Source of the DNA: Escherichia phage Murica
Sequence record: NC_041871.1
Length of the DNA stretch: 64,000 nt
Reading direction: 5' to 3' (one strand)
Shown here: positions 1 to 64,000 of the stretch, piece after piece
Layout: every line of letters starts with the position of its first letter
How positions within the stretch are numbered: the first letter of the stretch is position 1
Program-made: the position numbers and the translations under genes
Notes under the pieces: model-generated
Database searches by the model: none
Seen by the model: only the letters and a program-made list of their open reading frames with translations
Told to the model about the DNA's origin: nothing

Positions 1-1983
1 TTATTTGGTGTTATTCTTTGCGTCGATCAGTTCACGGTATTCAATCATAGCAGGAGTGTCCCAATATTTCAAGCCCACATGCTTCAAAAGTGGATATTTC
101 TTTTCCAATCTTGCAATATAGGCCTTCCCGCACTTGACTCGGTTGGCGATTAAGATTTTGGCACGATGATTTAGCTCACTGTGCTTCCACGCGGTGTTAC
201 CTTCCCACTTGTGGAAATGTGGCCGATAATTTCCAAAATCTTGCATGGGGATAATTTTCCCTAATTGTCTATACAGGCTGTCATATGAAGTTTCATTTGC
301 TGCGCGAGTCAGTAAGAATTTCCAGGCGTCCTCTTTCAACAAATGTTCCACATTTTTCTCTGTAACATACTGGCAATCAGGATCAGTCCAAAGCAGACGA
401 GATTCTGATACCAGGTACAGATCTTCCCCTTCAGGAATCTGGAGTGCCGCACGCACACGGTCATAATTTTGCTGGTAGATGTTACTTAGCTGTCCCAGCC
501 AACAACTTCCACGTTGGATATCACCCTCATAAGGAATGCAGTGCTTAATCTTCTTGAACTCTGCCTTAGTAATACGTTCACGACGGAAGTAACCATCCTT
601 CTCAAGCTTTTTAACCCAATAACCTGGCTCGTAATGAGTTTTTGTTTCACCTTTCTTCGCAGGTCGGCGAGGGAGCTCTGATAACAATTTGACAGTATCT
701 GCAAAGAACGGATGGTGTGCCGCCTCTTTAAACTCTTTCACCAGATCCGTGTTCCGGCAATAGAAAACGTTGCGTCCGGTGATTTCGCTTAAGTAGTTAC
801 ACTTATTTCGGTTATATTTACCATCTCCGTCGTTAAATACAAGGTATACACCTCGTAAGAACTCCGACTTTCCGTAACGAGCATAGCCTATGCGGCCTTT
901 ATTTAAGCCGCCAGCGAAAATTTCACAATCGCCTAAGTCGCCAAGCCCTGTTTCTTCCCAACGGTTCCACATAAAGTTTTTGCCGAAGATGTGTCCGAAC
1001 ACTCCACTATTCTTCATCATTTCACGTGCTTCTGCGGAGGTTTTTGCCGTCTCCAGTTCTGCAATAACTTCTGCCCCGCGAAGACGTATACCTTCTTTGA
1101 CAAAGGCCTCCAGGCGATCCTGGAATCCACCGTCGTCATGGCCCTCTATGGTCCATTCACGCCCAGGGTTAATATTGCAATCCCCAATAGGAATTTCCAC
1201 GCAGATTGCAGGGTAATCGGTCAATGTCTCCAGGAACTTGGAGCGGTAAGGTTGGTGACCCATCACAACACGGCTCTCATCAGAACTGGTATAACCTTTC
1301 AGGATGGTCATTTTCCAGCCATCCTTCTCGTAATGATACTGTGCCTCAACCTTGTCACCTTCTAACATCTTACTGGTCATAGGATCGGTGACGATGAACG
1401 GAAACTTCGCATAGCGTAAGCACGATGCAATAGCAGTGCGATATTTCAGGACATGCTCTTTCTTAACATGGAACTGAACTTTTACCCCGTTGTGCTCTTC
1501 AGTCTTCCGCTCACGGATCTTGGTAACGTTTGGGATACCCTGATCCAAGAACAATAGATATGTGCTTTCAACACCATTGTGCACACTGATAACATCGAAA
1601 GTGTCCACCATACTGAACGGAGCCTTTGAACCAACACCTTTATTACCTACCAGAGCGTTGCTGTTGCGCTTGGTTGACTCCCCGAGATTCATGAAAGTGT
1701 TGCGGACCATCTCTTCTGACATGCCCAATCCAACGTCCTGCACAAAGAAGTATGGTTCAAGGTCTGTAGGAGAGTGAATGATGATCGGTACATCACCCCG
1801 TCCAGACTCAACATGGGAGTCCACAGCATTGAAGATTGGTTCACGGCAGCTTGCCAGCACCTTATCTTCGTAAATCCCTTTAATGATTAGCCCAAAAGTC
1901 TCTTTGTTCAGAGAAATTGAGCCCCTGGTGACCTCCATATTTCCGGTCAGCACTGCTTTAGTTTCATTACTGTTTACAATCAT
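1..1983 (-). CDS. GHKL-superfamily (Bergerat-fold) ATPase domain protein, 660 aa, large C-terminal region unassigned
   Basis: N-terminal 150 aa carries N-box (REPIFNAVDS), G1 box (VQDVGLGM) and G2 box (GNKGVGSKAPF) in canonical order and spacing. Start overlaps stop of the adjacent SleB-like gene (ATGA). TAA stop at 1-3, so the ORF is complete. Confidence 0.55.
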   Translation of the reverse strand: MIVNSNETKAVLTGNMEVTRGSISLNKETFGLIIKGIYEDKVLASCREPIFNAVDSHVESGRGDVPIIIHSPTDLEPYFFVQDVGLGMSEEMVRNTFMNLGESTKRNSNALVGNKGVGSKAPFSMVDTFDVISVHNGVESTYLLFLDQGIPNVTKIRERKTEEHNGVKVQFHVKKEHVLKYRTAIASCLRYAKFPFIVTDPMTSKMLEGDKVEAQYHYEKDGWKMTILKGYTSSDESRVVMGHQPYRSKFLETLTDYPAICVEIPIGDCNINPGREWTIEGHDDGGFQDRLEAFVKEGIRLRGAEVIAELETAKTSAEAREMMKNSGVFGHIFGKNFMWNRWEETGLGDLGDCEIFAGGLNKGRIGYARYGKSEFLRGVYLVFNDGDGKYNRNKCNYLSEITGRNVFYCRNTDLVKEFKEAAHHPFFADTVKLLSELPRRPAKKGETKTHYEPGYWVKKLEKDGYFRRERITKAEFKKIKHCIPYEGDIQRGSCWLGQLSNIYQQNYDRVRAALQIPEGEDLYLVSESRLLWTDPDCQYVTEKNVEHLLKEDAWKFLLTRAANETSYDSLYRQLGKIIPMQDFGNYRPHFHKWEGNTAWKHSELNHRAKILIANRVKCGKAYIARLEKKYPLLKHVGLKYWDTPAMIEYRELIDAKNNTK

Positions 1984-2480
1984 TTATTGCGCTCCTTGTA
2001 GTAGATATGGCTCCCGAATTGAGCTGTCCTCTGCATCTTTTTTGCCCATTTCGGTCGTACTTTGGTTGTATGGTAGTGTGTTGCTCCACCTGTTATGTCC
2101 ATAGCCATGTATGCAACATGGTTGTTATTATAGACCTTTAGAAGCATCTTTGCAAGACTTTTAGCGTGATCCCATGAATCTTTTTCTGTCACCTTAAAAG
2201 TTTTGCCGTGGTTTGTCCACGAAAACTGGTTAGGTTGGTAGACAATCTTTCTTATAGTGTCTGGGTATTTAGGGTGGGATTTCCTGTTTAGTGTGGCAAA
2301 CCCAGATGCCAGCATACCCATCGTGCCATCTCCTCTAGCTTCCCTGTAGATATTGCATGCCAGAATGTTTTCCTTAGTATCTGATGGCTTGCAAGTATGA
2401 TATACTTTTTGTTTTGGTGCTGCAACAACAGGCAGCGATAAAAGTGCGCTCAAAATAATAGCAAAGATCTTAATTTTCAC
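1980..2480 (-). CDS. SleB-family cell-wall hydrolase with N-terminal signal peptide (candidate secreted endolysin)
   Basis: Motifs NIYREARGDG, LNR, QFSW and GGATHYH match the SleB/Hydrolase_2 pattern. N-terminus MKIKIFAIILSALLSLPVVAAP is signal-peptide-like. GTG start with GGAG 8 nt upstream. Confidence 0.7.
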   Translation of the reverse strand: MKIKIFAIILSALLSLPVVAAPKQKVYHTCKPSDTKENILACNIYREARGDGTMGMLASGFATLNRKSHPKYPDTIRKIVYQPNQFSWTNHGKTFKVTEKDSWDHAKSLAKMLLKVYNNNHVAYMAMDITGGATHYHTTKVRPKWAKKMQRTAQFGSHIYYKERNK

Positions 2481-2500
2481 AATGACTCCAAATAGAAAAT

Positions 2501-2516
2501 CCCCGCCGAAGCGGGG
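2501..2516 (-). terminator. hairpin CCCCGC-CGAA-GCGGGG, minus-strand terminator or attenuator 20 nt upstream of the SleB-like start
   Basis: Perfect 6-bp GC stem with a 4-nt loop, followed on the minus strand by ATTTTCTATTT. The same 16-mer recurs at 28932-28947. Confidence 0.5.
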
Positions 2517-2529
2517 GAGGTCTTAGAAA

Positions 2530-2910
2530 TTAATCGTAGTGTGCCAAAATCTCTCCATCGTTGCAAGTTCCCTCTACAAAGTTATGAAGATTCATGCACT
2601 CATCTTGATAGAAGAATTTACCGCTTTTCAGCCGTAGGCCAAACAACTCCGCATCTCCACGATGGCAAGCCTCTACAAGTTCATAGATTTCATACGGCAA
2701 CTCTCCGTCGTCATGGAAGAATCCAGCCTTATCGTTGACATAAATGAAGAAATAATCACTGCTATCGCAAGCGTCCAATATTTTAAACCAGACTTCATCT
2801 ACATCTTTTTCTCGGATATCGATCACGCAAGTGGAGCTGCATTCGTACTCCTTCTCCGGCTCCTCGGTCAATACCACCAGGTAGTTTCCCCGCTTACCTA
2901 CTTTAGCCAT
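2530..2910 (-). CDS. hypothetical protein (start trimmed to MAKVGKRG)
   Basis: ORF 2530-2958 in track. The ATG at 2908-2910 has a strong SD (AAGGGGGG) and lies 10 nt after the stop of the AAA+ gene; the longer start would overlap that gene. Confidence 0.45.
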   Translation of the reverse strand: MAKVGKRGNYLVVLTEEPEKEYECSSTCVIDIREKDVDEVWFKILDACDSSDYFFIYVNDKAGFFHDDGELPYEIYELVEACHRGDAELFGLRLKSGKFFYQDECMNLHNFVEGTCNDGEILAHYD

Positions 2911-2920
2911 ACAACCCCCC

Positions 2921-4105
2921 TTAAGCTTTAGCCAAAATGGCGCTAAACTCTTCACCAAACTCTTTTACAATCTTCATCAGGTTTGGGTATGCTTTGATCA
3001 GCTGAGCAACAATCTTGTCACGCCCTTTACCGATAAGCAAGGCATTTCCTAAGGCATTAGGTTTCATCATCGCCATAAAGACTGAGAATACAAAATCTCG
3101 GTTCTCGTCCTTGAAGTTTTCCCAAAGGAAATCGAGGAAGTTTGCCACGCAGCTGACAAGATCTTCGTCTGAGATACTTGCATTTTCCATCATATTGCGA
3201 ATAGCGATACAACCTTCAGATCCAAGAATCCACAAAATGTCTGGCTGCTTAGGACCTACGTATTCTTTGCAGCCACCTGCCATAATCCGACCGATTTCCG
3301 GTAAATTACGTTTCTTGGTGTGGTAAGTCCAGATCTCTACCGCTGCAGTGTGACCAATAGCACCTTGTAGAAGAACACGGGCCATAGCGTCAGAAATAAT
3401 ACCGCTGTCAAAATCGTGCAAGATGTCAGATGCAGCAACCCAAGATCGTGGTGTGGCAAAAGATGGACAATTAATCTCAGCCATAGCCTCATAATTATCA
3501 ATAGCTGATGGAACTCTTTTCAGATACCCAATTACAGAGGAGTGAACCCCGTTGAGGAATGCGTAGTCCTCAATAAACACCTCTGCATTGCTTGTAACCT
3601 CTACAATGATAAAACGGTTAGCCAGAGGGGCTTCGAGCGCCGAAAGAACCGCACCATCTGTAGAACGGTTACCCGCAGCCACAAAAACAGAACCCTTAGG
3701 GAATGCATAGGTGCCGCACTTGTGGTCAAGCATAATTTGCATTGCAACCTTTTGCAGGTAGTTATCTGCATGAGTGAGCTCATCCAGAAAGATAATTCCG
3801 CTCCAGTCAGGATCCGCAGGCCAAAATTCTGGAATTGCAAACACTGTACGTGTAGTTCCATCCGCTTCTACAGGGATAGGTAGCCCAGATAAGTCGGCAG
3901 GATCTTTATCTGACAGTCGCACGTCAACAAGGTTGTCATCTCGCTCACCGAACATATTATCAGCGATCTGCTTCATCACCTGGCTTTTACCCACACCCAT
4001 TGGTCCCAAAATTAGGACAGATCGGCTATGACGTTGGGCAAACTGAATAATAGCTGGCAACTCACGGACAGTGATTTGACCACTTTCGAATACGTTTCTT
4101 GACAT
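2921..4105 (-). CDS. AAA+ ATPase, MoxR/CbbQ/CobS-like (AAA_5-type)
   Basis: Walker A GPMGVGKS, Walker B IIFLDEL, sensor-1-like VAAGN. 394 aa. Confidence 0.7.
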   Translation of the reverse strand: MSRNVFESGQITVRELPAIIQFAQRHSRSVLILGPMGVGKSQVMKQIADNMFGERDDNLVDVRLSDKDPADLSGLPIPVEADGTTRTVFAIPEFWPADPDWSGIIFLDELTHADNYLQKVAMQIMLDHKCGTYAFPKGSVFVAAGNRSTDGAVLSALEAPLANRFIIVEVTSNAEVFIEDYAFLNGVHSSVIGYLKRVPSAIDNYEAMAEINCPSFATPRSWVAASDILHDFDSGIISDAMARVLLQGAIGHTAAVEIWTYHTKKRNLPEIGRIMAGGCKEYVGPKQPDILWILGSEGCIAIRNMMENASISDEDLVSCVANFLDFLWENFKDENRDFVFSVFMAMMKPNALGNALLIGKGRDKIVAQLIKAYPNLMKIVKEFGEEFSAILAKA

Positions 4106-4374
4106 TAGTAAAAGTCCTCTACTTGTGTGTAAGTGTTTTCAAAGTTTTCCAAAACAGATATCACATCGAATCTGTCAATATCATACGTGACTCTCCAGTT
4201 GTACGCAACCCTTTCTGCTGTTGCCTCTTCTGGCGCTAGTCGTCTGCTGGCATAAAAGAGTGTTGGAGTACACTTTCTTGCTTGCCCTCTAACTTTCCCA
4301 TAATAATATCTGTGAATATCTTTGTCAAAATTTAACTCTTTTTCTGCACGAAGTTCATATTGCTGGTATAACAT
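4105..4374 (-). CDS. hypothetical protein, 89 aa
   Basis: ORF in operon context; start overlaps the upstream stop (translational coupling). Confidence 0.4.
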   Translation of the reverse strand: MLYQQYELRAEKELNFDKDIHRYYYGKVRGQARKCTPTLFYASRRLAPEEATAERVAYNWRVTYDIDRFDVISVLENFENTYTQVEDFY

Positions 4375-4418
4375 CTCTACTACTCCTTAAGCAGCATCCT
4401 TGCCGCCATTCCTGCCCA

Positions 4419-4799
4419 CTAAAATGCAGTCCGAATCCAGACAAGGTTCTTATCTGCCCAATCATAGAGGCAAGTCATTGCACTATTGAATTGCTCACAC
4501 GGAGGATAATCTTCTTCCATCTGGCGCATAGCAGAGCCTTGTGGGTAAAGCTCCCGTGCTGCAAACCACGCGTCGTAGTCATCAACGGTGTCGAAGTAGT
4601 ATACAACATCCTCTAACTCAGGATCGAACTTTGAACTATCAGGATCCAGTTGTTCAGGGAACTTGGAGCGTAACTTGCCAGCCACAATACTTGCCAACTC
4701 GCTAACATGCTTATTGTCCCACTCCACTAGCTTCCCGTCTTCAGTGATGCGTCCTAACCACTGATCATGAAGGTCAACTGTTGTCTTCCACTGAGCCAT
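4419..4799 (-). CDS. hypothetical acidic protein, 126 aa
   Basis: ORF in a compact early operon; D/E-rich composition. Confidence 0.45.
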   Translation of the reverse strand: MAQWKTTVDLHDQWLGRITEDGKLVEWDNKHVSELASIVAGKLRSKFPEQLDPDSSKFDPELEDVVYYFDTVDDYDAWFAARELYPQGSAMRQMEEDYPPCEQFNSAMTCLYDWADKNLVWIRTAF

Positions 4800-4801
4800 T
4801 A

Positions 4802-5059
4802 TCAGTCCACCTCTTCTTCTCGTTGTAGTTCAAGATACCCGTAGGTCTGGACATCTTGAAGGGTGTGGAACTCCCCCTCTGCCGCTAAGGCACGAACAAC
4901 TTGGCACAAAACCTTATGAGGAACTTCATCCAAACCTAGATTCAGTGCAGGAAACACCTTATCTAAGTCAACAAAATAAACGAACTGTAGCTCACCAGCT
5001 TCAAAAGGTGTATCTTCAATAAACATCTTCTCGGCATTAGTCAAGATCTGCACTTTCAT
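4802..5059 (-). CDS. hypothetical acidic protein, 85 aa
   Basis: ORF, tightly packed; acidic C-terminus (QREEEVD). Confidence 0.4.
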   Translation of the reverse strand: MKVQILTNAEKMFIEDTPFEAGELQFVYFVDLDKVFPALNLGLDEVPHKVLCQVVRALAAEGEFHTLQDVQTYGYLELQREEEVD

Positions 5060-5415
5060 TATTCTACCTCCTCTTCTTTTTCTTCGGCATTAGTTTCATG
5101 GCTACCCCACTCGGGAGTTTCCACCTCGATAGTAAACTCACGCACTACACGGTAATTGCCCATGAAGCGCTCTACTTCGTCAAGGCTTATGGAGAGGCCA
5201 TTGGCAACCAGGTCTGCAGCACCCTCTTCTACCAGGTAGTCCAGATTGGCTTCCAGAGCCTCAGGTTCAAACCCTGTCAATGCAATCAGATAACCTTCCC
5301 CTTCATCAGGGAGGACAATACAGCCCAATTGATTTTCTTTAAAAAGGCAGTGACCATCATTATTGATTGGGTGTTCATTGCAGTAAATAGCTGCACGATA
5401 AGTAACTTTAGACAT
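5059..5415 (-). CDS. hypothetical highly acidic protein (start trimmed to MSKVTYRA)
   Basis: Track ORF 5059-5436. ATG at 5413-5415 has GGAG 9 nt upstream and sits inside the 29-bp repeat. Strongly E/D-rich with a poly-Glu C-terminus. Confidence 0.45.
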   Translation of the reverse strand: MSKVTYRAAIYCNEHPINNDGHCLFKENQLGCIVLPDEGEGYLIALTGFEPEALEANLDYLVEEGAADLVANGLSISLDEVERFMGNYRVVREFTIEVETPEWGSHETNAEEKEEEVE

Positions 5416-5420
5416 CGGTA
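5392..5420 (-). repeat. 29-bp exact repeat, copy A (inverted relative to copy B at 7254-7282), spans the start codon
   Basis: Reverse complement of 5392-5420 equals 7254-7282 (TACCGATGTCTAAAGTTACTTATCGTGCA). Confidence 0.9.
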
Positions 5421-5428
5421 AGGTCTCC

Positions 5429-5707
5429 TTAGGCAATTGTCATTTTACATTCTTGAAATTTTAACACAAGACGGTGATTGTGTCTAGTGTCTAAAAAGAT
5501 TTTTTCAACCATCAGGCACACGGTATAACCGTCCATCTTGTTGACAACAAAATCTCCAGGATGAGGGAGGATGTCTCCCGGATTGGGGAAACATAGTCCA
5601 CTCAGAAAGGCATCGTCAGTGGTGGACTTAATAGATTTCCACACACTGTCTGCCTGAACATGTTCACCGACGTAATATACATTACCACATGCCTTCATCA
5701 TAGTCAA
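5429..5707 (-). CDS. hypothetical protein, 92 aa
   Basis: ORF in operon context. Confidence 0.4.
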   Translation of the reverse strand: MTMMKACGNVYYVGEHVQADSVWKSIKSTTDDAFLSGLCFPNPGDILPHPGDFVVNKMDGYTVCLMVEKIFLDTRHNHRLVLKFQECKMTIA

Positions 5708-6603
5708 ACCCTCGCATAAATTAAACTTGTATCAGTATACTTCTTTAATGGGTAAATATCCTGTCCATAGATGCAATCATTAAACACCTCATCTACCCAA
5801 AGGCTACACTTATATCCCATCATTTCTAAAACACCCATCTCTTCTTCGGTAAACTTATCACCGCTCTTGCAAGATGTCAATACCTCATTCTGAACTCTTG
5901 CTACCTCGAAGCGGTTATTGGCAATATCGCTATTGGCGATCAAATACTCACCTAGAGGGTGTGCGGCATTAAAGATGCACAGTGGACGGCTGACGTAATA
6001 GTCTCCAGGTGTATAAAAATTGTTGAGGTCTTTCACTAGAACATTCTTATCAGTCACTTCATTTATAACATCATGCATATCGCACATCTTTATATGTTTG
6101 AGGATTCCATCCCCCATCACAAAATAAAAACTTGCTGAGACACTTTCGGCATAGATCTTACTAGATCCGTTGTAGTTGTATTTTACTCGGATGCTAACGG
6201 GGGTTTTTCCTGTCGCGTTAGCCATCATCCAAAGAAATGGCAGCTCATACTTCTCCTCTGAGGAAACAAAAGGTGAGGTAGCCAGAGATCGAAAACCTCC
6301 AGAGAAGTTGAAAGTTACAGAACCGCTCCGGCGGTATGATACCGCGTATTCTACTTTTATATCGACATACCCATTGGAATAGGTGTGTCCTTCATTATCT
6401 AAATATGTCCACTTATCAGACCCAGATACCAATCTACGCTCAATAACCTTCATCACTATAGGAATTAATGGGTTGGTACAAACCGCTTTTGAAGTAGCTT
6501 TATCATCTAAAGCCTCGTAAATTGCAGAAAGGATGTCCCCAGCTGAAAGATTGGTTGTTATGTCCTGTTTCCACCGCGTACTAAAACTGTTAAGATTTGC
6601 CAT
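5704..6603 (-). CDS. hypothetical protein, 299 aa (first gene of the minus-strand accessory operon)
   Basis: ATG at 6601-6603 preceded by AGGAG; sits directly downstream of the minus-strand promoter. Confidence 0.5.
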   Translation of the reverse strand: MANLNSFSTRWKQDITTNLSAGDILSAIYEALDDKATSKAVCTNPLIPIVMKVIERRLVSGSDKWTYLDNEGHTYSNGYVDIKVEYAVSYRRSGSVTFNFSGGFRSLATSPFVSSEEKYELPFLWMMANATGKTPVSIRVKYNYNGSSKIYAESVSASFYFVMGDGILKHIKMCDMHDVINEVTDKNVLVKDLNNFYTPGDYYVSRPLCIFNAAHPLGEYLIANSDIANNRFEVARVQNEVLTSCKSGDKFTEEEMGVLEMMGYKCSLWVDEVFNDCIYGQDIYPLKKYTDTSLIYARV

Positions 6604-6643
6604 AAGTAAGTGCTCCTATGTTAGTTTTCTTTCGAATGGGTGC

Positions 6644-6672
6644 ACTATATTGTGGAGTTAGAGTAAAGTCAA
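6644..6672 (-). promoter_or_regulatory. sigma70-like promoter, TTGACT-N17-TATAGT, minus strand
   Basis: -35 is reverse complement of 6667-6672, -10 is reverse complement of 6644-6649, 17-nt spacer; about 40 nt upstream of the 6603 start. Confidence 0.55.
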
Positions 6673-6685
6673 CACGTTTTTGATG

Positions 6686-6714
6686 TTGACATCTGTTGAG
6701 ACAATTGATACGAT
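6686..6714 (+). promoter_or_regulatory. sigma70-like promoter, TTGACA-N17-TACGAT with TG extended -10, plus strand
   Basis: TTGACA at 6686-6691, 17-nt spacer, TACGAT at 6709-6714 preceded by TGA; upstream of ATG 6746. Confidence 0.5.
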
Positions 6715-6745
6715 TTCTTCACTTACAGAGCACGAGAGACGACTC

Positions 6746-7723
6746 ATGAATCTTGAAAAATATTATACACCAGAAGAGTTAGAGCGCTTGCTCAAAAAAT
6801 ATAGACGCAAACAGAATAACGCACGGAAACGAGATATAGAGTTCGACCTGTCATGGGAAGAATACCTCCTATTTGGTAAAAAACTTTTAGGAGATGGAGT
6901 ATGCGACTATACCCTTATACCTTTTGACATGCACACAGATGAAAACGGGCTGGGGAATCCTTTCTACCCATCCCTGGAGCGGATAGATGATGAAGGTCCT
7001 TATGCGGTTGATAACTGTTGTGTGGTGGGATTGAGATGCAACTCTCTAAAGGACTGTCTGGTAGATAAAAAGACTGCAGTCTTGATTAAAGACGAAACTG
7101 ATCGAAAAATTGTCCAGCAGATGATGCTCCACCTGAGCGAAGAGCGTATGGAGAAATTGAAAGGTGATTATACTTTTGAAGATTTCATCTTGCAATATGG
7201 AACGGAAGAGGATAAACTAGCACTCTTTGACGAAGAAGAGGAGGAAGATATGCTACCGATGTCTAAAGTTACTTATCGTGCACCCAAGAAGCACATTTCC
7301 GACATTGTAAACGAGCCTATCACAGAAGAGATTGAAGAAATGACGCAACAGGTGCATGAAGAGGAAAAAGAGACTCAGGAGGTCGAAGAGGAGCTTACAG
7401 AAGAGGTTCCTGCACTACCTGATGATGTTGAGATTGCCAAAGCTTACACTTTCTATTGTCAAACGTTCTACGATGTAGGTATGAAAGTTGATCTGTCGTT
7501 CAGCCAATTTAAGAGTTCGTATATTCGCAAATGCTGTGCTTTAACTGGTGAACGTCTTGGAGCTGGACTTAAACCCCTGTTGGTGACCGACTGGAATAAA
7601 GGTTTCACTAAAGGAAACTTTATGGTAGTATCTCCAATTATGGAGAAAGCTATGACAGATCTTATGAAGACCACCCGCATGACAATGACCGAGTTGGCAG
7701 GTATTTTCAAACACGTTAAATAA
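6746..7723 (+). CDS. hypothetical protein with an internally duplicated Cys-containing domain and an acidic linker
   Basis: Track ORF starts at TTG 6680 inside the promoter; re-called to ATG 6746 (GAGAG upstream). Both halves share the pattern D-x-x-F/L-x-x-S ... G-x-Y ... N-x-x-V. Contains copy B of the 29-bp repeat internally (…MLPMSKVTYRAP…). Confidence 0.5.
   Translation: MNLEKYYTPEELERLLKKYRRKQNNARKRDIEFDLSWEEYLLFGKKLLGDGVCDYTLIPFDMHTDENGLGNPFYPSLERIDDEGPYAVDNCCVVGLRCNSLKDCLVDKKTAVLIKDETDRKIVQQMMLHLSEERMEKLKGDYTFEDFILQYGTEEDKLALFDEEEEEDMLPMSKVTYRAPKKHISDIVNEPITEEIEEMTQQVHEEEKETQEVEEELTEEVPALPDDVEIAKAYTFYCQTFYDVGMKVDLSFSQFKSSYIRKCCALTGERLGAGLKPLLVTDWNKGFTKGNFMVVSPIMEKAMTDLMKTTRMTMTELAGIFKHVK
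7254..7282 (+). repeat. 29-bp exact repeat, copy B
   Basis: Identical to the reverse complement of 5392-5420; encodes the same peptide MSKVTYRA. Confidence 0.9.
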
Positions 7724-7727
7724 TGAC

Positions 7728-7744
7728 AGGGGCCAATGGCCCCT
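7728..7744 (+). promoter_or_regulatory. intergenic hairpin AGGGGCC-AAT-GGCCCCT
   Basis: Perfect 7-bp stem immediately after the TAA at 7721-7723 and before the RBS (GGAG) of the next gene. Confidence 0.4.
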
Positions 7745-7756
7745 TCTGGAGTTTTA

Positions 7757-9217
7757 ATGGATAGCAGAAGTTCAGAAATCATTGCCTCTCAGAAAGATGA
7801 TGCCCTGAGAATGTTGCAGGCTGCACGTATGTATCTCCTTGAAAAGCTGCCGTTTTATGGCACACTACTGTCAGGGTTGCAGTTCGTAGAAAACCACACA
7901 TGGTGCTCCACCATGGCAACCGACCATAAACGCATCTATTACAGTCCTGAGTTCATTATGGGATTGGCTGATGAACGCAAGGCTATTCTTAAGGCTTCTC
8001 TAACTGACGAGCAGTTTGAGATGGCTGAAGTTTTCTATTCCCCAAAATCTGTGAAAGAGGTGGCCTTCCTTCTGTCACATGAGGTGGGGCATATTATCTG
8101 TGATCACCTAGTCCGTGGTAAAAGCTTTGAGCCGGAACTGTTCAATATTGCTTGTGATCACGTTATCAACACAGGCCTTGTGGTTGACTTTAGCAAACCT
8201 CCTTGTGTTTTCTTCCCGAAGGGGAAAAGCACTACGTTCATGAAAGGTAAGCCTTTTGGCTTCTTAGCCAGCTGCTACTGCGACATGAAGTTTCATGGAT
8301 GGATTGCTGAGAACGTTTATGCAGTTCTTGATAAGCAAAGAGATCAGAATAACGGTAAAAGTAAGAACGGTAAAGGTGAGAACTCTCAAAGCGATAAGCG
8401 ACAAACCGATGATCACATGAGTGGGAACGGTGGCACCAGTGATAATCTTGGAAAGGCTATGGGGTATGATCAGCCACAACCTGTAATCAGCCAATCTGAT
8501 AAAGATCAGGCCATGCAGGACTCTGGTGATATGCTGGAGGCAGCAATGCAAGCGTCCGGAGGCCGTTGCCCTGAGGCGGTGCGTGAGTTTGTCAAGAACA
8601 GAGGTAAGCCTGTAATCAACTATATAGACATCATTAAGCAACGTATGTTGTCTAAAAGAAAGGCCGAACTGACCTACAGAAAACCTGGTCGCCGATCTGG
8701 GTCTTTGACCAGCACAATGCGAAAAGTTGGGGCTATAAACAAGAACCAGCACGTTATTGTTCCTGGTCGTAATCCGGAAAACACTATAGATATTGTGGTG
8801 GCTTTAGACGTTTCTGGCTCGATCTCTCAAAGAACTTTAAAGAAAATGTTCAATGAAATCACCGGATTGTGCAATCTGTATAAAGAGTTTAAGGTTACAA
8901 TGTTCTGTTGGTCAACTGAGGTTGGAGAGGTTAAAGTATACACTCGCGGCAACATAGACGAGATGGTCAACTATGAGGTCCACTCAACATGGGGCACAAC
9001 AGCTGCTTGCGTGTTCGAGTATCTGGATGCCAACATACCTAATGCAAAAGATGTCATCGTCCTGACCGACCTATACTTTGAGCATAACTTTGAACAAAAG
9101 GTTGTTGACAACAAGTGGAAAAAGTACGATACTCTATGGGTCCTCACTAAGGGGTATAATAAAAATTATATCCCGAGCTTTGGGAAAACTGTGGAATTAA
9201 TCGAGTACGCTAAGTAA
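7757..9217 (+). CDS. vWA-domain protein with N-terminal HExxH metallopeptidase-like domain (DUF2201-like, usual partner of MoxR ATPases)
   Basis: HExxH in LLSHEVGHIICDHL; MIDAS-like DxSxS in VALDVSGSIS. Start re-called from 7736 (inside the hairpin) to ATG 7757. Confidence 0.6.
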   Translation: MDSRSSEIIASQKDDALRMLQAARMYLLEKLPFYGTLLSGLQFVENHTWCSTMATDHKRIYYSPEFIMGLADERKAILKASLTDEQFEMAEVFYSPKSVKEVAFLLSHEVGHIICDHLVRGKSFEPELFNIACDHVINTGLVVDFSKPPCVFFPKGKSTTFMKGKPFGFLASCYCDMKFHGWIAENVYAVLDKQRDQNNGKSKNGKGENSQSDKRQTDDHMSGNGGTSDNLGKAMGYDQPQPVISQSDKDQAMQDSGDMLEAAMQASGGRCPEAVREFVKNRGKPVINYIDIIKQRMLSKRKAELTYRKPGRRSGSLTSTMRKVGAINKNQHVIVPGRNPENTIDIVVALDVSGSISQRTLKKMFNEITGLCNLYKEFKVTMFCWSTEVGEVKVYTRGNIDEMVNYEVHSTWGTTAACVFEYLDANIPNAKDVIVLTDLYFEHNFEQKVVDNKWKKYDTLWVLTKGYNKNYIPSFGKTVELIEYAK

Positions 9218-9232
9218 GAGAGGAGGTTATTT

Positions 9233-9496
9233 ATGGCAACAGAGTTAAAATTTGCATCAAACCGTAAAACTAAGAAGTATCTGTCCTCAGTAGCTCCAGG
9301 CACTGTGGTGATGTTTGTTGATGAACTTGGGGATGTGAATACAGCACTTGTTGTAAAATCACATCCTGCAAACATATATGTTGGGGTATTTGACCTGTTC
9401 AGAAAGGTGTTTGTAGAACTGCCTCACAGTTTGGTTGTTACAGAAATGGATGCCTGCATAGAAATTCTTGGCGAAGTTATGGTGGAGGAACAATAA
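9233..9496 (+). CDS. small protein, tandem paralog 1 of 4 (87 aa)
   Basis: AGGAGG RBS; shares MAT…K…GTVV…V.K…FDL…LP…VTE.D..I.ILGE with paralog 2. Confidence 0.5.
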   Translation: MATELKFASNRKTKKYLSSVAPGTVVMFVDELGDVNTALVVKSHPANIYVGVFDLFRKVFVELPHSLVVTEMDACIEILGEVMVEEQ

Positions 9497-9759
9497 TGGC
9501 TACCAGCATTGTATTCAATTCTAAGGTGAAGAACAAAAAGCGTGCAGACAGTTTTCCGTGTGGGACCGTGGTAAGTTGCGACGGAGACGGCATTCAAAAC
9601 ATAGTTATGATTGTCAAAACAGGAGAACATTGTGTGTGGGGGTTCGATTTAGAAAATAATGAGTTGTACGATCTGCCGCCAAACATGAAAGTTACAGAGC
9701 TTGACACCAAAATTACCATCCTTGGAGAGACAAGCTATTCAAAAGAAGGAGGAGAATAA
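9496..9759 (+). CDS. small protein, tandem paralog 2 of 4 (87 aa)
   Basis: Start overlaps the upstream stop; alignable to paralogs 1 and 3. Confidence 0.5.
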   Translation: MATSIVFNSKVKNKKRADSFPCGTVVSCDGDGIQNIVMIVKTGEHCVWGFDLENNELYDLPPNMKVTELDTKITILGETSYSKEGGE

Positions 9760-10022
9760 TGACCACAAAAATCACTATCGCAGAACCGAAAGCTAACACT
9801 CAGCCTATCGAAAAGTTTAAGTGCGGTGAGGTGGTAACATTCACACCAGATAATGAAGATGCTAAGATTTTCGCAATGGTCACAGCTGAGTGGATGTGTG
9901 ACAACACCACACAGGTTCTGCGTTTTGACACCTATCTTACCGATGAAATCAGGAACGACAAGATTGTGACTGGTGTGGATACTGAGATTGTTTTCTACAA
10001 GAGCTTTTTAGAGGGTTTCTGA
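9759..10022 (+). CDS. small protein, tandem paralog 3 of 4 (87 aa)
   Basis: Start overlaps the upstream stop; KCGEVVTF and RFDTYL regions align with paralog 2. Confidence 0.5.
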   Translation: MTTKITIAEPKANTQPIEKFKCGEVVTFTPDNEDAKIFAMVTAEWMCDNTTQVLRFDTYLTDEIRNDKIVTGVDTEIVFYKSFLEGF

Positions 10023-10023
10023 T

Positions 10024-10257
10024 ATGGCAAAAATTAGAAAATTATCTAGCAATCAGGTTGTGAAAGACTTCGAATCTGGAGAGATTCTTTATGTTCGTGA
10101 TGCAGATGACGAAGGTGAAGATCTCGTTATGTTGGTGGGGCACGCTGAGGACGGATGCATCCAAGCTGTTTTTCTTGAAACAGCTATGGTGCACTGGATA
10201 GAGCTGGACCTGAAAGCACGAAAACCTAAAGCAGAAATCCTGATTTACGAAGATTAA
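10024..10257 (+). CDS. small protein, tandem paralog 4 of 4 (77 aa, more divergent)
   Basis: Same size class and position in the array; weaker similarity (GEILYV…LVMLVG…AVFLE). Confidence 0.4.
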   Translation: MAKIRKLSSNQVVKDFESGEILYVRDADDEGEDLVMLVGHAEDGCIQAVFLETAMVHWIELDLKARKPKAEILIYED

Positions 10258-10273
10258 CAAAAAGGAGATAGCC

Positions 10274-10723
10274 GTGTTGAGCAAACGTGAATGCGACAGC
10301 ATTAGCCTGAATTCTTATAAGAAACAATGGTTTGGGGTGGAAGTTTGCCGACTGCGGCTAGGCTCCTACCTGAACTTCGTTTATTATGAGAGTGACAGTC
10401 GTATCGTTTCTTATGAAGTGTTCTACACTAAGAACACATTCGAACTGCGCCGTAAAGTAGATGGCGGGAGAACTACCACCCAGAATAATTGGGAAACTAT
10501 TCTGCCTCCAGATGTTATAGGAAGTCCCCTGAATGTATCTGAAGATGAAAATCTTATGGTTCATGCTATGATGGGACTTGACAGCTTAGAGCTGGCAATC
10601 TATGATATGTCCATCGAAGCAGTTAAGCTGGACTACATCGAAAACACTTTAGAGGAAGGTATCAAGAAGTTTCTCAGTGAGAAATTAAAAGACCACTTTC
10701 ATAAGGAGCTATATCTGTTATGA
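10274..10723 (+). CDS. hypothetical protein, 149 aa
   Basis: GTG start with AAGGAG 8 nt upstream. Confidence 0.4.
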   Translation: MLSKRECDSISLNSYKKQWFGVEVCRLRLGSYLNFVYYESDSRIVSYEVFYTKNTFELRRKVDGGRTTTQNNWETILPPDVIGSPLNVSEDENLMVHAMMGLDSLELAIYDMSIEAVKLDYIENTLEEGIKKFLSEKLKDHFHKELYLL

Positions 10724-10965
10724 AGACCCGTAAAGAACGTAACAAAATTTTACCTGGAGCTCTCGAACACCTGATGAAGTGCAGATCTATTTGGCACTCT
10801 GCCAAGGAAGGGCAGAAGGTGGTTGTGGTTAGTGACAATACCAACCCGTTTGGAGATTATACCACCATGATGGCCCCATATGTCCGTGATGGCGTTGTAG
10901 AAGTGGTCCCTTACAACGGTTTGCATGAACGGCACTTTGAAAGCACTTTGCTAGTGGAGCTATAG
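10720..10965 (+). CDS. hypothetical protein, 81 aa
   Basis: ORF coupled to the upstream gene (ATGA overlap). Confidence 0.4.
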   Translation: MKTRKERNKILPGALEHLMKCRSIWHSAKEGQKVVVVSDNTNPFGDYTTMMAPYVRDGVVEVVPYNGLHERHFESTLLVEL

Positions 10966-10967
10966 TC

Positions 10968-11534
10968 ATGGCGGTCAATGTGGCTTACAACACAGGAAAG
11001 CTTGACAGAGACATTGGGTGTCTTGTCCTTTCAGATACAGAAGAGTATTGGGGTTATGGGTTGCTGTCAGACCCACACCCGAGCAACCTTGTATCAACAG
11101 TGCTATACCGCTACGACCCTGTGCCAACGGTACACGACAAAGACATTCACGACCTTCGGATCAAGTGTCTGGAAGATCTGCTGAACAATGGTTGCAACGA
11201 TCTGCGGGTAGCCAAGGAGAAGCTTACAAACATTCACAAAGAGGAAGTGATGAGTACCCTCAGTAAAAGATCAGTGCACAAAAAGATGATGCTGAACTTT
11301 GCAATGGGTATCTACATGGATGGGTATAAGGGAGGGGATCCGATCCTCAAGCTTCGCTGCCCGACACTGTGGGAAAGAGTGGTTGACAGTAAGGACGGTA
11401 CTGCCCTGCTCGAACTCCACACTGCAGGTTGGATTTGGCGGTATGTAGACGGATACCCTCTGTGGGCATGTGGACCTGGGGAATTTGTTGACAGACCTAG
11501 CGCGGTGGTGGACTTACTATTGCAGTTTGAATAA
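10968..11534 (+). CDS. hypothetical protein, 188 aa
   Basis: ORF in operon context. Confidence 0.45.
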   Translation: MAVNVAYNTGKLDRDIGCLVLSDTEEYWGYGLLSDPHPSNLVSTVLYRYDPVPTVHDKDIHDLRIKCLEDLLNNGCNDLRVAKEKLTNIHKEEVMSTLSKRSVHKKMMLNFAMGIYMDGYKGGDPILKLRCPTLWERVVDSKDGTALLELHTAGWIWRYVDGYPLWACGPGEFVDRPSAVVDLLLQFE

Positions 11535-11591
11535 AAAGGTGAGTTATAAGGTATTCATACACCTACCAACAATACAACAGGAGAGACTAAG

Positions 11592-11867
11592 ATGACGAAA
11601 GAAGAGGCCGACGTATTAGATTTTGCACTAGAGGCTACGCAGGAGGCTTTGGTGTTAGCTTGGAAAATGAACCAGCGTGCTGCAGAATGCAACCGCCGCA
11701 TCAATGAGATCTTGGGCATGTCTATGTATGATTTCACCATGCATGCCGGAGAGATTCCTGAATTAACTGCCGAGATGAATGATCTTGACGATAAAATTAA
11801 TATCATTCTGAAGACAGCGGAAACAACTCACCAAACCGCCCGTAAATTTATCAACGAGAAGGTGTGA
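11592..11867 (+). CDS. hypothetical protein, 91 aa
   Basis: ORF with GGAGAG RBS. Confidence 0.45.
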   Translation: MTKEEADVLDFALEATQEALVLAWKMNQRAAECNRRINEILGMSMYDFTMHAGEIPELTAEMNDLDDKINIILKTAETTHQTARKFINEKV

Positions 11868-12334
11868 ATATGGACTACAGCTACTGCGGGGAAGAAGTCC
11901 CTTTTAATTACAGCAATCTTACCACGAGCAATCCATATGAGACTCGCCACGGCACGCACATCATTGCCATCGACTTTGATGGAACGTTTAATGCGAGCCC
12001 TTTCATCTTCTCCCGCCTGATCAGGGATCTGAAGAAGGAGGGGTGGACAGTCTACCTTGTGACTTTCCGATTCATTACTCAAGACAATGTAGACATTGAG
12101 TATTGGCGCAAGGAGCTCGATGTTGGTGTGTTCTACACAGGTGGTGTTCAGAAGGCAGCCTACCTGGCGCAGTTTGATATCTACCCAGATATCTGGATTG
12201 ATGATTCTCCGGCATGTATTCCGGCTAAGAATCAGTTAGAGTTTGCAATGAAGGAGATTGAGTATAAGTCTGAGGCTAAGCGGAACGGATGGCCCTTTAT
12301 TATTGAAGATTACCCAGATCCTGAACCGGAGTAA
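11864..12334 (+). CDS. HAD-superfamily phosphatase (candidate nucleotidase)
   Basis: HAD motif I IIAIDFDGT (DxDxT) and motif IV IWIDDS. Confidence 0.55.
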   Translation: MNMDYSYCGEEVPFNYSNLTTSNPYETRHGTHIIAIDFDGTFNASPFIFSRLIRDLKKEGWTVYLVTFRFITQDNVDIEYWRKELDVGVFYTGGVQKAAYLAQFDIYPDIWIDDSPACIPAKNQLEFAMKEIEYKSEAKRNGWPFIIEDYPDPEPE

Positions 12335-12339
12335 GAGCC

Positions 12340-12510
12340 ATGAGGCGAAGATATCATTACCTGATGTGGAAGTTATATCAAAATGCTGCCAAAGCCTATC
12401 ATACCATGTTTGGCAATGACGATCACTACATCATGTTACATCTCACCGCTATTGAGCATCACAATGAGTGGATTCATGCAATCGTGGCAGGTGATAAAGA
12501 CTTTAAGTAA
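12340..12510 (+). CDS. small hypothetical protein, 56 aa, not in the supplied ORF track
   Basis: ATG 12340 with GGAG 8 nt upstream, open to TAA at 12508-12510; translated by hand as MRRRYHYLMWKLYQNAAKAYHTMFGNDDHYIMLHLTAIEHHNEWIHAIVAGDKDFK. Confidence 0.3.
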   Translation: MRRRYHYLMWKLYQNAAKAYHTMFGNDDHYIMLHLTAIEHHNEWIHAIVAGDKDFK

Positions 12511-12560
12511 AGTATACCTCAAAAACGTATAGTGCGGCTTTCTAGACGGAGACTGATTAA

Positions 12561-12941
12561 ATGTGCAAGTGTAAATCCTATAATTGGAAAGTGAAAGGTG
12601 CCAAGCATCCAAGTGTTATCGTTGATGTGCCTAAAAATCTTCGTGACGGCAAAAAACGTGTGTGCCTTGATAAGTGTATGGCTAAGCCTATCATGAGTTT
12701 GTGGGCAGCAGGTTTGAAAACGCTAAACTGCTGCTGTGGTCATAACAAAGATATTCCAAGCATCATTATCCCAGAAGATGCAGATCCTAAAGCTTATGCC
12801 AAAATACTGACCCGCTATCCCAGCACCTTCCTGATCGGAAAATGGTGTCACGATGAACTCCAATGGTGGATAGCCTATGGTAGTATAGGCACTACTTTTG
12901 GCTTCCCAGCTTTGTCAGAGCGCTATGTCAAAGTGTCATAA
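12561..12941 (+). CDS. hypothetical Cys-rich protein, 126 aa
   Basis: ORF with multiple Cys clusters (CKCK, CLDKC, CCCGH). Confidence 0.45.
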   Translation: MCKCKSYNWKVKGAKHPSVIVDVPKNLRDGKKRVCLDKCMAKPIMSLWAAGLKTLNCCCGHNKDIPSIIIPEDADPKAYAKILTRYPSTFLIGKWCHDELQWWIAYGSIGTTFGFPALSERYVKVS

Positions 12942-12950
12942 TAGAATTTA

Positions 12951-12968
12951 AGGCCTCAAACGAGGCCT
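12951..12968 (+). terminator. hairpin AGGCCTC-AAAC-GAGGCCT after the 12561-12941 gene
   Basis: Perfect 7-bp stem; the downstream T-tract is weak. Confidence 0.35.
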
Positions 12969-13045
12969 GTGCCTTCATAAATTTCTCCACCCTGTGCGAT
13001 TGCCTTCCTGAATAAAATACCCTCTCAGATCTCTTAAAATTAGGC

Positions 13046-13074
13046 TTGACACCACCACCAGATCTATATATAAT
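13046..13074 (+). promoter_or_regulatory. consensus sigma70 promoter TTGACA-N17-TATAAT
   Basis: TTGACA 13046-13051, exactly 17-nt spacer, TATAAT 13069-13074; RBS GAGGAG and ATG 13103 follow. Confidence 0.7.
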
Positions 13075-13102
13075 TCTCACCAACCAAACAGAGGAGATCG
13101 TC

Positions 13103-13510
13103 ATGGATAATCTTGCAGATGTAAATGTCGAAATTGTTAAACTAAAGTTCTTGGGCTTTCGAGACCCTTATTCTTTAACAGCCATACTAATGGATACTCA
13201 CTTCACACCAGGTAAAGAGTACACTGCCTTCCGTTATATTTGCGGAGATCACGAATCAGCTTACAGTGTGAATACAAACCTCGGCGAGGGATATTTCATC
13301 AGAGATATCACAGATCACTTGTGGGGTATGTGGGAGTTGGTGGAGGAAGAGAATAAATCCCTTCCTAAAGAGATTTGGGTGCACACCTTCCACACAGGTA
13401 AGTTTGGAGGTACGGAACATAAGTCTATCCACTATGATGAAGAAAGTGCCATCAAACAACAAGCTGTGCTTGGTGGATCTATAGAAAAATTTGTTAAATG
13501 CGAGGACTGA
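13103..13510 (+). CDS. hypothetical protein (start re-called to MDNLADVN)
   Basis: Track ORF starts at TTG 13046, which is the -35 hexamer; ATG 13103 has GAGGAG 6 nt upstream. Confidence 0.5.
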   Translation: MDNLADVNVEIVKLKFLGFRDPYSLTAILMDTHFTPGKEYTAFRYICGDHESAYSVNTNLGEGYFIRDITDHLWGMWELVEEENKSLPKEIWVHTFHTGKFGGTEHKSIHYDEESAIKQQAVLGGSIEKFVKCED

Positions 13511-13513
13511 GAA

Positions 13514-13714
13514 ATGGCTGATTTTTGTAAAGATTGCTCTGAAGAGTTGTTTGGCTTTGACTGCAAAGATTTGGAAGGTCTGATCACTGAGGATCAGTGG
13601 AAGGAAGGCTATGCAGCACCTGCTATTTGTGAAGGTTGTGGCTATACCTATGTTGACCATAAAGGTAAGCGCGTCAAGCCGTCTGAAGATGGGGCATGTT
13701 GGGAGTATTACTAA
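13514..13714 (+). CDS. small zinc-ribbon-like protein, 66 aa
   Basis: Two CxxC pairs (CKDC … CEGC). Confidence 0.45.
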   Translation: MADFCKDCSEELFGFDCKDLEGLITEDQWKEGYAAPAICEGCGYTYVDHKGKRVKPSEDGACWEYY

Positions 13715-13720
13715 CTATAA

Positions 13721-13748
13721 AAAGAAAGGGGCCGTTTGGCCCCTTTTT
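13721..13748. terminator. bidirectional rho-independent terminator where plus and minus transcription converge
   Basis: GGGGCC-GTTT-GGCCCC stem flanked by an A-tract upstream and a T-tract downstream. Confidence 0.7.
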
Positions 13749-13761
13749 ATTTACCCCCTTG

Positions 13762-16700
13762 TTAACGAGAAAAGGTTGCGTAGGCTTCTAGACGATACTG
13801 CTGGTCACCAGGGAACATAACACCTATAGAGGCTGTCCCTAGAATCCTGCCTTCCTTTCCAGACTCCATTCTGAACCCTACCCATCCTGAACTCCTTGCA
13901 GCCTCGATGTTGTCGCTATACCCGAAAGTGGCAAGATCGTCAACACCAGCCCCAAACAGCAACTGAAGCTGACTTCTCGGAAGCCCTATAATTTCAGGAA
14001 TATACGCACCAAAGTACACCATCTGCCCTACCTTAGGACCGCTGCCGTACTCCATCGGTTTGCTTGTAGAGAAAGTCTTCATACCAGAAGTACCTGCCGG
14101 ATTAGGGTATGCCCCGTTTGTTGCTGTACCTATCCACATTCTCCACTGTGGTGCCATCTGTTTGACAGTAAAAGATGTTGAAGACGTTTTGCGCCCTGCA
14201 TCATCTGTAACTACAAACTTTATGGTGACATTCCCAGTAGCTTTAAATGTTACCAGTCCTGTGGTGGCATCCACTGTTGCAATGTTGGTATTACTACTTT
14301 CCCAAGTCTTTCTAATCCCGGATACGTTGGAAGGGGTAATAGAAGGTTCCTGCATCTGCAGTTTACCACCAACAATCCCTATGCCGTTGCCCGGATTATA
14401 CAGCACACCAACCTCGTCTATAATGTTCCCTGCTTTGAGACTATACTTCCTTGAGAAGTTGTAGGTTCCGTTATAAGTGTGTGTCCCTGAGAAGGTGACA
14501 TCTGCCTTCCCGTAAGAGATGCAAACCAAAGCATACTTCCTGTCAGGCAACGTTTCTCCAGTCTCTGGGTGAGTTTTACCTACCTGGAACACACTCGGGT
14601 CAGTAGAGTCGTGACTATCACTAACGGAGCTTGGACCGCCCATCAACTGTGACAAACAATTCCTTACCCATGTCCAGTTATTATCGCTGGAGAAGTCCAC
14701 AGTCAAATCAAACACAACCCACTCATTTGGCTTCCACACAGGTGTTGTAATGGACTTGCCTACACCACCTCCTTGGAGTGTTGCCGACTGTTCGGTGATC
14801 AGGGCCGCATAGGCCAGAGTTCCTAAACTCAGAGTCTGGCTTGCTGTCCTCACTACCTTAGAATCAGCATCTGTGAAGTTGTTGATGATTTGGAATGTGC
14901 CATAAGTGTTTTTACAGGTAATTCTGGCGTTCAGCGTGTCAATCTTCCTCACATCTGCCATAGCAGTGTTAGACACAGAGAAGTCAGAAGCTTTAGCTGA
15001 GTTTGCCGCAACAGCAGGATCAACGTTAAGAGTTGCGTTGAACTGACAGGCAGGGGTAACCAGCAGCTTGTTATCACCTATTTGCTTCCATGAAATACTT
15101 TGGACAGGTAGATTCCATTTAATACCTGAGAAAACTTTAGCAACCCTTGGCCCCAAAGCTCCAGTCCTGTTGTCTTTACAGCACATAGACATGGTGATCG
15201 TTGACGGAGTTGCCTGACCAAATAATTGCTGTGCTTTTGCAGAGGACATAGTGTAGAAATTGTCCTTAACAAACTCATCAGCGGCTAAAGATCCGTCAGC
15301 CCTCCACCATTGAACCTGATACCCTGTTTTGTCCCAACCACCGACCTGCTTCAGGTCTTCCCAGGAGATTTCCAGATCCCCAGTGGCAGGGTTGATTGCA
15401 GCAGTTCCCGGTGTTCCGGGTGACCACAATGGAATATCGAACCACGCTGGTTTAACCGACTGCACTGCGCTGGGACCTATTGCGGCAGCAAGTTGCTGGC
15501 CCATCAATACGCGAGCATCTTTCACCAGACCCCACTCGATCATAGACCCAGAGTAACCTTCTTTCTTGTAGGCTGAGGATCCGTTCAAATGGATGAGTCG
15601 GCTTGTGCCAAAGTTATGTGCTCCACCACCGTTGTCGTCTGCAAAATTGGTTATGATTCTATCCCTGATATTTTTCCATGCCCTGCCCCCAATCTCATAG
15701 TCATGGTCATAACATCTTTGCAGTGTTGTCCAGCAAATGATCGCCATCCTTCTACCATCGCTGAATCCAAAGGCCTGATCGTTAAGCTCTCTCCACAAGT
15801 AGCAGTTAGTGGTCCACATGGCCCTATGAATGTTAAACCAGTTTATAGATTTGGCTGAGTTGTCCCACTGAGTCCCAGGTAATTCAGGCCATACTGCATT
15901 AACCAGCATGTCTTCTGTTCCTGCATCAACCAAGAACCCTCTTACCTTCTTACCCATGCCTACCCTATCTTTTGCAATCCAGCTGCCAAACAATCTCAGT
16001 TTTGGACCGTAGACAACATCTTCCGGATGCTCAAAAGAAACATATTTTAGGTATATTGTAGGGTCACCATAGGTGCCATCACAAACAGCTTTGTGCATGT
16101 TCTCGCCAAGGTCTAGACGAAGTCCTGTTACAACTTTAGACGTGTCGGTGAATTTGTCTGTTAAATCAAACTCATACCACCACCAACCTGCACCCAACAA
16201 TACTTTCTTACAACGCTGTGCGTCTGTATCAGATATTCTCTTATCCCCTGCAAAAGGTGAGTCAGCAAACTGATAGTGCAGAGCGATCTCAAAAGGATGT
16301 GTGGATGTCCCGTTTTCTGCAAGAACTTGTTTACCTATCAGGTCGCACTTAATGATCATCACAACACGTTTGTATCCGTTTGTTACCGGAATTTGCATGG
16401 ACATGGATGTCCCATCCATGTTTGATCTCAGTGCAGTCATGATGATATAAGGGTCAACTGCATTGCCCAAAGTCTCAGGACCAGGGATTATCTTATACTT
16501 CTTGACCTGCCCCATGATGTAGTCACTTGCGTAAGTTGCCTCATTCAAGCAAGATCCCCCACCAGGTAACTCACCAGGTCCCCAGAAAAATGCGCCGTAA
16601 CAGTTGTAGAACCACTTGTTAGGATCGTATTTATTCTTGAAGGTCTGAACCTCGTTGGCCTGTTTTGTCAAGAAAACCTGCGTGTCTGTGAAGATTGCAG

Positions 16701-19398
16701 GGTTTACTCTCGCCTGTCTTGGAGGGTAACCTGTAGTTTGGTTAAACCACAAATTACAAGAGTAATCCCTCATATAGTCATAATCAGAGTATTTGTTTAC
16801 ATCTTCGTTCCAACACATGTTTAGGTTGGTACCGCCCATGCATACAATATATTCTGCGACATACTTATCACTTCTGGTAGGAATACCTATGAACCATCTG
16901 TTAACAGGCTCATCCCAAGCTGTGCGCTCATCTTTAACGCAGATAGCAATCCAGTCATGTGTTCCTGTTTTCTTGCACACATCTCGCTTCATACCATAGT
17001 AGAACTCTTTAGTATTCGGCTCAGGTGCATTTATCAGGTAACTCCATGCCTGATTTGCATAAGTTCCATTGGTGCGTGGATCATGATCAAAGGCATACAT
17101 GATGATCCTTTCCCCACCAAGATGTTCGCCAAGAGTAACTTTGACATTCACATCGCCGTAACCATTGCGAACAACATCCATATTATCAATAGAGATACCT
17201 CTGGGCGTGTAGGCAATTTTCAGCGAGTTATCTTCACTAGTGCCGCCAAGTGTAATCCCTATGTTGTTTGTTGTCCCGTCGACATATCTTACTGTAGCTT
17301 CCCAGCGTATTCCGAAATATCCTGCATCATGGCTGACAATTTTCAGTGTACGAGCTCCCGGGTGAGGTTTTCCAGGATCAGGCCAAGGGTCTGGGTGTTC
17401 GTGAACAGTCAACGACGTTCCGTTCTGCTCATTAATCTGCAACATTTTACCACCCTTGCCATTAGGATTGAACTCCCACAAGGCTTGTGTTTTCACAATA
17501 TTGTCATACGTGGCGCGTCTTTGATCGTAGATCTCTTGGGTCACATCATAAGTGACTGATCCAGCATCCATTCTGTGGAGTCTGACCATATACGATGTAT
17601 CCCCTTCTACTGCAGGCTGGGTCCCATTCAGCCCAAAGTATACAGTATCGTTAACATGGAACTGCTTGTTTCTACCAACGGTATGCCACTTGCCGTTGGA
17701 CGGATACGCAGGAACTATGGTGTTCCAGTTCAAAGTCCTTGTCGTGTGAGTTCTGCCTGTGCCATGCTTGTCATGATAGGTTATTTTTACAGAGTACAGG
17801 CCACGTCTGTTAACATTTCTGTTATACTGGGTAACAACAACTTCGTTGGCCCCGCCGTGGTTCCAGTTGGTGGAGAATTGGTAATTTGCATCTGTAACAA
17901 CCGTACCTGCAGCATTCACCAGTTCAATCTTGTCAATGATGAACGTAGCTCCCTCTGGCTGAGGCTTCAATTTCATCTTGACCGTGTCACCAATGTAGAT
18001 ATTGCTAACACTGCTAACACCATTAACGTCGAAAATATCATCAACGCCCCAACTGTCTACTGGGACATTTTTATACCAATTCTCAGGAACCTCTGTGAAC
18101 CCCTGACTATTAAGTCTGCCGCCAAACAGGTTATTAGAGCCTGTAAAACTTCCCCTTGGGATACCTGACCACCAAAGTTTACCATTAACAACAGTAAAGG
18201 TCCCTAAGAAACCTTCTCTGTGGATGCCTTGGAAATAAACACTCTCTGTCCAGCTGACTGGCAGGCGTTGCTCAACATATTTAGCTGTAGCAAGAGCTTG
18301 ATAGTGGATAAAATCGGCCCTAGGACTATTGTTTGCAGATTGTGCACCAATATCATTACATAAGTTGCGAGAGAACCCACGATACTGCTTAGTGCCATTA
18401 TTGAAGAAAATGCCACTTGTGCCGTACCCACGAGCCATCATTACCTCATGGGTGTAGGTGATATTCAGTTCCCGCCATGTATCATCTCCCCAAATGTTTT
18501 GACCATAAAATACGTTAACAAGCTGCTGGTCATCGGGTCTATGCATCCTCTGTGTAGCAATTACTGCCCCGTTAGGACCACACATAAACCCTTTCCACTC
18601 CTCATCTGCAGGAATGCCCCTCAAATCGTTACGAGTAACCTGCACAGGAGGCCAAACAAGGTCGTTTCTACTGTTATTTCTCAGAAAGTCGTATCCAGCA
18701 ATCCAGAAACCCCTAGGACCACCGAAAATAACAGAGTTGTCATGCACCTCACAGTTGATGCTTGGATTTTTCCAAGGGCCTGTTTCAGGATTTTCCGATG
18801 TCTCACCAATCTTTACAGGGGTTGCATGCTGATTTTTATCTACATGCAAAGATCCGTAGGTGTTGTTACCAGATCCATACAGGTTAAGTATGCCAGTACC
18901 TTCTGCCTCTGCAATAACCCAGACAGTGTTGTTAATACCGCCCATCACCTCAATAAGGCGTTCTGGGTGGGTGTCAAGGTGCAATCCTTTAACAATCTGC
19001 TCTGGGAGTGGTGTCCACTCGTTTACGCAAACATCATTACCGCCTGCCGCAGTGGATCCGATAAGACCTGCAGTGCAGCCGATGTAGAAAAACTGGTTAT
19101 CAAAAGTCCGGATCACAAACGCGCGGTCTGCTCTCCACACATGATCAACATTCCAGGCTGTTTCGCTCGGATAGTTTATAGGGCTACGATCCCCAGTGCG
19201 GCACTCTCCGAACTTGTTATAGCCAGTAATATTAAGCTGACCATCATCAAAAAGTATAGCTAAGCTATTTACATAGGATACTGTGTTGCTTGTACCATCA
19301 CTGTTGTCTATTGGGTATGACAGAACAGCAAGTTCCTTAATTCCACCCCTCTTATCGAGGAAATGACGACCAAGTTTTAGCAAAGGGATTGGAAGCAT
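13762..19398 (-). CDS. giant tail fiber/adhesin-like structural protein (1878 aa) with C-terminal Ig-like (Big_2-like) segment
   Basis: Very long ORF at the distal end of the structural operon; Gly/Asn/Thr-rich beta-rich composition; Ig-like stretch SNVSGIRKTWESSNTNIATVDATTGLVTFKATGNVTIKF. Confidence 0.45.
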   Translation of the reverse strand: MLPIPLLKLGRHFLDKRGGIKELAVLSYPIDNSDGTSNTVSYVNSLAILFDDGQLNITGYNKFGECRTGDRSPINYPSETAWNVDHVWRADRAFVIRTFDNQFFYIGCTAGLIGSTAAGGNDVCVNEWTPLPEQIVKGLHLDTHPERLIEVMGGINNTVWVIAEAEGTGILNLYGSGNNTYGSLHVDKNQHATPVKIGETSENPETGPWKNPSINCEVHDNSVIFGGPRGFWIAGYDFLRNNSRNDLVWPPVQVTRNDLRGIPADEEWKGFMCGPNGAVIATQRMHRPDDQQLVNVFYGQNIWGDDTWRELNITYTHEVMMARGYGTSGIFFNNGTKQYRGFSRNLCNDIGAQSANNSPRADFIHYQALATAKYVEQRLPVSWTESVYFQGIHREGFLGTFTVVNGKLWWSGIPRGSFTGSNNLFGGRLNSQGFTEVPENWYKNVPVDSWGVDDIFDVNGVSSVSNIYIGDTVKMKLKPQPEGATFIIDKIELVNAAGTVVTDANYQFSTNWNHGGANEVVVTQYNRNVNRRGLYSVKITYHDKHGTGRTHTTRTLNWNTIVPAYPSNGKWHTVGRNKQFHVNDTVYFGLNGTQPAVEGDTSYMVRLHRMDAGSVTYDVTQEIYDQRRATYDNIVKTQALWEFNPNGKGGKMLQINEQNGTSLTVHEHPDPWPDPGKPHPGARTLKIVSHDAGYFGIRWEATVRYVDGTTNNIGITLGGTSEDNSLKIAYTPRGISIDNMDVVRNGYGDVNVKVTLGEHLGGERIIMYAFDHDPRTNGTYANQAWSYLINAPEPNTKEFYYGMKRDVCKKTGTHDWIAICVKDERTAWDEPVNRWFIGIPTRSDKYVAEYIVCMGGTNLNMCWNEDVNKYSDYDYMRDYSCNLWFNQTTGYPPRQARVNPAIFTDTQVFLTKQANEVQTFKNKYDPNKWFYNCYGAFFWGPGELPGGGSCLNEATYASDYIMGQVKKYKIIPGPETLGNAVDPYIIMTALRSNMDGTSMSMQIPVTNGYKRVVMIIKCDLIGKQVLAENGTSTHPFEIALHYQFADSPFAGDKRISDTDAQRCKKVLLGAGWWWYEFDLTDKFTDTSKVVTGLRLDLGENMHKAVCDGTYGDPTIYLKYVSFEHPEDVVYGPKLRLFGSWIAKDRVGMGKKVRGFLVDAGTEDMLVNAVWPELPGTQWDNSAKSINWFNIHRAMWTTNCYLWRELNDQAFGFSDGRRMAIICWTTLQRCYDHDYEIGGRAWKNIRDRIITNFADDNGGGAHNFGTSRLIHLNGSSAYKKEGYSGSMIEWGLVKDARVLMGQQLAAAIGPSAVQSVKPAWFDIPLWSPGTPGTAAINPATGDLEISWEDLKQVGGWDKTGYQVQWWRADGSLAADEFVKDNFYTMSSAKAQQLFGQATPSTITMSMCCKDNRTGALGPRVAKVFSGIKWNLPVQSISWKQIGDNKLLVTPACQFNATLNVDPAVAANSAKASDFSVSNTAMADVRKIDTLNARITCKNTYGTFQIINNFTDADSKVVRTASQTLSLGTLAYAALITEQSATLQGGGVGKSITTPVWKPNEWVVFDLTVDFSSDNNWTWVRNCLSQLMGGPSSVSDSHDSTDPSVFQVGKTHPETGETLPDRKYALVCISYGKADVTFSGTHTYNGTYNFSRKYSLKAGNIIDEVGVLYNPGNGIGIVGGKLQMQEPSITPSNVSGIRKTWESSNTNIATVDATTGLVTFKATGNVTIKFVVTDDAGRKTSSTSFTVKQMAPQWRMWIGTATNGAYPNPAGTSGMKTFSTSKPMEYGSGPKVGQMVYFGAYIPEIIGLPRSQLQLLFGAGVDDLATFGYSDNIEAARSSGWVGFRMESGKEGRILGTASIGVMFPGDQQYRLEAYATFSR

Positions 19399-19446
19399 TG
19401 TGTTCTCCAGATAAGAAAACCGCCCCGTCAGGAGCGGTTAGATATA

Positions 19447-21192
19447 TTAACGTTGTGCAATTACTACGTCTACGATATCACCAACACCACAATACGTTAA
19501 TTGCAGCAAGGTAACACTGTTAGCCCTGTTGTTAATAACAGGTGTTGCCGACAGGATAGCATACTTATCGTGCAAAGTCACGTTGTGACCTACAGCATCC
19601 TGAATTACATAGATAACCGCAGTGAACGGATAAGGTTTATCTTCCGCTGATGTCCCAGGCCACTGCCCTATTGTAAAATCCCCTTTAGCGTGGACAACAT
19701 ACATACTGGCCTGCCCGTTAGGTGTCCATGTCCCACTGGACGCGTCAACCTCCTCTAAATCGAAATCTACCTTCCCTGCGTGGAAAGTAGGGGCAGTGAT
19801 GGTTTTACCAGCCTCAATTTCTTGAGAGGTGGTTATCTTACCACTGGAGTTAATGCCATTACAGACAAAGTTGACATTAGAGAAGTCTGGCAGCCATCCG
19901 GTCACCGTGCCGGATATTTCAAGGTTGTGAACAGAGGTGGTGCCAGTCCCTGCTGCGTTTAAACTGACATCTCCATTTACCTGCAAGTTGCGGGTAACGT
20001 TGCAGTTTTCAGAGTTTGCAGTTGTTGCAGTTAAAGTGGTTGTTGTCAGCTCGGTAATTACACCTTTGTTGGCTGTAAGCCCTTCTCCTTCAAAAGTTGC
20101 ACGCTCATTGACTCTTAAGGTATTCAGAGCTATGTTTTGGATAGAGGCCGTACCTCGAATAACTACAGACCCGCCAACCTCCAAATCACCATTTATTAAT
20201 GCGTCACCCGTGCTTTCAATATAGCTAGGGTAGATCATGGTGCCATCTACAGAGTAGGTTATCCCTGTAACGGTGCCTGTCACCTCAAGGTTCTTAACCC
20301 TGGTGGTCCCATCGACCTGCAATGTCGGTTCGGTTGCTGACTTCATGGCATTACCACGAATGTACACGTAGTCAAAAAAGTTATTACCCAGACCATCAAA
20401 ATGCACATCGTTATTATTAGCCACTGGTTTCCCGGAAGTTATAGTGTCAGCTATAATCCTGTGGGTGGACACTTCATGAGGTTGCAGCTCTGTGCTTCTC
20501 CAGTCTGCATGCTTAGGATCGCTCCACGCAAAAGTGAGTGTAGAAGTATTTGCCGTGAGGATTAGGTTCCTGAAGCGTGCAGTAGAATCTGCTCCATTAA
20601 CAGGCCCATGTAAGGTAAGGGTGCCTCCAACTATGGTGTTGGCGAGTTCTGTAAGACCTTTTACCACCAAAGACCCTACAGTAACTTTCATCCCCTCCAT
20701 GGCTTCAAATATGCTATCAACATAGTCAACAACAAACTCTGTGTTTGCTATAGACTCTGACTTATCGTCCATTGGAGGTGTAGGTACTCGCGGGTCACCT
20801 TCGAACCTTGGGCTGTTAAGTTTTGCGTAATATTTTGCCATTACTGCAGAATCGGTGTATAATCTCCAGTTTGGAGATTGTGAAGGATCTGCTGGCATTC
20901 TAACCGGGTTAGATTTTGATGCTGCGGGAGCGTACCACCACTGAGGGCCTGTGTCCCCTTTAAACTCATACAGCTGGTTAAAAACTGTTGTGGATGCACC
21001 ATACGCCCAAGGGATCGGTGGCGTTTTAAAATAAAGGTTGTCAAGCATGGCTTTTCGTACCGTAGGGATGGTGGTCCCATCCTCTACGACAACTTCATCC
21101 ACAGCGTTACCGTTGACAACCAAGTGCAAACGTTCAGAATCAACAATTACTTGATCTACCGCCTGCTCAAAGCTTGTCATGTCTTGCGCCAT
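19447..21192 (-). CDS. tail fiber-like protein, 581 aa
   Basis: Position in the fiber cluster; Thr/Gly/Asn-rich repetitive composition. Confidence 0.4.
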   Translation of the reverse strand: MAQDMTSFEQAVDQVIVDSERLHLVVNGNAVDEVVVEDGTTIPTVRKAMLDNLYFKTPPIPWAYGASTTVFNQLYEFKGDTGPQWWYAPAASKSNPVRMPADPSQSPNWRLYTDSAVMAKYYAKLNSPRFEGDPRVPTPPMDDKSESIANTEFVVDYVDSIFEAMEGMKVTVGSLVVKGLTELANTIVGGTLTLHGPVNGADSTARFRNLILTANTSTLTFAWSDPKHADWRSTELQPHEVSTHRIIADTITSGKPVANNNDVHFDGLGNNFFDYVYIRGNAMKSATEPTLQVDGTTRVKNLEVTGTVTGITYSVDGTMIYPSYIESTGDALINGDLEVGGSVVIRGTASIQNIALNTLRVNERATFEGEGLTANKGVITELTTTTLTATTANSENCNVTRNLQVNGDVSLNAAGTGTTSVHNLEISGTVTGWLPDFSNVNFVCNGINSSGKITTSQEIEAGKTITAPTFHAGKVDFDLEEVDASSGTWTPNGQASMYVVHAKGDFTIGQWPGTSAEDKPYPFTAVIYVIQDAVGHNVTLHDKYAILSATPVINNRANSVTLLQLTYCGVGDIVDVVIAQR

Positions 21193-21201
21193 GATTTCTC
21201 C

Positions 21202-21468
21202 TTAAGCTTTTTGCTCTTCGTTTTTAACGTGGTCAGGGTGCTGGCAACCCCACCGGAGCGAGATGAATTTGCTAATAAGCTGGGGGCAAGCTACTGAAGG
21301 CGCGTATATCCACGCATACCATTCAGGTAGCGTATCATTATACCCCATATGAATAAACACCCCAGTCATCACCGCCATGCCTATGTTAGACCATAGCTTA
21401 GATTGGGACACTTTCGTAGGGTCATCAGATGCCGCAACCAGTCCCCATAAAAACTGAGTTAGTTTCAT
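21202..21468 (-). CDS. small hydrophobic protein, 88 aa
   Basis: Two hydrophobic segments (NIGMAVMTGVFIHMGY; WYAWIYAPSVA). Confidence 0.3.
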   Translation of the reverse strand: MKLTQFLWGLVAASDDPTKVSQSKLWSNIGMAVMTGVFIHMGYNDTLPEWYAWIYAPSVACPQLISKFISLRWGCQHPDHVKNEEQKA

Positions 21469-21479
21469 TTACCCTCTTT

Positions 21480-22523
21480 TTAAGCATAAGATATAGTGAT
21501 CCATTGACCATTTACAAGTTTTTGGATAGCACCTGTCCAGTAATCACCTTGATAAGGGTGTTTATAAGCGTAGTTACCAGAGCACATCACATGTCCAGGG
21601 TAGACTCTTGACTCTCTGTAGGTGGTTTTGAAACGGTTTGCTATCCTTACGTCATCAACCCCTCTGCTGGGCATAGGGATAGTAAGGTTACCACTACTGT
21701 CTGCGCCGTTACCATTTACCCTGCGGACCACGTTTCTTCCACCAACTGTTGCATATTGACCCCTGACTGTTTCATCGTTACAATCAACTCTTCCACCTAT
21801 TTGAGCGCTTCCGCAGGATTGTTGTCCGTTAACAGTGGCTCTTGGTATCGTGACCGCATTGGCATTTGCAGAGGAACTTTTTGCATCGTTGCATTCAAGA
21901 TTTCCTTGGATAGCCAGTCTTGCACGGTTGGCAGTTATAGCATTGAGCTTCATAGCCGAAAACACAGGCTGCCCACCAGAAGGTTGAAATCTCCAACGGA
22001 ACCCGTCTATTTGGTGAGAAGGATCATCAAGGTCTGTGCCGTCAGCACCACCGATGTTGTCCATAATCCAGAAATCCATCGTCGTCTTGTCTGGAGTTAT
22101 GGTGGTATATATTGCCGCATTGTCTGTTGACGCAGATGCAAACTCGATTCTTTGAAGACCTAAAGTTTGAGTCTGAGTCATTATGTCTCCAGACTTGTCA
22201 ACATACAGATCGTCCATTTCTTCAGGCGAGTATACATTGAGAACTTGACGTGCAGCAGCTTTGTCTGGAACGTCTGCTAGATTATTAGTGACCCTTAAGA
22301 ATCTATTATCCCATCCTGGGACAACATCTTCTGTTAGATGCTTTAACCACGCAGAAAGCATGTGAAGTTCAAAGTTAACAACTTCACATGCCACTCTTTG
22401 TGTCATATCCCAACCTTTCAATCTCTCTTCTTTTTTTGGTTGAGACTTATTCAACTCTCCTGTATTTTCAAGCACAACATCCTGATTGGCCCAAATATCA
22501 AGAGGGATAACTGGTTTAGTCAT
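21480..22523 (-). CDS. tail fiber protein, paralog A (347 aa)
   Basis: Homologous over N- and C-terminal regions to 23538-24578 (N-terminus …PLDIWA…; C-terminus QKLVNGQWITISYA). Confidence 0.5.
   Translation of the reverse strand: MTKPVIPLDIWANQDVVLENTGELNKSQPKKEERLKGWDMTQRVACEVVNFELHMLSAWLKHLTEDVVPGWDNRFLRVTNNLADVPDKAAARQVLNVYSPEEMDDLYVDKSGDIMTQTQTLGLQRIEFASASTDNAAIYTTITPDKTTMDFWIMDNIGGADGTDLDDPSHQIDGFRWRFQPSGGQPVFSAMKLNAITANRARLAIQGNLECNDAKSSSANANAVTIPRATVNGQQSCGSAQIGGRVDCNDETVRGQYATVGGRNVVRRVNGNGADSSGNLTIPMPSRGVDDVRIANRFKTTYRESRVYPGHVMCSGNYAYKHPYQGDYWTGAIQKLVNGQWITISYA
21495..21524 (-). repeat. 30-bp exact direct repeat at the 3' end of the fiber gene (copy 1)
   Basis: AGTGATCCATTGACCATTTACAAGTTTTTG is identical at 23553-23582. 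Confidence 0.85.
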
Positions 22524-22581
22524 CGCGTTCTCCTGAGAAAATTCCTTAGGACTATTTTAACACTTTAGAGAACAAAATGCA

Positions 22582-22603
22582 AGAACGGAGTCCTTTCCGT
22601 TCT
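22582..22603 (-). terminator. rho-independent terminator after the 22613-22927 gene
   Basis: Stem AGAACGG/CCGTTCT with an 8-nt loop, followed on the minus strand by TGCATTTTGTT. Confidence 0.5.
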
Positions 22604-22612
22604 GACCTTTGT

Positions 22613-22927
22613 TTACCTTTTACTATGCTCTACGAGCATGTGCAAAATCTTTTGTACATCGGCTCTGATGCCGGAGACATCTGTCCTGACATCCTGCTTA
22701 AGGTCGTTAATATCGGCCTCTAGCTTGCTTAACCGGGTCTCTATAACGGAATCAAGTTTATCTTTTGTAACCATACTGTTTTTCACTAAGATGAGGTCTT
22801 TCTCCAGCTCATCCAACCTCTTGGAAATGCCTTTCCATTTGGTGTGCCACTGGTTGAAAGCCCATACACAGATCGGGACAACGGTACCCATGCAGATACC
22901 GTACAATGCCGCCAAATCCAACTCCAC
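22613..22927 (-). CDS. small membrane-anchored coiled-coil protein, 104 aa
   Basis: N-terminal hydrophobic segment followed by a heptad-like charged region. Confidence 0.4.
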   Translation of the reverse strand: MELDLAALYGICMGTVVPICVWAFNQWHTKWKGISKRLDELEKDLILVKNSMVTKDKLDSVIETRLSKLEADINDLKQDVRTDVSGIRADVQKILHMLVEHSKR

Positions 22928-22938
22928 AACACCTCCTC

Positions 22939-23523
22939 TTAGAGGGTAGGTCGCTCCGGGAAGAAAATGTCAGGGGCTTTAGATGTATCTATTTCAAGAA
23001 GTTTTACCCTGTACATTTTCAAATCTCTGATGTTACGTTTCTGGTCATCAGTAAGATCATATTCAAGGTCAATCATGTCTTGATAGGCACCAATTCTAGC
23101 AGTAGCCCAAGCAAGTTCTGTCTCTATGACACCCTCTGCCTGTTGAACAAAGAATTCATTGTCTGTGACAAATTCATCACCAACTAAACGCAAAGCGTCG
23201 TGGTGAAGCATAATGTTTTCTGGTACCTCTTCTTTTTTGGCGATAACCACACGAAGACCTGGAGCAGGCCATAAGGCATCAGGTTCTTCTGTAGATGTCT
23301 TAAGAATTCCCTTCTCGTCAACAAGTAGGAAGATACAACCTGGATTTTCTTGTCGTAATGTTCGTGACTGCACATACCAATCACCATCATCATTACGTAA
23401 AAAATACCCAGTGTATGCGGTGTAATCCTCGACCTCTTGAGGGGTCAGCTCCTTGGTTTCCTTGTTGGAGTGGTATTCGCCAGATCCCGGTTGGTAAAGT
23501 TTAAACTCTTGAAGTATTTTCAT
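22939..23523 (-). CDS. tail fiber assembly chaperone (Tfa-like)
   Basis: C-terminal pattern …YRVKLLEIDTSKAPDIFFPERP resembles the conserved Tfa C-terminus (…YR..L..D.S.APDI.WP..P); sits directly downstream of a fiber gene. Confidence 0.6.
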   Translation of the reverse strand: MKILQEFKLYQPGSGEYHSNKETKELTPQEVEDYTAYTGYFLRNDDGDWYVQSRTLRQENPGCIFLLVDEKGILKTSTEEPDALWPAPGLRVVIAKKEEVPENIMLHHDALRLVGDEFVTDNEFFVQQAEGVIETELAWATARIGAYQDMIDLEYDLTDDQKRNIRDLKMYRVKLLEIDTSKAPDIFFPERPTL

Positions 23524-23537
23524 GCTAGTCCTCCGAT

Positions 23538-24578
23538 CTATGCATAATTAACAGTGATCCATTGACCATTTACAAGTTTTTGTAAAGGTCCTGCCCAGTA
23601 GGTTGAACCACGCATCTCTTTTTTGTCACCGAAATGCCAGCCTGTGACAACGTATCCGTTGCGGATTGGAGATTCAGAAACGCCGTCCACAAGTCTTGCA
23701 CCGATTCTGATGTCTTGCACACCTGTCTGCGGGATAGTGATCGTTACATCACCGTTACCGTTAGCCGTCACTCCATTCACGGAGCGCACCACATTTCTGT
23801 TGCCGACAACACAGTGCTGGCTTCTTACAACCATACTGTCACAACTTGCACCACCATTAACATATACTGACCCAGCCGTCAACTGACTGGCCACATTACA
23901 GTTGGTGAATGTTGCTGTATTGCTGATAGTAAGGTTATTGCACCTCATGTTATCAACAACTTCAACATTGCCTACCACTTTCAACAGCGCACGATTAGCC
24001 GTGATCGCGTTAAGGTACATCAAAGTGAACTCTGGATTAATATCCGGCTGAGTTGGCTGGAATCTCCAACGAAACGCATCTACTGTAGATGTACCACCAT
24101 CATCAAACGGCCCGGTATTATCACTTAACCCAAAGTCGAGGGTTGTCTTATCTGGGCCAATAGTTGTCTCTATCCAAGCCTTATCTGTCTCGGCAGCTTT
24201 AAAGTTGATACGTTGCAACCCCAAAGGGCCTGTCATTGTATCACCTGTAACTTTTACATACCTGGCGTCTGCCTCTTCCTTAGTGATAATCCCAAGGTTT
24301 CTACGGGCAACAGGAATGTTCAAAAGATCGCTCAAGTTATTATCACGTACCAGATAACGGCCTTCTTGAGCTGGGATCTGCTCGTCAGCAATGTATTTTG
24401 CCCAAGTCCCGAGCATATTGAAAATATAGTTAAGTTCTTCACATGAGGGCTTTTGACCAAGATCCCAACCTTTTCTCCACAAATCATCAATCGGGCGTAG
24501 CCTGTTCTGTCTGTGGGTGTTAGGCAGAACCTGATCCTCCTCTGCCCAAATCTCTAATGGAAAACTAGGTTTTGACAT
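23538..24578 (-). CDS. tail fiber protein, paralog B (346 aa)
   Basis: Paralog of 21480-22523; followed by the Tfa-like chaperone. Confidence 0.55.
   Translation of the reverse strand: MSKPSFPLEIWAEEDQVLPNTHRQNRLRPIDDLWRKGWDLGQKPSCEELNYIFNMLGTWAKYIADEQIPAQEGRYLVRDNNLSDLLNIPVARRNLGIITKEEADARYVKVTGDTMTGPLGLQRINFKAAETDKAWIETTIGPDKTTLDFGLSDNTGPFDDGGTSTVDAFRWRFQPTQPDINPEFTLMYLNAITANRALLKVVGNVEVVDNMRCNNLTISNTATFTNCNVASQLTAGSVYVNGGASCDSMVVRSQHCVVGNRNVVRSVNGVTANGNGDVTITIPQTGVQDIRIGARLVDGVSESPIRNGYVVTGWHFGDKKEMRGSTYWAGPLQKLVNGQWITVNYA
23553..23582 (-). repeat. 30-bp exact direct repeat (copy 2)
   Basis: Identical to 21495-21524. Confidence 0.85.
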
Positions 24579-24590
24579 TTTATCTCCTGA

Positions 24591-26663
24591 TTATGAGAAG
24601 TCTGGCGGGACAACATCTTCTACATACCCTTTCAGAGCAACCTGCCCCATATGAAGCACGGTAGAATCTCTAGCGGTAACAGTGATGCTGTCAGACATTA
24701 CTTGCGGGTATGCCCACACATACTGTTTTACCTCAGGATATCTATACTCTATAGTTGCCATGTTTCCGCAAATACATCTCCATAAAAATTCTTGGTAATT
24801 CCTGGTTGGGTCGTAACCATATACCGGAGCAAGCTCTTTACTAGGAACGAACCCTGCAAGGTATTGTATTTCAGACGGTTGCCAACCTAACTTAACGATA
24901 GGTATGTTTACAGACTCTTTTGCCTTTTCAATACCTCCCTGCATCACCCAATCGTAGCACTCGGTGCAGAAGAAATCAAGAGCACCTGCTTCCTTTTTAT
25001 ATTGGTCAGCAAGGTTAAGCTTTTGCGTAAGCTCGGTTTCCATAATGGTTGGGAAAAACAGCAGAGCTGTCATCTGAGCTGATGCAGCGTGTGCCTTTAT
25101 TGCCTTTGAAATAGCCGCAATACGAGCGCCAAGCTTACCACGACAAAATGCTACATACTTATCGTAAACACCTCCAGTTTTAGGATCGTCAATAGTCCCA
25201 ATATCTAATGCATACTCGCCTGTCTCATCATAAAACGCCTGTTTTGTAGGGTAATCATAAATACAAGGTCTACGAGTATCGGTATTGTACCACCACCACG
25301 GTTCACCAACCTGCATAATCACTGGCAGGTTGTTTCTCATAGCGGCTGATGCAAAATTCTTAAATACTGCAGTAAGGAAATTCATACCCTCTTCAATGGT
25401 TGGAGACAGGAGGTAGCTACAAGGTGTATACCCTGTTTTAGCGTAGTTATCGTTCCAGTCTCTTTGGGTCCATTCCAACGGGCAGGCATCGCTGAAAAGC
25501 TCAAAACTTACAGATTGCATAACGTCGAAGTTATGTCGTTTGGCATTGTACATAAAATCATCATGCCATTTATAAGCTGCAGCGTTTAGCGCTCCTGTTC
25601 TGTTTATAGACCATTGGGTTCCTGACCATGTGTAGTCATAATAATGACTCATACCAACATAATGGTTTATGGTTCCGGTATAGCCCAGACGCTTGATATT
25701 GTTCAACACCCTTAAAGGAGACACGTTCCACATATCGTCATATGCGGTGCAGATCCCAACATCGTGCTCTCTCACCTGGATATTGTTAAGTTGCATCATT
25801 TTCCAGCCTGTGTCTGGCTGAAGCAGATCTAGGCGCAACTCACACTCTACATTTTCCGTTCTCGGGTCTGTGCTATTACTTACCCAGTCTTTAGGCATAA
25901 GCGGTATTAAAATCCTTCTCACCTGCCGAGGATCAACACCCATCATGTTGTTGTTCTGGTCCATCCCGACGCAGTCCTCAAAATCAATATGAATTTCTGC
26001 AACATTCTTATCCTCTGAGATGCTGACAGCATATTGAGCTAAAGGAACATAGATGATTGTGCCATCAACAAGGTCTACAGTCATAATCATCTTTTCAGGA
26101 GTGGAGAAGTTGCTGGCGTTGGTTATTGACATTCTGAACCAAAGCTTGGTGTTTCTCATCTCATAGTGATCATCAAACCCAATACCGAAATGGTCATACT
26201 TGTCAACTGTTTCCCAAATGCACCCAGCCATACCTCCATATGTTCTTGACACTAAACGGTTAATACAACAGTTGTTATCTGCAACAATACAGGTACTTTC
26301 AGTCTGCTGAGTGGTTGTAACCCAATATCTTGGGTGAAACATTCTCTCCTCAATAGTATCCCAAGATATCCTGTCAAGATTCTCATCTGAAACTATTGTA
26401 CATTTCGCCCTTTGTGTTCCAATCATCACCCCTTGAGATTTTGATGAAAACTCCATAAAGAAGCTTCTTGGCAACCTGTTGGGTAATTTGTCAACAATTT
26501 CCACGGGGATCTCAATACTGGTTGCCCCAACTGGGATAGTTACATCGCCCTCAACATGATCATAATCCCTACCAGGAACGGCAGTATCCTGAACTGTTCG
26601 GTAATGAAACCGTGCAGCCATTGTAGAGTAATCACGGTAAGGTTTAAAAACAGCTGTTGCCAT
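24591..26663 (-). CDS. structural (fiber/baseplate-associated) protein with N-terminal Calx-beta-like domain, 690 aa
   Basis: N-terminal AVPGRDYDHVEGDVTIPVGATSIEIPVEIVD resembles Calx-beta; position between baseplate-like genes and fiber genes. Confidence 0.4.
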   Translation of the reverse strand: MATAVFKPYRDYSTMAARFHYRTVQDTAVPGRDYDHVEGDVTIPVGATSIEIPVEIVDKLPNRLPRSFFMEFSSKSQGVMIGTQRAKCTIVSDENLDRISWDTIEERMFHPRYWVTTTQQTESTCIVADNNCCINRLVSRTYGGMAGCIWETVDKYDHFGIGFDDHYEMRNTKLWFRMSITNASNFSTPEKMIMTVDLVDGTIIYVPLAQYAVSISEDKNVAEIHIDFEDCVGMDQNNNMMGVDPRQVRRILIPLMPKDWVSNSTDPRTENVECELRLDLLQPDTGWKMMQLNNIQVREHDVGICTAYDDMWNVSPLRVLNNIKRLGYTGTINHYVGMSHYYDYTWSGTQWSINRTGALNAAAYKWHDDFMYNAKRHNFDVMQSVSFELFSDACPLEWTQRDWNDNYAKTGYTPCSYLLSPTIEEGMNFLTAVFKNFASAAMRNNLPVIMQVGEPWWWYNTDTRRPCIYDYPTKQAFYDETGEYALDIGTIDDPKTGGVYDKYVAFCRGKLGARIAAISKAIKAHAASAQMTALLFFPTIMETELTQKLNLADQYKKEAGALDFFCTECYDWVMQGGIEKAKESVNIPIVKLGWQPSEIQYLAGFVPSKELAPVYGYDPTRNYQEFLWRCICGNMATIEYRYPEVKQYVWAYPQVMSDSITVTARDSTVLHMGQVALKGYVEDVVPPDFS

Positions 26664-27349
26664 TAACCCTCCTGTCTAGTTGCGTTTACTGTAATACTTT
26701 CACAATAAATGGTTGTGGTGTCCCAATCAGGTCTTACGTCAGGAACATATAGCAAAGTAGCCAGCCCACCAACTCCGAATTGGTTTTCTTCCCACACTGA
26801 TCCGAAGCCAAGAGCTGTAGAGTCCCCTTCAAAACCAAAAGCTTGCCCTTGCGATTCTGTAAGACGCAAATGACAAGGTAATGGTAGCATATCTAAGATC
26901 TGATCGATAGACTGCAATATGTCAAAGCAAGTTTTTCTAATATTTATGTCAAACCTGAAGTTGTCTCCTTTCCACGTATCGAAATTGTCTCTTCCGAACA
27001 ATTGTCGCAAGGTGGAGATGACATCTTCGCGAGTCCCGCCCCTTGATGCTGCGGCCTGCTGAATAATTAGTGTGGCACGAAAATCAGCATCTGAAAGTCC
27101 ATTCCTAAGAATACCAAGTTGATTACCAACTTCGTCAAGGTATCTTCCGCTGGCATTGTTAAGCAATCTTCCTTCAGCCAAACCTACCAGCATCTTATCA
27201 ACATCCTCCAACCTTTTAAGGTATACGGTTAAGAATGTGACTAAATTAACCTTCTCAGCCAGAAAATCTCCAGGCAGGTAGTCAAGACCTCCCTGAACAA
27301 AATCTGGCAGAGTGTGGATGTGATTAACATCCGACTTAATCTCTGCCAT
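26663..27349 (-). CDS. putative baseplate/tail protein, 228 aa
   Basis: Coupled to the upstream baseplate-J-like gene; assigned by gene order only. Confidence 0.3.
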   Translation of the reverse strand: MAEIKSDVNHIHTLPDFVQGGLDYLPGDFLAEKVNLVTFLTVYLKRLEDVDKMLVGLAEGRLLNNASGRYLDEVGNQLGILRNGLSDADFRATLIIQQAAASRGGTREDVISTLRQLFGRDNFDTWKGDNFRFDINIRKTCFDILQSIDQILDMLPLPCHLRLTESQGQAFGFEGDSTALGFGSVWEENQFGVGGLATLLYVPDVRPDWDTTTIYCESITVNATRQEG

Positions 27350-27360
27350 ATCTCGCCGCC

Positions 27361-28851
27361 TTAAATAGTTTGTTGGAAAGTTATATTACTTTCGTCGAGG
27401 TCAAACACCTCGGTCATGTTCGCAACAATATCGTTTGTAGTGTAAGCTTCATCAGAAGCTCCTACGGATTTAACTTGAATTACCAGCCTATTAAATCTAC
27501 CTATTGACACAGCAGCAGATGCAGCACCTACCAATTGGATATTATACAACGTATCTGCAACATCCAGTCCGTTAACAACCTGCAAAAGAGCCTCTATAAT
27601 GGCATCTTTTTCGGTTGTAGAAAGCGCAGCACCGGAGTAGGTAATTCTTACATCTAGGCGGTAGGTGTTTGCCTTGGAGTAATAAATTCTTTCAGTTTGA
27701 CCGTCAGATGTAGTGACATCGTAGAAAATATTACCATAAGTCCTGTTCGTACAGGCTATAGTTTGGTAAAGTGCTTGGCAAATGTCTTCTGTTGCACCAC
27801 CAAACACAACCACTTGGAACTTGTAAGGAGGTATACCTTTAGCATCAGTTTTATCGGTGTTGTTGGAGAACACTCTCACTTTCTCAACACCTTTCACCTC
27901 GCTTACAGCGCTAAGGATTGCAGGACGGGTAGCCTTAGATGTTAACTGTTTTGTGCTGGAAGCTCTTAAGCGATACTCTGAGTCTTTCTCAACATCCCTG
28001 CCCTCATTGAATCTTTCTCGGTTGGTAAGCTTGATAAATCCACTAGGAGTAGGTGACATTGTTGTCACGGTTTCTGCTTCTCTTGACAGCTCACCAGCCT
28101 CGTTAGCGATAACATCCAGTGTGATAGTTCTTTCCCCTACAATCGGGGATACTCTGAAATCTACCCTACTGTTAAGTCCAACTTGATCAAGATTCGAATT
28201 GTACCCTATCCACAACGTTCCTGTCAACATATCGATCTGAATCAAATCGTCGTTCAACAGGGTTGTATTATCGACAATGAATTGCTTAATCTCTCCGTAA
28301 AAGCTTGGCAAATCAGAAGAGTCCAGAGATTTATCTGTTAAAACCAGGCTTTTTGTTTTGATACTTCCATCTGTCTGGTTGGTAATTTGGAAGTTGTATT
28401 TCCCAATCCTTAGGTCTGGAGCATTTATTCTGTGAGCAATAAGATTCCCTGCTACTTGCACATCGTTGCTAAGAACAAAGTTGCCACTGTCCAGCGTATA
28501 AGTTTTGGAATCATAAATCATATTGTACGGCACAGTTGTGTTGATTGTCAACTGGCAGGTACCTGATGATTTAGAACGGCCTCTTCGGTAAATACCCTGT
28601 CTTCCAAGAAGCTCATCTAGGTAAATACCTTCTGCCCCATACAGCGTCTGTGATGCGTATACAGATGCTGCCATAAGAATAAGTTGATACTCTCGCTCGT
28701 TGAAGATAGTGGTCAGCTTATCTGCAACGGAGTTACTCTGTACGTTGAAGTTTTCGCCAAAAGCACGGATCAGGCTTTGCTTAGTTTCAACGATTAGGTC
28801 ATTTAGGGTTGGTATAACGAAACCAGCCTCTGTCAATCCATACTTAGCCAC
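27361..28851 (-). CDS. putative baseplate wedge protein (J/gp6-like), 496 aa
   Basis: Size and position in the tail module; no diagnostic motif. Confidence 0.35.
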   Translation of the reverse strand: MAKYGLTEAGFVIPTLNDLIVETKQSLIRAFGENFNVQSNSVADKLTTIFNEREYQLILMAASVYASQTLYGAEGIYLDELLGRQGIYRRGRSKSSGTCQLTINTTVPYNMIYDSKTYTLDSGNFVLSNDVQVAGNLIAHRINAPDLRIGKYNFQITNQTDGSIKTKSLVLTDKSLDSSDLPSFYGEIKQFIVDNTTLLNDDLIQIDMLTGTLWIGYNSNLDQVGLNSRVDFRVSPIVGERTITLDVIANEAGELSREAETVTTMSPTPSGFIKLTNRERFNEGRDVEKDSEYRLRASSTKQLTSKATRPAILSAVSEVKGVEKVRVFSNNTDKTDAKGIPPYKFQVVVFGGATEDICQALYQTIACTNRTYGNIFYDVTTSDGQTERIYYSKANTYRLDVRITYSGAALSTTEKDAIIEALLQVVNGLDVADTLYNIQLVGAASAAVSIGRFNRLVIQVKSVGASDEAYTTNDIVANMTEVFDLDESNITFQQTI

Positions 28852-28884
28852 GTCACTCCTCCGGTATGAAAATCTCTACAAGGT

Positions 28885-28913
28885 ATTTTACCAAATTTTG
28901 TAACAATAGTCAA
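28885..28913 (-). promoter_or_regulatory. sigma70-like promoter TTGACT-N17-TAAAAT with TGG extended -10
   Basis: -35 is reverse complement of 28908-28913, -10 is reverse complement of 28885-28890, 17-nt spacer; follows a terminator. Confidence 0.55.
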
Positions 28914-28931
28914 TCTGAGCATAAAAATAAA

Positions 28932-28947
28932 CCCCGCCGAAGCGGGG
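28932..28947 (-). terminator. rho-independent terminator, hairpin CCCCGC-CGAA-GCGGGG
   Basis: Same 16-mer as at 2501-2516; followed on the minus strand by TTTATTTTTAT. Confidence 0.65.
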
Positions 28948-28956
28948 CTTTAAAGG

Positions 28957-31900
28957 TTAGTCGTGAGACTCGTTCCAAGGTCCCTGGAAGCTTGAGTTAG
29001 AACGACTAACGATCACAGTGGGACAGGAGATTGTGACACCTGTCACGCTAGACGTTGACCACGGTGTGTAAATCTCGACAATAATGTCTATAGTTTGTTC
29101 ACCTAGACCAGTTATCCCTACCGCACACATGCCGTTGTTGTCGTTTCCGTACTTCTTACCTGCAAGGATTTGATGTCCGGCTATCCAAACGTTAAGCTGG
29201 GAGCCAGACAATGTTCCGTTTAGTTTAAAGAAGAATGTTACGTTCTTACCTTGTCCTGAAACGTTGTCCACATATCTCCACCTCCAACGGCAAACCCTCT
29301 GCTGCGAGTTGTATACTGGAGGACAGTCACCGTAGGTTCTGTGTGCAACTATTGCACCTTCGAACTGGTTAGCACGGATAACAGAAGCTTCTACCCGCCC
29401 ACGGAAGGTACCTCCAGTTGCATCTATGGTACCCCTAAAGTTACCATTATTGGCATAAACATCTCCACGGAAGGTACCACTGGTGGCGTTAACTGCCCCT
29501 GTGAAGTTACCAGAACTGGCGTTGATGTTGCCTTTCACCCACACATCCATAAATTGGGCGTGCCCGTTCTTGTTAATGTACCAACCGTATTTATGGTACC
29601 CGTTGCCATCGTAGTTGTTTGACGAAATTTCTTGTGCGATCTTGGCAGAGGAGATCGTGCCATTCTCTATAAAAGCGTCTTTCAAGAACGCTTGGTTGTT
29701 CTTGATTGCGAAAGCAAGGGTTGCTGTTCCATTTCCAGGGTTGTATACCGCAAAATTGTTTGCACTAACCATGAAGTAGGATTGAACTTGTCCTCCAGAC
29801 CCCTCCATGCCTAGCTGGATACCTGCAACATACTTATTCCCTGCAGAGTCTACCTGAATCTTAGCTCCCCACTGAGCATTTATTTTACCCTCAAGTGTTG
29901 TTACAGCTTTAGAGGTATTAGATACTGTAGCCCTGAGCTCATCAATATTACCCATTTCGTCAACAATTTCTTGTTTTGCAGAGGTAAGTTCTTGACGGAT
30001 CGCTGTGGCTGTATTATTAACAAGATCAACTGTTGTACTATTAGTTTCTTGAATAGATGCTTGCAGATTGGCAACCTCTTTCTGCACATCATCTTCCAGC
30101 TTGGTGATCTTCCCTGTAGCTGCCACCAGATCCTGCTTAATAGCTTCCGTTGTCTTATTTAGCAGATCTGTTGTTGCCTTGTTGGTTTCTTGAATAGAGG
30201 AGTTAAGTTTGCTCTCAGTGTTCTTCAACTCTTCCCGCAGAGTACCTTGAGTTGCAGTTATTTGCTCACTCAATGCTTGAGTTTTACGATTAACAAGATC
30301 AACGGTTGATCTATTTGTTGTCTCGATTAGTGACCCAAGCCTACCAGACTCTGCTGCAAGTTTATCGTCAAATGATTGCTGAGCTGCTACCAGCTTACTG
30401 TTAAGGGCAGAAATTTCTCCATTAACCCCTGTAAATTTTTCTGTCGTCTCTCTGACAACACCCTCTATTGTATCCCCAAGCTCTTCAAAAATGCTAGTAA
30501 CACGGTCATTGACTGCACCAACATTTTTATCCATTTCCTTGACTGCATTATCAAGATTGGCGGTAAGCTCTTTATAAGTCTCTGTCTTTTTGAACTCAGC
30601 ATCAATCTGTGGCATAAGGTCTTCTATGGATGTGTAACAGTGGGCTGCACACTCCACAAAAGCAGATGAACCAAAAGCATTTGTTGTCCTGATATACCAG
30701 TAATAAATCTTATCGTTCTGCAGACCTTCAGATGTCCAAGTTGAACCAACACCCATACGAGTGGCTTTTGAAGTAACGGTTGCATCACTGGTATCTGGCA
30801 ATCTTGTCATCCCAGATGTCCAAAAGTCGTACTGGGTGCTTACACTAGCCAAGTCTCTGCTGTGCGGGATCAGGGTAATAGCAAAGTATCCCTGTTTAAC
30901 CTCCACAGAAACAGGAGCTTCAGGTGCCTGAATGTTGAACTCACAATATGCTTCCGGAGATACGCCACCTTTATAAGATGTTGCAACCACGGTTGCTGTG
31001 TATGACCCTTTTGTCAAACCTTCTACTCTGACAAACTGCTCAACTGTCTGTGCTGTCCAAACAATCTCTCCGTTCTTTCTTACCTGCACAATATTTTGAG
31101 CGTAAGTCCCAACGTTGTCCCAGGCCAAAACACCGTGAGTTACTTCCCCAGCTTGGAGAACGGAGTATCTGAAGTTTTGCGGCTGAGCTACACCGGACGG
31201 GGATATCGGAATATCTACATCGCCGGAATCCGGAAGTTGCCCTGTGGCATCATTCCACTCTTTAGCATCTTGACGAAGTTTTACCTTGACACCGCCCTTT
31301 TTGGTGAACTCCCATTCAAGAACCCTCATTTCTTGGCCCACTATACCAATACTTGGGAGGTCCATTGTAACATAACGGCCAGGCTTAAATTTAAAACCTC
31401 GCATATTGCAGGTGACTTCAATAATCCTGCCAGCTCTAGCACGTCTTAAGAAGATTGCAGAAACACGCTGAGCTTGATAAGGGCTGGTAACAAAGCGATA
31501 GTCTATATCGATTATCTTTCTTTCTCCATCCTTCTCTATCCACTCTGGGACAAACACTGATGGAAAATCTGTTTCAGAATACCCTTTGGTAGGACTGGTG
31601 AATCTGCCAGTTATTGTGTTGGATCTTTTGTCAAATGAGGCTTCCGGATAGATCTTGACCTCACCACAGACACAATCCTCACTCAGTGTCATTGTTGCCG
31701 GGCCATAGTATGCACCAACCAGCAAACCATACTTACCAGCTACATAGCTGAGATCTGCACCACAAGCTTTCAGCATTTCTGCCATAATGCTTGCTGGGGC
31801 CTCATCCATGTCAAACTCACCGTTAATGGTGTAACGTCGCTCACTGGTTCCGTCAGCGTTTTTTACCGCCTCGTCGCATATGTTGGCAGCCTCCTTGAAG

Positions 31901-32556
31901 GACTCCCAGTTAATGGTTTCGTCAGGACATTTGAGGTACGTTCTTAAATAGTCTAGGATCACCAAGGCCGCGTTATTGGTATACACTTCTTTACTGATAC
32001 GAGGATCATAGCATTTTTTACCAACCTTGACAAGTGTAACGTTTGGCAACCCAAAAGGAAACTTGTTAGGGTCAAACCTGAAGCTGGCACGTAGCCAACT
32101 GATCCCTCTACCTATCATGTCGGGTGACCATGATGGGCAGTGTGTACCCATGAAAGGATCAGATGTTTTTCTGTCGTTATGTAGCTCCCACGATACCAGA
32201 TCTCCATACGAGGAAATAGGATTACCGTCGATAAGTATATCTTCTATACCTTCCAGAGGGTGATTGGCAAGAACAATAGCACAATGGAGGGTTCTGTCGC
32301 TATCCTGCTCCAAAAACGCAAGCAATCCGGATGTGCGTGTCTTCCCATACACTACAGAGCAGGGTGCAGCAGAAGATCTGAGAAGCTTTTGTCTATCTTG
32401 CTGACTTCTGTAAGATTTGTTGCCCTCAAAAATCTTATCCAGAGTTCTGGTGGTAACAGTGTTCAGGCTGTCAGCCAGAGCTGCCTTGGATGCGTTCCAG
32501 TCATAACTTGAAGATCTTGCAGAAGCAACGATGTTATCAATCATTGCAATTGGCAT
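28957..32556 (-). CDS. large tail protein (host-specificity/central fiber-like), 1199 aa, with long repetitive coiled-coil and Gly-rich C-terminal repeats
   Basis: Internal repeats (…IQETN..TTDL.N.T..AI.Q.L… several times); C-terminal SGNFTGAVNATSGTFRGDVYANNGNFRGTIDATGGTFRG repeats. Confidence 0.45.
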   Translation of the reverse strand: MPIAMIDNIVASARSSSYDWNASKAALADSLNTVTTRTLDKIFEGNKSYRSQQDRQKLLRSSAAPCSVVYGKTRTSGLLAFLEQDSDRTLHCAIVLANHPLEGIEDILIDGNPISSYGDLVSWELHNDRKTSDPFMGTHCPSWSPDMIGRGISWLRASFRFDPNKFPFGLPNVTLVKVGKKCYDPRISKEVYTNNAALVILDYLRTYLKCPDETINWESFKEAANICDEAVKNADGTSERRYTINGEFDMDEAPASIMAEMLKACGADLSYVAGKYGLLVGAYYGPATMTLSEDCVCGEVKIYPEASFDKRSNTITGRFTSPTKGYSETDFPSVFVPEWIEKDGERKIIDIDYRFVTSPYQAQRVSAIFLRRARAGRIIEVTCNMRGFKFKPGRYVTMDLPSIGIVGQEMRVLEWEFTKKGGVKVKLRQDAKEWNDATGQLPDSGDVDIPISPSGVAQPQNFRYSVLQAGEVTHGVLAWDNVGTYAQNIVQVRKNGEIVWTAQTVEQFVRVEGLTKGSYTATVVATSYKGGVSPEAYCEFNIQAPEAPVSVEVKQGYFAITLIPHSRDLASVSTQYDFWTSGMTRLPDTSDATVTSKATRMGVGSTWTSEGLQNDKIYYWYIRTTNAFGSSAFVECAAHCYTSIEDLMPQIDAEFKKTETYKELTANLDNAVKEMDKNVGAVNDRVTSIFEELGDTIEGVVRETTEKFTGVNGEISALNSKLVAAQQSFDDKLAAESGRLGSLIETTNRSTVDLVNRKTQALSEQITATQGTLREELKNTESKLNSSIQETNKATTDLLNKTTEAIKQDLVAATGKITKLEDDVQKEVANLQASIQETNSTTVDLVNNTATAIRQELTSAKQEIVDEMGNIDELRATVSNTSKAVTTLEGKINAQWGAKIQVDSAGNKYVAGIQLGMEGSGGQVQSYFMVSANNFAVYNPGNGTATLAFAIKNNQAFLKDAFIENGTISSAKIAQEISSNNYDGNGYHKYGWYINKNGHAQFMDVWVKGNINASSGNFTGAVNATSGTFRGDVYANNGNFRGTIDATGGTFRGRVEASVIRANQFEGAIVAHRTYGDCPPVYNSQQRVCRWRWRYVDNVSGQGKNVTFFFKLNGTLSGSQLNVWIAGHQILAGKKYGNDNNGMCAVGITGLGEQTIDIIVEIYTPWSTSSVTGVTISCPTVIVSRSNSSFQGPWNESHD

Positions 32557-32993
32557 TAATACCTCCAGACATCAACAACTATAGAATCTTTCATGTCGAA
32601 CATAAAGACCCCTTTATCACCTTTCGCCAAAATCTGGTTGTTCCAGAACACACCAGCGGTGAGCCCGTTCAGACCTTCGAAGATAACAATATCGCCACGC
32701 TGAACCTGTTTAGGAGTATCTAGTCGAGTCATAAAGAGATCAAAAACAGTAGGCAGGTGTGTGGTTTTGAAACGGAGCATGCACCATCTTTTGCTTTCCA
32801 ACTCTGTTTTATACGTTCCTTCGAAGTTAGAAAGAAAATCTGTTCCGTATTGGGCATCAACACACTTAGCTGCAAAGGTGCAGCAATCGTGGAATCCCCA
32901 TTCAAAAGGTATGGTGGCCTCTTCGTCAAACACTTTCCACAATCTTTCTTGCCAATCCACTAAACGAGGGTGTGTGCTCATTAAACCTCCCAA
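32556..32993 (-). CDS. tail-associated protein, 145 aa, with FHDCC motif
   Basis: Coupled to the 1199-aa gene; the conserved Cys cluster hints at a peptidase-like or assembly role. Confidence 0.3.
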   Translation of the reverse strand: MGGLMSTHPRLVDWQERLWKVFDEEATIPFEWGFHDCCTFAAKCVDAQYGTDFLSNFEGTYKTELESKRWCMLRFKTTHLPTVFDLFMTRLDTPKQVQRGDIVIFEGLNGLTAGVFWNNQILAKGDKGVFMFDMKDSIVVDVWRY

Positions 32994-33547
32994 ATGATCG
33001 GGCGGCTCGCCACCTGATCCACATATTTAAAAAATCTGTCATTATCGTTTCTTGAGCTGTGGCTTTCCTCCGTGTACCGATAAGGAAAACCTCTTAACCA
33101 ACTGTTGAAGATGGAAGAAATGGATATGGACAAAGCACTATTCTCACCCGTCTGAATAGCCATATCTGTTATAAGGCCGTCAAACAAGCCATTGGTTGTA
33201 ACAGGCAGACCATTCTCCATAGCGGTAATGTACAACGTGGCACGACACCCAGAATACTCCGTCTTCAGCAGATCACCCACATACTTAGGATCAAACCCGT
33301 TCAATGTCGCTACCACAGATCCGAAGTTGGTGGCATCTTTCTCAGACACAGCAGTTAATGTTGCTGATCCACCTATCCCTATAAAATGTTGCCCCTCAAT
33401 TACTACAACACCAGTGCCTGAGCACACCCTGACAGTTCCTGTCGGTAGCTCCAGCTTTGCAGCAATTAAGATCTCAACACCATCAAGCTCCAGCTTTTCA
33501 AGAAATAAATTATCTAATGGCGCTCTAATCATCTTAGAAATCCTCAA
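32981..33547 (-). CDS. putative tail protein, 188 aa
   Basis: Overlapping, coupled ORF in the tail module. Confidence 0.35.
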   Translation of the reverse strand: MRISKMIRAPLDNLFLEKLELDGVEILIAAKLELPTGTVRVCSGTGVVVIEGQHFIGIGGSATLTAVSEKDATNFGSVVATLNGFDPKYVGDLLKTEYSGCRATLYITAMENGLPVTTNGLFDGLITDMAIQTGENSALSISISSIFNSWLRGFPYRYTEESHSSRNDNDRFFKYVDQVASRPIIWEV

Positions 33548-34124
33548 AGAAGTTGATAACTATATTATCACCTTTTTGCATAGCATCGACTTTTTGCTTA
33601 ATTTTATAAATATCTCTGATATGAAACCTACCCTTTGGGGATTGAGTTATTATCTCCATAGTATCCCCTGCGGCAATAGGTTTTCTAAGTCTTGGAGATA
33701 TGCTTATAACAGCAGACCCAACACCATCGCTACGCACTGGAGCGGTTACCACTTTCAATTCATCATTGACAGATATTTTATCCCCAGCTCTAGCTATGTC
33801 TCTGTTTGGCTCCCACCCAACCGTCTTCAAAAAATCGTCGTTACCAGTAGGCCCAAGGGCGATTGGCTCATTAGCTGTAACTGAGTGACCGTAAGTTTTA
33901 ATAAGAAAGATGTTTCCATCTTTATACACCTGATCAACAAAGCTCTTAAGCTCTAGCAACTGTGACTCGCTGATATTGGAAACCGTCAAAGTGCCTTTCC
34001 AGTTAGGTGTGGCATAGGTTACTTTTTGCGTTTTACCTGTAAACGGACTTTTAAACGTAACAATATCTGCCAGCAGCTCCAATCTAATATCTGGAAGGTA
34101 TCTAGGCCTTTCCCATAAAAACAT
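33534..34124 (-). CDS. putative tail protein, 196 aa
   Basis: First gene downstream of the 34156-34184 promoter. Confidence 0.35.
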   Translation of the reverse strand: MFLWERPRYLPDIRLELLADIVTFKSPFTGKTQKVTYATPNWKGTLTVSNISESQLLELKSFVDQVYKDGNIFLIKTYGHSVTANEPIALGPTGNDDFLKTVGWEPNRDIARAGDKISVNDELKVVTAPVRSDGVGSAVISISPRLRKPIAAGDTMEIITQSPKGRFHIRDIYKIKQKVDAMQKGDNIVINFFEDF

Positions 34125-34155
34125 TGTGCCTCCAGGTTAAACAATCATGATAGTT

Positions 34156-34184
34156 ATTTTACCAGATTTTAAGTTAATACGCAA
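34156..34184 (-). promoter_or_regulatory. sigma70-like promoter TTGCGT-N17-TAAAAT with TGG extended -10
   Basis: Same -10 context (TGGTAAAATA) as the promoter at 28885-28913. Confidence 0.5.
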
Positions 34185-34193
34185 TACAAACAA

Positions 34194-34220
34194 AAAGCCC
34201 CCGCCGAAGCGAGGGCAAAA
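34194..34220 (-). terminator. rho-independent terminator (variant of the CCCCGCCGAAGCGGGG hairpin)
   Basis: GCCCCCGCCGAAGCGAGGGC stem-loop followed on the minus strand by TTTTTGTTTG; directly after the stop of the fiber gene. Confidence 0.55.
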
Positions 34221-34223
34221 CAG

Positions 34224-37200
34224 TTACTTCAGTTTCTCTTGCAACCCAGTAACAACCTCTGTCAATTTTTTAACCTGCTCCTCAAGGGCGGTTATTTTAT
34301 CGTCCTGTTCCCTGCAAACCTGGACAAGCAAGCCTGTTACAGCTGCGTAGTCAACGTTATAGAACCTTTCTTCTGTTATCAAAGGAGTTCCATCTTGATC
34401 AGGATTTGGGATTTCCTTCCTTTTCACGAAAGACCCTACTGCCTCTGGCAATGCTTCCATGACCTCTTGAGCAATTACCCCCGCGTGAGGCATACCATTC
34501 TCTTTTAAAGTGTAGGTATAGCCCTTCATCTTACGGATAGCTTCCAGCGCGTTAGGAATAACCTCTATATTGTCCTTCAGGTCTCTATCAGAGCTCTGGC
34601 TCACAGTGGTGCACTCTACTACACCGTTGACAGCAAAATATCTTGACTTAGCCTCGTCTGACCTAGTGCCACAGTGGAATACCCAGCTAGCAGATGCAGC
34701 GTTGTCGTTTACCTGAAACTCAAGCACGTTCTTCCTGTCTGCGTTACCCCAATAGAACATTCTACCTGTATTGGTAGGTAAGTTATCGGCGTTGCTAGAA
34801 AGACTATTAGCACCGACATGAATTTCCAGTTGATTACTGGTTTCACCAAAAGTGTAATTAGGTCTTAACTGAATGCCTTTACCAGCATCGTGTCTCCATT
34901 CTTCCCAAGTAAAGACATCGCCAACGTAGTTACCAGCACGAGTATATCTGTCACCAAAATAGGTGATATATTCCTGCACACAACCTTGAGGTCTGTTAGC
35001 TGTGTTTTTGTAAACAAGCAGTGTACCAGCGTACGGAGCAGGGTAGTGGCGATCTATTACAAGTGCGTCAGCGTTTGAACCTTGGTGATAGAAACCTTCA
35101 CGGCTACCATCGTAGGCATTAAGGTCTTCTGTCCCCAGACCTTGACCACGGTGCTGAATAACTTTGTTCCACGCCCTGTGGTTACCACCCTCAATAGATC
35201 TGGTGTATAACTGATCAAGGCGACCAGCCATTTGGAAAGCATAGTTTCCAGAAAACGCCACAGACAGTCCACCAACAACCATCGAACCTTCCGGTCCGTT
35301 GACATTGCCAGCCATTATCTTGGAGGGGTTTGTATTACCAAACTGATTGTTCCAGTCAGCACCTGTCTGGCAAACATAGCCTCCAGGAGGGAAAAATGTG
35401 CCGTCTTTGTTGAAATTGTAGAACTTATGAGCTGTACCTACAACATCGCGAACGATAACTTGACCAGCTTCCGGAGTAGATCTGAACTCTGCCTGGCCTT
35501 GCAGTCTTGCACCATTACCACATTTAGAGGTAAAGGTGTTGTTGATCAGATCCTCTGTTCCTTCCGATGCAGCTTGGAACCCTGCGTTAGAGAACAGTGC
35601 TTTTCTAGTGGTCTGACTACCAGGACAAATGTAGTCAATACCGTCTGCCCAAAGCTCGACTTTAGGCATGTTCATTTTGCTCATCACTGCATAGCGTTCA
35701 GGAGTCCCCAGGTAGTGCCACATAGTTCCACCACCAGTGTAGAAACCTGATGTTCCTTTGAACTCAACCAGAGGTCTGGTGTTTGTTACATCATCACCTT
35801 TGATTGCAAGACTCAAATCTGCAGATTCCAGAGGAGCACAGAACTTGACACCATCTTGGTTACCTGTCACGTTGCCTACCTGCCAATCAGCCTCCCTGGT
35901 TGACACTTCTATTACAGTAGCGCCAGCATATACCGTAACAGGGAATGCACGTGCCTCTACATAGAATGCAACATACTCCTGCTTACCTCTGGTTGGAGAT
36001 ACACATCCGAGGATTGCTCTCTCGTTTTGGTAGAAATTAATAACCCCTTGGAAAGAATCACCTCTGTCTGTCCAGCCACCAGTTCTGTAGTGACACTGTA
36101 GTGTAGCACAGTTCATTGGGTCGCCGCCAGAAGAAGATCTGGTGACAATGGTTAAATCTGTCCCGATAGTTGCTGCAAAGTTGGGGTCAGTTCTGACGAT
36201 AATAGGATAATACTTACCGTCCTGCATAGCTGCAGTTCTAGGCAGGTTTACATATGGTCTAGCACCTGCTGCCAGAGGGATTCTGAATTGTGCTTGAGCA
36301 TCCCCTACAGTCCTGGCACTGGTACCACCACAAGCTATCGGTAGTGGTTCCCATTTGGCTTTCCGGTTGTTATAAACACCCCACTCAAGCGTTCCTTCAC
36401 CTTGCTCGTCCATACCGCCATCCCAAATGACCATCTTGGCGGCTTTCTTAGATCCCCAGAAACCTCTTTCTGCTCCTGAACTGCGGATCCATTCTCCAAG
36501 TCCCCAGTTTGTCAGCTGACCAGTAAGATCCCCAACCTGCATATATTTAGGGCAGTCTAATACGCCGTCTTCGCGGAAACCTAAATATTTATGAGTTTCA
36601 GATCCTTTTGCACCTTTGTGCAGGTGGATTGTCAGCCAAGCCTTATTGTCGTTTCTTACCTCAGAGTAGATCCTATATCCATGCTCAAGAACACCATCGG
36701 TGTTATATTTATCTCCATGGAGAATACCTGAGGCCGATTTAACATCTCCAGAGTATTGAGCTAAGTAAAGGTGCCCAAAGGCTGGCGAGTTGTTTTTACC
36801 AAGGCCAATATGAGATCTGAAGGTATCATCGTTACGAGGTCTGACCATCGGCTGCCATGCAGTCCACTGATTTGTGTTGGCCTGATAGGTTCTCAAATAC
36901 CAAACATCTACGTTAGAGAATGGATAGTATTCCTGACGACAACCTGTACCTCCGTTAGCATTGTTCTGCCAAACAATCAAGTGACCAGCACCAGAACCTG
37001 CAGGGTAACCATTTGCCTCGGTTGCATAAGCAGTCATCGGCTGGTAGTATACACCATCCTGATTACCAGTCAAGTTATTGATATTGAAATTTGACTCAAG
37101 AGCTGCACGTTGCTTATAGAAAGCCCCTAAGTTAATGCGTGCACCTGCGGCATCTCTGGCCCCCGTACCGCCTTGCTCTATAGCAAGAGGCTGCCACGAG

Positions 37201-38036
37201 GCTGTTTGTTGGTTCCACATGCCCCAACGGCCTGTTGCGTCAAGCTGCAAGTACCCTGCCGTGTTTAAATCATCTCCAGCACGGATAACTGTTCTTGTTG
37301 GGTTGTTTGCCTCCAGGCGTTTAAATTCATCACGAAGTGCTATTCTTTTTGTTGTTGCTACACCGTTGGTTACTGCGATGGTATACATGGCTCCGGATGT
37401 AGCGCCACGGAAAATACCATCAACAGTTGTAGTATCACGACGAGATACCACACCGTTCAGAAATTTTTCACCAGCTGCTACAGAAGGGTAGTTGGTGGTT
37501 CTTCCCTCTTCAATAACTGCAGGACCCACAAAGTTATCAAGGTGAATAACATCACCTACAGTGTGCACCGTACCAAAATCTACACGCTGTGCAAGTGCTT
37601 TAGCATCGTTAGCTGTCTGAACAGTAACATCCATTACATCCTGGACAGACTGCCCTTCGGCTGTCATGATCATAGATGCGCCAATGGTAGATTCCAGCTC
37701 CTCCCTTAGGGACGGGTCAGTATATACCATCCATGCAGCGTCAGTAATCCCACCATCGGAGTACGGTGAAGATAGTGCAGGAACAGTGTGTGGAAATTCG
37801 CCTTTCCAACGCAGGTAGAGATCTTCCTCTTCGAAATAGGCAAAATCCATTGGGCCGTTTAACTTACCACCTTCCTTAAAGGAGATTACATGAGAAACAG
37901 TCCCATCCACATGGACAACATCGCCAATTTTTACACGACGGGTCAGGTCTGGTTGTTGAACAACCAGGTAATCATCCTCTGTCACTGCGGTAGTGGCAGG
38001 AAGAGATTCAATTCTGACAACTTTAATATCAGCCAT
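34224..38036 (-). CDS. tail fiber/tailspike protein (1270 aa) with C-terminal intramolecular chaperone (S74-like) domain
   Basis: C-terminal SDRDLKDNIEVIPNALEAIRKMKGYTYTLK followed by a coiled-coil, typical of the self-cleaving chaperone domain. N-terminal 100 aa homologous to the N-terminus of 40671-41339. Confidence 0.6.
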   Translation of the reverse strand: MADIKVVRIESLPATTAVTEDDYLVVQQPDLTRRVKIGDVVHVDGTVSHVISFKEGGKLNGPMDFAYFEEEDLYLRWKGEFPHTVPALSSPYSDGGITDAAWMVYTDPSLREELESTIGASMIMTAEGQSVQDVMDVTVQTANDAKALAQRVDFGTVHTVGDVIHLDNFVGPAVIEEGRTTNYPSVAAGEKFLNGVVSRRDTTTVDGIFRGATSGAMYTIAVTNGVATTKRIALRDEFKRLEANNPTRTVIRAGDDLNTAGYLQLDATGRWGMWNQQTASWQPLAIEQGGTGARDAAGARINLGAFYKQRAALESNFNINNLTGNQDGVYYQPMTAYATEANGYPAGSGAGHLIVWQNNANGGTGCRQEYYPFSNVDVWYLRTYQANTNQWTAWQPMVRPRNDDTFRSHIGLGKNNSPAFGHLYLAQYSGDVKSASGILHGDKYNTDGVLEHGYRIYSEVRNDNKAWLTIHLHKGAKGSETHKYLGFREDGVLDCPKYMQVGDLTGQLTNWGLGEWIRSSGAERGFWGSKKAAKMVIWDGGMDEQGEGTLEWGVYNNRKAKWEPLPIACGGTSARTVGDAQAQFRIPLAAGARPYVNLPRTAAMQDGKYYPIIVRTDPNFAATIGTDLTIVTRSSSGGDPMNCATLQCHYRTGGWTDRGDSFQGVINFYQNERAILGCVSPTRGKQEYVAFYVEARAFPVTVYAGATVIEVSTREADWQVGNVTGNQDGVKFCAPLESADLSLAIKGDDVTNTRPLVEFKGTSGFYTGGGTMWHYLGTPERYAVMSKMNMPKVELWADGIDYICPGSQTTRKALFSNAGFQAASEGTEDLINNTFTSKCGNGARLQGQAEFRSTPEAGQVIVRDVVGTAHKFYNFNKDGTFFPPGGYVCQTGADWNNQFGNTNPSKIMAGNVNGPEGSMVVGGLSVAFSGNYAFQMAGRLDQLYTRSIEGGNHRAWNKVIQHRGQGLGTEDLNAYDGSREGFYHQGSNADALVIDRHYPAPYAGTLLVYKNTANRPQGCVQEYITYFGDRYTRAGNYVGDVFTWEEWRHDAGKGIQLRPNYTFGETSNQLEIHVGANSLSSNADNLPTNTGRMFYWGNADRKNVLEFQVNDNAASASWVFHCGTRSDEAKSRYFAVNGVVECTTVSQSSDRDLKDNIEVIPNALEAIRKMKGYTYTLKENGMPHAGVIAQEVMEALPEAVGSFVKRKEIPNPDQDGTPLITEERFYNVDYAAVTGLLVQVCREQDDKITALEEQVKKLTEVVTGLQEKLK

Positions 38037-38071
38037 TCTTTCTCCTGAAAGGGGGCAAACAGCCCCCTATG

Positions 38072-40669
38072 TTAAAGGTACAATCCACGGTATTGAGCAT
38101 AAAGGCCCAGACCGCGAAGGATTTCGCCAGAGTGATAGCCCACCGGATCAGAAACTGCCCAGCAGCCGTTTAAAACATTATCCCCATTGATGAAGTGGTG
38201 CTTTTGCAGTAGCTTCATACAGGCTTCTACAACAATGTCTATTTGAGGTATTGTCTCTGAATACCCGCACAGACCTAGCCAGCAGCAACCTGCAAGCCAT
38301 TCACCTACCACCCACATCCTGTCCCCTCTGTCTTGATAAGAATATCCCCCAGAGGTGTTAAAGTCTGTAGGCAGATTTCCTGAATGAGATGACTGGAATC
38401 TGTTGAGGAACCATGCCCATTTCTGGCAGAACAGGAATAATCTTTCATCAACAGGTTCTTTATGTTTCTTGAGCTCATAGATTGTGCGGCACGCAGCAAC
38501 AAAAGATCTTGACTGGAGCTTAGAGTTATCTACCATCTCCCACCAACCAGTCAGCCCTTCATTACCTCTCTGCCATACATAACGCGAGGCAACTGGACCC
38601 TCTGTCTTAAATGTATTATTATACCAGACTTGAGCGTCATACAGAAAGCCTATTGTATTTGACAATCTATGGCGATCTATGTTTTCTGCACCCATGCAGT
38701 ATACTGCTGGGTATTGCATGCCAGGGTAGGGCCAATTTGGCTTTTCCTCTAAGAGATAGTTTTCCTTATCTATCACCTTTCCGGCAGGGAACACACCTGG
38801 TGTGTGCCTGTATGCACCTTGCTTGTAGTTTCTGACATAGCAATCACCAACCTTAGCGGTTGATTCTGTCTTGCTTGCCATCCATACGCTAAACCATATT
38901 AGATAAGCATCCCTATCTGCAATATAGAACTGCGGCAGCGTGTTTACGCAGTACAGATCAAACAAGCCATTACCTATCTGCCTGTCGCTTAGGCTGAAAT
39001 CTACAGAGGTGAGCCCCTTAGGATTAGCAAAGAAAGGTTTAATCTCTTCTTCGGTGTGATGAGGTTGTGTCGGATCTAGTTTGAAATCTCCTAGAGTAAG
39101 AGTTTCTGTTATCCATTGTCCATTAGTGGCATATAGATCAGCATACCATAACCACCTATCTTTGTCAAGAAATTTGACCCTTACCATCTCATCATCTGAT
39201 CGATAAGTTACTGAGTTTAAAGAAATCTCTCTACCAAAATTGAAAGTTACTTTACCTCTTGCTATATTACAACGGGTGAAGTTGTCAGAGTGGTTGTAAA
39301 TGTCGGTATCATACTGCATACTAACACTAGCGCCACCGCTTACGACAATGTTTTCCTCTTTAGGTAAGAGATACGGATTACCGTCTTTACCAACTACCTC
39401 TACGAAATCAGTAACCTTGGCAACTATTTCTGTTACCTCTGCCCCTCCAAAAGGAACCCCTATCCTGTACTGTTTTTTGTTATTGTTGCCATCATTAAGG
39501 ATGAAATGTGGCTGGAACAGAACCCCTTCTCCTCCGAAATTCATAACAATTTCAGCATCTCTGCCTATTTTGTATGTAGTCCCTTTTTGAATTATTTCGC
39601 AAGGCTGGCGTGCGTTCATTCTAAAATTGATATACCCGTCACTGTCCCTGCTCATGGCAGGAACTGTTCCTGCAACAAGGCAAGTACCATCTGTAAACGG
39701 TGCCTTAATCAACGTGGTCTTCCTAAACAGTTTGTCGTAGGCGTTTATATCACTGAAATTAAGCAATTTGTTGTAAGACTGTTTAAACGCGGTGTAATAC
39801 TTTTCCTCACCTGTCAAGGTGTAGAGTTGATAACAAGCGTCACACCACATTTCTTCCCCGTCCAACTCTGGGGCCTGATTATCTGCAACCACGTTTATAG
39901 GATTTACAATTACAGGGGATCCTGCAGGTATCACCGATCCGCCCTGCTCTTGAGGTAATCTTACACAATAGGTCACCTTGTGGCTGCCTGTAACACCCTT
40001 ATCTTGTAATTGGATTGTGCCGAACTCTACAGACGTATGACCACTGTCGGCTATGCTACCGTTAGCCCAATAGCGGTTACCATCCCATGCTATGTACCAC
40101 TCAACCCACCAACTTAATCCGGATGTTGTCCAATCTGGGTTAGCATCTGTGCCACCGTAAACATCAGAGTCTACAGTGTTTCTTCCTAACACACCGTTAT
40201 ACGCTTGGAATGCCTTGTCAAGGTATTCCCCCCATGTCGGAGATCCAGCTGGGATTTTTCCTCTACCGTTGGTAAAAGACACCACCACATCTTTAAACCC
40301 ACCATGTGATGGAACCCCATCTGTGGATAGAGGGTAGTGGGACAATCTTTGCATTTTACTTTCTACTGCATATGTACCCAGAAGATGGCTATTGTAAGCT
40401 TCCCAAGCATCTTTTGCCCTATCCAGATAGAAATCGCTTTTCGATGCCCTGTATGCTTCAATGTATCCCAGAATCAACACAGCTTGGGACTCATGCATTG
40501 CCCAATCATTATTTATCTTATTACCTGCCCACCCTGCAGCTATAAGACCATCAGGGTTTACTAGCTTATTTTGTGTAGAGGTGTTGGTAATACCTGTGTT
40601 GTTATCGAGGCACTTCCTGTGCCCCTCAATCATCTGAAATACGTTATCAATGTTATGTTGAATACGCAT
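38072..40669 (-). CDS. large tail-associated protein, 865 aa (possible enzymatic tailspike)
   Basis: Coupled to the anchor-domain protein upstream; Trp/Tyr-rich composition suggestive of a carbohydrate-active fold. Confidence 0.35.
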   Translation of the reverse strand: MRIQHNIDNVFQMIEGHRKCLDNNTGITNTSTQNKLVNPDGLIAAGWAGNKINNDWAMHESQAVLILGYIEAYRASKSDFYLDRAKDAWEAYNSHLLGTYAVESKMQRLSHYPLSTDGVPSHGGFKDVVVSFTNGRGKIPAGSPTWGEYLDKAFQAYNGVLGRNTVDSDVYGGTDANPDWTTSGLSWWVEWYIAWDGNRYWANGSIADSGHTSVEFGTIQLQDKGVTGSHKVTYCVRLPQEQGGSVIPAGSPVIVNPINVVADNQAPELDGEEMWCDACYQLYTLTGEEKYYTAFKQSYNKLLNFSDINAYDKLFRKTTLIKAPFTDGTCLVAGTVPAMSRDSDGYINFRMNARQPCEIIQKGTTYKIGRDAEIVMNFGGEGVLFQPHFILNDGNNNKKQYRIGVPFGGAEVTEIVAKVTDFVEVVGKDGNPYLLPKEENIVVSGGASVSMQYDTDIYNHSDNFTRCNIARGKVTFNFGREISLNSVTYRSDDEMVRVKFLDKDRWLWYADLYATNGQWITETLTLGDFKLDPTQPHHTEEEIKPFFANPKGLTSVDFSLSDRQIGNGLFDLYCVNTLPQFYIADRDAYLIWFSVWMASKTESTAKVGDCYVRNYKQGAYRHTPGVFPAGKVIDKENYLLEEKPNWPYPGMQYPAVYCMGAENIDRHRLSNTIGFLYDAQVWYNNTFKTEGPVASRYVWQRGNEGLTGWWEMVDNSKLQSRSFVAACRTIYELKKHKEPVDERLFLFCQKWAWFLNRFQSSHSGNLPTDFNTSGGYSYQDRGDRMWVVGEWLAGCCWLGLCGYSETIPQIDIVVEACMKLLQKHHFINGDNVLNGCWAVSDPVGYHSGEILRGLGLYAQYRGLYL

Positions 40670-40670
40670 C

Positions 40671-41339
40671 TTAGATAGCTCCTGCGATAATCAGTGCCCC
40701 GTACCAAGTTAACCCGTTGTCGTAGGTTTCCAACTTGAAAATATCTGTTGCACCAGCTGTAAATGTTAGGATAGGATCTCTTCCGTAGGACCATTTAACA
40801 TTACCAGGCCAATAGACTTTGTTGCCGCCAGAGGTCTGAGTAATGCATACGGTTATAGTTCTCGCCACCCCTTCAAGACCTTCTGTTTGATTTTCAAAAG
40901 AGATTGTGGTATTTGAAGTTAGTCGAACCTTAAAGGTATCCGCAACTTCAAGATCCATATCAAGCTGACCACCGATAGATCCGTAATCAACTATTCTGCC
41001 AGAAGAAGTTGCAGCAAGCTCACCAAAAACAGACCAGGCATTTGCAGACACGCCCCCAGCACCCTCTACGGTGGAGTCTGGGAGGATTATTTTAGGATAA
41101 TCCCCGTTCCACGTGTAGTAGCGCTTAGTCTCTGGGTCATAAGCAAAGTCCTTCTTGCTCTTAAGATAACCACCCTCTGTGAAATAGACTATCTTAGTAA
41201 TACTAAGATCGTTGACAACATCGTCAATCTTAGCCTTTCTTGTCCCATCAGTCTGGTTGACAACCAAGAAGTCATCACTCAGGACTGTTTCTGCATCTTC
41301 AAGATCTGGAATTGGTATTGTAGGATAAGCTACAGCCAT
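40671..41339 (-). CDS. tail fiber N-terminal anchor-domain protein, 222 aa
   Basis: Shares DDFLVVNQTDGTRKAKIDDVV…EGG.L…DFAY with the N-terminus of 34224-38036. Confidence 0.45.
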   Translation of the reverse strand: MAVAYPTIPIPDLEDAETVLSDDFLVVNQTDGTRKAKIDDVVNDLSITKIVYFTEGGYLKSKKDFAYDPETKRYYTWNGDYPKIILPDSTVEGAGGVSANAWSVFGELAATSSGRIVDYGSIGGQLDMDLEVADTFKVRLTSNTTISFENQTEGLEGVARTITVCITQTSGGNKVYWPGNVKWSYGRDPILTFTAGATDIFKLETYDNGLTWYGALIIAGAI

Positions 41340-41348
41340 GATTTCTCC

Positions 41349-42065
41349 TTAGTTAACATCAATAGCACGACCAGACTGGTTGGCAATAGCCTCATCATTG
41401 GAGGTAGCAATAACACCAGAGTATTCGCGCTCATCTGGAGCAAGCGTCCAGGTATTGCGGTTAATGGTTTGTTCTGCCTCAGTCATCAGCAGATCTTTAT
41501 CCTGAGTCAACAGAGAGCCTACAGGGATCGGGTTTTCCATCTCAGGGCCAGCATACTGGTTCCACCATGTGGCATCTCCTGTTCTAGGCAATCTGAAGTT
41601 GATCAGATAGTACAGTTTATTAGCCCACTTAATCCAACCCTCATCATCACAGAGAGAGGTTGTCCCAGAATCAGGCTGTGGGTAGGTGAACTGATCAAGA
41701 CCTACGAAAGCCAGCCTTACAATCTCGTTCTCTTTGGTAACAACCTCGAAGAACGCTTGGTATGTTCTCGATCTTCGGTCCATGGTAGACTGGAAGTTTA
41801 TGATGTTTAGCACATCCGGCTCTTGTCTTGCCACTTCCATGATCTTGTTATCAAGAACAGTCTTCATGACCTTCTTGCTGAGAAAGTCCATATAAGGGAA
41901 GCCAAACAGCTCGTCAAAGTACCAGCTCCCCTTCCACGTATTAAACCTCATCCACAAGCGCTGGCGCAGACTTACCTGGTTTGAATCTATCAACTCAAGA
42001 CCTTTGTCTATCGCCAAATCGCCTGTCTGCGGGTCCATCAATATATCACTATAAAGCGTAGCCAT
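41349..42065 (-). CDS. putative baseplate protein, 238 aa
   Basis: Position directly after the spike gene. Confidence 0.3.
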   Translation of the reverse strand: MATLYSDILMDPQTGDLAIDKGLELIDSNQVSLRQRLWMRFNTWKGSWYFDELFGFPYMDFLSKKVMKTVLDNKIMEVARQEPDVLNIINFQSTMDRRSRTYQAFFEVVTKENEIVRLAFVGLDQFTYPQPDSGTTSLCDDEGWIKWANKLYYLINFRLPRTGDATWWNQYAGPEMENPIPVGSLLTQDKDLLMTEAEQTINRNTWTLAPDEREYSGVIATSNDEAIANQSGRAIDVN

Positions 42066-42077
42066 GAAAGCCCTCTA

Positions 42078-42755
42078 TTAGTGCGGTCCACTTGTCTCGC
42101 CATCAGGGCAAGAGTGGGTATGACCTTTATATTCTGCATAGAATGAATCCAAATCCACGCCAGCAGCAGTTATAATTCTACCAGATGGGTCTATTGTAGC
42201 ACCATTCATTCTGATATTCCCATCCACAGCAGCTCGCAAATTGGCAGCCCCGTTAGTGAAAGAAAACTCCCCGCTGCTGTCGCACCGTAATGTCCCACCA
42301 GGTGTTTGAAGCTCAAAATCGCCAGAAGGTGTCAGTTTAAAATAAACCCTATCATTCCATAACTCTACGTTATCAGGATCGATCTGTAAGGCGTTTGAGT
42401 CTGAATGAACAGAGGTGATTGCCCACCCTGGAAACAGGCCGTGAGTTTGTTGATCGTCGTTATTGTTTTCATTTCTCTCTGAAAACTGCAATCCTACAAC
42501 ATCTCCAGCCTTAATAGGGAGTGTTAACCTTGCCTTTCCGCTGTTTGCAGACATCACCTGAATTGGAACGTCATAGATAAGAGGGTATCTCTCCACATCT
42601 CCGTCATCAAACGTAGTTTCAGCTATTGGCTGCACGGCTGCAGAAGGTATACTGTAGTCTACACTGACAACTCTGGCCCTGATACTGGTGTGGTAGTCCC
42701 TCATTATTTTTTCTATAAAAGATCTTACAGCAGCATCTTTCCTATTTATTGCCAT
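42078..42755 (-). CDS. baseplate central spike (gpV/gp5-like)
   Basis: C-terminal apex motif YKGHTHSCPDGETSGP (HxH); size and position. Confidence 0.55.
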   Translation of the reverse strand: MAINRKDAAVRSFIEKIMRDYHTSIRARVVSVDYSIPSAAVQPIAETTFDDGDVERYPLIYDVPIQVMSANSGKARLTLPIKAGDVVGLQFSERNENNNDDQQTHGLFPGWAITSVHSDSNALQIDPDNVELWNDRVYFKLTPSGDFELQTPGGTLRCDSSGEFSFTNGAANLRAAVDGNIRMNGATIDPSGRIITAAGVDLDSFYAEYKGHTHSCPDGETSGPH

Positions 42756-43759
42756 TATACCTCCTCAGTTTTGTCAACAACTCCACCCACTGTTTCCCCA
42801 AGGCCAAGCTCTGTAGTGTAATCACCACCTTCTATGGTGCCCTTATGATGCACCGTGATCACCTTATAGAAGCCTGTATATTGCTTGCTTTTAAGATAAA
42901 TAGTGGACTCTGGGAGGATAGCTCCGTTAAGGCATGTGGTTACAGTAAGGCCAACATCCTCTCTCGGGTTTTTCTTTTTCTTTTTAGATGTCGAACCACC
43001 TTTGGCAGCAGCTTTAGCTTTTCGTTTTTTAGCAGGTTCTGGGTTTTTAGGGGTAGGAGATCCGTGCATCCCAGACTCTGCACTTATTTCAAACACAGAG
43101 TCTTTGAACCTTTTTCCAACCTTGGTCCAATACAAAGCCCCATCCTGAACGCTAAATGTTGAGTTGGTCAGCCTTGCAAACCTGCGGAGGTTCTCTGCAG
43201 TGTTTCCAGAGAAAGCCATAGAGTATTGCAAAGTCTGGTTTCCAAAACCAACAACCCTACCTTTTGGCAAGTTCATATCCTTCAGTAGGTCATTAAGCAC
43301 AGAGTTCAGAGGTGTACCTTTCTGATAAGATCTTGTGCTTTGGCACTTAATGATGTTCTCAGTGCCATCCCCAAAGATGAACTTAGTTTTTCTGGTCGGA
43401 CCTTCCCACCTGTCTTCAACAAACTCCACAGTTCCGGAGAATATCAACTGGTTCTCATTATCATAGCCAGCTTCAAACATAACTGCAAGGGCATCAGCCT
43501 GATGCATATCCAGATAGTTAACTGTATCGTCAGACAGGTTGTAAACTGTCACATAACCTTTGTTTGGCTCTTTGGTATTGTCCTTTTGTATGTCAAACTC
43601 TATATTGGCAGCACCAGTGTCCGAGCTAACTTCATAAACTCCGGAATCACTCTCCCCTTTCTTTTCAACAGATTTTGGGATATTGGTTTTTGATTTACCG
43701 CCATGTTCTACAGGACGACCAAACAATAATCGCCATGTTCTACGTCTGTACTCTGCCAT
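42755..43759 (-). CDS. putative baseplate hub/tail protein, 334 aa, with Lys-rich segment
   Basis: Position before the spike; KKRKAKAAAKGGSTSKKKKK patch. Confidence 0.3.
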   Translation of the reverse strand: MAEYRRRTWRLLFGRPVEHGGKSKTNIPKSVEKKGESDSGVYEVSSDTGAANIEFDIQKDNTKEPNKGYVTVYNLSDDTVNYLDMHQADALAVMFEAGYDNENQLIFSGTVEFVEDRWEGPTRKTKFIFGDGTENIIKCQSTRSYQKGTPLNSVLNDLLKDMNLPKGRVVGFGNQTLQYSMAFSGNTAENLRRFARLTNSTFSVQDGALYWTKVGKRFKDSVFEISAESGMHGSPTPKNPEPAKKRKAKAAAKGGSTSKKKKKNPREDVGLTVTTCLNGAILPESTIYLKSKQYTGFYKVITVHHKGTIEGGDYTTELGLGETVGGVVDKTEEV

Positions 43760-44139
43760 TATTCTAACCCTTGCTGTTCCTTGTAAAGATCAACCGGGGT
43801 GCCGTATACAAGTTGTAGCTCAGATCTCGCCCCAAGGTTATATCTTCCAACTCTACCCCAATATTGATCGTCTTTAAACGACAGCACCATCAGTCTTCCT
43901 TTCGGTAAATCATCTCTGTAATGCAGTCCGTCTAAAATATCTTGACAAGCTGTTACTTTTCTGGTTACTAAAGGGCTATCACCTACTGGACCAAGAGATA
44001 ACCACCAGGACTCATCCCTCTCATTCCATTGCATACGCATTTCATACGTTTCATTGTCTAAAACAACACGCATGGTTTGGTCAGGAAAGCCGTCAATGTC
44101 CCACACAAAGGTGATTATGCACCAATCTTTAAGCTCCAT
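43759..44139 (-). CDS. putative tail protein, 126 aa
   Basis: Coupled ORF in the tail module. Confidence 0.3.
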   Translation of the reverse strand: MELKDWCIITFVWDIDGFPDQTMRVVLDNETYEMRMQWNERDESWWLSLGPVGDSPLVTRKVTACQDILDGLHYRDDLPKGRLMVLSFKDDQYWGRVGRYNLGARSELQLVYGTPVDLYKEQQGLE

Positions 44140-44151
44140 TATACGCTCCCC

Positions 44152-45063
44152 TTATTTCCCGTTAACTTTGTTGTAGTTTCCCTGCTCAGATGGGACTATG
44201 GTAGAAGGTCTTCCATATTCCTGATAATACCAATCCGCAGCCGATTGGGTAACACCGTTTTCATCTGTCCACATCATAGATTTGTATGGCTGCCACTCCT
44301 CTGCAGCGTTTGTGGATGCAGTGTCTGCGAATGCTCCTGTGTCCCTCTTGTTACCTACGTTACTACCATTCTTACAGTCGTTGACAGCGCCTTTTTGTTG
44401 GGTCTTGCCTACTTTCTTAGGATTGCTGTATACAGTTGCATTAACAACCTTATTCAAGTAGAATGTGCGGAACTCTGTAAGTTCTACATCAAACACCATT
44501 GCAGCGCCTTCACCAACAGACTTGTTGGCAGAAAGACTGGTTATGATGTAGTTCTCAAGAAGTCTCTCCTCGGTAACCAAAGAAACCAACTGTCGCTTAT
44601 TGATAATCTCAGTCAAAGCCTCCAATGCAGCGCCTGGTCGCATAGATGCTGCAGGGTTTTTAGAGTCAGTATTCCTATCAATGTAGTTTTGCTCATAGAT
44701 TATGTGTGGGGATGTATTTACCCTACCAGTAAAAGAAAATACACCATCTTTAATTACGGCGTGGTCTGACAGGGTAGATTTATCTTCCACCGCAAACCCA
44801 GTCTTATCAACAGAATGTTTGAAAGAGTAATTCTCAACCTGATCGAAGATAATGGCAAGATCGTTAGTAAAGTTTTTACCCTTCATCTCCGTATTGCGAC
44901 CGCCATAGTTAAGACCGCTGACAAACATAGTGTACTTTACATCGCTTTCAGTTTGCTGCTCTGCCTTTTCAGCCTTTGGAGATTTAACCTCTTGAGGCTT
45001 GTACAGGTCTTTTTCATCAACTATATTGCTTGGCATAACCTCTCCAGGACACTCCGATACCAT
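44152..45063 (-). CDS. putative tail protein, 303 aa
   Basis: First gene after the tape-measure terminator. Confidence 0.35.
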   Translation of the reverse strand: MVSECPGEVMPSNIVDEKDLYKPQEVKSPKAEKAEQQTESDVKYTMFVSGLNYGGRNTEMKGKNFTNDLAIIFDQVENYSFKHSVDKTGFAVEDKSTLSDHAVIKDGVFSFTGRVNTSPHIIYEQNYIDRNTDSKNPAASMRPGAALEALTEIINKRQLVSLVTEERLLENYIITSLSANKSVGEGAAMVFDVELTEFRTFYLNKVVNATVYSNPKKVGKTQQKGAVNDCKNGSNVGNKRDTGAFADTASTNAAEEWQPYKSMMWTDENGVTQSAADWYYQEYGRPSTIVPSEQGNYNKVNGK

Positions 45064-45113
45064 CTAGATATTGTATCATAAAATAGCCGTTTTTACAACA
45101 CCGATAAAATAAA

Positions 45114-45129
45114 GGGGGCCGGAGCCCCC
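45114..45129 (-). terminator. rho-independent terminator GGGGGC-CGGA-GCCCCC
   Basis: Perfect 6-bp GC stem, followed on the minus strand by TTTATTTTATC; just after the tape-measure stop. Confidence 0.55.
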
Positions 45130-45141
45130 CTGCACAGTTTA

Positions 45142-47478
45142 TTACCAAAGGTCGGTAGACATGAAGTTGATATCTTTATTGTTCTCCCACTCAAGTTTTG
45201 CATCAAATATTTTGTTAAACTCACCCTCATCTATTGAAATCGTGATTTTCCCATCACTGATCTCTAAAGGTAGCATTTCCATAGTTCTTAACTGAGAAGC
45301 AAAACCAGGGCCACCCGGCAACGGAAGAGTCCCGCCAGGCAAGGTGTCCAAAGGATTAACAAACCCGTTACCTCCCGATATGATATCTTTGCGAATCATA
45401 TCGCTGATAGTATCCAGCTGCTGATTTCTTTCACTTAGTGGGTTGTAACGGTCATTAAATAATTCCCCGGCGCTTAGTATTGTACCGATAATGCCCAGCT
45501 TACCGAGCAGACCAACTTTGCCACCAGGTGTCTTGAGGCCACCTCCACCTTTTCCTGCCGGAGCTCCACCACCAGATCCTTCTGTAGTAGCGGCACCTGC
45601 TGCTCCAGCTGCACCCCTTAGAGAGTTAAGGAATTTAAAGGTTTTTACAAGCATAGATGCCATGACAAAACCTTTTGTTAGGGCGTTGACGACCAGCATG
45701 ATGGCAGCAGCAAACCCTGCCCATTTAGCATAGCTAAAGGTGTCATGAAGCTCTTCAGAATATTCCTTCGTCTTAGCTGTTATGAACCCCCATTTAATCC
45801 CCCATTCAAGGAAAAACATGCGGATCTTGACTATAGTGTTGTTTAGTTCACCAACTACCCAGTTAAGGCCTCTCACAAACCCGCTAACAAAATCACCAGA
45901 GGCATCCCACACAAATTGCAGAGTCTCGCCCGTGCGGATCAGTGTATAATAGAACTCTGTTAGTTCGTCAGACCAACGGGTGAACAGTTTCTGACGAGTC
46001 AGTTCGATGAAGGTTTTCAGTCTGTTTTCTGCCAGCACGTTAGACTTCTGCATTCTTTCATAACCAGCTGCAGATGCCTCGTTCATGTACTTAGCCACAT
46101 ACTTCATGATCTTGGCTGTTTTAACCTCACCTTTCTTCATCATGTCCATGAACTGATCCATGGAGAGTTCAGAAAGACCAAAAGCCTCTTTGGTGGCCTT
46201 GATAAAAGGTTCGTATGCACCAGGCAATGCTTCGGCAAGTTGTTGCTTCAGTTCTTCGGACATTACTTGTCCTTTCCCAAGCATCTGTTGGATTGCCATG
46301 ATACCACGCTGGTATTTTACCTCATCGGCACCATAAGCAGCAGCATACTGGGAGTATGCAGAGAACAGCTCATGAACCTCCTGATTTGTCATCTGGTTTT
46401 TGGCGTTTACCGACATCTGGGCGTAACCTTGAAGACCAGATTTGAGATCAAAACCAAGACGCATAGCCTCTTGCTGGACAAACGCAACCTCACTGTTGGC
46501 TTTGTTTGGATCTCCAGTAACAGCAGTAAGAGCAGCACTTGCCCCCTCCATCATGTGACCGGATCTGTTAACCGCAGCAAATCCAGAAAAAGCTGTATAC
46601 GCAGCTGTTGCATTAATAACAGATCTACGTAAGTCTCTCATGGCATCGCCTAGTGTAAGCGTTTGGCTGGTGGCGCTTTTAAACCCAGACTGCAGCGCTG
46701 ACAGGTGGGCGTTAAAGGTTGACTTCTTCATCTCCCCGCGAGCAAACCTGGACTCTAACTCTGAGTATCCTGGCAAGCTTCCACGGAATCCGGCCCCATA
46801 CTTGGCAGAAAGTCTTATCGCGGAGTTGTAGAGGTGGGTTCTCCTTGCCTCACGATCCGACATAAGCCTATTATCCATACCAGCTTTACTGTCTCTTCTT
46901 AGCTGTCTATGATAACGATTCATAGCGGCTGTCTGAGCTTTCACAAGGTTAGGGTCGGAAGCCACACCACCCATATTAGGGTTACCGGGGATATATTTGA
47001 AAGATTTGGCATTAGCCAAAACTCTTGCCTTAGGTGCCTTATAACCACCGTAAGACACTGGTGCAGATTTGGCAGCCTTTTTGGCCTCTTTAGCTTGCTG
47101 CTGGTAGAACTTACGCATCCTAGCCATTTCTGGATTTTTAGCGGTAAGATTACCTACAGCTTGTTTACGTCTCGCATTCTCCCTACGTTCTATTGCAGCC
47201 CTTACTGCAGCCTCTTTCTTGGCCTGTGCTACGCTCTCTCTGTGCAGTTTAGCATTTGCCTGAGATTGCTGTCTGGCAACCCTCTGCATTGTCTGCTGGG
47301 TTTTAACAGCTACCGCCTGCCATCTACTCATGGGGTTGGCTGAGTTAAAATCCTCGCCCAGTTTCCTGAACTCCCTCCCAATACTGCGAATTTTCTCTAC
47401 AGCTTTTTTGTAGGAGGAGTTCTCTATCTCAAAGCCAATCTTGTTGACTGTTGTGGCAACTATTTTGTTTGTAGCCAT
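45142..47478 (-). CDS. tail tape measure protein, 778 aa
   Basis: Long Ala/Gln/Lys-rich helical protein with a Gly-rich segment (GAAGAAGAATTEGSGGGAPAGKGGGG); located after the tube and chaperone genes. Confidence 0.7.
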   Translation of the reverse strand: MATNKIVATTVNKIGFEIENSSYKKAVEKIRSIGREFRKLGEDFNSANPMSRWQAVAVKTQQTMQRVARQQSQANAKLHRESVAQAKKEAAVRAAIERRENARRKQAVGNLTAKNPEMARMRKFYQQQAKEAKKAAKSAPVSYGGYKAPKARVLANAKSFKYIPGNPNMGGVASDPNLVKAQTAAMNRYHRQLRRDSKAGMDNRLMSDREARRTHLYNSAIRLSAKYGAGFRGSLPGYSELESRFARGEMKKSTFNAHLSALQSGFKSATSQTLTLGDAMRDLRRSVINATAAYTAFSGFAAVNRSGHMMEGASAALTAVTGDPNKANSEVAFVQQEAMRLGFDLKSGLQGYAQMSVNAKNQMTNQEVHELFSAYSQYAAAYGADEVKYQRGIMAIQQMLGKGQVMSEELKQQLAEALPGAYEPFIKATKEAFGLSELSMDQFMDMMKKGEVKTAKIMKYVAKYMNEASAAGYERMQKSNVLAENRLKTFIELTRQKLFTRWSDELTEFYYTLIRTGETLQFVWDASGDFVSGFVRGLNWVVGELNNTIVKIRMFFLEWGIKWGFITAKTKEYSEELHDTFSYAKWAGFAAAIMLVVNALTKGFVMASMLVKTFKFLNSLRGAAGAAGAATTEGSGGGAPAGKGGGGLKTPGGKVGLLGKLGIIGTILSAGELFNDRYNPLSERNQQLDTISDMIRKDIISGGNGFVNPLDTLPGGTLPLPGGPGFASQLRTMEMLPLEISDGKITISIDEGEFNKIFDAKLEWENNKDINFMSTDLW

Positions 47479-47532
47479 GGTTTCCTCATAATAAAAAGGG
47501 CCAGATCCCAGAAAAGGAATCCGGCCCTTAGA

Positions 47533-47781
47533 TTATCCTCTCCTGCGCTTAGCTTTCGCAGCAGCTGCGGCAGCCTTCTGCTCCCGCTCCATTTCCCTGT
47601 TTTGGACGGTATCTAGGAATTCTTCGATATCAAGATACTCACAGAGCTTCAGGAAATACGCCATATCTGCAAGATTTAGCGATTCAAAATTTTCCCCTTT
47701 GAAATTCTTGAGCACCCTACACCAAAGAAAGTCGAACCAGTTGAGTGAACTGTTCTTGGCTGCCCACTCACTGGCCCTCAC
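47533..47781 (-). CDS. putative tail assembly chaperone, distal ORF, 82 aa
   Basis: GTG start; its frame is open upstream into the end of the preceding ORF. Confidence 0.3.
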   Translation of the reverse strand: MRASEWAAKNSSLNWFDFLWCRVLKNFKGENFESLNLADMAYFLKLCEYLDIEEFLDTVQNREMEREQKAAAAAAKAKRRRG

Positions 47782-47792
47782 AACAACCTTGC

Positions 47793-48266
47793 TTATTCCT
47801 GCTCTTCCGGAGTCTGATCCAGGTTGTTCACCTGCTGAATCATACCCATCTGCTGTAACATCTCCAGAAGGCTTCCTAAACCGTCTTGTGTGAAAAAACA
47901 GCCGTAGTTAACCTCCAGAACCTTACCTGCCAGCTTAATCATCTCCAGCAGATGCCCTGCAAACACAACATCTGGGTTAAGCTTATCCACACCATCTACG
48001 GTAATATCTTCGAACAAGATTTTAAATAACTCTTCAATAGAGCTATCATCAAGTTCTTGGAACAGGTAAGCCAGAGCAGTAGGAAGGACCTCTGCCATAT
48101 TCTGACCACCAGAGATAATAGATCCACCGATAGCACCTAGCGGGACAGCCACAATCTTACCGATTTTAGGCATGTTTTTCATTGCTTTCATCGGTCCCCA
48201 GTGGGTGATCACAAAGTTGTGCCCTGCTAAATCAATCTCTGTTGTAGGTCTAAAGTTTATAGCCAT
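47793..48266 (-). CDS. putative tail assembly chaperone, 157 aa
   Basis: Acidic protein between the tube and tape-measure genes. Confidence 0.35.
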   Translation of the reverse strand: MAINFRPTTEIDLAGHNFVITHWGPMKAMKNMPKIGKIVAVPLGAIGGSIISGGQNMAEVLPTALAYLFQELDDSSIEELFKILFEDITVDGVDKLNPDVVFAGHLLEMIKLAGKVLEVNYGCFFTQDGLGSLLEMLQQMGMIQQVNNLDQTPEEQE

Positions 48267-48309
48267 TTTATAGCATCCTTATTAGTCATGTTGTGCACCA
48301 TATTTGTGT

Positions 48310-48338
48310 ATTTTACCATGATTATGGTGCATTGTCAA
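48310..48338 (-). promoter_or_regulatory. sigma70-like promoter TTGACA-N17-TAAAAT with TGG extended -10
   Basis: -35 is reverse complement of 48333-48338, -10 is reverse complement of 48310-48315; about 45 nt upstream of ATG 48266. Confidence 0.5.
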
Positions 48339-48380
48339 TTTAACCTTTCAAGCAATTCAAGAACGTGTGTCAAAACCATA

Positions 48381-48410
48381 AAAGCAAAAAGCCCCACCCG
48401 AAGGTGAGGC
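48381..48410 (-). terminator. rho-independent terminator after the tail tube gene
   Basis: GCCCCACC-CGAA-GGTGAGGC stem (7 of 8 pairs), followed on the minus strand by TTTTTGCTTT. Confidence 0.5.
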
Positions 48411-48428
48411 TTATGCTAAAGTGTGCCC

Positions 48429-48902
48429 TTAGATAATACCTGCAAGACCTGCGAGGCCAGTAAGAGCACCAGTGATGTTATCACGGTTGAGCCATGCATC
48501 CAGAATACCGATATCCCAGTCCAGCTGACCTACTTCGGTTCCGTAAGTCAGGTCAGGCTGTTTCTGGATCCAACCAATTGTGGAAATACCAGGACCCTGG
48601 CTACCTTCCAGCAGAACTGGGAAGAATACCAGACCAGTAATCGATGCCTGTTTCTGCCAGTCAGAAAGGTAAGCGTTCCATACAGAAGTGTTCTGCAAAG
48701 ATACAGTCATAACACCAGATTGGTTACGAGACAGGGCCGCAGACATTTCGCCATCCACACCAACGTGAGGGTAGATGTTGTCTTCGTTTCTTGAAACAAC
48801 GATCTTGGTGTCAGCAGCGAAGCCAGTGACACGCTGCTGCATCAGGTACAGTTTGACCTTTTTAGGGTCATACGCATAAGGAGTTAAAATTTGAGTTTCC
48901 AT
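48429..48902 (-). CDS. tail tube protein, 157 aa
   Basis: Small protein immediately downstream of the sheath-like gene; high-expression context. Confidence 0.5.
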   Translation of the reverse strand: METQILTPYAYDPKKVKLYLMQQRVTGFAADTKIVVSRNEDNIYPHVGVDGEMSAALSRNQSGVMTVSLQNTSVWNAYLSDWQKQASITGLVFFPVLLEGSQGPGISTIGWIQKQPDLTYGTEVGQLDWDIGILDAWLNRDNITGALTGLAGLAGII

Positions 48903-48912
48903 CTAGTCTTCC

Positions 48913-50289
48913 TTATTCAGTCATTGCAACAGCATTGGTGGATTTAGAACCAACTTTGTCCAGAAGAACGTTGATCCGGATACGAACGAAGTGCAGGGCG
49001 TTGTTATACACCAGTTCTACTTTCACACCTTCCAGAACACGAGCAGCCAACTGATTGGTTGGGATTTCTGCACGTTTAGGAACTGTGATGATCGGGTCGT
49101 AGAATACATTATTGTCTTCGTCGAAACCTGTCAGGATCGCACCATTCTTAATGCCAGTGTTGATTGGGTTGTTCATCAGGACAGACTTGATAACCGGAAG
49201 ATCATCATCAGACATCTTCATGCTTAAACCCATGTTGGAGCGACGATGCATGTACCCAAACATAGATTCTTCAGATCTGAACTTGATCCAGTGTGCAAAA
49301 CGAATAGCGTCTGCATACTGACCTGAAGCACACTTACCTTCCCAGAAAGCGCCAACACCGTTAATCATTCTGTAGAAGTTAACGTGGTTTTCCCAAATAG
49401 CCATACGCTGAGTTAAAGTCAGAGACGGTGCAATCACACCTGGCATCTGTTTTAAGTGCAAGCTGTCGCCGTAAGACGGATCGTTGGATGCCATAGCACC
49501 TATGATACCACCCTCCGGGAAGTCCTTATCTGCACGAGGATCGTACATGCCGACACTGTCATATTGTGCAGCTTTCAGTTTGGTGGCGATGTTATTATCT
49601 TTACCAGTCACATCTTCTGCAGTAGAGTAGACATGCAGCTTGTAGTTAGCCTGAGCCCACTTAGCACATGCTTCAATGTCGGTGTGGTCTTCATGGCACA
49701 GGAAGTACCAATTGTCACGCTCAGCATTGATCTTATCAACTACTGTAGAAGGTTTTTCAGCATTGGCGATATTTTTGATTGTATAGTTACCAGTATGGTA
49801 ACCAACAGTACAGTCACCAGTGATGGTGATAACACCATCAGCAGCCTCTACAGTGATATCGTCCAAGTTATCATCTGCTTCGATTTTAGTCTTCATTGAC
49901 TCTGCAATCTGAGTTGCAGCTGTTCCACCAGAGATAGGGACTATCAAAGAGGTATTGTAGCTACCTTTTGCAATAGTCATTACGACATCGGTATCAGCTG
50001 CGGCAGCAATACCTTTAAAATCTACAGTGGTCTTTTCTTTGGCCTGTCTGCCGATCATAACGTATTGTGGAGGGAATACACCACCAAAAGCTTTTGCTGC
50101 AAACTCATACGCTGCAGAGCCTTGTGCGAAACCATCTTCCACCATCTGATCCAGCTCTGCATATACGCGAGCTCGCTCAGTAAAGTTGTTGTGGATAGCG
50201 ATGAACAGGGGAGTTTCGAAACCTACAGTGTCAATAGGCTGGGTTCCGAGGTTAACTGTAACATCTACCACTTTATCTAAATATGGCAT
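48913..50289 (-). CDS. tail sheath protein, 458 aa
   Basis: Size and position (sheath, tube, chaperones, tape measure); implies a contractile tail. Confidence 0.55.
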   Translation of the reverse strand: MPYLDKVVDVTVNLGTQPIDTVGFETPLFIAIHNNFTERARVYAELDQMVEDGFAQGSAAYEFAAKAFGGVFPPQYVMIGRQAKEKTTVDFKGIAAAADTDVVMTIAKGSYNTSLIVPISGGTAATQIAESMKTKIEADDNLDDITVEAADGVITITGDCTVGYHTGNYTIKNIANAEKPSTVVDKINAERDNWYFLCHEDHTDIEACAKWAQANYKLHVYSTAEDVTGKDNNIATKLKAAQYDSVGMYDPRADKDFPEGGIIGAMASNDPSYGDSLHLKQMPGVIAPSLTLTQRMAIWENHVNFYRMINGVGAFWEGKCASGQYADAIRFAHWIKFRSEESMFGYMHRRSNMGLSMKMSDDDLPVIKSVLMNNPINTGIKNGAILTGFDEDNNVFYDPIITVPKRAEIPTNQLAARVLEGVKVELVYNNALHFVRIRINVLLDKVGSKSTNAVAMTE

Positions 50290-50361
50290 TTGTTTCCTCT
50301 TAATATCTGTGCACGGATATCAAACACGCAGTGTAATCATTACACTACACAATTATAACGA

Positions 50362-50913
50362 TTACTGACCACTGTCTGTAACCGCTTTACCAGAATTGGG
50401 TGAAGGGAAGTGTGTGGTTATTTCAGCCTTAATTCCCTGAAGATCCTCAAAAGCCCCAATGTCTGTTTCAACAAACCTTACGTTAAATGTCAGCATCACA
50501 GTGGCTCTATTTTCATACGTCTGCTTATTCAACGGCACTCTTTGAGGTGAGATTGTTGAATTGTTAGAGTAGGCAAAGCACGATCCCAGAGGGAAATACT
50601 TGTCATAAAACATTGGAAGGTTTATTGCTTGCAATACTCTGCTAAGTGCAGCATATGCTCTGCCACGATAAGCTGTTAGCAGATAGGTAACAGTGTAGCT
50701 GTGGGTGACGTAAGCATTACCCTCCGCATCTTGAAACTCATTATCTTCCCAAGTGGTGGGATTGATCGCCAAGGTTTGTAAGAGTACAAACTCACCTTCC
50801 GGCTTCGGTATGGTAGAGCTTTCTGCCAGAACTACAGTTCTTCCTGTGGCAACCTTGACAAGCTTAGCAATGGTTGTTTCAAGATCAGAAAAAACTTTTT
50901 CGAAAGCTTCCAT
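50362..50913 (-). CDS. putative tail completion/terminator protein, 183 aa
   Basis: Position between head and sheath genes. Confidence 0.3.
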   Translation of the reverse strand: MEAFEKVFSDLETTIAKLVKVATGRTVVLAESSTIPKPEGEFVLLQTLAINPTTWEDNEFQDAEGNAYVTHSYTVTYLLTAYRGRAYAALSRVLQAINLPMFYDKYFPLGSCFAYSNNSTISPQRVPLNKQTYENRATVMLTFNVRFVETDIGAFEDLQGIKAEITTHFPSPNSGKAVTDSGQ

Positions 50914-51338
50914 CAGTTTTCTCCTTCAGGCTCTTCTACCACAAAAAATCTATATCTCCCACCACCAGAGGTAACATATGCATCGCATTTTAAAACAGTA
51001 AACCATTTCAAGTCACCACGGATGTCAGGCAGCTGAATTTGGTCAGCCATTGCATATGTTCCTTCGTCCGGACTATACAACTTGGTTGAGGAGTAAACTG
51101 TAAAAGCCTCGTACTGTCTGTCACCTTCAGGGTTTATTTGAGAGGAGTAATCTTTAGCTGCCCTTCCTGTCAACGGCTGCACAACACACTCTAAGACATC
51201 AAACTCTTCATACTCAAGTTCTAACCCCTCGTTGGCAAAAGGGCCACCAACTGTTTTGTTATACACTCTGTGGCGACCTTTGAATGTTTTACGAGGTATT
51301 AGTCTGTTCTTTCCTATCAGCTTATAACCTGCTGCCAC
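50913..51338 (-). CDS. putative head-tail joining protein, 141 aa
   Basis: Position only. Confidence 0.3.
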   Translation of the reverse strand: MAAGYKLIGKNRLIPRKTFKGRHRVYNKTVGGPFANEGLELEYEEFDVLECVVQPLTGRAAKDYSSQINPEGDRQYEAFTVYSSTKLYSPDEGTYAMADQIQLPDIRGDLKWFTVLKCDAYVTSGGGRYRFFVVEEPEGEN

Positions 51339-51354
51339 TCAACCCCCTTATTTT

Positions 51355-51825
51355 TTACTGTCCGATTTTAAAGGTTGCAGATTCAAGCAGCACATCGTAA
51401 TGCCGCATAGCCTCGTTGAAGCCTTTCTCTTGTGCCCACTGCTCGCTAACAGTAGGATTACTAAACTGCCCAGCCTCAATAACAAACTGGATAGCTTTGG
51501 CCCCTGTGTCCCCCATCTGCTTAAGAATAGCCTCTGCACTTGATCCTCTAGCCATAGCTCTCAACAATTTTTCTGTCAAGGTCTGTAGTTGAGTGCTGTG
51601 AAATGCAAAGGCTGTCTCCATGAAATTGCGAACAGGCAGCCCGTTCCAACCGAAGTTGTGAATGGCTGCCAATGTTGCCATATTTAAGCCTGACGGGTGA
51701 GGTTCATCATAAAAGCCGTAGGTTATTGTTTTACTTTCAAGTCTCACAAGTTCTTTGTAGAAGCTATCTAAACGCTTTAGGTTGAACCTTGTTTGACATT
51801 TAACCTTTAGCATTATATCCCTCAC
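51355..51825 (-). CDS. putative head-tail joining protein, 156 aa
   Basis: Position only. Confidence 0.3.
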   Translation of the reverse strand: MRDIMLKVKCQTRFNLKRLDSFYKELVRLESKTITYGFYDEPHPSGLNMATLAAIHNFGWNGLPVRNFMETAFAFHSTQLQTLTEKLLRAMARGSSAEAILKQMGDTGAKAIQFVIEAGQFSNPTVSEQWAQEKGFNEAMRHYDVLLESATFKIGQ

Positions 51826-51866
51826 TAATGTATTTTACCACAAAGATACATCAAAAGCAACAATTT

Positions 51867-52487
51867 TTAAAAACTGCGTTTGCGTCTTGGGTGGCGGGGA
51901 GGTTGGTTATTTAGACCACTGATAGGTGTAATACCCTGGACATCGAACGGCCCGTTGCTGTTTTCATTAAATTTAACCCGAATTCCTTCATCTACACGAA
52001 CACCACCAATGATAATCATTCTACTGTAAGCATCTAGCTCAGAATCTACATAGTCGGGGTGTGCCAGCAGCCAATCAAGGAAATCTTTCCATTGAGCGTA
52101 GGAAGATCCACCACGAATCTCTATAGTCTCATCACCTATTTTTTCCAGACGGGAAGTTATACTTGCATTACCGCTGGACACTTCCTGCATCATCAGCCAC
52201 CGCACAAGTTGCACAAGCACATTGTACTTAAGCAGAGGTAGCTTATCAGGATCTGCCGGATAATTTAGTTTCAACTTCTCCATGTCAAGGAATGTTTTAA
52301 TTACCTCATCAGGGAGAGTTTCCTCATCAACATTGCCGAGCAACAACCTCATAATATTAATAAGAGGTTGGTCTGGATCAGGTTCCGGAAGTACAGGATC
52401 TTCTTTTGGTGGTTCTTCTGGGGTATCGACTACACCATCATGGTTAGGCGGTGACGGGATAATCTCTTCATCTTCATACCATGCCAT
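51867..52487 (-). CDS. putative head-tail connector protein (start trimmed to MAWYEDEE)
   Basis: Track ORF extends to 52544; an imperfect hairpin lies in 52500-52546 and ATG 52487 follows it. Confidence 0.3.
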   Translation of the reverse strand: MAWYEDEEIIPSPPNHDGVVDTPEEPPKEDPVLPEPDPDQPLINIMRLLLGNVDEETLPDEVIKTFLDMEKLKLNYPADPDKLPLLKYNVLVQLVRWLMMQEVSSGNASITSRLEKIGDETIEIRGGSSYAQWKDFLDWLLAHPDYVDSELDAYSRMIIIGGVRVDEGIRVKFNENSNGPFDVQGITPISGLNNQPPRHPRRKRSF

Positions 52488-52546
52488 TTGAAAATACCTC
52501 GTAAAAATAAAGCCCCATTCCTGATTTGGAAGGGGCCTTAACAAAA

Positions 52547-53392
52547 TTATGCCAGTGCAGCCTCAAAATCTTTCATCATATTTTGGAAAGTTTTTGCCTT
52601 ACTTAAGGTAACACCGTGCTCTTTGGCGAAGGTTTGGAGTGCATCTTTTGAACCACTTTTGTCATCTTCGTTGTTAAGAGCTGCGGCCTGCTGCAGTATG
52701 GCATCAATATCACTGCGAGAAGATCTTGATTCTTGTGCCTGTTCAGGATCCTGCTCAGTGCCTCCCGGTGCAGCCGGATCTGGGGATTCTTCACCGTCAC
52801 CACCAGGTTCAGTAGGACCTACAGGCGGCTCCGGTTCTGGTTCAGGCGGTGGAGCTATTGTAGAAACCAGTCCAAGATTTACAACCTGAGAACGTTTCTT
52901 AGGCCACTCAATGGTGAAAGTTTGGGTATCTTCTTCATAAACAATGTTGCATTGCTCATCGTTTATGGTCACTTTTTTAGGCATCCCTACAGGGTCCCAT
53001 AGATGGCCCTCTGCCACGGAAACTTGGAAAGCAGCATCTACCTCTTTAAACACTGACGGGGTGAGTGTGATATTGACATCCCCGCTTTGCAGTGTTAAAG
53101 TGCTTTCATCAAGGTTCTCTGTGAAGAACAGAAGAATAACACCCATACGGATAGTTGAAATACCAGTATCAATTGGCAGGCCTGTATGTTTTGCAATCTT
53201 CTCGAAGAAGTCTACAATCGTTCTGCACGGATAGTGAACACTGCCAATAACGAATTCTGTTGGTGGCAGCAGGGCTGATAAACCAACATTGATTTCTGGG
53301 TTATATTGTGCTAAAAATTGATAAAAACTTAACTGATTGTTGAAAACTCTTAATAGAGGATCATACTCAACTGGATATACGGCTCTCTTCAC
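52547..53392 (-). CDS. virion protein with Pro/Glu-rich linker, 281 aa
   Basis: PPPEPEPEPPVGPTEPGGDGEESPDP linker; first gene after the capsid terminator. Confidence 0.35.
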   Translation of the reverse strand: MKRAVYPVEYDPLLRVFNNQLSFYQFLAQYNPEINVGLSALLPPTEFVIGSVHYPCRTIVDFFEKIAKHTGLPIDTGISTIRMGVILLFFTENLDESTLTLQSGDVNITLTPSVFKEVDAAFQVSVAEGHLWDPVGMPKKVTINDEQCNIVYEEDTQTFTIEWPKKRSQVVNLGLVSTIAPPPEPEPEPPVGPTEPGGDGEESPDPAAPGGTEQDPEQAQESRSSRSDIDAILQQAAALNNEDDKSGSKDALQTFAKEHGVTLSKAKTFQNMMKDFEAALA

Positions 53393-53425
53393 GGGGCACT
53401 CCTGTTAAACCCTAATAAATAAAAA

Positions 53426-53449
53426 GGGGAGGGGGAGAACCCCCTCCCC
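53426..53449 (-). terminator. strong rho-independent terminator directly after the major capsid gene
   Basis: Perfect 10-bp stem GGGGAGGGGG-AGAA-CCCCCTCCCC, followed on the minus strand by TTTTTATTTATT. Confidence 0.75.
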
Positions 53450-53473
53450 ATATGGGATGAATCACCTTAGTGA

Positions 53474-54481
53474 TTAGTCACCTTTCAGAGTTGCTTTAAC
53501 AACCAGCTCTGGGCGGGTGTTAACTGCCAGCATAGAAGTTTCAGATTCAATCTTCTCTTCACGCAGGTATGCAGAGTGTTTATACCACATGTACAGTTCC
53601 TGTGCTGGAGTGTTTGCTTCGTTAACATCGTCTGCCGGAGCAAAGTGCAGCTGGAACATCTGATCAATACCCATCGGCAGGATGCGGGCCTCTTTCTTAG
53701 GAATATTGCCAGAGATATCTTCGATAAAGGTGATACCTTTATGCTCAAACACACGGTATACGCTGTCTTGACCGCCAGCACCCAGACGGCGACGCAGAGG
53801 TTCCTGAGCAGAGCCGTAATAGGTGTATGCCAGTTCTACCAGCGGGTGATGGGTAATAGCACTGAAGAACTCCGGTGAGCACAGGGCTACGATGCGATAG
53901 CCAGCTGCGTTATCGCCAGCCTGCAGTGCAATGTGCAGACGAGCTTCTTCCAGAACCTCCATGGGATCCTGATCTGCTTTTGCAGGGTCAATTTCAACAG
54001 ATTTCTGAGACACACCCCACAGAGTGTAGTAATCATACTGACAGGTGGTGTCACCAGGTGCATAGGATTTACCCAGAATAGCCTGGAACAGCGCTTTCTC
54101 ACGCAGTGCTTCATGAGAAACACGGATACGGCGAACAACGCGGGTTACTACGTCCTGAACAGTTTTCGGAGCATCAGGAGTGAAGTAACGACGGAAGTTC
54201 TGAACATCTGCGGCAGTGATGCCTTTGTCCAGAGGGAAGAACGGGATGTTCAGGTTTTTAACCTGAGCACGTTCACTACCAACGTAGTTACGCTCACCAC
54301 CACGACGGCGTGCCGGAATGTCGGTTACAACTTCATCAACACGTTCGATCTGAGCAATTGTTGAGGTGCCGAGACGAGTTTCGAACAGATCCATACCAGT
54401 AATCAGGCGGAATTGACGCGGAACAAGGTCCAGAGTAGCACCTAAATCAACAATGCCAAATTCATCTTTACGAGTAATCAT
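53474..54481 (-). CDS. major capsid protein, 335 aa
   Basis: Position after scaffold; locally biased codon usage and higher GC; strong terminator downstream. Confidence 0.65.
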   Translation of the reverse strand: MITRKDEFGIVDLGATLDLVPRQFRLITGMDLFETRLGTSTIAQIERVDEVVTDIPARRRGGERNYVGSERAQVKNLNIPFFPLDKGITAADVQNFRRYFTPDAPKTVQDVVTRVVRRIRVSHEALREKALFQAILGKSYAPGDTTCQYDYYTLWGVSQKSVEIDPAKADQDPMEVLEEARLHIALQAGDNAAGYRIVALCSPEFFSAITHHPLVELAYTYYGSAQEPLRRRLGAGGQDSVYRVFEHKGITFIEDISGNIPKKEARILPMGIDQMFQLHFAPADDVNEANTPAQELYMWYKHSAYLREEKIESETSMLAVNTRPELVVKATLKGD

Positions 54482-54529
54482 TTATTTCTCCAAAATAAAA
54501 CTTAAATATTTTCCCGAACAATTTAGGGC

Positions 54530-54919
54530 TTACTCTTCACCAAGAGTCTGGACCTGAACCTTGTTGCCCAGAGCCTCAAGCTTGTCTAACACAGCCTGTT
54601 CTGCTTTAGCGCCACCAGTTGCCAGCAATTTATCCTTGGCAAAAGTAACACCACGCACAGCAACAACCAGTTTATATTTCTTTGTGCCAAGAGGTTCAGC
54701 GATATGTACTTTACCAGCAGCGTCCGGAATTAAAGCACGATCCACCAGAACGCCATAGGCGTCTGAACCGTCCTGATTGGCAATGCTACCATCTTTGGTC
54801 ACAACCGTGCCAGCATGATGGTGCTCTGTCAGTGTAATTTCCATCTCTTTAAAATTGTAGCCAGCATCGCTAGAATCAACTTTGCCGAGCACGATATCAG
54901 AATATTGAGCGGTAATCAT
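54530..54919 (-). CDS. capsid-associated small protein (possible decoration/accessory), 129 aa
   Basis: Between the scaffold and capsid genes; Gly/Ala/Val-rich. Confidence 0.35.
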   Translation of the reverse strand: MITAQYSDIVLGKVDSSDAGYNFKEMEITLTEHHHAGTVVTKDGSIANQDGSDAYGVLVDRALIPDAAGKVHIAEPLGTKKYKLVVAVRGVTFAKDKLLATGGAKAEQAVLDKLEALGNKVQVQTLGEE

Positions 54920-54939
54920 TTATTTCCCCCGTTAATGTC

Positions 54940-55917
54940 TTATTTGTTAGATTCTGCACGTGCACGAGCAAGTGCTTTTGCAACGTTTTCAGCAAGAATT
55001 TCTTCTGCGGATTTTGCAATATCATCCACAACAGGTTCGCCATCATTACCATGTTCAGTGGTGGCAAACTCTTCTTTGGTTTTATGCACCTCTGCTTCCA
55101 GCTCTTCAATTTTTGCTTGAGCTTTCTCCAGCATAGCTACGATAGGTTCGTTAGCTTTTTCCAGCATGAAGTCAACCAGGGTTGCATGATCTTCTTCACC
55201 AACAAAGCTTAAAGCTTGAGCCTTAGTCAGCATTTTAGCTTTTTCAACTTCAACCTGGGCCTTGATGATTTCTTCAGCTTTACTCTGGGTTGCTTTCAGC
55301 TCTTCTACTTGCTTCAGCAGATCCAGATACTCTTTAGTTTTGGTTACGTCCACCGGATTCTCCTCGGTATTTGCGGATTTTGCAATATCATCCACCTCGG
55401 TAGTTTTATCCACCTCAGCAGGTTCCTGTACCGCCTTGATCAGGTTCCCTTCTTTATCGAAGAGATCAGCGGTTACTTGTTCAAAAATCTGTTGTGTTTT
55501 TAACAGGCTGTACTGATCTACCACACTAAGCTGCTTGCCTTCTTTTGCAGCCTTATGAATGGTCACGTTATCACAACGCTCTTCCAGCCATGCAATACAA
55601 GACTCTGCGTCAGCTTGCGCCCATTCCCAATCAGGATGCTCTTTAGCCCAAGCCTCCTCTTCAATCTCAAAACCAAGAATGTGTGCAAGTGCTTTAGCAT
55701 CATCATACCACATATCGAAGAAACGACGCAGGTATTCTTCAAAACTAAGCTCCACAGTAACTTGGCGAAGTGCCTTAACAATATCGTCTGTTAACTGCTC
55801 CGGCTTAAGATCACTCTTCATCAAAAGAGATACAGGTCTGTTGTTAGCGCTATAGCCTTGCGCCTTATGGCACAGGGCGATCCCCTTCTCTTTAATAGTA
55901 ATCGTTTTTTCAGACAT
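54940..55917 (-). CDS. scaffolding protein, 325 aa
   Basis: Acidic, Lys/Glu/Ala-rich helical sequence; position between protease-like and capsid genes. Confidence 0.5.
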   Translation of the reverse strand: MSEKTITIKEKGIALCHKAQGYSANNRPVSLLMKSDLKPEQLTDDIVKALRQVTVELSFEEYLRRFFDMWYDDAKALAHILGFEIEEEAWAKEHPDWEWAQADAESCIAWLEERCDNVTIHKAAKEGKQLSVVDQYSLLKTQQIFEQVTADLFDKEGNLIKAVQEPAEVDKTTEVDDIAKSANTEENPVDVTKTKEYLDLLKQVEELKATQSKAEEIIKAQVEVEKAKMLTKAQALSFVGEEDHATLVDFMLEKANEPIVAMLEKAQAKIEELEAEVHKTKEEFATTEHGNDGEPVVDDIAKSAEEILAENVAKALARARAESNK

Positions 55918-56348
55918 TATTCATTGCCCTCTTCTACAACACTGATCCCGAAGTTTACGTTGGTAATTTCACCAGTTTCTTCATCAACATTACCTGTTGC
56001 CTGAATGCTTAGGCCACCAACAATGCCAGCCTTCTTAGCTTCCCATAATTCAGGATTATTGTATTTAACTTTAGCAACCCAAGAGCCAGCCTTGATGACC
56101 TGCTCAGTGCCAATTACTACAACATCAAACTCTTCTTGAATCCACGTCTTTTCAATAGTGAAAGCATCTGTAGAGGTCAAGTGGAAAAGGTTTTCAGAAA
56201 CTAGGCCTGCGGCGTATGCTGCGTCCCAGTTATCTTTAGCCTTTTTGATGGTGTCTTTACTCATCCACTCACCGTGAGCATCTTTAGTGTCAGGTTCGTA
56301 GATGATTTCGTAGGAAATCATTTCTTCCTGTGGCATCTTATTCCCCAT
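55917..56348 (-). CDS. putative prohead protease (XkdF-like), start trimmed
   Basis: Track ORF overlaps the portal gene by 89 nt; re-called to ATG 56348 (MGNKMPQEE…). Motif YEPDTKDAHGEWMSKDTIKKA resembles the XkdF-type protease N-terminus. Confidence 0.4.
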   Translation of the reverse strand: MGNKMPQEEMISYEIIYEPDTKDAHGEWMSKDTIKKAKDNWDAAYAAGLVSENLFHLTSTDAFTIEKTWIQEEFDVVVIGTEQVIKAGSWVAKVKYNNPELWEAKKAGIVGGLSIQATGNVDEETGEITNVNFGISVVEEGNE

Positions 56349-56403
56349 GTGGATTATTTTATCACGCCAAAGGAGGTTTTGCAACCCCCTGTGTTGATAA
56401 TTT

Positions 56404-57960
56404 TTAATTTTCCATGTTGGATATGGAATTATCTCTGGTTGATGACATCTTAGAAGTGCCGTTACCAGTGGATCCTGCAGCCATTCCATCACCAGCTCTA
56501 CTGATGTCCTGGCCCAAGAGCTTCATCAGCTCTTCCTGATCCATGTCCTCGTCAAATCTTTCATCAAACCCACCTACTTCAAGAATCTTATTAATTACTG
56601 CAGGAGTTTTTGGCAAGTAACCTACAGCACCGATCCTCTGGACAAACTTGGAGAAGCTCTCCATGTCCACCTCTTCAATCAGACCAGGTTTCAGTTTAGG
56701 CATATCATCATCTTCAAGGATGATACCATTCAATGCCAGAAGTTGTGGAATAAGATCTTTGTTGAAGGCTTCAGTGATAATATCTATATCACGCTGAACA
56801 AAATGACCATGGATAGACTGTTTTGACTCAGACAGAGAGAAGGATCCAACGTTATCGTTACCGAGGTTAATAAAGCCAGCACCGAAACGGTCAAGAATCG
56901 CCTTCTTACGGGCATCAATCAAATCTTTAGTGGAATACTGCTTACCCATACCGTCAACCCCCTTCAGGGTCATGGAGTAAAGCTCTTTACCAGACTTATC
57001 TCTATCAGACGGAAGTATAAAGAAACTTTGCTCACCACTATGGGCGTTTGCTGCGTCAAGCATAAGGTCTGCAACCATTCTCCCCTCCATTGAATTCGGG
57101 TCAATGCTGGCCTTGTTCAAAATATTGGAAGGAATTTTCAGCTCAAGCACACCACCAAGGTCTTTGGAACAGCCAACAACCTCAAGGTTTTCAATCAGAA
57201 CTTTCTCACGGAAAGATCTGTAGCAACCTATCATAGGTGACACACCTGCAGGGTTAGATTCTGTTCCTGACAGGGTCATGAGCATAAGCTTTTTAGCAGG
57301 GATGAAAATTTCAGGCTCATTAAAGCCTTTTGAAGGCATTGCAGCAAGAGGTCCAGCCCAGCGTGCATTCTGAGTGTTTAGAAATGCATTAGGTGACTGA
57401 TAAATACCTGTCAGTGTTCTACTGTTCTTGTCAAAGACAAACGGCTCTGATCTGGACAAACTGGCCTGAGGTCGGAATGCAATTTTATCAATAAGAAGCA
57501 TCCCGGCGTATTTACCTTCTTTCTCTCTGCGGTATACTTTCTCAAACAGTGAAAAACCATACTCGTTAAAGGTAGCTGCGCTTCTTGCAATATCTCGAAG
57601 AGTTTGTTGGTTTGCCAAATTACGCAAAGAATACTCTATAAGCTCTGCAGCTTTCTTAGAGTCTTCACTTTTAACATTATAAAGGATCTTAAAATCATTG
57701 AATGCTTTCGTGATGAAAACATATTTTGTATCTAAGGCAGTAGCAACTGTGGAATCACATTTCATAGTCTCCACTGTAGCAATCAGCTGAGGCCAACGCA
57801 ATTCCTCAACCATCATAGATTGCGATTCTGCCATAATTTGGGAAAGTGCGCCAGAACCGATCTCACTCATACGAACATTATGAGTTGGTGCGCCTGCGTT
57901 CCCAGATTTATTCACAGTTTTGGCTGTGGCGTTGTGTTTCCTGCGGTTCTTTTTGGACAC
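56404..57960 (-). CDS. portal protein, 518 aa
   Basis: Size and position immediately downstream of the large terminase; acidic C-terminus. Confidence 0.6.
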   Translation of the reverse strand: MSKKNRRKHNATAKTVNKSGNAGAPTHNVRMSEIGSGALSQIMAESQSMMVEELRWPQLIATVETMKCDSTVATALDTKYVFITKAFNDFKILYNVKSEDSKKAAELIEYSLRNLANQQTLRDIARSAATFNEYGFSLFEKVYRREKEGKYAGMLLIDKIAFRPQASLSRSEPFVFDKNSRTLTGIYQSPNAFLNTQNARWAGPLAAMPSKGFNEPEIFIPAKKLMLMTLSGTESNPAGVSPMIGCYRSFREKVLIENLEVVGCSKDLGGVLELKIPSNILNKASIDPNSMEGRMVADLMLDAANAHSGEQSFFILPSDRDKSGKELYSMTLKGVDGMGKQYSTKDLIDARKKAILDRFGAGFINLGNDNVGSFSLSESKQSIHGHFVQRDIDIITEAFNKDLIPQLLALNGIILEDDDMPKLKPGLIEEVDMESFSKFVQRIGAVGYLPKTPAVINKILEVGGFDERFDEDMDQEELMKLLGQDISRAGDGMAAGSTGNGTSKMSSTRDNSISNMEN

Positions 57961-58062
57961 AAGCTTTACCCCTCAAAACAGTATAACAAAATAGCCCTCG
58001 TGTTAGAGGGCTAGTATCTCCGATTACTCTATTCTACCACATCTAATTAAGATTGGCAACAC

Positions 58063-59610
58063 TTAGATAAAACGCTTGAACATAGAAGGTGATGAGATTG
58101 ATGGAATCACACAAGGAAGTGCTACCTCCTCTTTCTCCAGGAAATTAATCGCAGAAGCTACACAGTCTGCCCAGTCGTCTTTTCTGTTAAATGTTGATCT
58201 TTCTCCGTTGAATTTTTCAAGTTCAGTCAGAAATGCTTCCAGAGTATCAGGATGGAAACTGGATTTTACAATCCTCACCATTCCTTGTTGTGCAAGATTG
58301 GCAAAAGGTGAGAACCTTGTCAGTTTAGATTTGTTGGAAGGCATTGGGTCTTCTTCAACCCTGAACCCTTCGGCGAGCAAGGATCTGGATGAGGTTAAGA
58401 ACTCACTCTTACCTGCCTGACCAGGGTCCACAGAGAATACGATTATGCAATCATCACCATCAAACTGCGCCTGTTTCCTGATGATCACATCTCGTTCACC
58501 AGCCTTTTTACAGAACTTGCCTTCCAGACCTGTGGAATACCTCCCGTCATCCACGTTCTCAGGACAATAATCACCGGACAGGTAATAAAAGCCGTCGCTA
58601 TCTTTACTTACCTTAATACTGGCGGTAAAGTCAGGAAATTTATTACCGGAAGTTCTCTCGGTTCCTGCCTTATCCCATGCCCTGCAAGATACTGATCCAA
58701 TGGGTACTCTATCGGCATCACGAAGGAAAGATCTTTGAAAATAGTTTGCACCCTCAGGCTTTGCAAACCAGTTACCATGAAGAAGCTGAGCTTTTTCCAG
58801 TTCCGGCAGACCTTCAAGGAAAGCAAGGTATTCTGGGTTGTCTCTTAAGCAGACAGGATTATCGAATATTGTTGCGCCTATAAACGAGAATGACAACGGT
58901 CTTGGCTTGATCTCTACGCCAAGTCCGTTAACCGTGGTGTATTTCTCTATCAACTCTTCTTTAGAGTCTCCCCAGATAAATTCACCGTCGCGTCGGATAA
59001 AATATCTTTTCTTACCGCATTTCTCCGGATCTGGATACCCTTCATCGTCCAACCACCATCTAACCAGTTTGGCAAGCATGTGTTCTGAATCGGGGTTACA
59101 GCTGATAACCATTCTTGATGGATACTTTGACTGAGATCGCAGACGAGACATCAGATAGTCTATCTGCTCCCATTCGAACTGCGTGCCCTCATCGAAGCAA
59201 ACCATGGTGTACTCAAGCCCCTGATGGTTAAGCTTATCTTGTACATACTCCATATGGCAGTATTTTACAACAGCTCCCTTTTTGCTTCTATCCCACTTAC
59301 CAGTGTTCGGATCAAACCGTGGAAAAATGAACTTATGATCCTTCTCTCTGAACTTTGGCTTAATGTTTTCAGGCAGATCACTGTAAATAGCTACTGCTTT
59401 AGGCCATAGTCCACCCTCACCTTCCAACTGTGGGGTTGTTCTTCGGAACATAACCACAGAGCTGTGGGGGTCATCAATAATTTTAAGTGGCATCAACTGC
59501 AAGAGGAACGACTTGCCAGACCCTGCGGCACCGCCGATTACCAAAATATCTGCATCGTTTTCTAGGATCATCTTCTGCTTTTCAGAACACGGTCCGTAAA
59601 TCTTAGACAT
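58063..59610 (-). CDS. terminase large subunit
   Basis: Walker A GGAAGSGKS near the N-terminus, Walker B-like MVCFDEGTQF, C-terminal nuclease-like region with acidic residues; 515 aa. Confidence 0.85.
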   Translation of the reverse strand: MSKIYGPCSEKQKMILENDADILVIGGAAGSGKSFLLQLMPLKIIDDPHSSVVMFRRTTPQLEGEGGLWPKAVAIYSDLPENIKPKFREKDHKFIFPRFDPNTGKWDRSKKGAVVKYCHMEYVQDKLNHQGLEYTMVCFDEGTQFEWEQIDYLMSRLRSQSKYPSRMVISCNPDSEHMLAKLVRWWLDDEGYPDPEKCGKKRYFIRRDGEFIWGDSKEELIEKYTTVNGLGVEIKPRPLSFSFIGATIFDNPVCLRDNPEYLAFLEGLPELEKAQLLHGNWFAKPEGANYFQRSFLRDADRVPIGSVSCRAWDKAGTERTSGNKFPDFTASIKVSKDSDGFYYLSGDYCPENVDDGRYSTGLEGKFCKKAGERDVIIRKQAQFDGDDCIIVFSVDPGQAGKSEFLTSSRSLLAEGFRVEEDPMPSNKSKLTRFSPFANLAQQGMVRIVKSSFHPDTLEAFLTELEKFNGERSTFNRKDDWADCVASAINFLEKEEVALPCVIPSISSPSMFKRFI

Positions 59611-59897
59611 TAACCTCTCTCCTTTGGAAACAGTGTTCTAATATAGTCTTGCAAAATGATCAATTTAGCTCTATCATTGCTACAAGACAGATTATTATCC
59701 CTCATAATGCCAGAATTCACTGCATCTGGCGCACCTTTCTTCAAAGGCATAGCTTTAGCAGGTGGTTTCATGGCACCTTCCGGGGGTTTAACAATCAACC
59801 TTCCTACATCCGGAGGGTCAATCTTGTATTCTCTCTCAACGCTGGTTGCACACCCACATAATAACAAGCACACAATAAACAGTGTAGCAACTCTCAT
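59610..59897 (-). CDS. o-spanin (Rz1-like outer-membrane lipoprotein)
   Basis: Lipobox-like LLLCGCA after a hydrophobic N-terminus; Pro-rich mature region; coupled to the i-spanin gene. Confidence 0.55.
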   Translation of the reverse strand: MRVATLFIVCLLLCGCATSVEREYKIDPPDVGRLIVKPPEGAMKPPAKAMPLKKGAPDAVNSGIMRDNNLSCSNDRAKLIILQDYIRTLFPKERG

Positions 59898-60292
59898 CTA
59901 CCCTCCTGATTAATACTCTCATTATAAATATCTATAAGCTGATCAGGAAGTGTTGACTTCTTACCCTCAGGTGACTGGAGGTAAATAATCTGCTTTTCTT
60001 TACCTGCCTTCTCAGCCATATTTAATTTATCCTGTAGATCAGAAAGGGATTTTTCAAGGTTTTTAACCTCCTCTGCGTGGCCCATTTTAATTTTGTCGGC
60101 CTGCTTTTGTTGCTGATCAAGGATCCGTTCCCACTTTAACTCTGTTGCTGACACACCTTCTTGGTAGGCATCATTAAGCTTAGAGTTAAACCAATACACG
60201 GCCCCAAGATAAGCTGTACCTATCGCAGCTGCAAAAACTAAACCTTTTATGATCCCTCTATACCTGCTCAGCCATGTTAAAACTGAAATCAT
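59894..60292 (-). CDS. i-spanin (Rz-like)
   Basis: Single N-terminal transmembrane segment (IIKGLVFAAAIGTAYLGAVYWF) followed by a charged coiled-coil. Confidence 0.55.
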   Translation of the reverse strand: MISVLTWLSRYRGIIKGLVFAAAIGTAYLGAVYWFNSKLNDAYQEGVSATELKWERILDQQQKQADKIKMGHAEEVKNLEKSLSDLQDKLNMAEKAGKEKQIIYLQSPEGKKSTLPDQLIDIYNESINQEGR

Positions 60293-60309
60293 TTTAAGGC
60301 TCCAGAAAC

Positions 60310-60340
60310 GAAAAAACCCCGCAGCTATACAGCTAACGGG
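60310..60340 (-). terminator. rho-independent terminator after the 60398-60667 gene
   Basis: CCCCG … CGGGG stem with an inner AGCT palindrome, followed on the minus strand by TTTTTT. Confidence 0.45.
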
Positions 60341-60397
60341 GCGGGTTAAAATTGAGTAACCTAAATAGATCGAAACTAACTAAAAGGAGACTAATAC

Positions 60398-60667
60398 TTA
60401 TCGAGGCACTCGGTGGATGATTCTAACAGTAACTGCGTTTTCATTCATCAAGTATGCATCTACATCTCTGTAAATATAAAACTTCTGCTCACTATCAACA
60501 ACACAAGCTACCGCCCCTTCAGAGTTGTCTTCAAAAAAGACCACCACTGCATCGCAGCTGAGTTCATGATATGACTCTCGAAGATTTACAGCCAGAGGAT
60601 TGAAATCGTCACGAAAATCTACGGTATGGGTTGGATTTACACGCTCTACAATTTTAAGTGTATACAT
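60398..60667 (-). CDS. hypothetical protein (start trimmed to MYTLKIVE), 90 aa
   Basis: Track ORF extends to 60757, overlapping tRNA-Pro; ATG 60667 has AAGGA upstream. Confidence 0.4.
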   Translation of the reverse strand: MYTLKIVERVNPTHTVDFRDDFNPLAVNLRESYHELSCDAVVVFFEDNSEGAVACVVDSEQKFYIYRDVDAYLMNENAVTVRIIHRVPR

Positions 60668-60713
60668 TTTAAAGGTTCCTTTTGTTTGTATATGTTTAAA
60701 GTATAACTGAAAG

Positions 60714-60790
60714 TGGTCTCCACGGAGTGATTCGAACACTCGACCTCCTGATCCCAAATCAGGCGCTCTACCAAGCTGAGCTACGCGGAG
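60714..60790 (-). tRNA. tRNA-Pro (anticodon UGG)
   Basis: Hand-folded cloverleaf: 7-bp acceptor, D arm GCTC/GAGC, anticodon loop TTTGGGA, T loop TTCGAAT, encoded CCA. Confidence 0.7.
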
Positions 60791-60801
60791 TATTTATTAT
60801 T

Positions 60802-60876
60802 TGGTGGCCCTGGGTGGAATTGAACCACCGTCTGGCGATTATGAGTCGCTTGCTTGAACCTTCCAGCTACAGGGCC
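60802..60876 (-). tRNA. tRNA-Met or Ile2 (anticodon CAU)
   Basis: Perfect 7-bp acceptor GGCCCTG/CAGGGCC, anticodon loop CTCATAA, T arm GGTGG-TTCAATT-CCACC, encoded CCA; G1-C72 pair argues against an initiator. Confidence 0.65.
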
Positions 60877-60877
60877 T

Positions 60878-60953
60878 TGGTGCTGATGGCAGGACTTGAA
60901 CCTACAACCTATTGATTACAAATCAATTGCACTACCGATTGTGCTACATCAGC
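60878..60953 (-). tRNA. tRNA-Thr (anticodon UGU)
   Basis: Perfect acceptor GCTGATG/CATCAGC, anticodon stem ATTGA/TCAAT with loop TTTGTAA, T loop TTCAAGT, encoded CCA. Confidence 0.7.
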
Positions 60954-60958
60954 AAAAA

Positions 60959-61057
60959 GGTGCTAGGTGATGGAATCGAACCACCTATGTATTCAACGAC
61001 TACCTCGTCTATTTTCAGGATTAAAAATCCTCGCCCTTGCCAAAGGGCTTACCTAGC
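60959..61057 (-). tRNA. atypical tRNA-like element (99 nt): tRNA acceptor, D and T arms, but no canonical anticodon arm
   Basis: Perfect 7-bp acceptor GCTAGGT/ACCTAGC, D arm GCCC/GGGC, T arm GGTGG-TTCGATT-CCATC. The intervening 47 nt form two small hairpins (AGGAT-TTTTT-ATCCT and ACGA-GGTAG-TCGT). A Lys (UUU) reading needs a mismatched stem and a 29-nt variable region. Confidence 0.4.
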
Positions 61058-61154
61058 TCAGTATGTTGACCATGTTGCTAGTCGGCGATGACGACTGTAA
61101 CATTTGATAATCCGGTTCTGCTTCCGGCTTTCGCTTAATTACAAGGTCAACAAT

Positions 61155-61246
61155 GTGGCGGAGAGTAATGGAATCGAACCATCATCGAGTCATCCTCAAC
61201 GGGACGGTTTTCAAGACCGCTTGAGCACCATTGCTCCCTACCCTCC
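61155..61246 (-). tRNA. tRNA-Ser (anticodon UGA), type II
   Basis: 92 nt, acceptor GGAGGGT/ACTCTCC, anticodon stem GCGGT/ACCGT with loop CTTGAAA, long variable arm, T loop TTCGATT, encoded CCA. A TATAAT -10 lies 7 nt upstream. Confidence 0.65.
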
Positions 61247-61360
61247 TTTATAAATTATACTGATAATGACACTGATTTTCGAGCAGTTAGTGACTAGTAT
61301 AAACGACGATAAATATCAATGCCATTATCTGTATTATTTATGCATCTAAAAATATAAATT

Positions 61361-61447
61361 TGGTGGGGAGTGGTGGAGTCGAACCACCCGAGTCGCAATG
61401 ACAATAGATTTACAGTCTACACCGCTACCTCTACGGGATAACTCCCC
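61361..61447 (-). tRNA. tRNA-Tyr (anticodon GUA), type II
   Basis: 87 nt, acceptor GGGGAGT/ACTCCCC, anticodon loop CTGTAAA, T arm GGTGG-TTCGACT-CCACC, encoded CCA. Confidence 0.65.
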
Positions 61448-61451
61448 AATT

Positions 61452-61526
61452 TGGCACCCCGTACTGGACTCGAACCAGTGTCAACGGCTTAGAAGGCCGC
61501 TGCTTTATCCACTAAGCTAACAGGGC
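61452..61526 (-). tRNA. tRNA-Arg (anticodon UCU)
   Basis: Acceptor with two G-U pairs, D arm GCTT/AAGC, anticodon stem GCGGC/GCCGT with loop CTTCTAA, T arm ACTGG-TTCGAGT-CCAGT, encoded CCA. Confidence 0.6.
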
Positions 61527-61622
61527 ACTGGGTGGCTTTCTTTTACACCTTAGCCGCCAGAAAAGGTGGGAGACCATGTTTACAATATTACACTGTTAAG
61601 CAAAGTTTGTCAAGAAAATATT

Positions 61623-61961
61623 TTAGCTATTGCTAACAGGCTGTATTTCTGTAGTAAATGGCATAAAAGGTGCTGGTTTTTCAGCCTCTTCCACTACCAC
61701 CTCTTCCTCTTCACCAAACATCTCATCATATTCTTCCTGCATTCGGTCTGCCTTATCAAGAACATACTCTGCAATGCTTTGACGAATATTTTGTTTGGTT
61801 TTCGGGTCCAACATCAGCTCTCTTAAAACTTTGTGAGCTTCTGGAACCATCGCTATAAAAGATTCCTTCATATCAAGGATGTTCTTCTCTAGCTGAATGG
61901 CGTTGGACTCCTCTTTCAGAGGTCTGCCTCTACGGCGACGCTTTTTAGTTGTATCCGCCAT
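61623..61961 (-). CDS. small protein with basic N-terminus (KKRRRRGRP) and acidic C-terminal region (start trimmed to MADTTKK)
   Basis: ATG 61959-61961 with GGAGG RBS; the track extension upstream runs into a GC-rich noncoding island. Confidence 0.45.
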   Translation of the reverse strand: MADTTKKRRRRGRPLKEESNAIQLEKNILDMKESFIAMVPEAHKVLRELMLDPKTKQNIRQSIAEYVLDKADRMQEEYDEMFGEEEEVVVEEAEKPAPFMPFTTEIQPVSNS

Positions 61962-61989
61962 GTTTCCTCCATTATCACGTGATAGGTGG

Positions 61990-62230
61990 ATTTTATCATA
62001 GCAAATACTGATTGTCAAGTTCGCCGCAGGGTGGTATTCCCTGCGACTTGTCCAGCGTCCTGGACCAGCAAGACCCAACAAGTGGGTTACCAGAGCCCAT
62101 TACCGCACTTTGGCTCGACCTTATTACAGGTTGGCCGGGGTCACATCGTCATGTGCTGGCTGCCCCTACCATTTTAAGTGTGGTGCACTATCAAGCCCTC
62201 TAAGGGGAACTCAGCCTTCTCCGAACCCTG
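61990..62230 (-). other. GC-rich hairpin-dense noncoding island (candidate structured RNA or 5' leader)
   Basis: Perfect hairpins at 62026-62044 (GCAGGG/CCCTGC), 62050-62065 (GTCCAG-CGTC-CTGGAC), 62073-62087 (ACCCA/TGGGT), 62142-62155 (CACAT-CGTC-ATGTG); only short overlapping ORFs in all frames. Confidence 0.35.
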
Positions 62231-62305
62231 TTTCAAAGCATCCGGAGATAAAGCCATCAAATTCATCTTTAAATTGGATATTCATCATGATACACGAAAA
62301 CAACC

Positions 62306-62548
62306 TCATTGTAAAGCACAAATAAATAAAACATACTTAATTTGTTTGTTATCAGGCTCAGGGTAGAAGTAGAAGATCTTGCTATCACCGATCTGAACAC
62401 CACCATCCCAACAGCATAGCCCATAACCAGTATTCATACAAGCTAAGTCGTTGGCAAAATCTATTGCATCATCCAGTGCACGAAATTCACCTTCATCTTC
62501 TAAATAATCCTCATTCATGGAACGAAAAACGAGCTTAACCTTAAACAT
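62306..62548 (-). CDS. hypothetical protein, 80 aa
   Basis: ORF in track; weak RBS. Confidence 0.3.
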   Translation of the reverse strand: MFKVKLVFRSMNEDYLEDEGEFRALDDAIDFANDLACMNTGYGLCCWDGGVQIGDSKIFYFYPEPDNKQIKYVLFICALQ

Positions 62549-62624
62549 AGCATTACCTGTAGACCTCGTAAGTTAAAATTGCATCACATCATATTGCAGA
62601 TCTTATCAGGTAACACTATTTTTG

Positions 62625-62834
62625 TCAACAGATTCCGGCCTTATCCTTCCTGTCTGCGTATTCTTTAATCGCAACCTCATCTGCATTAGTGACCAGGTCT
62701 TCAAAGTAACTCTCAAGCTCCTCGTCAATGTCAGGAGACCAGCTCTTTTTCCTGTCAGTGTGAATTGCAGACTTGTTGAACTTATTACAGTTCTTTGCTA
62801 CCGGGTTGTTCATTAAGCGCTCCTCAGCGTTCAT
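62625..62834 (-). CDS. hypothetical protein, 69 aa
   Basis: ORF coupled to the upstream gene. Confidence 0.3.
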   Translation of the reverse strand: MNAEERLMNNPVAKNCNKFNKSAIHTDRKKSWSPDIDEELESYFEDLVTNADEVAIKEYADRKDKAGIC

Positions 62835-63402
62835 AGTAAATCTTATTTAACATTACCTCATCCTTTGCAGAAAGGATATCAAGATATGCATCACCAAATC
62901 TTCCTGCAACAACCTCTGCATGATACATCACTTCGTTAACATCGTCAAGAGTGATAACCGGATGACCATATCTTTCTGAATATTGTCTCAGGGTGCGATG
63001 TAACGAGTCGTCATCATATGCAGACTTTTTAATATCACAAACACGACGAATAGCCTTGATGTCGAAAAAACCTGTGCGATACCACCCAAGAAAAAGGTTT
63101 CGTGCAGTGTCAACATCTACATTGATACCATCAAGAACCTTATCTACAAGATAGCTGTCATCCTTTGGACCAGCGTCCTTAGTGCGAATGTAGTTGCCAT
63201 CTTTTCCAGGCGACATCTCCTTCTCATCCCCAACATGCATGCCATCATTTGGCGGTGTTAGCCACTTATCCGGATGCTTACGATCACGAGCGTTAGAATG
63301 ATTACGCTGGAAACCTGGCTTCCACTTGAAAGTTTTCTCCATCTGTTCTTCATTCTGATAACGTTTTGCAATCTTTTCACGGTCATCTTTGCGTGGACTC
63401 AT
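62824..63402 (-). CDS. hypothetical protein, 192 aa (first gene downstream of the regulatory region)
   Basis: ATG at 63400-63402 with GAGGAGG RBS; basic, Lys/Asp-rich. Confidence 0.45.
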   Translation of the reverse strand: MSPRKDDREKIAKRYQNEEQMEKTFKWKPGFQRNHSNARDRKHPDKWLTPPNDGMHVGDEKEMSPGKDGNYIRTKDAGPKDDSYLVDKVLDGINVDVDTARNLFLGWYRTGFFDIKAIRRVCDIKKSAYDDDSLHRTLRQYSERYGHPVITLDDVNEVMYHAEVVAGRFGDAYLDILSAKDEVMLNKIYYER

Positions 63403-63422
63403 AGCTGCCTCCTCTTCAAGTT

Positions 63423-63464
63423 ATAGAAAAACTCGCTGTATCGCTTTGTAACGAGCTTTTCTAT
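63423..63464 (-). promoter_or_regulatory. long hairpin in the 5' leader of the 62824-63402 gene
   Basis: ATAGAAAA-A-CTCG … CGAG-C-TTTTCTAT: 8-bp plus 4-bp stem around a 16-nt loop. Confidence 0.4.
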
Positions 63465-63509
63465 CAAACTGGTGCGATTGCCTTACTTGGTATAGTTTAT
63501 ATGGCTGTG

Positions 63510-63750
63510 GAGCGATTTAGGGGCCTCATTGTCCGTTTCCACACATAAACTTTATCCAAACTCGCGCGGGAGGCTCTCAACCGACTCCTTACGGCGCTGG
63601 CAAGCTTTCGTCGGTGGTCCACATTAGTGCTCGGCCTTTGGCCTGCGCCGCTTCGCTCCCACACATGTTAACAGACCTGCATGTGTGCACTATGGAGGCC
63701 CGGCATCTCGCCCCTCGTAGGCGAGTGCCAATGAAGGGCCGACACTACCT
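63510..63750 (-). other. second GC-rich hairpin-dense noncoding island (candidate structured RNA or regulatory region)
   Basis: No ORF of 60 aa or more; hairpins at 63643-63653 (GGCC-TTT-GGCC), 63660-63687 (CACACATG … CATGTGTG, 8 bp), 63707-63725 (CTCGCC-CCTCGTA-GGCGAG). Confidence 0.35.
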
Positions 63751-63772
63751 ATAGAAAGTAATAAATTTAAAA

Positions 63773-63842
63773 CATGGTACTTAGGATCTAGTATATTCTA
63801 CATAAGTTAAGTATATGTACTTAGTACCATAAGTACTAGATC
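63773..63842. repeat. AT-rich cluster of short inverted and direct repeats
   Basis: GATCTAGTA at 63785-63793 and its reverse complement TACTAGATC at 63834-63842; GGTAC/GTACC; TACTTAG twice. Confidence 0.6.
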
Positions 63843-63884
63843 TTTTATTTTTTATTATTTAGTTATTTTAGTTATATTCTTTAT
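63843..63884. repeat. AT-rich tract with short direct repeats (AGTTATTTT x2), candidate DNA-unwinding or UP-like element
   Basis: Near-pure A/T run TTTTATTTTTTATTATTTAGTTATTTTAGTTATATTCTTTAT immediately beside the palindrome array. Confidence 0.5.
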
Positions 63885-63967
63885 GTGTCCGTATCACGGA
63901 CAGTTAGTGTCCGTATTACGGGCAGATGTGTCCGCGTGACGGACAGTGGTGTCCGTATCACGGACAG
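63885..63967. repeat. array of four 19-bp palindromic repeats at 21-22 bp spacing (candidate operator or iteron array)
   Basis: 63885-63903 GTGTCCGTATCACGGACAG; 63907-63925 GTGTCCGTATTACGGGCAG; 63928-63946 GTGTCCGCGTGACGGACAG; 63949-63967 GTGTCCGTATCACGGACAG. Core GTCCGT-N3-ACGGAC is a perfect inverted repeat in copies 1 and 4. Confidence 0.85.
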
Positions 63968-64000
63968 TTAATAGTTTCTGTTCCATGGTGAACATAAAAC

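Follow-up and report, generated by a model that had tools for sequence, protein, structure and literature searches.

The closest described relatives of the gene pair examined here come from phages and from cellular metabolism. In N4-like phages, the Schitoviridae core genes gp24 (an ATPase) and gp25 (a vWFA protein) are transcribed by phage RNA polymerase II as middle genes, and they are labelled 'core middle genes of unknown function' (PMC4193335). A MoxR AAA+/vWA-metallopeptidase chaperone-cochaperone pair has also been described in group 2.2 jumbo phages, where a role in virion assembly was proposed (Iyer et al. 2021, PMC7824862). Among the cellular relatives NorQ/NorD and CbbQ/CbbO, a NorQ hexamer binds one NorD, with a vWA finger in the pore and with the MIDAS as the proposed target-binding site (PMC9976466, PMC13036017). 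NorD and CbbO have roles in metal insertion or Rubisco activation. Finally, cellular DUF2201_N/DUF2201 proteins (PF13203 plus PF09967, 'predicted metal-dependent peptidase') share the Pfam architecture of the partner protein discussed below.

The window, by which we mean the whole 64,000-nucleotide stretch of DNA analyzed, derives from an rV5-like Vequintavirus with a genome of 137 kb and is 99.9% identical to published genomes; phage EdH4 is 99.3% identical to the window across 2500-9500. Both genes of the pair are real at their listed coordinates (Table 1), as judged from the ORF list and translations. They were predicted to lie about 3.6 kb apart, divergent and non-adjacent, and indeed the ATPase start at 4105 and the partner start at 7757 are on opposite strands and separated by 3652 nt. 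The composition is the same as that of N4 gp24/gp25, with orthology indicated by tblastn identities of 23-30% over most of the length and by matches that carry the depositors' labels 'N4 gp24-like' and 'N4 gp25-like'. In N4-like phages, however, the genes are collinear with little or nothing between them, whereas in the window they diverge behind host-type promoter candidates, and the rV5-type ATPase (394 aa) is longer than its N4-like counterparts (~280-330 aligned residues). The jumbo-phage pair likewise has the same domain architecture, namely a MoxR ATPase and a vWA protein that begins with a metallopeptidase domain, and its members in phages BF17 and fHe-Yen9-04 were recovered by both queries with the genes adjacent. 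In contrast, the published description concerns jumbo phages only (PMC7824862), while the phage studied here is smaller and carries its genes split and in an early context. NorQ/NorD and CbbQ/CbbO are only 15-21% identical to the phage proteins, and NorD and CbbO lack the zincin-like domain of the much shorter phage partner. This locus is a known, widespread two-gene phage module in a variant gene order and not a new system. In this rV5-like coliphage, the pair likely comprises a ring ATPase and a partner in which a metal-dependent adhesion domain is combined with a probable protease domain.

Table 1. Features of the ATPase-partner region, in window coordinates (domains and motifs by residue)
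Feature	Position	Strand	Description
Terminator-like hairpin	2501..2516	-	6 G-C pairs, T-rich tail; ARNold terminator in phage Gotham
MoxR-class AAA+ ATPase	2921..4105	-	394 aa; ORF and translation; rV5 'MoxR ATPase'; orthologue of N4 gp24
ATPase motifs			Walker A G34-S41; Walker B D108 E109; sensor 1 N146; Arg finger R164; sensor 2 R220
89-aa ORF	4105..4374	-	Stop overlaps ATPase start (TAATG)
Internal sigma-70-like promoter candidate	4328-4300	-	TTGACA-17-TATTAT, 11/12
Leftward sigma-70-like promoter candidate	6672-6644	-	TTGACT-17-TATAGT, consensus scan 10/12
8-bp inverted repeat	6668..6690		GTCAACAC...GTGTTGAC; spans both -35 hexamers; stem from terminator scan
Rightward sigma-70-like promoter candidate	6686-6714	+	TTGACA-17-TACGAT, TG before -10, consensus scan 10/12
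Srd-like protein	6746..7723	+	325 aa; annotated 'anti-sigma factor'; first gene of rightward arm
GC-rich 7-bp hairpin	7728..7744	+	In 33-nt gap between Srd-like gene and partner gene
Partner protein	7757..9217	+	486 aa; ORF 7736-9217, annotated start 7757; orthologue of N4 gp25
Partner N-terminal domain			Zincin-like, DUF2201_N; HEVGH at 108-112 plus H117
Partner linker	~201-228		Disordered; Gly/Ser/Asn/Asp-rich
Partner C-terminal domain			vWA (DUF2201); MIDAS D351-x-S353-x-S355...T414...D438

On the evidence of its homologues and predicted fold, the ATPase is assigned as a divergent MoxR-class AAA+ protein of the helix-2-insert clade. Its catalytic core is intact, with G37 G39 K40 S41, D108 E109, N146 R147, N163 R164, and P219 R220 invariant among 42 homologues, and it matches phrog_1297 'ATPase' (E=2e-110). 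A direct assignment to AAA_5/MoxR by Pfam or NCBIfam was dropped, given P-loop matches that were sub-threshold only: AAA_5 reached 16.7 bits (E=0.0075) against a cut-off of 22, and the Pfam search returned no match to AAA_3 (PF07726). Therefore, the MoxR assignment rests on transitive homology and fold. Homologues at ~34% identity (E ~1e-44) bear PF07726/PF07728 (AAA_3/AAA_5), and in alignment A1 these domains are detected at E<=1e-3 in all 15 shorter relatives versus none of the 27 long Vequintavirinae-type members. The AF2 model (pLDDT 84) predicts a beta-hairpin insert at 75-90 past helix 2, made of strands 75-81 and 84-90 and placed after strand 2 but before the Walker B strand, as well as a short pre-sensor-1 hairpin at 129-134 ahead of strand 4. 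The 14 best Foldseek matches to this model are all NorQ (9qh7, 9qh6) or CbbQ (6l1q, 5c3c), with moderate similarity (target-normalized TM 0.57-0.65 for these 14 and 0.58-0.67 for the fold match overall); the query-normalized values are only 0.39-0.45 because of extra C-terminal helices, which form an extension from residue ~280 to 394. A PDB search with the single sequence gave Clp and p97 matches at the P-loop level only, and a profile search matched midasin AAA domains at 1e-9, a weak though consistent result. Thus, of the MoxR/CobS-like AAA_5 identity originally suggested, the MoxR class stands, but the AAA_5/CobS-like part lacks confirmation from a direct HMM match and the nearest structures are those of NorQ and CbbQ.

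The partner was predicted to combine an HExxH N-terminus with a vWA MIDAS domain, and this description holds. Pfam DUF2201_N (PF13203) matches with E=4.4e-28 and 99.1 bits against a cut-off of 23.2, and DUF2201 (PF09967) matches with E=1.9e-11 and 44.6 bits against a cut-off of 26.4. Among the HMM checks suggested at the outset (AAA_5, VWA, DUF2201, and DUF2201_N), these two models pass, whereas AAA_5 falls short. The MIDAS is complete, its five residues being invariant in 27 homologues, distant ones included. Within the HExxH motif, H108 and H112 are invariant, and E109 and H117 reach 90% conservation or more among homologues. One distant homologue, P0145, has HAxxH in place of HExxH. Residues 1-190 are modelled with pLDDT above 90. 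Fold searches with the whole protein recovered the vWA (Rossmann-like) fold, with all matches to the vWA part and no convincing solved zincin for the N-terminal domain; the best hit for that domain from a profile search was an M48 peptidase over the HExxH helix (E=0.7, weak). As judged from sequence, the N-terminal domain is likely a protease domain.

The two genes were also proposed to be halves of one MoxR-vWA couple, and this view is well supported, in that either seed finds the other in essentially every informative viral locus. When the search was seeded with the partner, the ATPase was present in 76 of 80 loci; three of the four exceptions lack upstream sequence and the fourth is locus L020, giving 76/77 for informative loci. 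When the search was seeded with the ATPase, the partner was immediately downstream on the same strand in 68 of 80 loci and in the split arrangement in two, while the remaining 10 loci end within 1.2 kb of the ATPase and hence are uninformative (co-occurrence 70/70). The pair co-occurs almost without exception in N4-like, jumbo, marine, and rV5-like phages in the order ATPase to partner. Outside the split clade, ~145 informative viral loci place the ATPase upstream of the partner on one strand, and the genes are mostly adjacent. They are adjacent in CR9, BF17, fHe-Yen9-04, HN01, FMD5, VCO139, and Aeromonas phage 4L372XY, and the same is true of Certrevirus and A73-type phages. In some lineages, the genes are 6-9 kb apart on one strand, and a separation of more than 10 kb is suggested by two loci that may belong to one lineage: in L020 no ATPase lies within 10 kb of the partner, and in L175 the partner is likewise missing from the 10 kb around the ATPase. 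Therefore, tight cis linkage is not required. Among the lineages sampled, no complete genome was shown to be without one of the two partners. A correlation between ATPase and partner identities across loci (r=0.98) was discarded as evidence of co-evolution because both genes track genome phylogeny. A genome contig scan for cellular counterparts recovered three bacterial loci, possibly prophages, which are too few for any inference on the origin of the pair; in the two informative contigs, an ATPase matching the A1 profile lies upstream of a DUF2201 gene on the same strand.

Only one clade within Vequintavirinae has the split divergent layout, namely that of Vequintavirus, Seunavirus, Mydovirus, Avunavirus, and an Erwinia-phage type. 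Every locus that has both the Srd-like gene and the ATPase is divergent, with a gap of 3.5-5.3 kb, including those of PVP-SE1, Mydo, and Av-05. The gene order in locus L007 is Hyd, P, phosphohydrolase, ATPase, partner, where P marks the promoter region, and CR9 and A73 share this order from P onward. The order in PVP-SE1 is Hyd, ATPase, phosphohydrolase, P, partner. The window lacks the phosphohydrolase marker gene, and of its flanking genes only a SleB-type hydrolase, the ATPase, and the partner have counterparts in L007 and L008. The test for an inversion worked only with PVP-SE1, Mydo, and CR9 via this marker, while small-gene homology with L007/L008 was uninformative. This synteny suggests that the split is the product of one old inversion of the block from promoter to ATPase. 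The block that began at the divergent promoter region and extended through the ATPase gene would have flipped in the ancestor of the Vequintavirus/Seunavirus/Mydovirus/Avunavirus clade, and one of the breakpoints would have fallen between the two genes of the pair, such that each gene would still lie downstream of one of the two back-to-back early promoter candidates. The two proteins would act in trans, making side-by-side coding unnecessary.

The original prediction placed a shared divergent promoter at 6644-6714. Two candidates do fall there, within the sole sizeable strand-switch gap, and PhagePromoter predictions exist at both positions in phage Gotham; however, sigma-70 consensus matches across the 14-kb region barely exceed chance (33 found versus 24.8 +/- 5.3 expected). 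The equivalent of the rightward candidate in PVP-SE1, Mydo, and Av-05 reads TTGACA-17-GATAAT/GATACT. Two opposed TTGAC boxes may account for the inverted repeat over the two -35 hexamers, which is a putative operator. Eight genes make up the unit headed by the leftward candidate. The ATPase comes seventh, 2.5 kb away from the shared promoter region, and the terminator-like hairpin closes this unit one gene past the ATPase. An internal candidate lies within the 89-aa ORF, ~195 nt upstream of the ATPase start. In the lineage represented by L014-L017, both of its hexamers are kept (TTGACA / TATCAT) while 8 of 17 spacer bases differ and the ORF is only ~50% identical, although coding constraint could be an alternative cause of this conservation.

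The rightward candidate precedes the Srd-like gene and then the partner gene. In every split-type genus and locus, the Srd-like gene sits between the promoter region and the partner gene, and it is absent in collinear loci. It has no Pfam match; its PHROG matches are to Srd, 'decoy of host sigma70', and endonuclease families. We considered whether its product might be the true ATPase partner and ruled this out, as it has no AAA motif and only these Srd- and endonuclease-like matches. The 89-aa ORF, wrongly labelled 'MoxR ATPase' in some records, has homologues restricted to Vequintavirus-level lineages. It was ruled out as a conserved third component, having no similarity to the equivalent small ORFs of other genera. 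The hairpin ahead of the partner gene is followed by the GGAG ribosome-binding site of the annotated start and a short T run. With 61 nt of context it folds at -19.7 kcal/mol (z = -2.5), and it may be an attenuator, an RNA stabilizer, or nothing. An Rfam scan of 1-14000 returned no RNA family.

Our preferred reading, which we consider probable, is that the pair is a widespread tailed-phage two-component machine acting in the manner of NorQD/CbbQO, and that its split by inversion is a historical accident, a derived layout with unchanged composition. It was argued instead that the layout is adaptive, with one bidirectional control region keeping expression coupled and stoichiometric. The back-to-back promoter candidates, the inverted repeat over both -35 boxes, and the stability of the layout across four or more genera whose proteins are as little as ~44% identical are in its favor, but such stability is equally expected of a neutral inversion in a conserved early region. 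Furthermore, equal expression is not needed by such a complex because in NorQD, the relative with a solved structure, each ATPase hexamer carries a single vWA protein, 6:1 rather than 1:1 (PMC9976466, PMC13036017). Distance from the shared promoter region, a conserved promoter-like site of the ATPase's own, and a hairpin before the partner gene all speak against coupling, as do the lineages with wider spacing; moreover, the usual arrangement elsewhere is a collinear operon, and such operons tie expression together more directly. With inversion explaining the layout, we do not retain the claim of stoichiometric co-expression and regard an adaptive origin as improbable. It is even harder to credit that the proteins became independent after the split, with the ATPase serving another client and the vWA-zincin protein working alone. 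The genes are physically unlinked, some lineages have one gene without the other within 10 kb, and the helical C-terminal extension of the ATPase is lineage-specific and missing in shorter relatives. However, Certrevirus-type ATPases (~410 aa, with 97-99% of the query aligned) share the extension while their genes are adjacent, all split-type lineages sampled retain both genes with catalytic and MIDAS residues intact, and no case of a complete genome with a single partner was shown.

If the two-component machine operates as its homology with NorQD and CbbQO suggests, six ATPase subunits would form a ring and engage one partner protein, the MIDAS site would hold an acidic residue of the target protein, and ATP hydrolysis would pull or twist the partner linker so that the target is remodelled. 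The target would probably be cleaved as well because a zincin-like domain is attached to the partner. Physical interaction, hexamer formation, peptidase activity, and a target are all features that we infer. Putative host-type early promoters upstream, together with the middle-gene status of N4 gp24/gp25, point to action before late morphogenesis, with the early timing read from consensus promoters only.

That the phage function has not been established agrees with the literature, which gives only the virion-assembly proposal (PMC7824862) and the N4 gp24/gp25 label (PMC4193335). A literature search covering Vequintavirus transcriptomics and knock-down and the MoxR-vWA pair found nothing touching these genes, and experiments on any phage member of the pair were not found; PADLOC gave no meaningful defense-system match. 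For jumbo phages, it was proposed that the pair serves as a virion-assembly chaperone and processing protease, on the model of the MoxR-vWA pair in Acidianus two-tailed virus. Homologues of gp24/gp25 adjoin a second structural module in Roseobacter N4-like phages (PMC4193335), and the L175 ATPase comes after tail and baseplate genes on the same strand. However, the window and all split-type and Certrevirus genomes place the genes in the early region, behind host-type promoter candidates and with rIIA, the Srd-like gene, and nucleotide-metabolism genes as neighbors, the N4 genes are middle rather than late (PMC4193335), and the literature searched holds no virion proteomics match. An assembly role is doubtful in our estimation. 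It is also possible to speculate, a little more tentatively still, that the pair is not an assembly chaperone but a protease that acts early, is driven by ATP, and finds its target through the MIDAS; it would remove or remodel one particular host protein, such as a defense or transcription factor. The position of the partner gene directly behind the Srd-like anti-sigma gene, in the first rightward transcript of the split clade, would fit a host-takeover module.

Few phage gene pairs without a known function are conserved as widely as the MoxR-vWA-zincin pair, a probable two-component machine: it belongs to the core genes of N4-like phages and also occurs in jumbo, marine, Aeromonas, and rV5-like phages. 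Recognizing the rV5 genes as members of this pair corrects the labels 'HNH endonuclease', 'anti-sigma factor', and sub-threshold 'AAA_5', and it brings genetically tractable E. coli phages (rV5, N4, and EdH4) to bear on tests of function. The split itself is a gene-order footnote that places a single probable inversion at the root of a clade within Vequintavirinae, for which the layout could be used as a synteny marker, and it shows that the proteins tolerate separate coding. If the host-directed reading is true, a single conserved protease machine aimed at the host would be common to N4-like, rV5-like, Certrevirus, Plateaulakevirus, and jumbo phages.

At 2500-9500 the window shares 99.9% identity with the Escherichia phages rV5_ev146, CM1, and LL12, and 120 phage records match this segment at 90% identity or more. 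The window, whose numbering is that of the LL12 genome with its origin at rIIA, is from a Vequintavirus, and a well-sampled one. Sixteen "Campylobacter phage" records (including MG065635, MG065646, MG065647, MG065661, and MG065690) with the stated host Campylobacter jejuni match the E. coli rV5-like phages here, one being listed at 99.6% nucleotide identity, and their versions of the ATPase and its partner are near-identical. Their host assignment looks doubtful. The original prediction placed a MoxR/CobS-like ATPase and an HExxH/vWA partner in divergent, non-adjacent positions, and the two ORFs are indeed present on opposite strands, with start codons 3652 nt apart. The interval holds six small leftward genes and, across a strand-switch gap of 142 nt, a single rightward gene.

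Features of the ATPase-partner region and of the rightward arm, in window positions
Feature	Position	Strand	Remarks
Terminator-like hairpin	2516-2501	-	end of the 4.1-kb leftward unit containing the ATPase gene
ATPase ORF	2921-4105	-	394 aa
89-aa ORF	4105-4374	-	stop overlaps ATPase start (TAATG)
Internal promoter-like match	4328-4300	-	11/12 positions; ~195 nt upstream of ATPase start
Leftward sigma-70-like match	6672-6644	-	10/12 positions; inside strand-switch gap
8-bp inverted repeat	6668-6690		GTCAACAC / GTGTTGAC; spans both -35 hexamers of the divergent promoter candidates
Rightward sigma-70-like match	6686-6714	+	10/12 positions; inside strand-switch gap
Srd-like gene	6746-7723	+	annotated "anti-sigma factor"; PHROG matches; first rightward gene
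Stable hairpin	7728-7744		immediately ahead of the partner's ribosome-binding site
Partner ORF	7757-9217	+	486 aa counted from the annotated start
Three head-to-tail ORFs	9233-10022	+	exactly 87 aa each; directly downstream of the partner gene
Sigma-70 consensus match	13046-13074	+	12/12 (TTGACA-17-TATAAT); near the end of the rightward arm
Terminator hairpin	13725-13746	-	strong, 9 bp; closes the 1878-aa leftward ORF at 13762-19398

The partner protein matches DUF2201_N (E=4.4e-28) and DUF2201 (E=1.9e-11), both above the Pfam cut-offs. Among 27 aligned homologues with identities down to 22%, conservation is complete at H108, H112, and all five MIDAS residues (D351, S353, S355, T414, and D438) and nearly complete at E109 and H117. 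At the level of families and motifs, the predicted vWA/HExxH assignment is confirmed. Searches against solved structures did not confirm a zincin fold for the N-terminal domain, and its putative assignment as a zincin derives from its Pfam family together with the conserved motif. The protein is widely labelled "HNH endonuclease", following PHROG 1314, and in some records "putative anti-sigma factor"; the RefSeq entries concerned include NC_011041, NC_016071, NC_025830, NC_023717, and NC_048772. There is no match to an HNH family or other support for the HNH label, which looks like a propagated mis-annotation.

For the ATPase, direct family searches fail: AAA_5 reaches 16.7 bits where the cut-off is 22, and all remaining matches are confined to the P-loop. 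However, a protein search recovers thousands of relatives, and those at about 34% identity (E ~1e-44) carry AAA_3 and AAA_5, and sometimes bpMoxR. The catalytic residues (Walker A, Walker B D108-E109, sensor 1 N146, Arg finger R164, and sensor 2 R220) are invariant in 42 homologues. In the AlphaFold model (pLDDT 84), helix 2 is followed by a beta-hairpin and strand 4 is preceded by a short hairpin. [quoted passage not shown] Because of these relatives, the invariant residues, and the NorQ/CbbQ-like predicted fold, the protein is, as judged from sequence and model, a divergent MoxR-class member. The label "AAA_5/CobS-like" of the original prediction is too specific. The C-terminus carries a lineage-specific helical extension of about 110 residues. 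The name "MoxR ATPase" or "ATPase" is also given, in some records and in PHROG 13164, to the 89-aa ORF that overlaps the ATPase start; this ORF lacks an AAA motif, and its homologues were not detected beyond Vequintavirus-level lineages. Other genera have unrelated small ORFs at an overlapping position ahead of the ATPase.

The partnership of the two proteins was addressed with loci fetched from viral contigs (L-numbers below), seeded on each protein separately. An ATPase homologue lies within 10 kb in 76 of 80 partner-seeded loci; of the other four, three are nearly devoid of upstream sequence and one is L020. Among 80 ATPase-seeded loci, the partner is directly downstream on the same strand in 68, the arrangement is rV5-type in two, and in the other 10 the contig extends no more than 1.2 kb beyond the ATPase. 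This co-occurrence from either seed bears out the proposal that the genes are halves of one MoxR-vWA couple. Published genomes with the pair adjacent include Certrevirus CR9, the jumbo phages BF17 and fHe-Yen9-04, the N4-like phages HN01, FMD5, and VCO139, and Aeromonas phage 4L372XY. Depositors have named the N4-like homologues "gp24-like" and "gp25-like", and N4 gp24 and gp25 (the latter with a vWFA domain) are functionally uncharacterised core middle genes (PMC4193335). A pair with the same domain composition, MoxR and a vWA protein with an N-terminal metallopeptidase, was described by Iyer et al. in group 2.2 jumbo phages (PMC7824862). Given the co-occurrence, the gp24/gp25-like homologues, and this earlier description, the rV5 genes belong to a phage module that has been described before but lacks an assigned function.

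The divergent layout, with a gap of 3.5-5.3 kb, occurs wherever a locus extends over the Srd-like gene as well as the ATPase: Vequintavirus, the L014-L017 lineage (61-73% identity), Avunavirus Av-05, Seunavirus PVP-SE1, Mydovirus Mydo, and the Erwinia pEp_SNUABM_01 type. The pair is adjacent and collinear in Certrevirus (CR9, L007, L031-L033, and L036) and phage A73, which are also Vequintavirinae, and four small genes separate ATPase from partner in lineage L008. Because every phage outside the split clade is collinear, this state is ancestral by parsimony. The order in L007 is SleB-type hydrolase (-), divergent gap, metal-dependent phosphohydrolase (+), ATPase (+), partner (+), and gp204-like gene (+), and CR9 and A73 share it from the gap onward. 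In the same orientation, PVP-SE1 has hydrolase (-), ATPase (-), phosphohydrolase (-), divergent gap, Srd-like gene (+), partner (+), and gp204-like gene (+). Since hydrolase-phosphohydrolase-ATPase-partner became hydrolase-ATPase-phosphohydrolase-partner, gene order suggests that the split is derived from one inversion, of a block that begins with the promoter gap and includes the ATPase, one of its breakpoints falling between ATPase and partner. As the gap would have travelled with the inverted block, carrying both opposed promoter candidates, each arm would have retained a promoter. The window has the PVP-SE1 orientation and lacks the phosphohydrolase.

The Srd-like gene heads the rightward arm in all split-type genera and is missing from collinear relatives, so its arrival may date from the inversion or later. 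Its product has no Pfam match and has a long acidic middle segment; its PHROG matches are to T4 Srd/"decoy of host sigma70" and to endonuclease VII/HNH families. The 87-aa ORFs beyond the partner gene share weak mutual similarity (33/90, 27/94, and 17/88 identical positions) and are probably a tandem paralogue array. In the RefSeq entries for PVP-SE1 (L009) and Av-05 (L011), many early-region ORFs of 58-144 aa bear implausible structural names ("tail protein", "baseplate wedge subunit", "internal head protein", "exonuclease"), probably artefacts of automated PHROG-based naming.

The original prediction read the divergent layout as a means of co-regulated, stoichiometric expression from a shared promoter region. 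The gap does contain two opposed sigma-70-like matches; phage Gotham has PhagePromoter features at both positions, and PVP-SE1, Mydo, and Av-05 have a TTGACA-17-GATAAT-type site at the position equivalent to the rightward match. However, these are consensus matches only, in a region where the match count is near chance (33 found versus 24.8 +/- 5.3 expected). The inverted repeat may serve a dimeric regulator as one operator, or may simply arise from two TTGAC boxes facing each other.

Co-regulation as a rationale for the layout is unsupported, and several observations weigh against it; synteny points to one inversion within a Vequintavirinae clade. NorQD, the relative with a solved structure, has each ATPase hexamer plugged by a single vWA protein, and its authors suggest that MoxR/VWA couples work this way in general (PMC9976466, PMC13036017); therefore equimolar synthesis is not expected. 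The ATPase is the seventh of eight genes in its leftward unit and has a separate internal promoter match, both hexamers of which are kept in a lineage differing at 8 of 17 spacer bases. The partner has a stable hairpin just ahead of its ribosome-binding site. Furthermore, the pair is 4-9 kb apart on one strand in several marine lineages. L175 (Logan SRR16894747_3803) encodes an ATPase 59% identical to that of the window, with no partner within 10 kb. L020 (IMGVR_UViG_3300045988_163358) encodes a partner 45% identical, and not even a profile search detects an ATPase within 10 kb of it. Evidently the two proteins work in trans. L020 and L175 represent a related lineage (or two) unsequenced in culture, and in L175 the ATPase comes after tail and baseplate genes.

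The analysis shows intact motifs, similarity of fold, and obligate co-occurrence of the pair. By homology, a ring of six ATPase subunits would engage one partner molecule, whose MIDAS site would grip a target protein by an acidic residue. Hydrolysis of ATP would then strain the partner's flexible linker and remodel the target, which the attached HExxH domain would probably cleave. The pair may serve virion assembly, as proposed for the jumbo phages (PMC7824862), but its early-region context (rIIA, the Srd-like gene, nucleotide-metabolism genes, and host-type promoters) and the middle-gene status in N4 point to earlier action. For these reasons, we favour a role for the pair before late morphogenesis.

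Follow-up and report, generated by a model that had tools for sequence, protein, structure and literature searches.

Three small acidic proteins encoded in tandem by an rV5-like coliphage as possible host-directed binding proteins

What might be the role of three small, strongly acidic proteins encoded one after another in a unit that also holds the rII genes of a virulent coliphage? Such a run occupies positions 4419–5415 of the 64,000-nucleotide stretch of DNA analysed here (the window), and a sequence-only reading had described it as three consecutive coupled ORFs (4419–4799, 4802–5059 and 5059–5415) for D/E-rich proteins, candidate DNA mimics or anti-restriction factors. Both the coordinates and the coupling were borne out, with all three ORFs on the minus strand. 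Transcription passes through gp8 (5415 to 5059; 118 aa, pI 4.19, net charge -20), then gp7 (5059 to 4802; 85 aa, pI 4.32, net charge -11), and then gp6 (4799 to 4419; 126 aa, pI 4.33, net charge -13), with stop and start codons overlapping at the gp8/gp7 junction (TAATG) and separated by 2 nt at the gp7/gp6 junction. Over region 4000–6000, Escherichia phages rV5_ev146, nimi and pangalan match with 100% identity, and 118 phage records with 90% identity or more; the window therefore represents an rV5-like Vequintavirus, a virulent myovirus of ~137 kb, and begins at rIIA.

The same genes, with ~96–100% protein identity in most Vequintavirus records, are annotated in LL12 and rV5_ev146 as CDS 006–008, labelled "hypothetical" or "Phage protein". 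Full-length matches were obtained to three PHROGs families without assigned function: 12908 for gp8 (LL12_008; E 2e-80), 13124 for gp7 (LL12_007; E 8e-59) and 6318 for gp6 (LL12_006; E 2e-56). Genes 6, 7 and 8 of rV5 itself encode proteins of 126, 85 and 118 aa, with pI values of 4.2, 4.1 and 4.0 and without homologs (PMC3606486 Table S3). The annotation of these genes, and their pI values, in print since 2013, are thus already known; new here are the comparative evidence for the upkeep of charge, the fold of gp6, an account of the acidic tails in terms of Shine-Dalgarno (SD) sites, and a re-reading of the BASEL raw data. Descent of the three proteins from one another was considered, and mutual sequence comparison ruled out gp6, gp7 and gp8 as paralogs. 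Inversion between 29-nt inverted repeats was likewise rejected, as the predicted junction was found in none of 117 genomes.

The run forms part of a leftward unit in which gp10 is followed by gp9, gp8, gp7, gp6, gp5, a MoxR-like ATPase and, further along, rIIA; gp8 to gp6 are its third to fifth genes, and the unit is shared with rIIA/rIIB. A consensus scan located a sigma-70-type promoter-like site, TTGACT-17-TATAGT, at 6644–6672 on the minus strand, equivalent to P010 of rV5. In that phage, P010 is listed between genes 10 and 11, in a region with promoters facing both ways, and the proposed unit is 10-1-238-164 (PMC3606486). Encoded across the divergent promoter is a DUF2201 protein (VWA and metallopeptidase-like). 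MS of rV5 gave no evidence of gp6–gp8 as virion proteins (PMC3606486), which, together with the host-type promoter context, makes early expression of the three genes a reasonable inference; a literature search found no Vequintavirus transcriptome.

The description of the proteins as D/E-rich holds, with D+E amounting to 22.9% of gp8, 20.0% of gp7 and 19.8% of gp6, and net charges per residue of -0.169, -0.129 and -0.103, respectively. K+R content is 5.9–9.5%, and the computed pI values of 4.19–4.33 are not the near-neutral ones that would speak against an acidic character. All three have the composition profile of DNA mimics (small, pI ~3–5, D+E of ~20% or more, few basic residues), a profile that is not specific, since six of the 68 ORFs in the window reach a net charge per residue of -0.10 or lower. 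When these ORFs are ranked by negative charge per residue, gp8 comes first, gp7 second and gp6 sixth. The median pI across the window is 5.1, with 43% of ORFs under pI 5 (68 crude ORFs), and the proteome as a whole therefore leans acidic. A fourth acidic protein is gp3, and several more are dispersed over the window. Permuting all ORFs produced a run of three at or below -0.10 per residue in 2.4% of cases, and permuting ORFs under 200 aa alone did so in 7%; as this threshold was picked post hoc, P values of 0.02–0.07 place the clustering just modestly beyond chance.

More can be learned from the relatives of these proteins. Both gp8 and gp7 are found in ~115 phage records, all of them Vequintavirus, at 82–100% identity. 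A word-index search of 5.8e9 proteins with gp8 yielded 8 close relatives only, and a HMMER profile search of 1.84e9 (1.84 billion) cluster representatives yielded 2 matches, both close. Genomic-context look-ups revealed two diverged lineages. The first (L007–L009) keeps the order gp8-gp7-gp6, with identities of 61%, 57% and 56%, respectively; in the second (L014, L016, L018 and L019) identity is ~26% for gp8, ~35–38% for gp7 and 35% for gp6, and the entire block gp10-gp9-gp8-gp7-gp6-gp5-ATPase is preserved. By these searches, gp7 and gp8 are orphan families, restricted to E. coli phages of Vequintavirus-like lineages. Homologs of gp6, at 27–40% identity, extend throughout the Vequintavirinae, including Mydovirus, Seunavirus, and phages of Klebsiella, Salmonella and Cronobacter. 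Mydo and 4MG have unrelated proteins in the gp7/gp8 slot, including a basic one of 162 aa (pI ~9). Variable slots of this kind are typical of accessory genes. As regards the traits of accessory or counter-defence genes, gp7 and gp8 are lineage-restricted and replaced in Mydo and 4MG, gp6 is subfamily-wide, all three evolve fast downstream of a host-type promoter, and PADLOC gave no match for any of them. No homolog of gp6–gp8 was found in 72,556 plasmid records, except in one mis-filed phage genome; a weak gp6 match (E 0.07) occurs in a Pseudomonas plasmid.

Comparison of the window with L007 gave pN 0.32 and pS 0.87 for gp8, and pN 0.32 and pS 0.79 for gp7, the ranges for all three genes being 0.29–0.32 and 0.75–0.87, with pS saturated. 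These values show purifying selection on gp6–gp8, which evolve 3–4 times faster than the neighbouring ATPase (pN 0.09). Strong SD sites, coupling, presence in more than 110 genomes and pN below pS establish all three as genuine protein-coding genes. Their net negative charge is kept in both diverged lineages, at identities to the window of 26–61%: L007 has net charges of -20, -12 and -7 for gp8, gp7 and gp6, and L018 has -12, -9 and -12. Individual acidic positions are not clearly better kept than other positions, as 67–72% of acidic positions stay acidic, compared with 58–63% identity elsewhere, and the former measure is the more lenient.

Part of the acidity has a simpler origin. The sequence-only reading had drawn attention to a C-terminal EEKEEEVE, and gp8 does end in ...NAEEKEEEVE. 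The last codons of this tail, GAA GAG GAG GTA GAA, contain GAGGAGGT, the SD site of gp7 (5066–5073, minus strand), which is thus embedded in E-E-V codons; LL12 carries an RBS annotation at this position. Similarly, the SD site of gp6, GAGGTGG (4807–4813, minus strand), lies inside the C-terminal EEEVD codons of gp7, and that of gp8 is AAGGAG (5425–5430, minus strand), all three sites having been read from the sequence. The tail of gp8 is K/R-rich and frameshifted in one variant (P0006), short in another (P0007), an unrelated sequence, acidic nonetheless, in the 61%-identity L007 homolog, and missing from the 26%-identity homolog of L018. The gp7 homolog of L007 has a non-acidic C-terminus, ...HKTVLEGV. 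The acidic tails lack conservation and arise in part from the SD sites that their codons contain. Without its tail, gp8 still has a net charge of -0.136 per residue; as the tail varies and the body remains acidic in its absence, it is the protein body that carries the signal.

Structural modelling was informative for gp6, for which a 43-sequence alignment gave a model with a pLDDT of 94.1, comprising an N-terminal beta-hairpin and a five-helix bundle. This predicted helical bundle is of a generic kind and resembles none of the solved DNA mimics. A BFVD fold search with this model retrieved only unnamed members of its own family, and T4 Arn was not among its fold matches. Invariant residues of gp6 belong mostly to the aromatic core, and its most acidic stretch (residues 49–76) is variable across the family. 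In 19 Vequintavirinae-type loci, comprising the examined loci that hold a full-length gp6 homolog plus the ATPase, gp6 lies upstream of the MoxR-like ATPase, either adjacent to it or separated from it by one or two small genes; two remote homologs (L025 and L027) have no ATPase within 5 kb. Being subfamily-wide and usually found beside this ATPase, gp6 is less likely to be defence-specific than gp7 or gp8.

The AF2 model of gp8, a low-confidence mixed alpha/beta arrangement, is too poor to use (pLDDT 54.7). An N-terminal Cys/His metal site in gp8 was considered and rejected, since His15 and His22 are not conserved, and invariance of the candidate residues among close relatives is limited to Cys12, Cys23 and Cys32. 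A tblastn match to the RNAP inhibitor Gp2 of T7 (28.9 bits, 5113–5277) exceeded all 300 shuffles and lies antisense to gp8; its frame is interrupted by many stop codons in the L007 lineage, and the match was therefore taken as chance.

Searches for relatives of known function were uniformly negative. Pfam contained no family for gp6, gp7 or gp8 at E <= 1, NCBIfam and PADLOC gave no match, and phmmer and profile searches of the PDB gave nothing for any of the three, with Ocr not listed at E <= 10. These comparisons found no sequence or profile similarity of gp6–gp8 to Ocr, ArdA, Arn, Gam, gp5.9 or any PDB chain. In direct comparisons by BLASTP, E exceeded 0.1 for T7 Ocr (8-sequence database) and was at least 0.2 for T4 Arn, and tblastn of Arn on the window gave E values of at least 0.35. 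To our knowledge, the known DNA mimics share no common fold, and these negatives therefore exclude membership of the Ocr, ArdA and Arn families, and not mimicry as a mechanism.

The closest point of comparison is T7 Ocr (gp0.3), an all-helical DNA mimic that blocks type I R-M and BREX; mimics of the Ocr type leave type II and type III systems uninhibited. Ocr and gp8 are of nearly equal length (117 and 118 aa) and strongly acidic, neither is a virion protein, and the gene for each lies in a virulent coliphage, in a region under a host-type promoter; the phages that carry them are insensitive to type I R-M. They differ in net charge, which is -28 (-0.239 per residue) for Ocr and -20 (-0.169) for gp8, and in position, as Ocr is expressed first whereas gp8 is the third gene of its operon. 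T4 Arn, which as a DNA mimic binds H-NS and inhibits McrBC, likewise comes from a large virulent myovirus, where it is small and made early, and its charge per residue of -0.098 is about equal to that of gp6 and less negative than those of gp7 and gp8. ArdA, too, is an acidic inhibitor of type I R-M; unlike gp6–gp8, which are absent from plasmids and lack a Pfam or PDB match, it is a protein of conjugative elements. The charge density of gp6–gp8 is inside the range of proven mimics, from Arn (-0.098) to Ocr (-0.239).

A further parallel is T7 gp5.9, a small acidic protein (-0.154 per residue) without family resemblance to other mimics, which PMC9836394 describes as a DNA-mimic inhibitor of RecBCD. 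It differs in having 52 aa and a known target and structure, and no similar sequence was found in the window. The case of gp5.9 shows that mimics are usually orphans, recognisable by charge alone. Four T7 proteins have a net charge per residue of -0.10 or lower, namely Ocr, gp5.9, gp1.5 (29 aa) and the scaffold gp9, and of the three small ones two are proven DNA mimics (for gp5.9, PMC9836394). The heuristic that small acidic proteins may be mimics thus has some predictive value, as an anecdote from one phage.

The raw plating data of the BASEL collection, which includes the wild-type carriers MaxTheCat, HeinrichReichert and EduardKellenberger, provide a phenotype against which an anti-restriction role can be weighed. 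Each of these three phages has 9–15 EcoKI sites and 4–6 EcoCFT_I sites. Type II systems, along with one or both of the type III systems, restrict these phages strongly: EOP is ~1e-4 to 1e-3 on EcoRI, plaques are zero on EcoRV and EcoCFT_II, and results on EcoP1 are variable. The phages therefore have no general anti-restriction. On type I systems, their EOP is 0.06–0.83 (EcoKI) and 0.22–1 (EcoCFT_I); the siphovirus Bas01, with 3 EcoKI sites, has an EOP of ~1e-4 on EcoKI. Such selective escape from type I systems is compatible with the outcome that would be expected of an Ocr/ArdA-type mimic. A homolog of lambda Ral was considered as another cause of type I insensitivity and discarded, as none was found in any Vequintavirus record or in the window.

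The same type I strains are also tolerated by the phi92-like phages Bas60–62 (12–14 EcoKI sites) and the FelixO1-like phage Bas63 (9 sites), with an EOP of 0.1–1.5, and no gp7 or gp8 homologs were detectable in these four phages. Type I insensitivity is thus common to phages without gp7/gp8, and the phenotype is not assignable to these genes. The BASEL authors attributed weak type I restriction to the rarity of sites, and considered effective R-M protection to be seemingly missing (PMC8594841). Their phrase "exceptionally susceptible to RM systems" (PMC8594841) was considered as counter-evidence to anti-restriction and set aside, as in the raw data it concerns type II and type III systems only.

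The explanation that best accommodates these observations overall, held tentatively and with somewhat less than an even chance of being right, is that gp6–gp8 are early, host-directed acidic binding proteins. They would be cytoplasmic accessory proteins, probably made early in infection, and would act stoichiometrically, by binding a host protein and not by catalysis. As to mechanism, the most specific candidate is electrostatic nucleic-acid mimicry, whereby they would occupy the basic surface through which a host protein binds DNA or RNA; the target might be RNA polymerase, a nuclease, a nucleoid protein, or an enzyme of the type I R-M or BREX-like kind. Persistent acidity, a variable slot, a host-type promoter, the lack of MS evidence for a place in the virion and the EcoKI plating results argue for a host-directed or mimicry role, and mimicry is weakened by the absence of homology to mimics, the generic fold of gp6, the acidic proteome, the non-conserved tails and the lack of plasmid homologs.

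These considerations bear differently on the parts of the proposal. That at least one of gp6–gp8 is a host-protein-binding factor, serving either takeover or counter-defence, appears about evenly balanced, whereas nucleic-acid mimicry by at least one of them is rather doubtful; gp8 would be the best candidate for it and gp7 the second. The three could be decoys aimed at DNA-binding proteins of the host, a reasonable but unsupported candidate reading to which nothing but their charge points. It is unlikely that gp8, possibly together with gp7 or gp6, founds a new, structurally unrelated family of nucleic-acid mimics that lies behind the type I escape, or that disables BREX, a nuclease, a nucleoid protein or an SMC complex.

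A more exact parallel with known systems, in which one or more of the proteins would be an Ocr/ArdA-like anti-restriction DNA mimic acting against type I R-M and perhaps BREX, is distinctly improbable. It gains from the nearness of gp8 (118 aa, net charge -20) to Ocr (117 aa, net charge -28) in size and charge, from the escape of carriers from EcoKI and EcoCFT_I alongside strong restriction by type II and type III systems, and from the want of a lambda Ral homolog by which this could otherwise be explained. Yet the phi92-like and FelixO1-like phages are equally type I-insensitive without gp7 or gp8, no similarity in sequence, profile or fold connects the proteins to Ocr, ArdA or Arn, and within their operon the genes occupy places three to five and not the first. 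The BASEL authors, moreover, invoke site rarity and see no effective R-M protection (PMC8594841).

The acidity could instead be incidental to a role within the phage, with gp6 especially working with the MoxR-like AAA+ ATPase and the DUF2201 protein, as their adaptor, substrate or regulator. The position of gp6 upstream of this ATPase in 19 loci, the DUF2201 gene across the divergent promoter, the synteny of the gp10-to-ATPase block where gp8 is merely 26% identical, and a predicted fold for gp6 of the helical-bundle type associated with protein–protein interaction all favour such a link. Conserved gene order in a virulent phage is, however, a weak sign of functional linkage, the gp6 homologs of L025 and L027 lack an ATPase within 5 kb, and Mydo and 4MG keep the ATPase yet have unrelated proteins in place of gp7 and gp8; a phage-internal role is considered improbable. 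An assembly by chance, of small proteins that are generally acidic, with C-termini shaped by SD sites and with functions unrelated to one another and to charge, is seen as having a similarly low likelihood. The median pI of 5.1, with 43% of ORFs below pI 5, the permutation P of 0.07 among small ORFs under a post hoc threshold, the absence of paralogy among gp6–gp8, the variable tails that overlap SD sites, and the scatter of gp3 and other acidic proteins in the window are in keeping with it. What argues against it is that each family has kept its net negative charge down to 26–38% identity, even without tails, with gp8 at -0.136 per residue when its tail is left out.

The rV5-like phages belong to the E. 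coli phages that are isolated most often. They are candidate agents for therapy and biocontrol, and about two thirds of their genes are without function. Should any of gp6–gp8 prove to inhibit its target as a decoy, the few DNA mimics known so far would be joined by one with a new fold, and a host vulnerability or defence system that rV5-like phages disarm would be identified. The re-reading of the BASEL data also raises the question of why large virulent coliphages with 9–15 EcoKI sites are nearly immune to type I restriction.

A perfect 29-nt inverted repeat, for which the chance expectation is 0, links gp8, one of the acidic small-protein genes of the leftward operon (5059-5415, minus strand), with the Srd/HNH-like ORF gp11 (6680-7723). 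The gp8-side arm (5392-5420, minus strand) spans the gp8 start codon and the first eight codons, while the second arm (7254-7282, plus strand) lies within gp11, where it codes for the same peptide, LPMSKVTYRA, directly following an acidic linker. Recombination between the arms, by inversion, would create an in-frame fusion of the N-terminal part of gp11 to gp8, together with a stand-alone gp11 C-terminal domain. The repeat is found in the annotated close relatives LL12 and rV5_ev146, and in approximately 117 Vequintavirus records, and is not found in the diverged L007 lineage, Mydo or 4MG; the inverted junction was seen in 0 of 117 genomes.

On the opposite strand of gp8, a 107-aa ORF (5098-5421, plus strand) gave a tblastn match to Gp2, the T7 RNAP inhibitor, of 28.9 bits, exceeding 300 of 300 shuffles. 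In the L007 lineage, which is 61% identical, several stop codons interrupt this frame; it is taken to be non-coding, and the likeness to Gp2 is put down to chance.

A fourth strongly acidic small protein, rV5 gp3 (2530-2910, minus strand), is encoded in the same operon as gp6-gp8, downstream of the ATPase gene. It has 126 aa, a pI of 4.43 and a net charge of -16, ranking third in the window for acidity per residue, and was described in the rV5 paper as a homologue of T5.083 (PMC3606486).

The ATPase is a MoxR-like AAA+ protein (2921-4105, minus strand), with only weak matches to Pfam AAA families. It lies across a divergent promoter region from a protein with DUF2201_N and DUF2201 domains, metallopeptidase-like and VWA-like respectively (7736-9217, plus strand), a pairing similar to the bacterial MoxR-VWA systems. 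Both are kept across the Vequintavirinae-type loci examined. Remote relatives of gp6 are found on other large phage contigs (L025, 5001-5309; L027), with no MoxR-like ATPase found within 5 kb and no DUF2201 protein found nearby. One remote member is compact, at 102 aa, and lacks the variable acidic middle segment; its neighbourhood includes an HD-type phosphohydrolase whose homologue in Mydo and 4MG is encoded upstream of gp6.

In the BASEL data (PMC8594841, S1 Data, S5 Table), Vequintavirus, phi92-like and FelixO1-like phages, all large virulent coliphages but belonging to groups unrelated to one another, carry 9-15 EcoKI sites and despite these sites plate on EcoKI with an EOP of 0.06-1.5; a siphovirus with three sites is restricted approximately 10^4-fold. 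Site rarity does not account for this difference, and each of the three groups probably has functions for evading type I restriction.

Several database labels warrant caution. Sixteen GenBank records titled 'Campylobacter phage' (MG0656xx) match window positions 4000-6000 of this E. coli phage, four among the matches listed being 99.5-99.8% identical, and the E. coli 'plasmid' CP057073.1 (137.5 kb) is a whole Vequintavirus genome; these labels probably give the wrong host or replicon. Many records annotate gp10 (5704-6603, minus strand) as 'putative alpha 1-3 fucosyltransferase', a label that looks unsupported, since gp10 has no Pfam match. The same holds for the label 'ATPase' of PHROG 13164, the family into which gp5 (89 aa; 4105-4374, minus strand) falls; this label was probably transferred from the adjoining gene.

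Follow-up and report, generated by a model that had tools for sequence, protein, structure and literature searches.

A 29-bp inverted repeat linking gp008 and gp011 in a Vequintavirus as a probable templated mutational scar

The gp008-gp011 locus and its repeat

The window, by which we mean the whole 64-kb stretch of DNA analysed here, is from an rV5-like Vequintavirus. On the minus strand it carries gp008 (5059..5415), which encodes a 118-aa acidic protein of unknown function (phrog_12908) that is restricted to Vequintavirus and was found in 115 phage records, every one of them Vequintavirus-type. The gp008 ATG, at 5415-5413 on the minus strand, is the start annotated for this gene in relatives, and its Shine-Dalgarno sequence, AGGAG, lies at 5425-5429. 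On the plus strand gp011 (6746..7723) encodes 325 aa, in which an acidic linker separates two conserved domains (aa 1-145 and 226-325). The protein matches phrog_3118 (E=6.5e-113), with weaker matches over aa 13-130 to the Srd anti-sigma, sigma70 decoy and endonuclease VII families, and its annotations vary between anti-sigma factor, HNH endonuclease and anti-termination protein. Pfam and PDB sequence searches with gp008-gp011 returned no match, gp009 and gp010 having no Pfam family and belonging to PHROGs of unknown function. A consensus scan predicted a divergent pair of sigma70-like promoters between gp010 and gp011 (6644..6714), and promoters were also predicted at the equivalent position in the record of phage Gotham.

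The two domains of gp011 are conserved across five other genera, where the flanking domain blocks mostly retain 35-64% identity, falling to 27-29% at both termini. In comparison with the same five outgroup genera the linker (aa 146-225; 7181..7420, plus strand) is hypervariable, with 10-19% identity and 28-53% gaps. Its content of aspartate and glutamate reaches 44%, and judged by composition and conservation it looks disordered. A single-sequence AlphaFold2 model of gp011 had a mean pLDDT of 34, too low to be informative. We also considered whether the amino- and carboxy-terminal domains were internal duplicates of one another and dropped the idea (BLASTP E = 0.81).

The sequence TACCGATGTCTAAAGTTACTTATCGTGCA occurs exactly twice in the window, at 5392-5420 on the minus strand and at 7254-7282 on the plus strand, so that one arm is the reverse complement of the other over 29 of 29 nucleotides with 0 mismatches. 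The arms are 1833 nt apart and form the longest, and the only, perfect inverted repeat of the 64 kb, where no further match was found at up to 3 mismatches. The minus-strand copy comprises the 5 nt of gp008 leader immediately before the ATG (TACCG) and codons 1-8 (MSKVTYRA). The plus-strand copy lies in the gp011 linker, where it covers codons 170-179 (LPMSKVTYRA); it starts 508 nt past the gp011 start codon and its ATG 513 nt past, with MSKVTYRA again in frame as codons 172-179. The exact repeat, both its positions and the shared peptide had been described in an earlier sequence-only reading, and all hold. That reading had also placed the Shine-Dalgarno-proximal region and the ATG of gp008 within the repeat; the ATG is indeed there, but the Shine-Dalgarno sequence falls outside.

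Apart from the shortness of the repeat, nothing points to chance, to convergence on a preferred peptide or to an error of sequencing or assembly, and we regard such an origin as scarcely credible. None of 100 dinucleotide shuffles yielded a match to the 29-mer, and by our own arithmetic the probability of the 13-nt core described below matching anywhere in ~137 kb, both strands included, is ~0.004. Convergence is excluded because synonymous positions are identical as well. The earlier judgement that the match was not chance holds. The same two exact copies recur in 21 phage records, which represent many separate isolates, so the assembly artefact that had been named as a possible undoing of the observation does not apply.

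Short and long alleles of the gp011 linker

The two copies differ markedly in their distribution. The minus-strand copy is the native start of gp008. Each of the 17 Vequintavirus relatives read base by base has it, at 0-2 mismatches, and it occurs again in IMG/VR, in a single Vequintavirus-type contig. The gp011 copy, which we term the short allele and which phages such as CM1, LL12 and FFH2 carry, was found in 26 of 115 sequenced relatives. For the remaining 89, rV5 included, the gp011 linker has a longer, unrelated core of the form ...ACCGATG-25 nt-ATCGTGCAGC..., and rV5 itself has the gp008 copy only. Most relatives thus present the situation that the sequence-only reading had named as one that would refute it, an ordinary gene with no second copy. 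A third copy, which that reading had proposed to look for, was not found, no record having the 29-mer in more than two places, and a search of 5,426 E. coli genomes gave no match.

A nucleotide alignment of 18 gp011 linkers allowed the two alleles to be compared base by base. To the left, the motif ACCGATG (7255..7261) pre-exists in long alleles, for example those of JES2013 and O157 typing phage 14. To the right, ATCGTGCA (7275..7282) lies where long alleles such as that of JES2013 have ATCGTGCAGC, a 10-nt match to the gp008 start. Between them the 13-nt core TCTAAAGTTACTT (7262..7274) stands in place of the 25-nt long-allele core CAGGATTTTAAAAATTTCATGGCTG. The long allele therefore already matched the gp008 start over the 7 and 10 bases flanking the replaced core, which would mean that 13 gp008-templated nucleotides replaced 25 between pre-existing microhomologies; the net change of -12 nt keeps the reading frame, and at the protein level the short allele has 12 aa where the long one has 16 aa. 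Three substitutions unique to the short allele, at 7253, 7283 and 7288, abut the patch. It is possible that they reflect error-prone synthesis, later drift or compensation.

The long allele spans several deep linker haplotypes, with within-group divergence of up to 13-15%, and occurs in Aya, the most divergent Vequintavirus read, as well as in the IMG/VR contig. The outgroup genera weakly resemble the long form. Haplotype diversity of the short allele is ~1%, and 25 of its 26 records are identical over 106 nt. Among the relatives fetched, the nearest long alleles differ from the short haplotype (EEMTQQVHEEEKETQ) by 3.5% upstream and 11.6% downstream, and an exact search of IMG/VR with a haplotype-specific 32-mer found no long-allele ancestor. 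Downstream of the patch the short haplotype is ~12% diverged from all the long alleles sampled, and its immediate ancestor is therefore not among them. Once formed, the copies have not been kept alike. They differ at 3 positions in ECP32, and one exact copy is left in nomine, Alma, A51.2 and PMBT16; comparison of these five carriers shows divergence and no homogenisation of the two copies.

These distributions bear on two functional readings that had been proposed for the repeat. In the first, the patch would supply a new internal translation start, or improve an existing one, and so release the gp011 C-domain as a free isoform of 154 aa beginning at MSKVTYRA. The in-frame ATG, which is at 7259-7261 and not at 7266 as had been stated, is followed by the same first eight codons as those of an expressed gene, and an SD-like GGAGG lies at 7240-7244. 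However, this GGAGG is 14 nt from the ATG at 7259, which is too far, and 5 nt from another ATG at 7250 that is itself outside the repeat. SD-like strings are also an inevitable by-product of glutamate codons (GAGGAG), and the Shine-Dalgarno sequence of gp008 is absent from the copied patch. The ATG together with the GGAGGAAGATATG motif was found in both alleles (18 of 18 sequences) and so predates the patch, as does the upstream GGAGG...ATG arrangement in being common to both. The evidence leaves the internal start unsupported, and we consider it very unlikely.

The second is that the 29-mer is a shared RNA operator, through which gp008 and a gp011 product would be co-regulated by an RNA-binding translational repressor like RegA or gp32 of T4. 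The predicted promoters are divergent, and the copies would therefore lie in different, opposite transcripts, each in the sense orientation, with the gp008 copy overlapping its initiation codon as such an operator should. Against this, the gp011 copy is missing from the 89 of 115 relatives that retain both genes, it sits 513 nt inside the ORF and away from the gp011 ribosome-binding site, and in five carriers the copies have drifted apart. No complete genome has a third copy. A common RNA fold was likewise absent; the two contexts fold differently and neither significantly (z = -1.9 around the gp008 copy and 0.0 around the gp011 copy). The proposal of an operator thus finds no support, and we rate it as even less probable than the internal start.

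Recombination blocks and the orientation of the intervening segment

The repeat had further been suggested to mark a recombination junction or a module boundary, with breakpoints to be sought at the repeat in relatives. We found no mosaic breakpoint at the gp011 copy. A haplotype block of ~0.6 kb (6973-7576 in comparison with phage I29) surrounds the short allele, and the recombination breakpoint of phage inoa is at 7094-7129, away from the repeat. On the gp008 side, JES2013 drops from 100% identity to ~94% between 5420 and 5517, and the identity of I29 and 10C2 switches after 5362; these changes fall near the gp008/gp009 gene boundary, at a resolution too coarse to assign them to the repeat. 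Recombination in the broad sense survives from the earlier suggestion, as the footprint of templated copying, but the module boundary does not, the block ending elsewhere.

Two inverted arms could also serve as the substrate for inversion of the 1.8-kb segment between them, which contains gp009, gp010, the divergent promoters and the amino-terminal half of gp011. In one orientation the locus would encode gp008 and gp011, and in the other an in-frame gp011N::gp008 fusion together with the gp011 C-domain on its own. In a simulated inversion neither chimeric ORF was interrupted or lost its frame: the fusion came to 289 aa when numbered from the annotated MNLEK start, and the C-domain, of 154 aa, stood behind the gp008 Shine-Dalgarno sequence. 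The chimeric junctions would read GATATGC+29-mer+GCTATTTAC and GGAGACCT+29-mer+CCCAAGAAG. The frame carries little weight, however, as any viable patch would have been in frame in any case. Each of the 114 full-length phage matches was one collinear piece, the chimeric junction was not found in IMG/VR, and none of the 7 ORFs scanned between 4419 and 9217 matched a recombinase family. Furthermore, homologous recombination works poorly on as little as 29 bp. Of the features that define invertible segments, the locus has the flanking inverted repeats, and we found neither an adjacent recombinase nor both orientations among isolates. That the repeat is an inversion substrate is highly improbable, on a par with the operator, and the same slender odds attach to the idea that short-allele phages occasionally invert this early-promoter segment between arms sharing a reading frame. 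Were it true, inversion would give a lytic phage population a recombination-based means of shuffling its early host-takeover domains.

Origin of the gp011 copy and comparison with known systems

We consider that the plus-strand copy is a mutational scar templated by the start of gp008 and then spread by recombination, with a probability of roughly 0.85. The polarity from donor to recipient, the flanking microhomologies, the restricted distribution and the lack of homogenisation can all be seen in the aligned genomes, and the pattern is the one characteristic of inverted template switching or of microhomology-primed short-patch conversion. In a phage ancestral to one of the gp011 linker haplotypes, DNA synthesis, whether fork-associated or part of break repair, would have left its template past ACCGATG and resumed on the reverse-complementary gp008 start 1.8 kb away, copying ~13-29 nt before returning to the gp011 template through the microhomology ATCGTGCA. 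The outcome would be the in-frame replacement of 25 nt by 13 nt, changing SPMQDFKNFMADRAAN to LPMSKVTYRAPK and making a perfect 29-bp inverted repeat of one that had been split and imperfect. The change may have been tolerated because its target was a disordered-looking, hypervariable acidic linker. The short allele would later have spread among Vequintaviruses through ordinary homologous recombination, as part of the ~0.6-kb block. We infer both the neutrality of the change and its enzymology, whether a replicative template switch or microhomology-primed repair synthesis. Elsewhere in the window, the scaffold gene contains a second short exact repeat, of 24 nt (55006, 55372), likewise with a conserved donor and a variable recipient.

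The repeat looks like an ordinary scar of DNA copying or repair and not like a regulatory element, and the 29-mer patch opens no long-standing question. Its interest is as a clean natural case of templated multi-nucleotide mutation in a lytic phage, for which donor, recipient, ancestral state and microhomologies are all readable from ~115 genomes. It would suggest that templated events can use a donor ~1.8 kb away and rewrite a dozen linker residues in one step, the product then spreading as part of a recombination block. For annotators and for those scanning genomes it is a caution that short perfect repeats over phage start codons are not necessarily regulatory. A cluster of mutations in a hypervariable linker can likewise have arisen as one event, a point to bear in mind in dN/dS and dating analyses.

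Phage translational operators shared by several mRNAs are known, the targets of T4 RegA among them. The 29-mer resembles these in being a short sequence over an initiation codon that is repeated on another mRNA. It departs from them in its second site, which falls within an ORF, lacks conservation across relatives and has not stayed identical. A closer parallel is the quasipalindrome template-switch model, which was first proposed from mutations in phage T4 rII. As in that model, the patch is a one-step cluster of substitutions and indels whose new sequence is the reverse complement of sequence elsewhere in the molecule; an imperfect inverted repeat was turned into a perfect one with the donor unchanged, and several adjacent amino-acid replacements resulted in a coding region. 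The long alleles preserve the ancestral imperfect inverted repeat bracketing the changed tract (ACCGATG and ATCGTGCAGC), and the change is consistent with one multi-nucleotide event on one lineage with an older, unchanged donor. The spacing is different, a donor at 1833 nt being well beyond the expected tens to ~100 nt.

Template switching between imperfect inverted repeats, homogenising the arms and causing multi-residue replacements, has been documented in yeast (PMC8604942) and in great apes (PMC7954356). The short-range switches surveyed there had spacers of no more than 70 nt or donors within ~100 nt (PMC8604942; PMC7954356), in contrast to the distance of 1833 nt and the long tract (13-29 nt) seen here. 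That distance makes a hairpin intermediate implausible for the gp008/gp011 patch, which may be better accounted for by break repair or by a route between molecules. Template switches also occur during repair synthesis (bioRxiv 10.1101/2023.08.09.552703). The patch shares with templated insertions made in double-strand-break repair, and with microhomology-primed short-patch ectopic conversion, a short tract from a non-allelic donor and bounding microhomologies of 7-10 nt; its nearby untemplated substitutions are compatible with error-prone synthesis, and for such repair distance would be no constraint.

An exact inverted repeat shared by gp008 and gp011

The 29-mer TACCGATGTCTAAAGTTACTTATCGTGCA occurs exactly twice in the window, on the minus strand at 5392-5420 and on the plus strand at 7254-7282. 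With an arm spacing of 1833 nt, the pair is both the longest and the sole perfect inverted repeat of the 64 kb. No other site with three or fewer mismatches was found in the 64-kb window, and none of 100 dinucleotide-preserving shuffles contained a match. The sequence-only reading had judged the match not due to chance, and this view is borne out. The minus copy comprises 5 nt of leader and codons 1-8 of the 118-aa acidic protein (ATG 5415-5413), and the plus copy covers codons 170-179 of the 325-aa ORF 6746-7723. Both encode MSKVTYRA in frame, as had been stated, and the 29-mer is sense-oriented in each mRNA, which makes the two RNAs identical over this stretch instead of complementary. Two details of that reading needed correction. 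The ATG of the plus copy lies at 7259-7261, not at 7266, where an internal start had been placed, and the SD of the acidic-protein gene, AGGAG (5425-5429), falls outside the repeat.

Shigella phage CM1 and Escherichia phage pangalan match the region at 99.9% identity, and 118 records from the genus Vequintavirus (rV5-like phages) do so at 88-100%. In the rV5-type gene numbering, taken from annotated relatives, the acidic protein is gp008 (minus strand; phrog_12908, unknown function), which is confined to Vequintavirus, and the 325-aa protein is gp011 (plus strand; phrog_3118, E=6.5e-113). Labels for gp011 vary among records between anti-sigma factor, HNH endonuclease and anti-termination protein; residues 13-130 give weaker matches to Srd anti-sigma, sigma70-decoy and endonuclease VII families, and searches of Pfam and the PDB returned no family and no sequence relative. 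A divergent sigma70-like promoter pair is predicted at 6644-6714, likewise in the phage Gotham record, which places gp008 and gp011 on oppositely directed transcripts. At 5458-5486 (minus), within the 3'-terminal part of gp009 and shortly before gp008, a further sigma70-like match is predicted (TAGACA-17-TAAAAT, upstream TG), so gp008 may have its own promoter besides read-through from the divergent early promoter.

Several other features of the window were observed. A MoxR-type ATPase gene (2921-4105, minus) and a DUF2201 gene (7757-9217, plus), the latter with a putative metallopeptidase N-domain and a VWA-like domain, bracket the early region on opposite strands and may form a phage-encoded MoxR/VWA pair; several records label 7757-9217 as HNH endonuclease or anti-sigma factor, which misfits its Pfam content. 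At 63885-63970, four tandem units (21-22 nt long, all with the palindrome GTGTCCGTATCACGGACA) directly follow an AT-rich stretch at the window end that appears to be intergenic; they look like an operator or iteron array. Sixteen 'Campylobacter phage' records (MG0656xx, e.g. MG065635.1, L-series; host C. jejuni) are 93-99.6% identical to the region, and probably carry a wrong host or label or are contaminated.

A probable gp008-derived patch in the gp011 linker

We extracted both sites from 17 relatives with 88-100% identity to the window. The gp008 copy was present in all 17, with 0-2 mismatches. The gp011 copy was present in only five besides the window (exact in LL12, Gotham, FFH2 and inoa, one mismatch in ECP32), and the type phage rV5 has the gp008 copy only. 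In the other 12 relatives the gp011 protein reads ...EEDMSPMQDFKNFMA(D/N/E)R(A/G)ANKHISDIV..., as against ...EEEDMLPMSKVTYRAPKKHISDIV.... When records were counted with a 106-nt query, 26 of 115 (25 identical, ECP32 at 97%) had the short allele, the gp011 linker that contains the 29-mer, and the remaining 89 had the long allele, with a longer core. Judged from these sequences, the two copies differ in history.

Aligning the alleles defines the replacement. In sense orientation the gp008 start reads GGAGACCT T, ACCGATG, a 13-nt core TCTAAAGTTACTT, the right match ATCGTGCA and GCTATT. The short gp011 allele reads GATATGC T, ACCGATG, the same 13-nt core TCTAAAGTTACTT, ATCGTGCA and CCCAAG, and the long allele (JES2013, O157 typing phage 14) reads GATATGT C, ACCGATG, a 25-nt core CAGGATTTTAAAAATTTCATGGCTG, ATCGTGCA and GCCAAC. 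Outside its core, the long allele already agrees with the gp008 start over 7 nt to the left and 10 nt to the right, the latter being ATCGTGCAGC. The 25-nt core is exchanged for 13 nt of gp008 sequence, a shortening by 12 nt that leaves the reading frame intact. The same in-frame peptide from both copies is simply the sole viable result of such a patch. By our own arithmetic, the chance of an unrelated 13-nt core matching within ~137 kb on both strands is ~0.004, and convergence is excluded because the identity covers synonymous positions too.

Four lines of evidence identify gp008 as donor and the long allele as the older state. All relatives read contain the gp008 copy, and the gene itself occurs genus-wide. 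The long allele spans several deep linker haplotypes, with divergence within groups of up to 13-15%, against ~1% diversity for the short haplotype. It is carried by Aya, the most divergent Vequintavirus read (88%), and by the sole IMG/VR contig recovered. Finally, a weak resemblance to the long form (e.g. EDF..., ...AE..HK) is seen in the gp011 homologues of five other Vequintavirinae genera. All sampled long alleles differ from the short haplotype by ~12% downstream of the patch, so that its direct ancestor is missing from the sample and no date can be given to the event.

Alignment to outgroups (Seunavirus, Mydovirus, Henunavirus, Avunavirus and one unclassified Salmonella phage) revealed conserved gp011 blocks at residues 1-145 and 226-325. 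The linker between them varies from almost nil (Av-05) to ~80 residues, with 10-19% identity to the outgroups, 28-53% gaps and up to 44% D+E. The patch, at residues 170-181, is mid-linker, and this variable location would explain its tolerance.

Functional readings and spread of the short allele

The sequence-only reading had also proposed an internal start or a shared operator; neither is supported. The ATG equivalent to 7259 and the upstream GGAGGAAGATATG (7240-7252) occur in both alleles (18/18 sequences), GGAGG lies 14 nt from ATG 7259 but 5 nt from ATG 7250, and the gp008 SD was not copied into gp011. Any internal-start potential is therefore older than, and independent of, the patch. The SD-like GGAGGAAGATATG, 5 nt before the in-frame ATG 7250 in the linker, could itself serve throughout the genus to start translation of the gp011 C-terminal domain internally, or be no more than a by-product of Glu codons. 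Copy identity is not maintained, since ECP32 has 3 differences between its copies, and nomine, Alma, A51.2 and PMBT16 retain a single exact copy. A third copy was absent from every genome searched, and in 5,426 E. coli genomes the 29-mer did not occur at all. The two contexts gave different RNA folds, neither significant (z = -1.9 for gp008, 0.0 for gp011).

In simulation, inversion across the 29-bp arms would yield in-frame products, namely the fusion gp011N::gp008 and a separate gp011 C-domain of 154 aa. Yet the 114 full-length phage matches are without exception collinear, the chimeric junction had no match in IMG/VR, and the seven ORFs scanned in the vicinity of the repeat matched no recombinase family.

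Mosaicism is visible in sliding-window identity and variable-site lists. The phage inoa follows the JohannBauhin difference pattern to 7094 and is identical to the window from 7129, and differences between the window and I29 are essentially confined to 6973-7576; the short allele therefore moves by homologous recombination in a ~0.6-kb block. On the gp008 side, JES2013 has a breakpoint between 5420 and 5517, and I29/10C2 switch after 5362. These positions are close to the junction of gp008 and gp009, as is common in phage mosaics, and the resolution is too coarse to assign them to the repeat. The repeat had been suggested as a recombination marker; it does appear to be the footprint of templated copying, but the ends of the ~0.6-kb block lie elsewhere.

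Mechanism and comparison with known template switches

The event would be a long-range inverted template switch between imperfect inverted repeats. The reverse-complement tract, the prior imperfect inverted-repeat ends, the unchanged donor and the one-step replacement of several residues are together characteristic of such a switch. An ectopic short-patch conversion, primed by microhomology in the course of break repair, would have the same outcome, and both fit the sequence equally. Abutting the 29-nt tract, the substitutions T>C, G>C and C>G at 7253, 7283 and 7288, relative to long alleles and donor, occur only in the short-allele haplotype. They may be errors of the same synthesis event, which fits error-prone repair synthesis, or equally later changes.

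We also observed an exact 24-nt direct repeat (55006-55029 and 55372-55395) in the head scaffold gene (54940-55917, minus), both copies encoding VDDIAKSA. JEP1 conserves the C-terminal copy, and Klebsiella phage BIS47 does so in the form TEDLAKSA. The acidic stretch around the upstream copy is variable, and there JEP1 has VDNVDKSA and BIS47 has VQNTIENK. From these two relatives, this is probably a second short-patch homogenisation between quasi-repeats, in direct orientation.

The template-switch model for imperfect inverted repeats was first proposed from phage T4 mutations, and the 29-mer pair adds a new case to this known kind of mutation. Template switching has been surveyed in yeast coding genes, between imperfect inverted repeats (PMC8604942), and in great-ape genomes (PMC7954356). 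As in those cases, the inverted-repeat arms were homogenised and several residues changed in one step. In the surveyed switches, however, spacers were ≤70 nt or donors lay within ~100 nt, whereas here the distance is 1833 nt, and because it lacks this proximity we label the event a long-range switch or ectopic conversion. It is notable mainly for the 1.8 kb between donor and recipient and for the completeness with which it can be reconstructed.

Follow-up and report, generated by a model that had tools for sequence, protein, structure and literature searches.

A predicted PacI-type ββα-metal domain in two diverged tandem copies, the second degenerate, in an early-region protein of rV5-like phages

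The gene at positions 6746..7723 (+ strand) of the 64,000-nt stretch of Escherichia phage Murica DNA analysed here (NC_041871.1; hereafter, the window) encodes two diverged tandem copies of one domain of ~95 residues. The coding sequence comprises 325 amino acids plus stop, and the same coordinates are annotated in related GenBank records. Structure prediction and alignment place the domain in the ββα-metal (His-Me finger/HNH) fold, and within it in the PacI type, with an Arg at the His position and a Tyr on the Ω-loop. To judge from the residues conserved in the family, the complete PacI-like constellation is retained in the N copy alone. The protein would most likely function in host takeover, as a nuclease or nucleic-acid-binding protein that has one active site.

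Internal duplication

The first-pass annotation, made from the letters of the DNA alone, had described an internally duplicated Cys-containing domain, and this description was borne out, at the profile level only. When the two halves were compared directly (residues 1-161 vs 219-325), BLASTP returned a non-significant E value of 1.6, and with shallow profiles, built from 8 close homologues, the duplication was again non-significant (hhalign E 0.38). The C domain alone, searched against PHROGs and Pfam, matched its own family phrog_3118 only and zero N-type PHROG families. Detection of the duplication signal required ~56 diverse relatives.

A profile of the C-terminal part, searched against 1.84 billion cluster representatives, returned 72 proteins, mostly of 230-350 aa and with the domain at their C-terminus. 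Re-scored locally, the C-domain profile also matched the N-terminal domain in many relatives, in a constant register (25 bits in P0060, 16 bits in P0084 and 11 bits in P0075). In intermediate relatives such as P0060 the repeat is visible by eye, as it is in P0075, where 'CDYTGIAF...SIERIDDTKGYHTWNTCVVSARVNVLK' can be set against 'CAVTGKTF...QIVRIDTSKGWTSDNVRALTLFAHGML'.

Separate profiles of the N and C copies from 56 two-domain relatives aligned with each other over 81 columns (hhalign probability 97.3%, E 2.7e-11), in a register that pairs residues 14-108 with 229-309; reversed-sequence controls gave E 0.17-0.23. The full-length family profile compared with itself showed the corresponding off-diagonal match (227-308 vs 12-107, probability 96.4%, E 1.3e-9). 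Sequences outside both alignments behaved in the same way: the C-domain profile reached 23.7 bits against T4 Srd, at residues 22-86, and a profile of the N half of the T4 Srd family (29 proteins) matched the C-domain profile with a probability of 96% and E 3.3e-9.

The predicted structures of the two repeats, each with pLDDT >95, agree in the succession of their secondary-structure elements, which in each is helix, strand, helix, two short strands, β1, loop strand, β2, helix. Taking secondary-structure register as a proxy for superposition, we found the DSSP state in the AlphaFold model to be equal at 69 of the 81 positions in the hhalign register. A lack of fold similarity between the halves, which the first-pass annotation had named as the observation that would tell against its proposal, is thus not what we found.

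The non-significant BLASTP and shallow-profile results, and the failure of the C domain alone to match any N-type PHROG family, are what one would expect if the likeness of the two halves were due to chance or convergence rather than duplication. We nonetheless regard that explanation as extremely unlikely, in view of the profile-profile E value of 2.7e-11 vs 0.2 in the reversed controls, the independent T4 Srd profile (E 3e-9), the intermediate sequences and the agreement in secondary structure. As judged from the family alignments, the duplication is ancient and family-wide.

The residue pattern that the first-pass annotation had seen in both halves survived in part. The shared Cys (C53/C264) is kept in 55 of the 56 N copies and in every one of the 56 C copies. 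The first block of the pattern (DIEFDLS / KVDLSFS), on the other hand, proved to be two residues out of step with the profile alignment, and the 'Y' and 'N-x-x-K' elements are missing from the C copy, in which F287 stands for Y86 and E300/M303 stand for N99/K102. We found no report of a tandem duplication with an inactivated second copy in the searchable literature.

Fold and active-site residues of the two copies

With a shallow alignment, AlphaFold gave an unusable model (pLDDT 48); a 58-sequence alignment was used instead, yielding an AlphaFold2 model with a mean pLDDT of 88.8 and a pTM of 0.57. When this model was submitted to Foldseek, PacI was ranked at the top, followed mostly by Cas9 HNH domains, McrA, Gme HNH, Hpy99I and EndoVII. 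A search of all PDB sequences with the family profile returned PacI alone, with a score that is marginal by itself (E 0.24, 17 bits), and the single sequence retrieved only noise from the PDB (Arl5, σ28, E>1). The PacI motif VDRSDSFEGYSPQNARLACFICNRIK aligns without gaps on LERIDDEGPYAVDNCCVVGLRCNSLK, with identical spacing. Taken together, the model and the alignments argue for membership in the ββα-metal fold.

PacI (PDB 3ldy/3m7k) belongs to His-Me finger group 20 of Jablonska et al. 2017. Its catalytic His is absent, the role being performed by a Tyr of the Ω-loop (PMC5714182), and the one metal ion it binds is coordinated by an Asp and an Asn (PMC4081073).

The N copy of the phage protein (residues 9-108, 6770..7069, + strand) contains an intact active-site constellation of this kind. 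With PacI residue numbers counted from the alignment, E78 (codon 6977-6979) corresponds to D92, R79 (6980-6982) to R93, Y86 (7001-7003) to Y100, N90 (7013-7015) to N104, N99 (7040-7042) to N113 and K102 (7049-7051) to K116. These positions are almost invariant among the 56 two-domain relatives, which share only ~20-35% overall identity: E78 is Glu in 53 (and Asp in the other 3), R79, Y86 and N90 are kept in all 56, and N99 and K102 in 55 each. The N copy is therefore His-less in the PacI sense, since Arg occupies the His position and Tyr the position of the PacI loop Tyr in 56/56 sequences, and both predicted metal ligands, E78 and N99, are in place. A region of four helices follows the N copy (residues 111-168, 7076..7249, + strand) and measures ~50 aa across the family.

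Some features of PacI have no counterpart here. In the alignment with PacI, both of its Cys4 zinc sites are absent from the phage protein. Only C53 is conserved; it matches the leading Cys of the CGYCG element in PacI, which here reads C-D-Y-T-G, with T56 in place of the second Cys. At position 98, a Cys occurs in the rV5 clade only. The metal ligand is a Glu, where PacI has an Asp, and the N domain carries a net charge of -4, i.e., it is not basic. Moreover, PacI is a bacterial restriction enzyme and a homodimer of identical subunits, unlike the product of this core early phage gene, which carries both copies, the second predicted to be inactive, on a single chain.

The C copy (residues 226-325, 7421..7720, + strand; pLDDT 95-98) is a degenerate duplicate of the domain followed by a terminal helix. 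Its structural residues are well preserved in the 56 relatives (C264 in 56, T267 in 50, G268 in 44, D282 in 46 and N291 in 51). At the catalytic positions, T281 and D282 take the places of E78 and R79, F287 that of Y86, and E300 and M303 those of N99 and K102, so that neither the Tyr nor the metal ligands are present. Across the family, the equivalents of E78 and Y86 are mainly hydrophobic (V, F, L or I at the Tyr position), the equivalent of R79 is Asp, and those of N99 and K102 are mostly Q/G/A (also E) and L/M, respectively.

In the Vequintavirus-like set, mean pairwise identity is 79% for the N copy, 79% for the C copy and 36% for the linker between them, a pattern which indicates that both copies are under equal purifying selection. 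Because the C copy is as conserved as the N copy, we take it to be a maintained pseudo-enzyme domain and not a decaying sequence. The earlier suggestion of a two-module nucleic-acid-binding or endonuclease-like protein is supported by these comparisons, with the refinement that the putative catalytic constellation is preserved in the N copy only and that the C copy is degenerate.

Pseudo-dimeric or single-site nucleases are known to arise by duplication with one dead copy. The phage protein resembles them in having a tandem duplicate of a catalytic domain, one copy of which is devoid of the catalytic residues yet conserved. It differs from them in the relation between the copies: although the individual domains were predicted with high confidence, the model did not predict that the two pack against each other in a fixed manner, as a PacI-like pseudo-dimer would (pTM 0.57), and the linker is long and disordered, which suggests that the copies are loosely tethered modules.

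Structural matches of the model in BFVD include proteins of 360-480 aa from Fadolivirus, Medusavirus, Pandoravirus, Pithovirus and Tupanvirus. These matches span ~140-330 columns, most of them 280-330, and the giant-virus proteins may also have more than one PacI-like domain.

Genomic setting and distribution

On the + strand, this gene comes first after a divergent intergenic region of 142 nt (6604-6745). A sigma70-type promoter-like site, TTGACA-17-TACGAT with an upstream TG, lies at 6686..6714 (+ strand; a consensus match only, 10/12), 32 nt 5' of the ATG at 6746. This predicted site is consistent with the first-pass reading of the gene as the first after a plus-strand early promoter. On the opposite strand, at 6672-6644, TTGACT-17-TATAGT is a near-consensus match to the same type of promoter, and in phage Gotham PhagePromoter predicts sites equivalent to both divergent promoters. 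The two sites (6644-6714) stand back to back, with both -35 boxes in the arms of a 23-nt palindrome at 6668-6690 (GTCAACACGTTTTTGATGTTGAC); the palindrome could be a shared operator, or just the consequence of mirrored -35 hexamers.

Many metagenome gene calls give a 346-aa version of the protein, which starts at ATG 6683. Since that ATG falls inside the predicted -35 hexamer, the promoter assignment favours the start at 6746 and hence the 325-aa product.

The window comes from an rV5-like coliphage of the genus Vequintavirus, and its positions 6000-9300 share 99.8% identity with Shigella phage CM1 and with many Escherichia phages. At least 80% of this 3.3-kb locus is covered at an identity of at least 90% in 115/117 Vequintavirus records, and the position of the gene was identical in the records of the genus that we inspected. 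The homologue in the Seunavirus 4MG, at 39% identity, likewise heads the genes on one side of a divergent junction; an 11/12 promoter match is found 40 nt upstream, the same VWA protein comes next and MoxR lies on the opposite arm. A rightward series of small genes also begins with the homologue in Vibrio phage VnaP, again at a divergent junction. From these comparisons, we take the gene for a core early gene with a conserved position, preceded by a predicted host-type promoter. In the searchable literature we found nothing relevant on rV5 early transcription, nor any experiments with the gene.

PacI-like HNH genes of other phages have been interpreted as free-standing homing endonucleases (PMC12724721), and some records of the present gene carry the label 'HNH endonuclease', so that one might think of a selfish mobile gene which cuts related phages that have no copy. 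Such an element should be present sporadically among close relatives and inserted between core genes, which is not the distribution observed. The near-universal presence and conserved position, extending to 4MG, point instead to a vertically inherited core gene, and both domains are under purifying selection. We thus regard the homing reading as highly unlikely.

Overall, tblastn identified homologues of the gene in 250 phage records, and the 325-aa protein matches phrog_3118 over its full length (E 6.5e-113). Database labels range over anti-sigma factor, HNH endonuclease, anti-termination protein, type II restriction endonuclease and hypothetical protein. Databases had already recorded the gene and its likeness to HNH enzymes, and PacI-like HNH genes of phages had been noted in PMC12724721. 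Scans of the whole protein, of T4 Srd and of the intermediate sequences with Pfam, NCBIfam and PADLOC gave no meaningful family, and neither Pfam nor NCBIfam has a model for the PacI/Srd-type domain family. A search of the 64-kb window for paralogues of the domain found none. For >200 phage genomes, the four or five contradictory names can now be replaced by a testable description, that of a tandem PacI-type module with a putatively inactivated second copy, and a curated domain family would mend many annotations.

Several neighbouring features deserve mention. The gene for a MoxR-type AAA+ ATPase (~2921-4105, - strand) and the gene at 7757-9217 (+ strand) lie on opposite arms of the divergent early region. 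The product of the latter combines a DUF2201_N metallopeptidase domain with a VWA-like domain, and its PHROGs label, 'HNH endonuclease', looks wrong. MoxR and VWA proteins commonly act together. Farther downstream, three abutting ORFs (9233-9496, 9496-9759 and 9759-10022), each of 87 aa, have similar N termini (MATELKF / MATSIVF / MTTKITI) and a common G-x-VV motif, and look like a small early gene triplicated in tandem.

A GC-rich hairpin, AGGGGCC-AAT-GGCCCCT, is located at 7728..7744, 5 nt past the stop codon and before the VWA/metallopeptidase gene. It has a 7-bp stem with 6 G-C pairs and an AAT loop, without a good T tract on the + strand, and might act as a terminator or an RNA-stability element. 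The hairpin overlaps the ATG at 7736 listed for the next ORF; the start given in GenBank for LL12 corresponds to window position 7757.

T4 Srd, possible functions and the acidic linker

The N copy matches the N half of the T4 Srd family (hhalign probability 99%, E 2.3e-18), and its PHROG matches, phrog_1400 and phrog_4592, carry, among others, the labels 'Srd anti-sigma factor' and 'decoy of host sigma70'. In the Srd family itself, the PacI-type positions are occupied by E64, R65, Y72, N76, N85 and R88, without variation among 29 sequences, although descriptions of Srd go no further than an RNase E activator or anti-sigma decoy. Neither this invariance nor a statement assigning the Srd domain explicitly to the PacI type (His-less, Tyr) was found in the searchable literature. 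To our knowledge, T4 Srd is a textbook host-takeover factor whose fold is not known.

T4 Srd (AAD42557, 248 aa) and the protein described here have in common the N-terminal ~95 residues with the E-R...Y...N...N..(K/R) signature, and both are encoded by early genes of large virulent enterobacterial myoviruses. They part ways thereafter. Srd has no C copy, a second domain copy having been sought in its C half and not found, and its C-terminal 150 residues match neither the helical region nor the linker of the phage protein; when Srd residues ~100-248 were compared with the N-copy and C-copy profiles, no similarity emerged (hhalign E ~0.2). Because the C half of Srd matches neither copy, the two proteins share a domain in different architectures, and the two-copy protein is not an Srd orthologue.

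The resemblance to Srd also accounts for the label 'anti-sigma factor', which nothing in our analysis supports and which we disfavour. That the protein acts as an anti-sigma factor or a σ70/σS decoy, sequestering or mimicking sigma to redirect RNA polymerase, is suggested by transitive GenBank and PHROG labels only, traceable to the T4 record for srd, which says merely 'postulated decoy'. No search returned a significant match to a sigma or anti-sigma protein, and we judge this function very improbable.

With modest confidence, we lean toward an early host-takeover nuclease with one PacI-like, Tyr-dependent active site, in which the C copy would be a pseudo-nuclease. According to this scheme, host RNA polymerase would make the protein at once after infection, for action in host takeover. 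In the N copy, E78 and N99 would bind a divalent metal, R79 and K102 would hold the phosphodiester, and Y86, as base or nucleophile, would cut host nucleic acid. The C copy may fill the place that the other subunit has in a PacI-like homodimer, or else bind a partner or target. As there would be a single active site, the expected product is a nick or one-strand cut and not a double-strand break; and given the homology between the N copy and the N-terminal half of Srd, the target may be host mRNA turnover via RNase E, not DNA.

This scheme has weak points: the lost zinc sites, the marginal sequence link to PacI, the non-basic N domain and the pTM of 0.57 all count against it. In addition, the sole experimental function in the wider family is the activation of a host RNase by T4 Srd and not nuclease activity. 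Qi 2015, as cited in PMC13232886, PMC7430671 and PMC9409239, has T4 Srd associating with the N-terminal half of RNase E and speeding host mRNA decay. Stimulation of RNase E has been shown for T4 Srd only.

The protein could be a non-catalytic, Srd-like adaptor that binds the catalytic N-terminal half of RNase E, stimulates it and speeds host mRNA decay. The 'active-site' residues would then form a protein- or RNA-binding pocket, and the C copy would provide an extra binding surface. Homology of the N copy to the N half of T4 Srd (probability 99%, E 2e-18), the PHROG matches to Srd families, the published function of Srd and the like early-gene setting all fit such a role, but the C-terminal half of T4 Srd shares nothing detectable with the protein, and the constellation of metal-ligand, Tyr and phosphate-binding residues, invariant in both families, exceeds what a simple adaptor would need. 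We therefore hold the adaptor, and with it the binding-pocket reading of the conserved residues, to be possible but less probable than the single-site nuclease; the two explanations are not exclusive.

A bolder proposal, which we put forward as distinctly unlikely, is that Srd-type domains, including that of T4 Srd, are active Tyr-dependent ββα-metal nucleases and that the two-copy proteins are obligate single-site pseudo-heterodimers making single-strand cuts. If this were true, early single-strand cuts would leave 5'-phosphate ends in host RNA or DNA. In the case of RNA, such ends would feed the 5'-monophosphate sensing of RNase E, which would explain the reported 'stimulation of RNase E' by Srd. 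The intact PacI-like signature of T4 Srd in any case raises the question of whether 'RNase E activation' involves catalysis by Srd. The main value of the comparison is that it corrects a widespread annotation and offers a concrete hypothesis on T4 Srd and related proteins that point mutants could test.

Between the two copies, the Glu-rich linker noticed in the first-pass annotation is indeed present, at residues ~161-224 (7226..7417, + strand), with a net charge of -18 and 36% D/E. In the AlphaFold model, pLDDT is <50 at residues 177-201, and the means of ten-residue blocks range from 44 to 64 over residues 171-220. Across the family, the spacer varies from 4 to 67 aa with a median charge of -2, and the long, strongly acidic form is confined to the rV5-like clade. 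Since length and charge vary so widely, we dropped the idea of a conserved functional element, e.g., a DNA mimic; the acidic linker is best read, from the family comparison, as a flexible tether, a clade-specific variable spacer and not a defining feature.

Within the linker, a 29-nt patch at 7254..7282 (+ strand), encoding LPMSKVTYRA, is identical, in inverted orientation, to positions 5392-5420. The latter contain the leader of the minus-strand gene 5059-5415 together with its first 8 codons (MSKVTYRA), so that the two segments form a perfect 29-nt inverted repeat. The patch has been copied in frame from the gene start into the linker, which tolerated it, and is flanked by the microhomologies ACCnATG and ATCGTGCA; phage rV5_ev158 retains the ancestral linker. 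This arrangement suggests a recent, short ectopic gene conversion.
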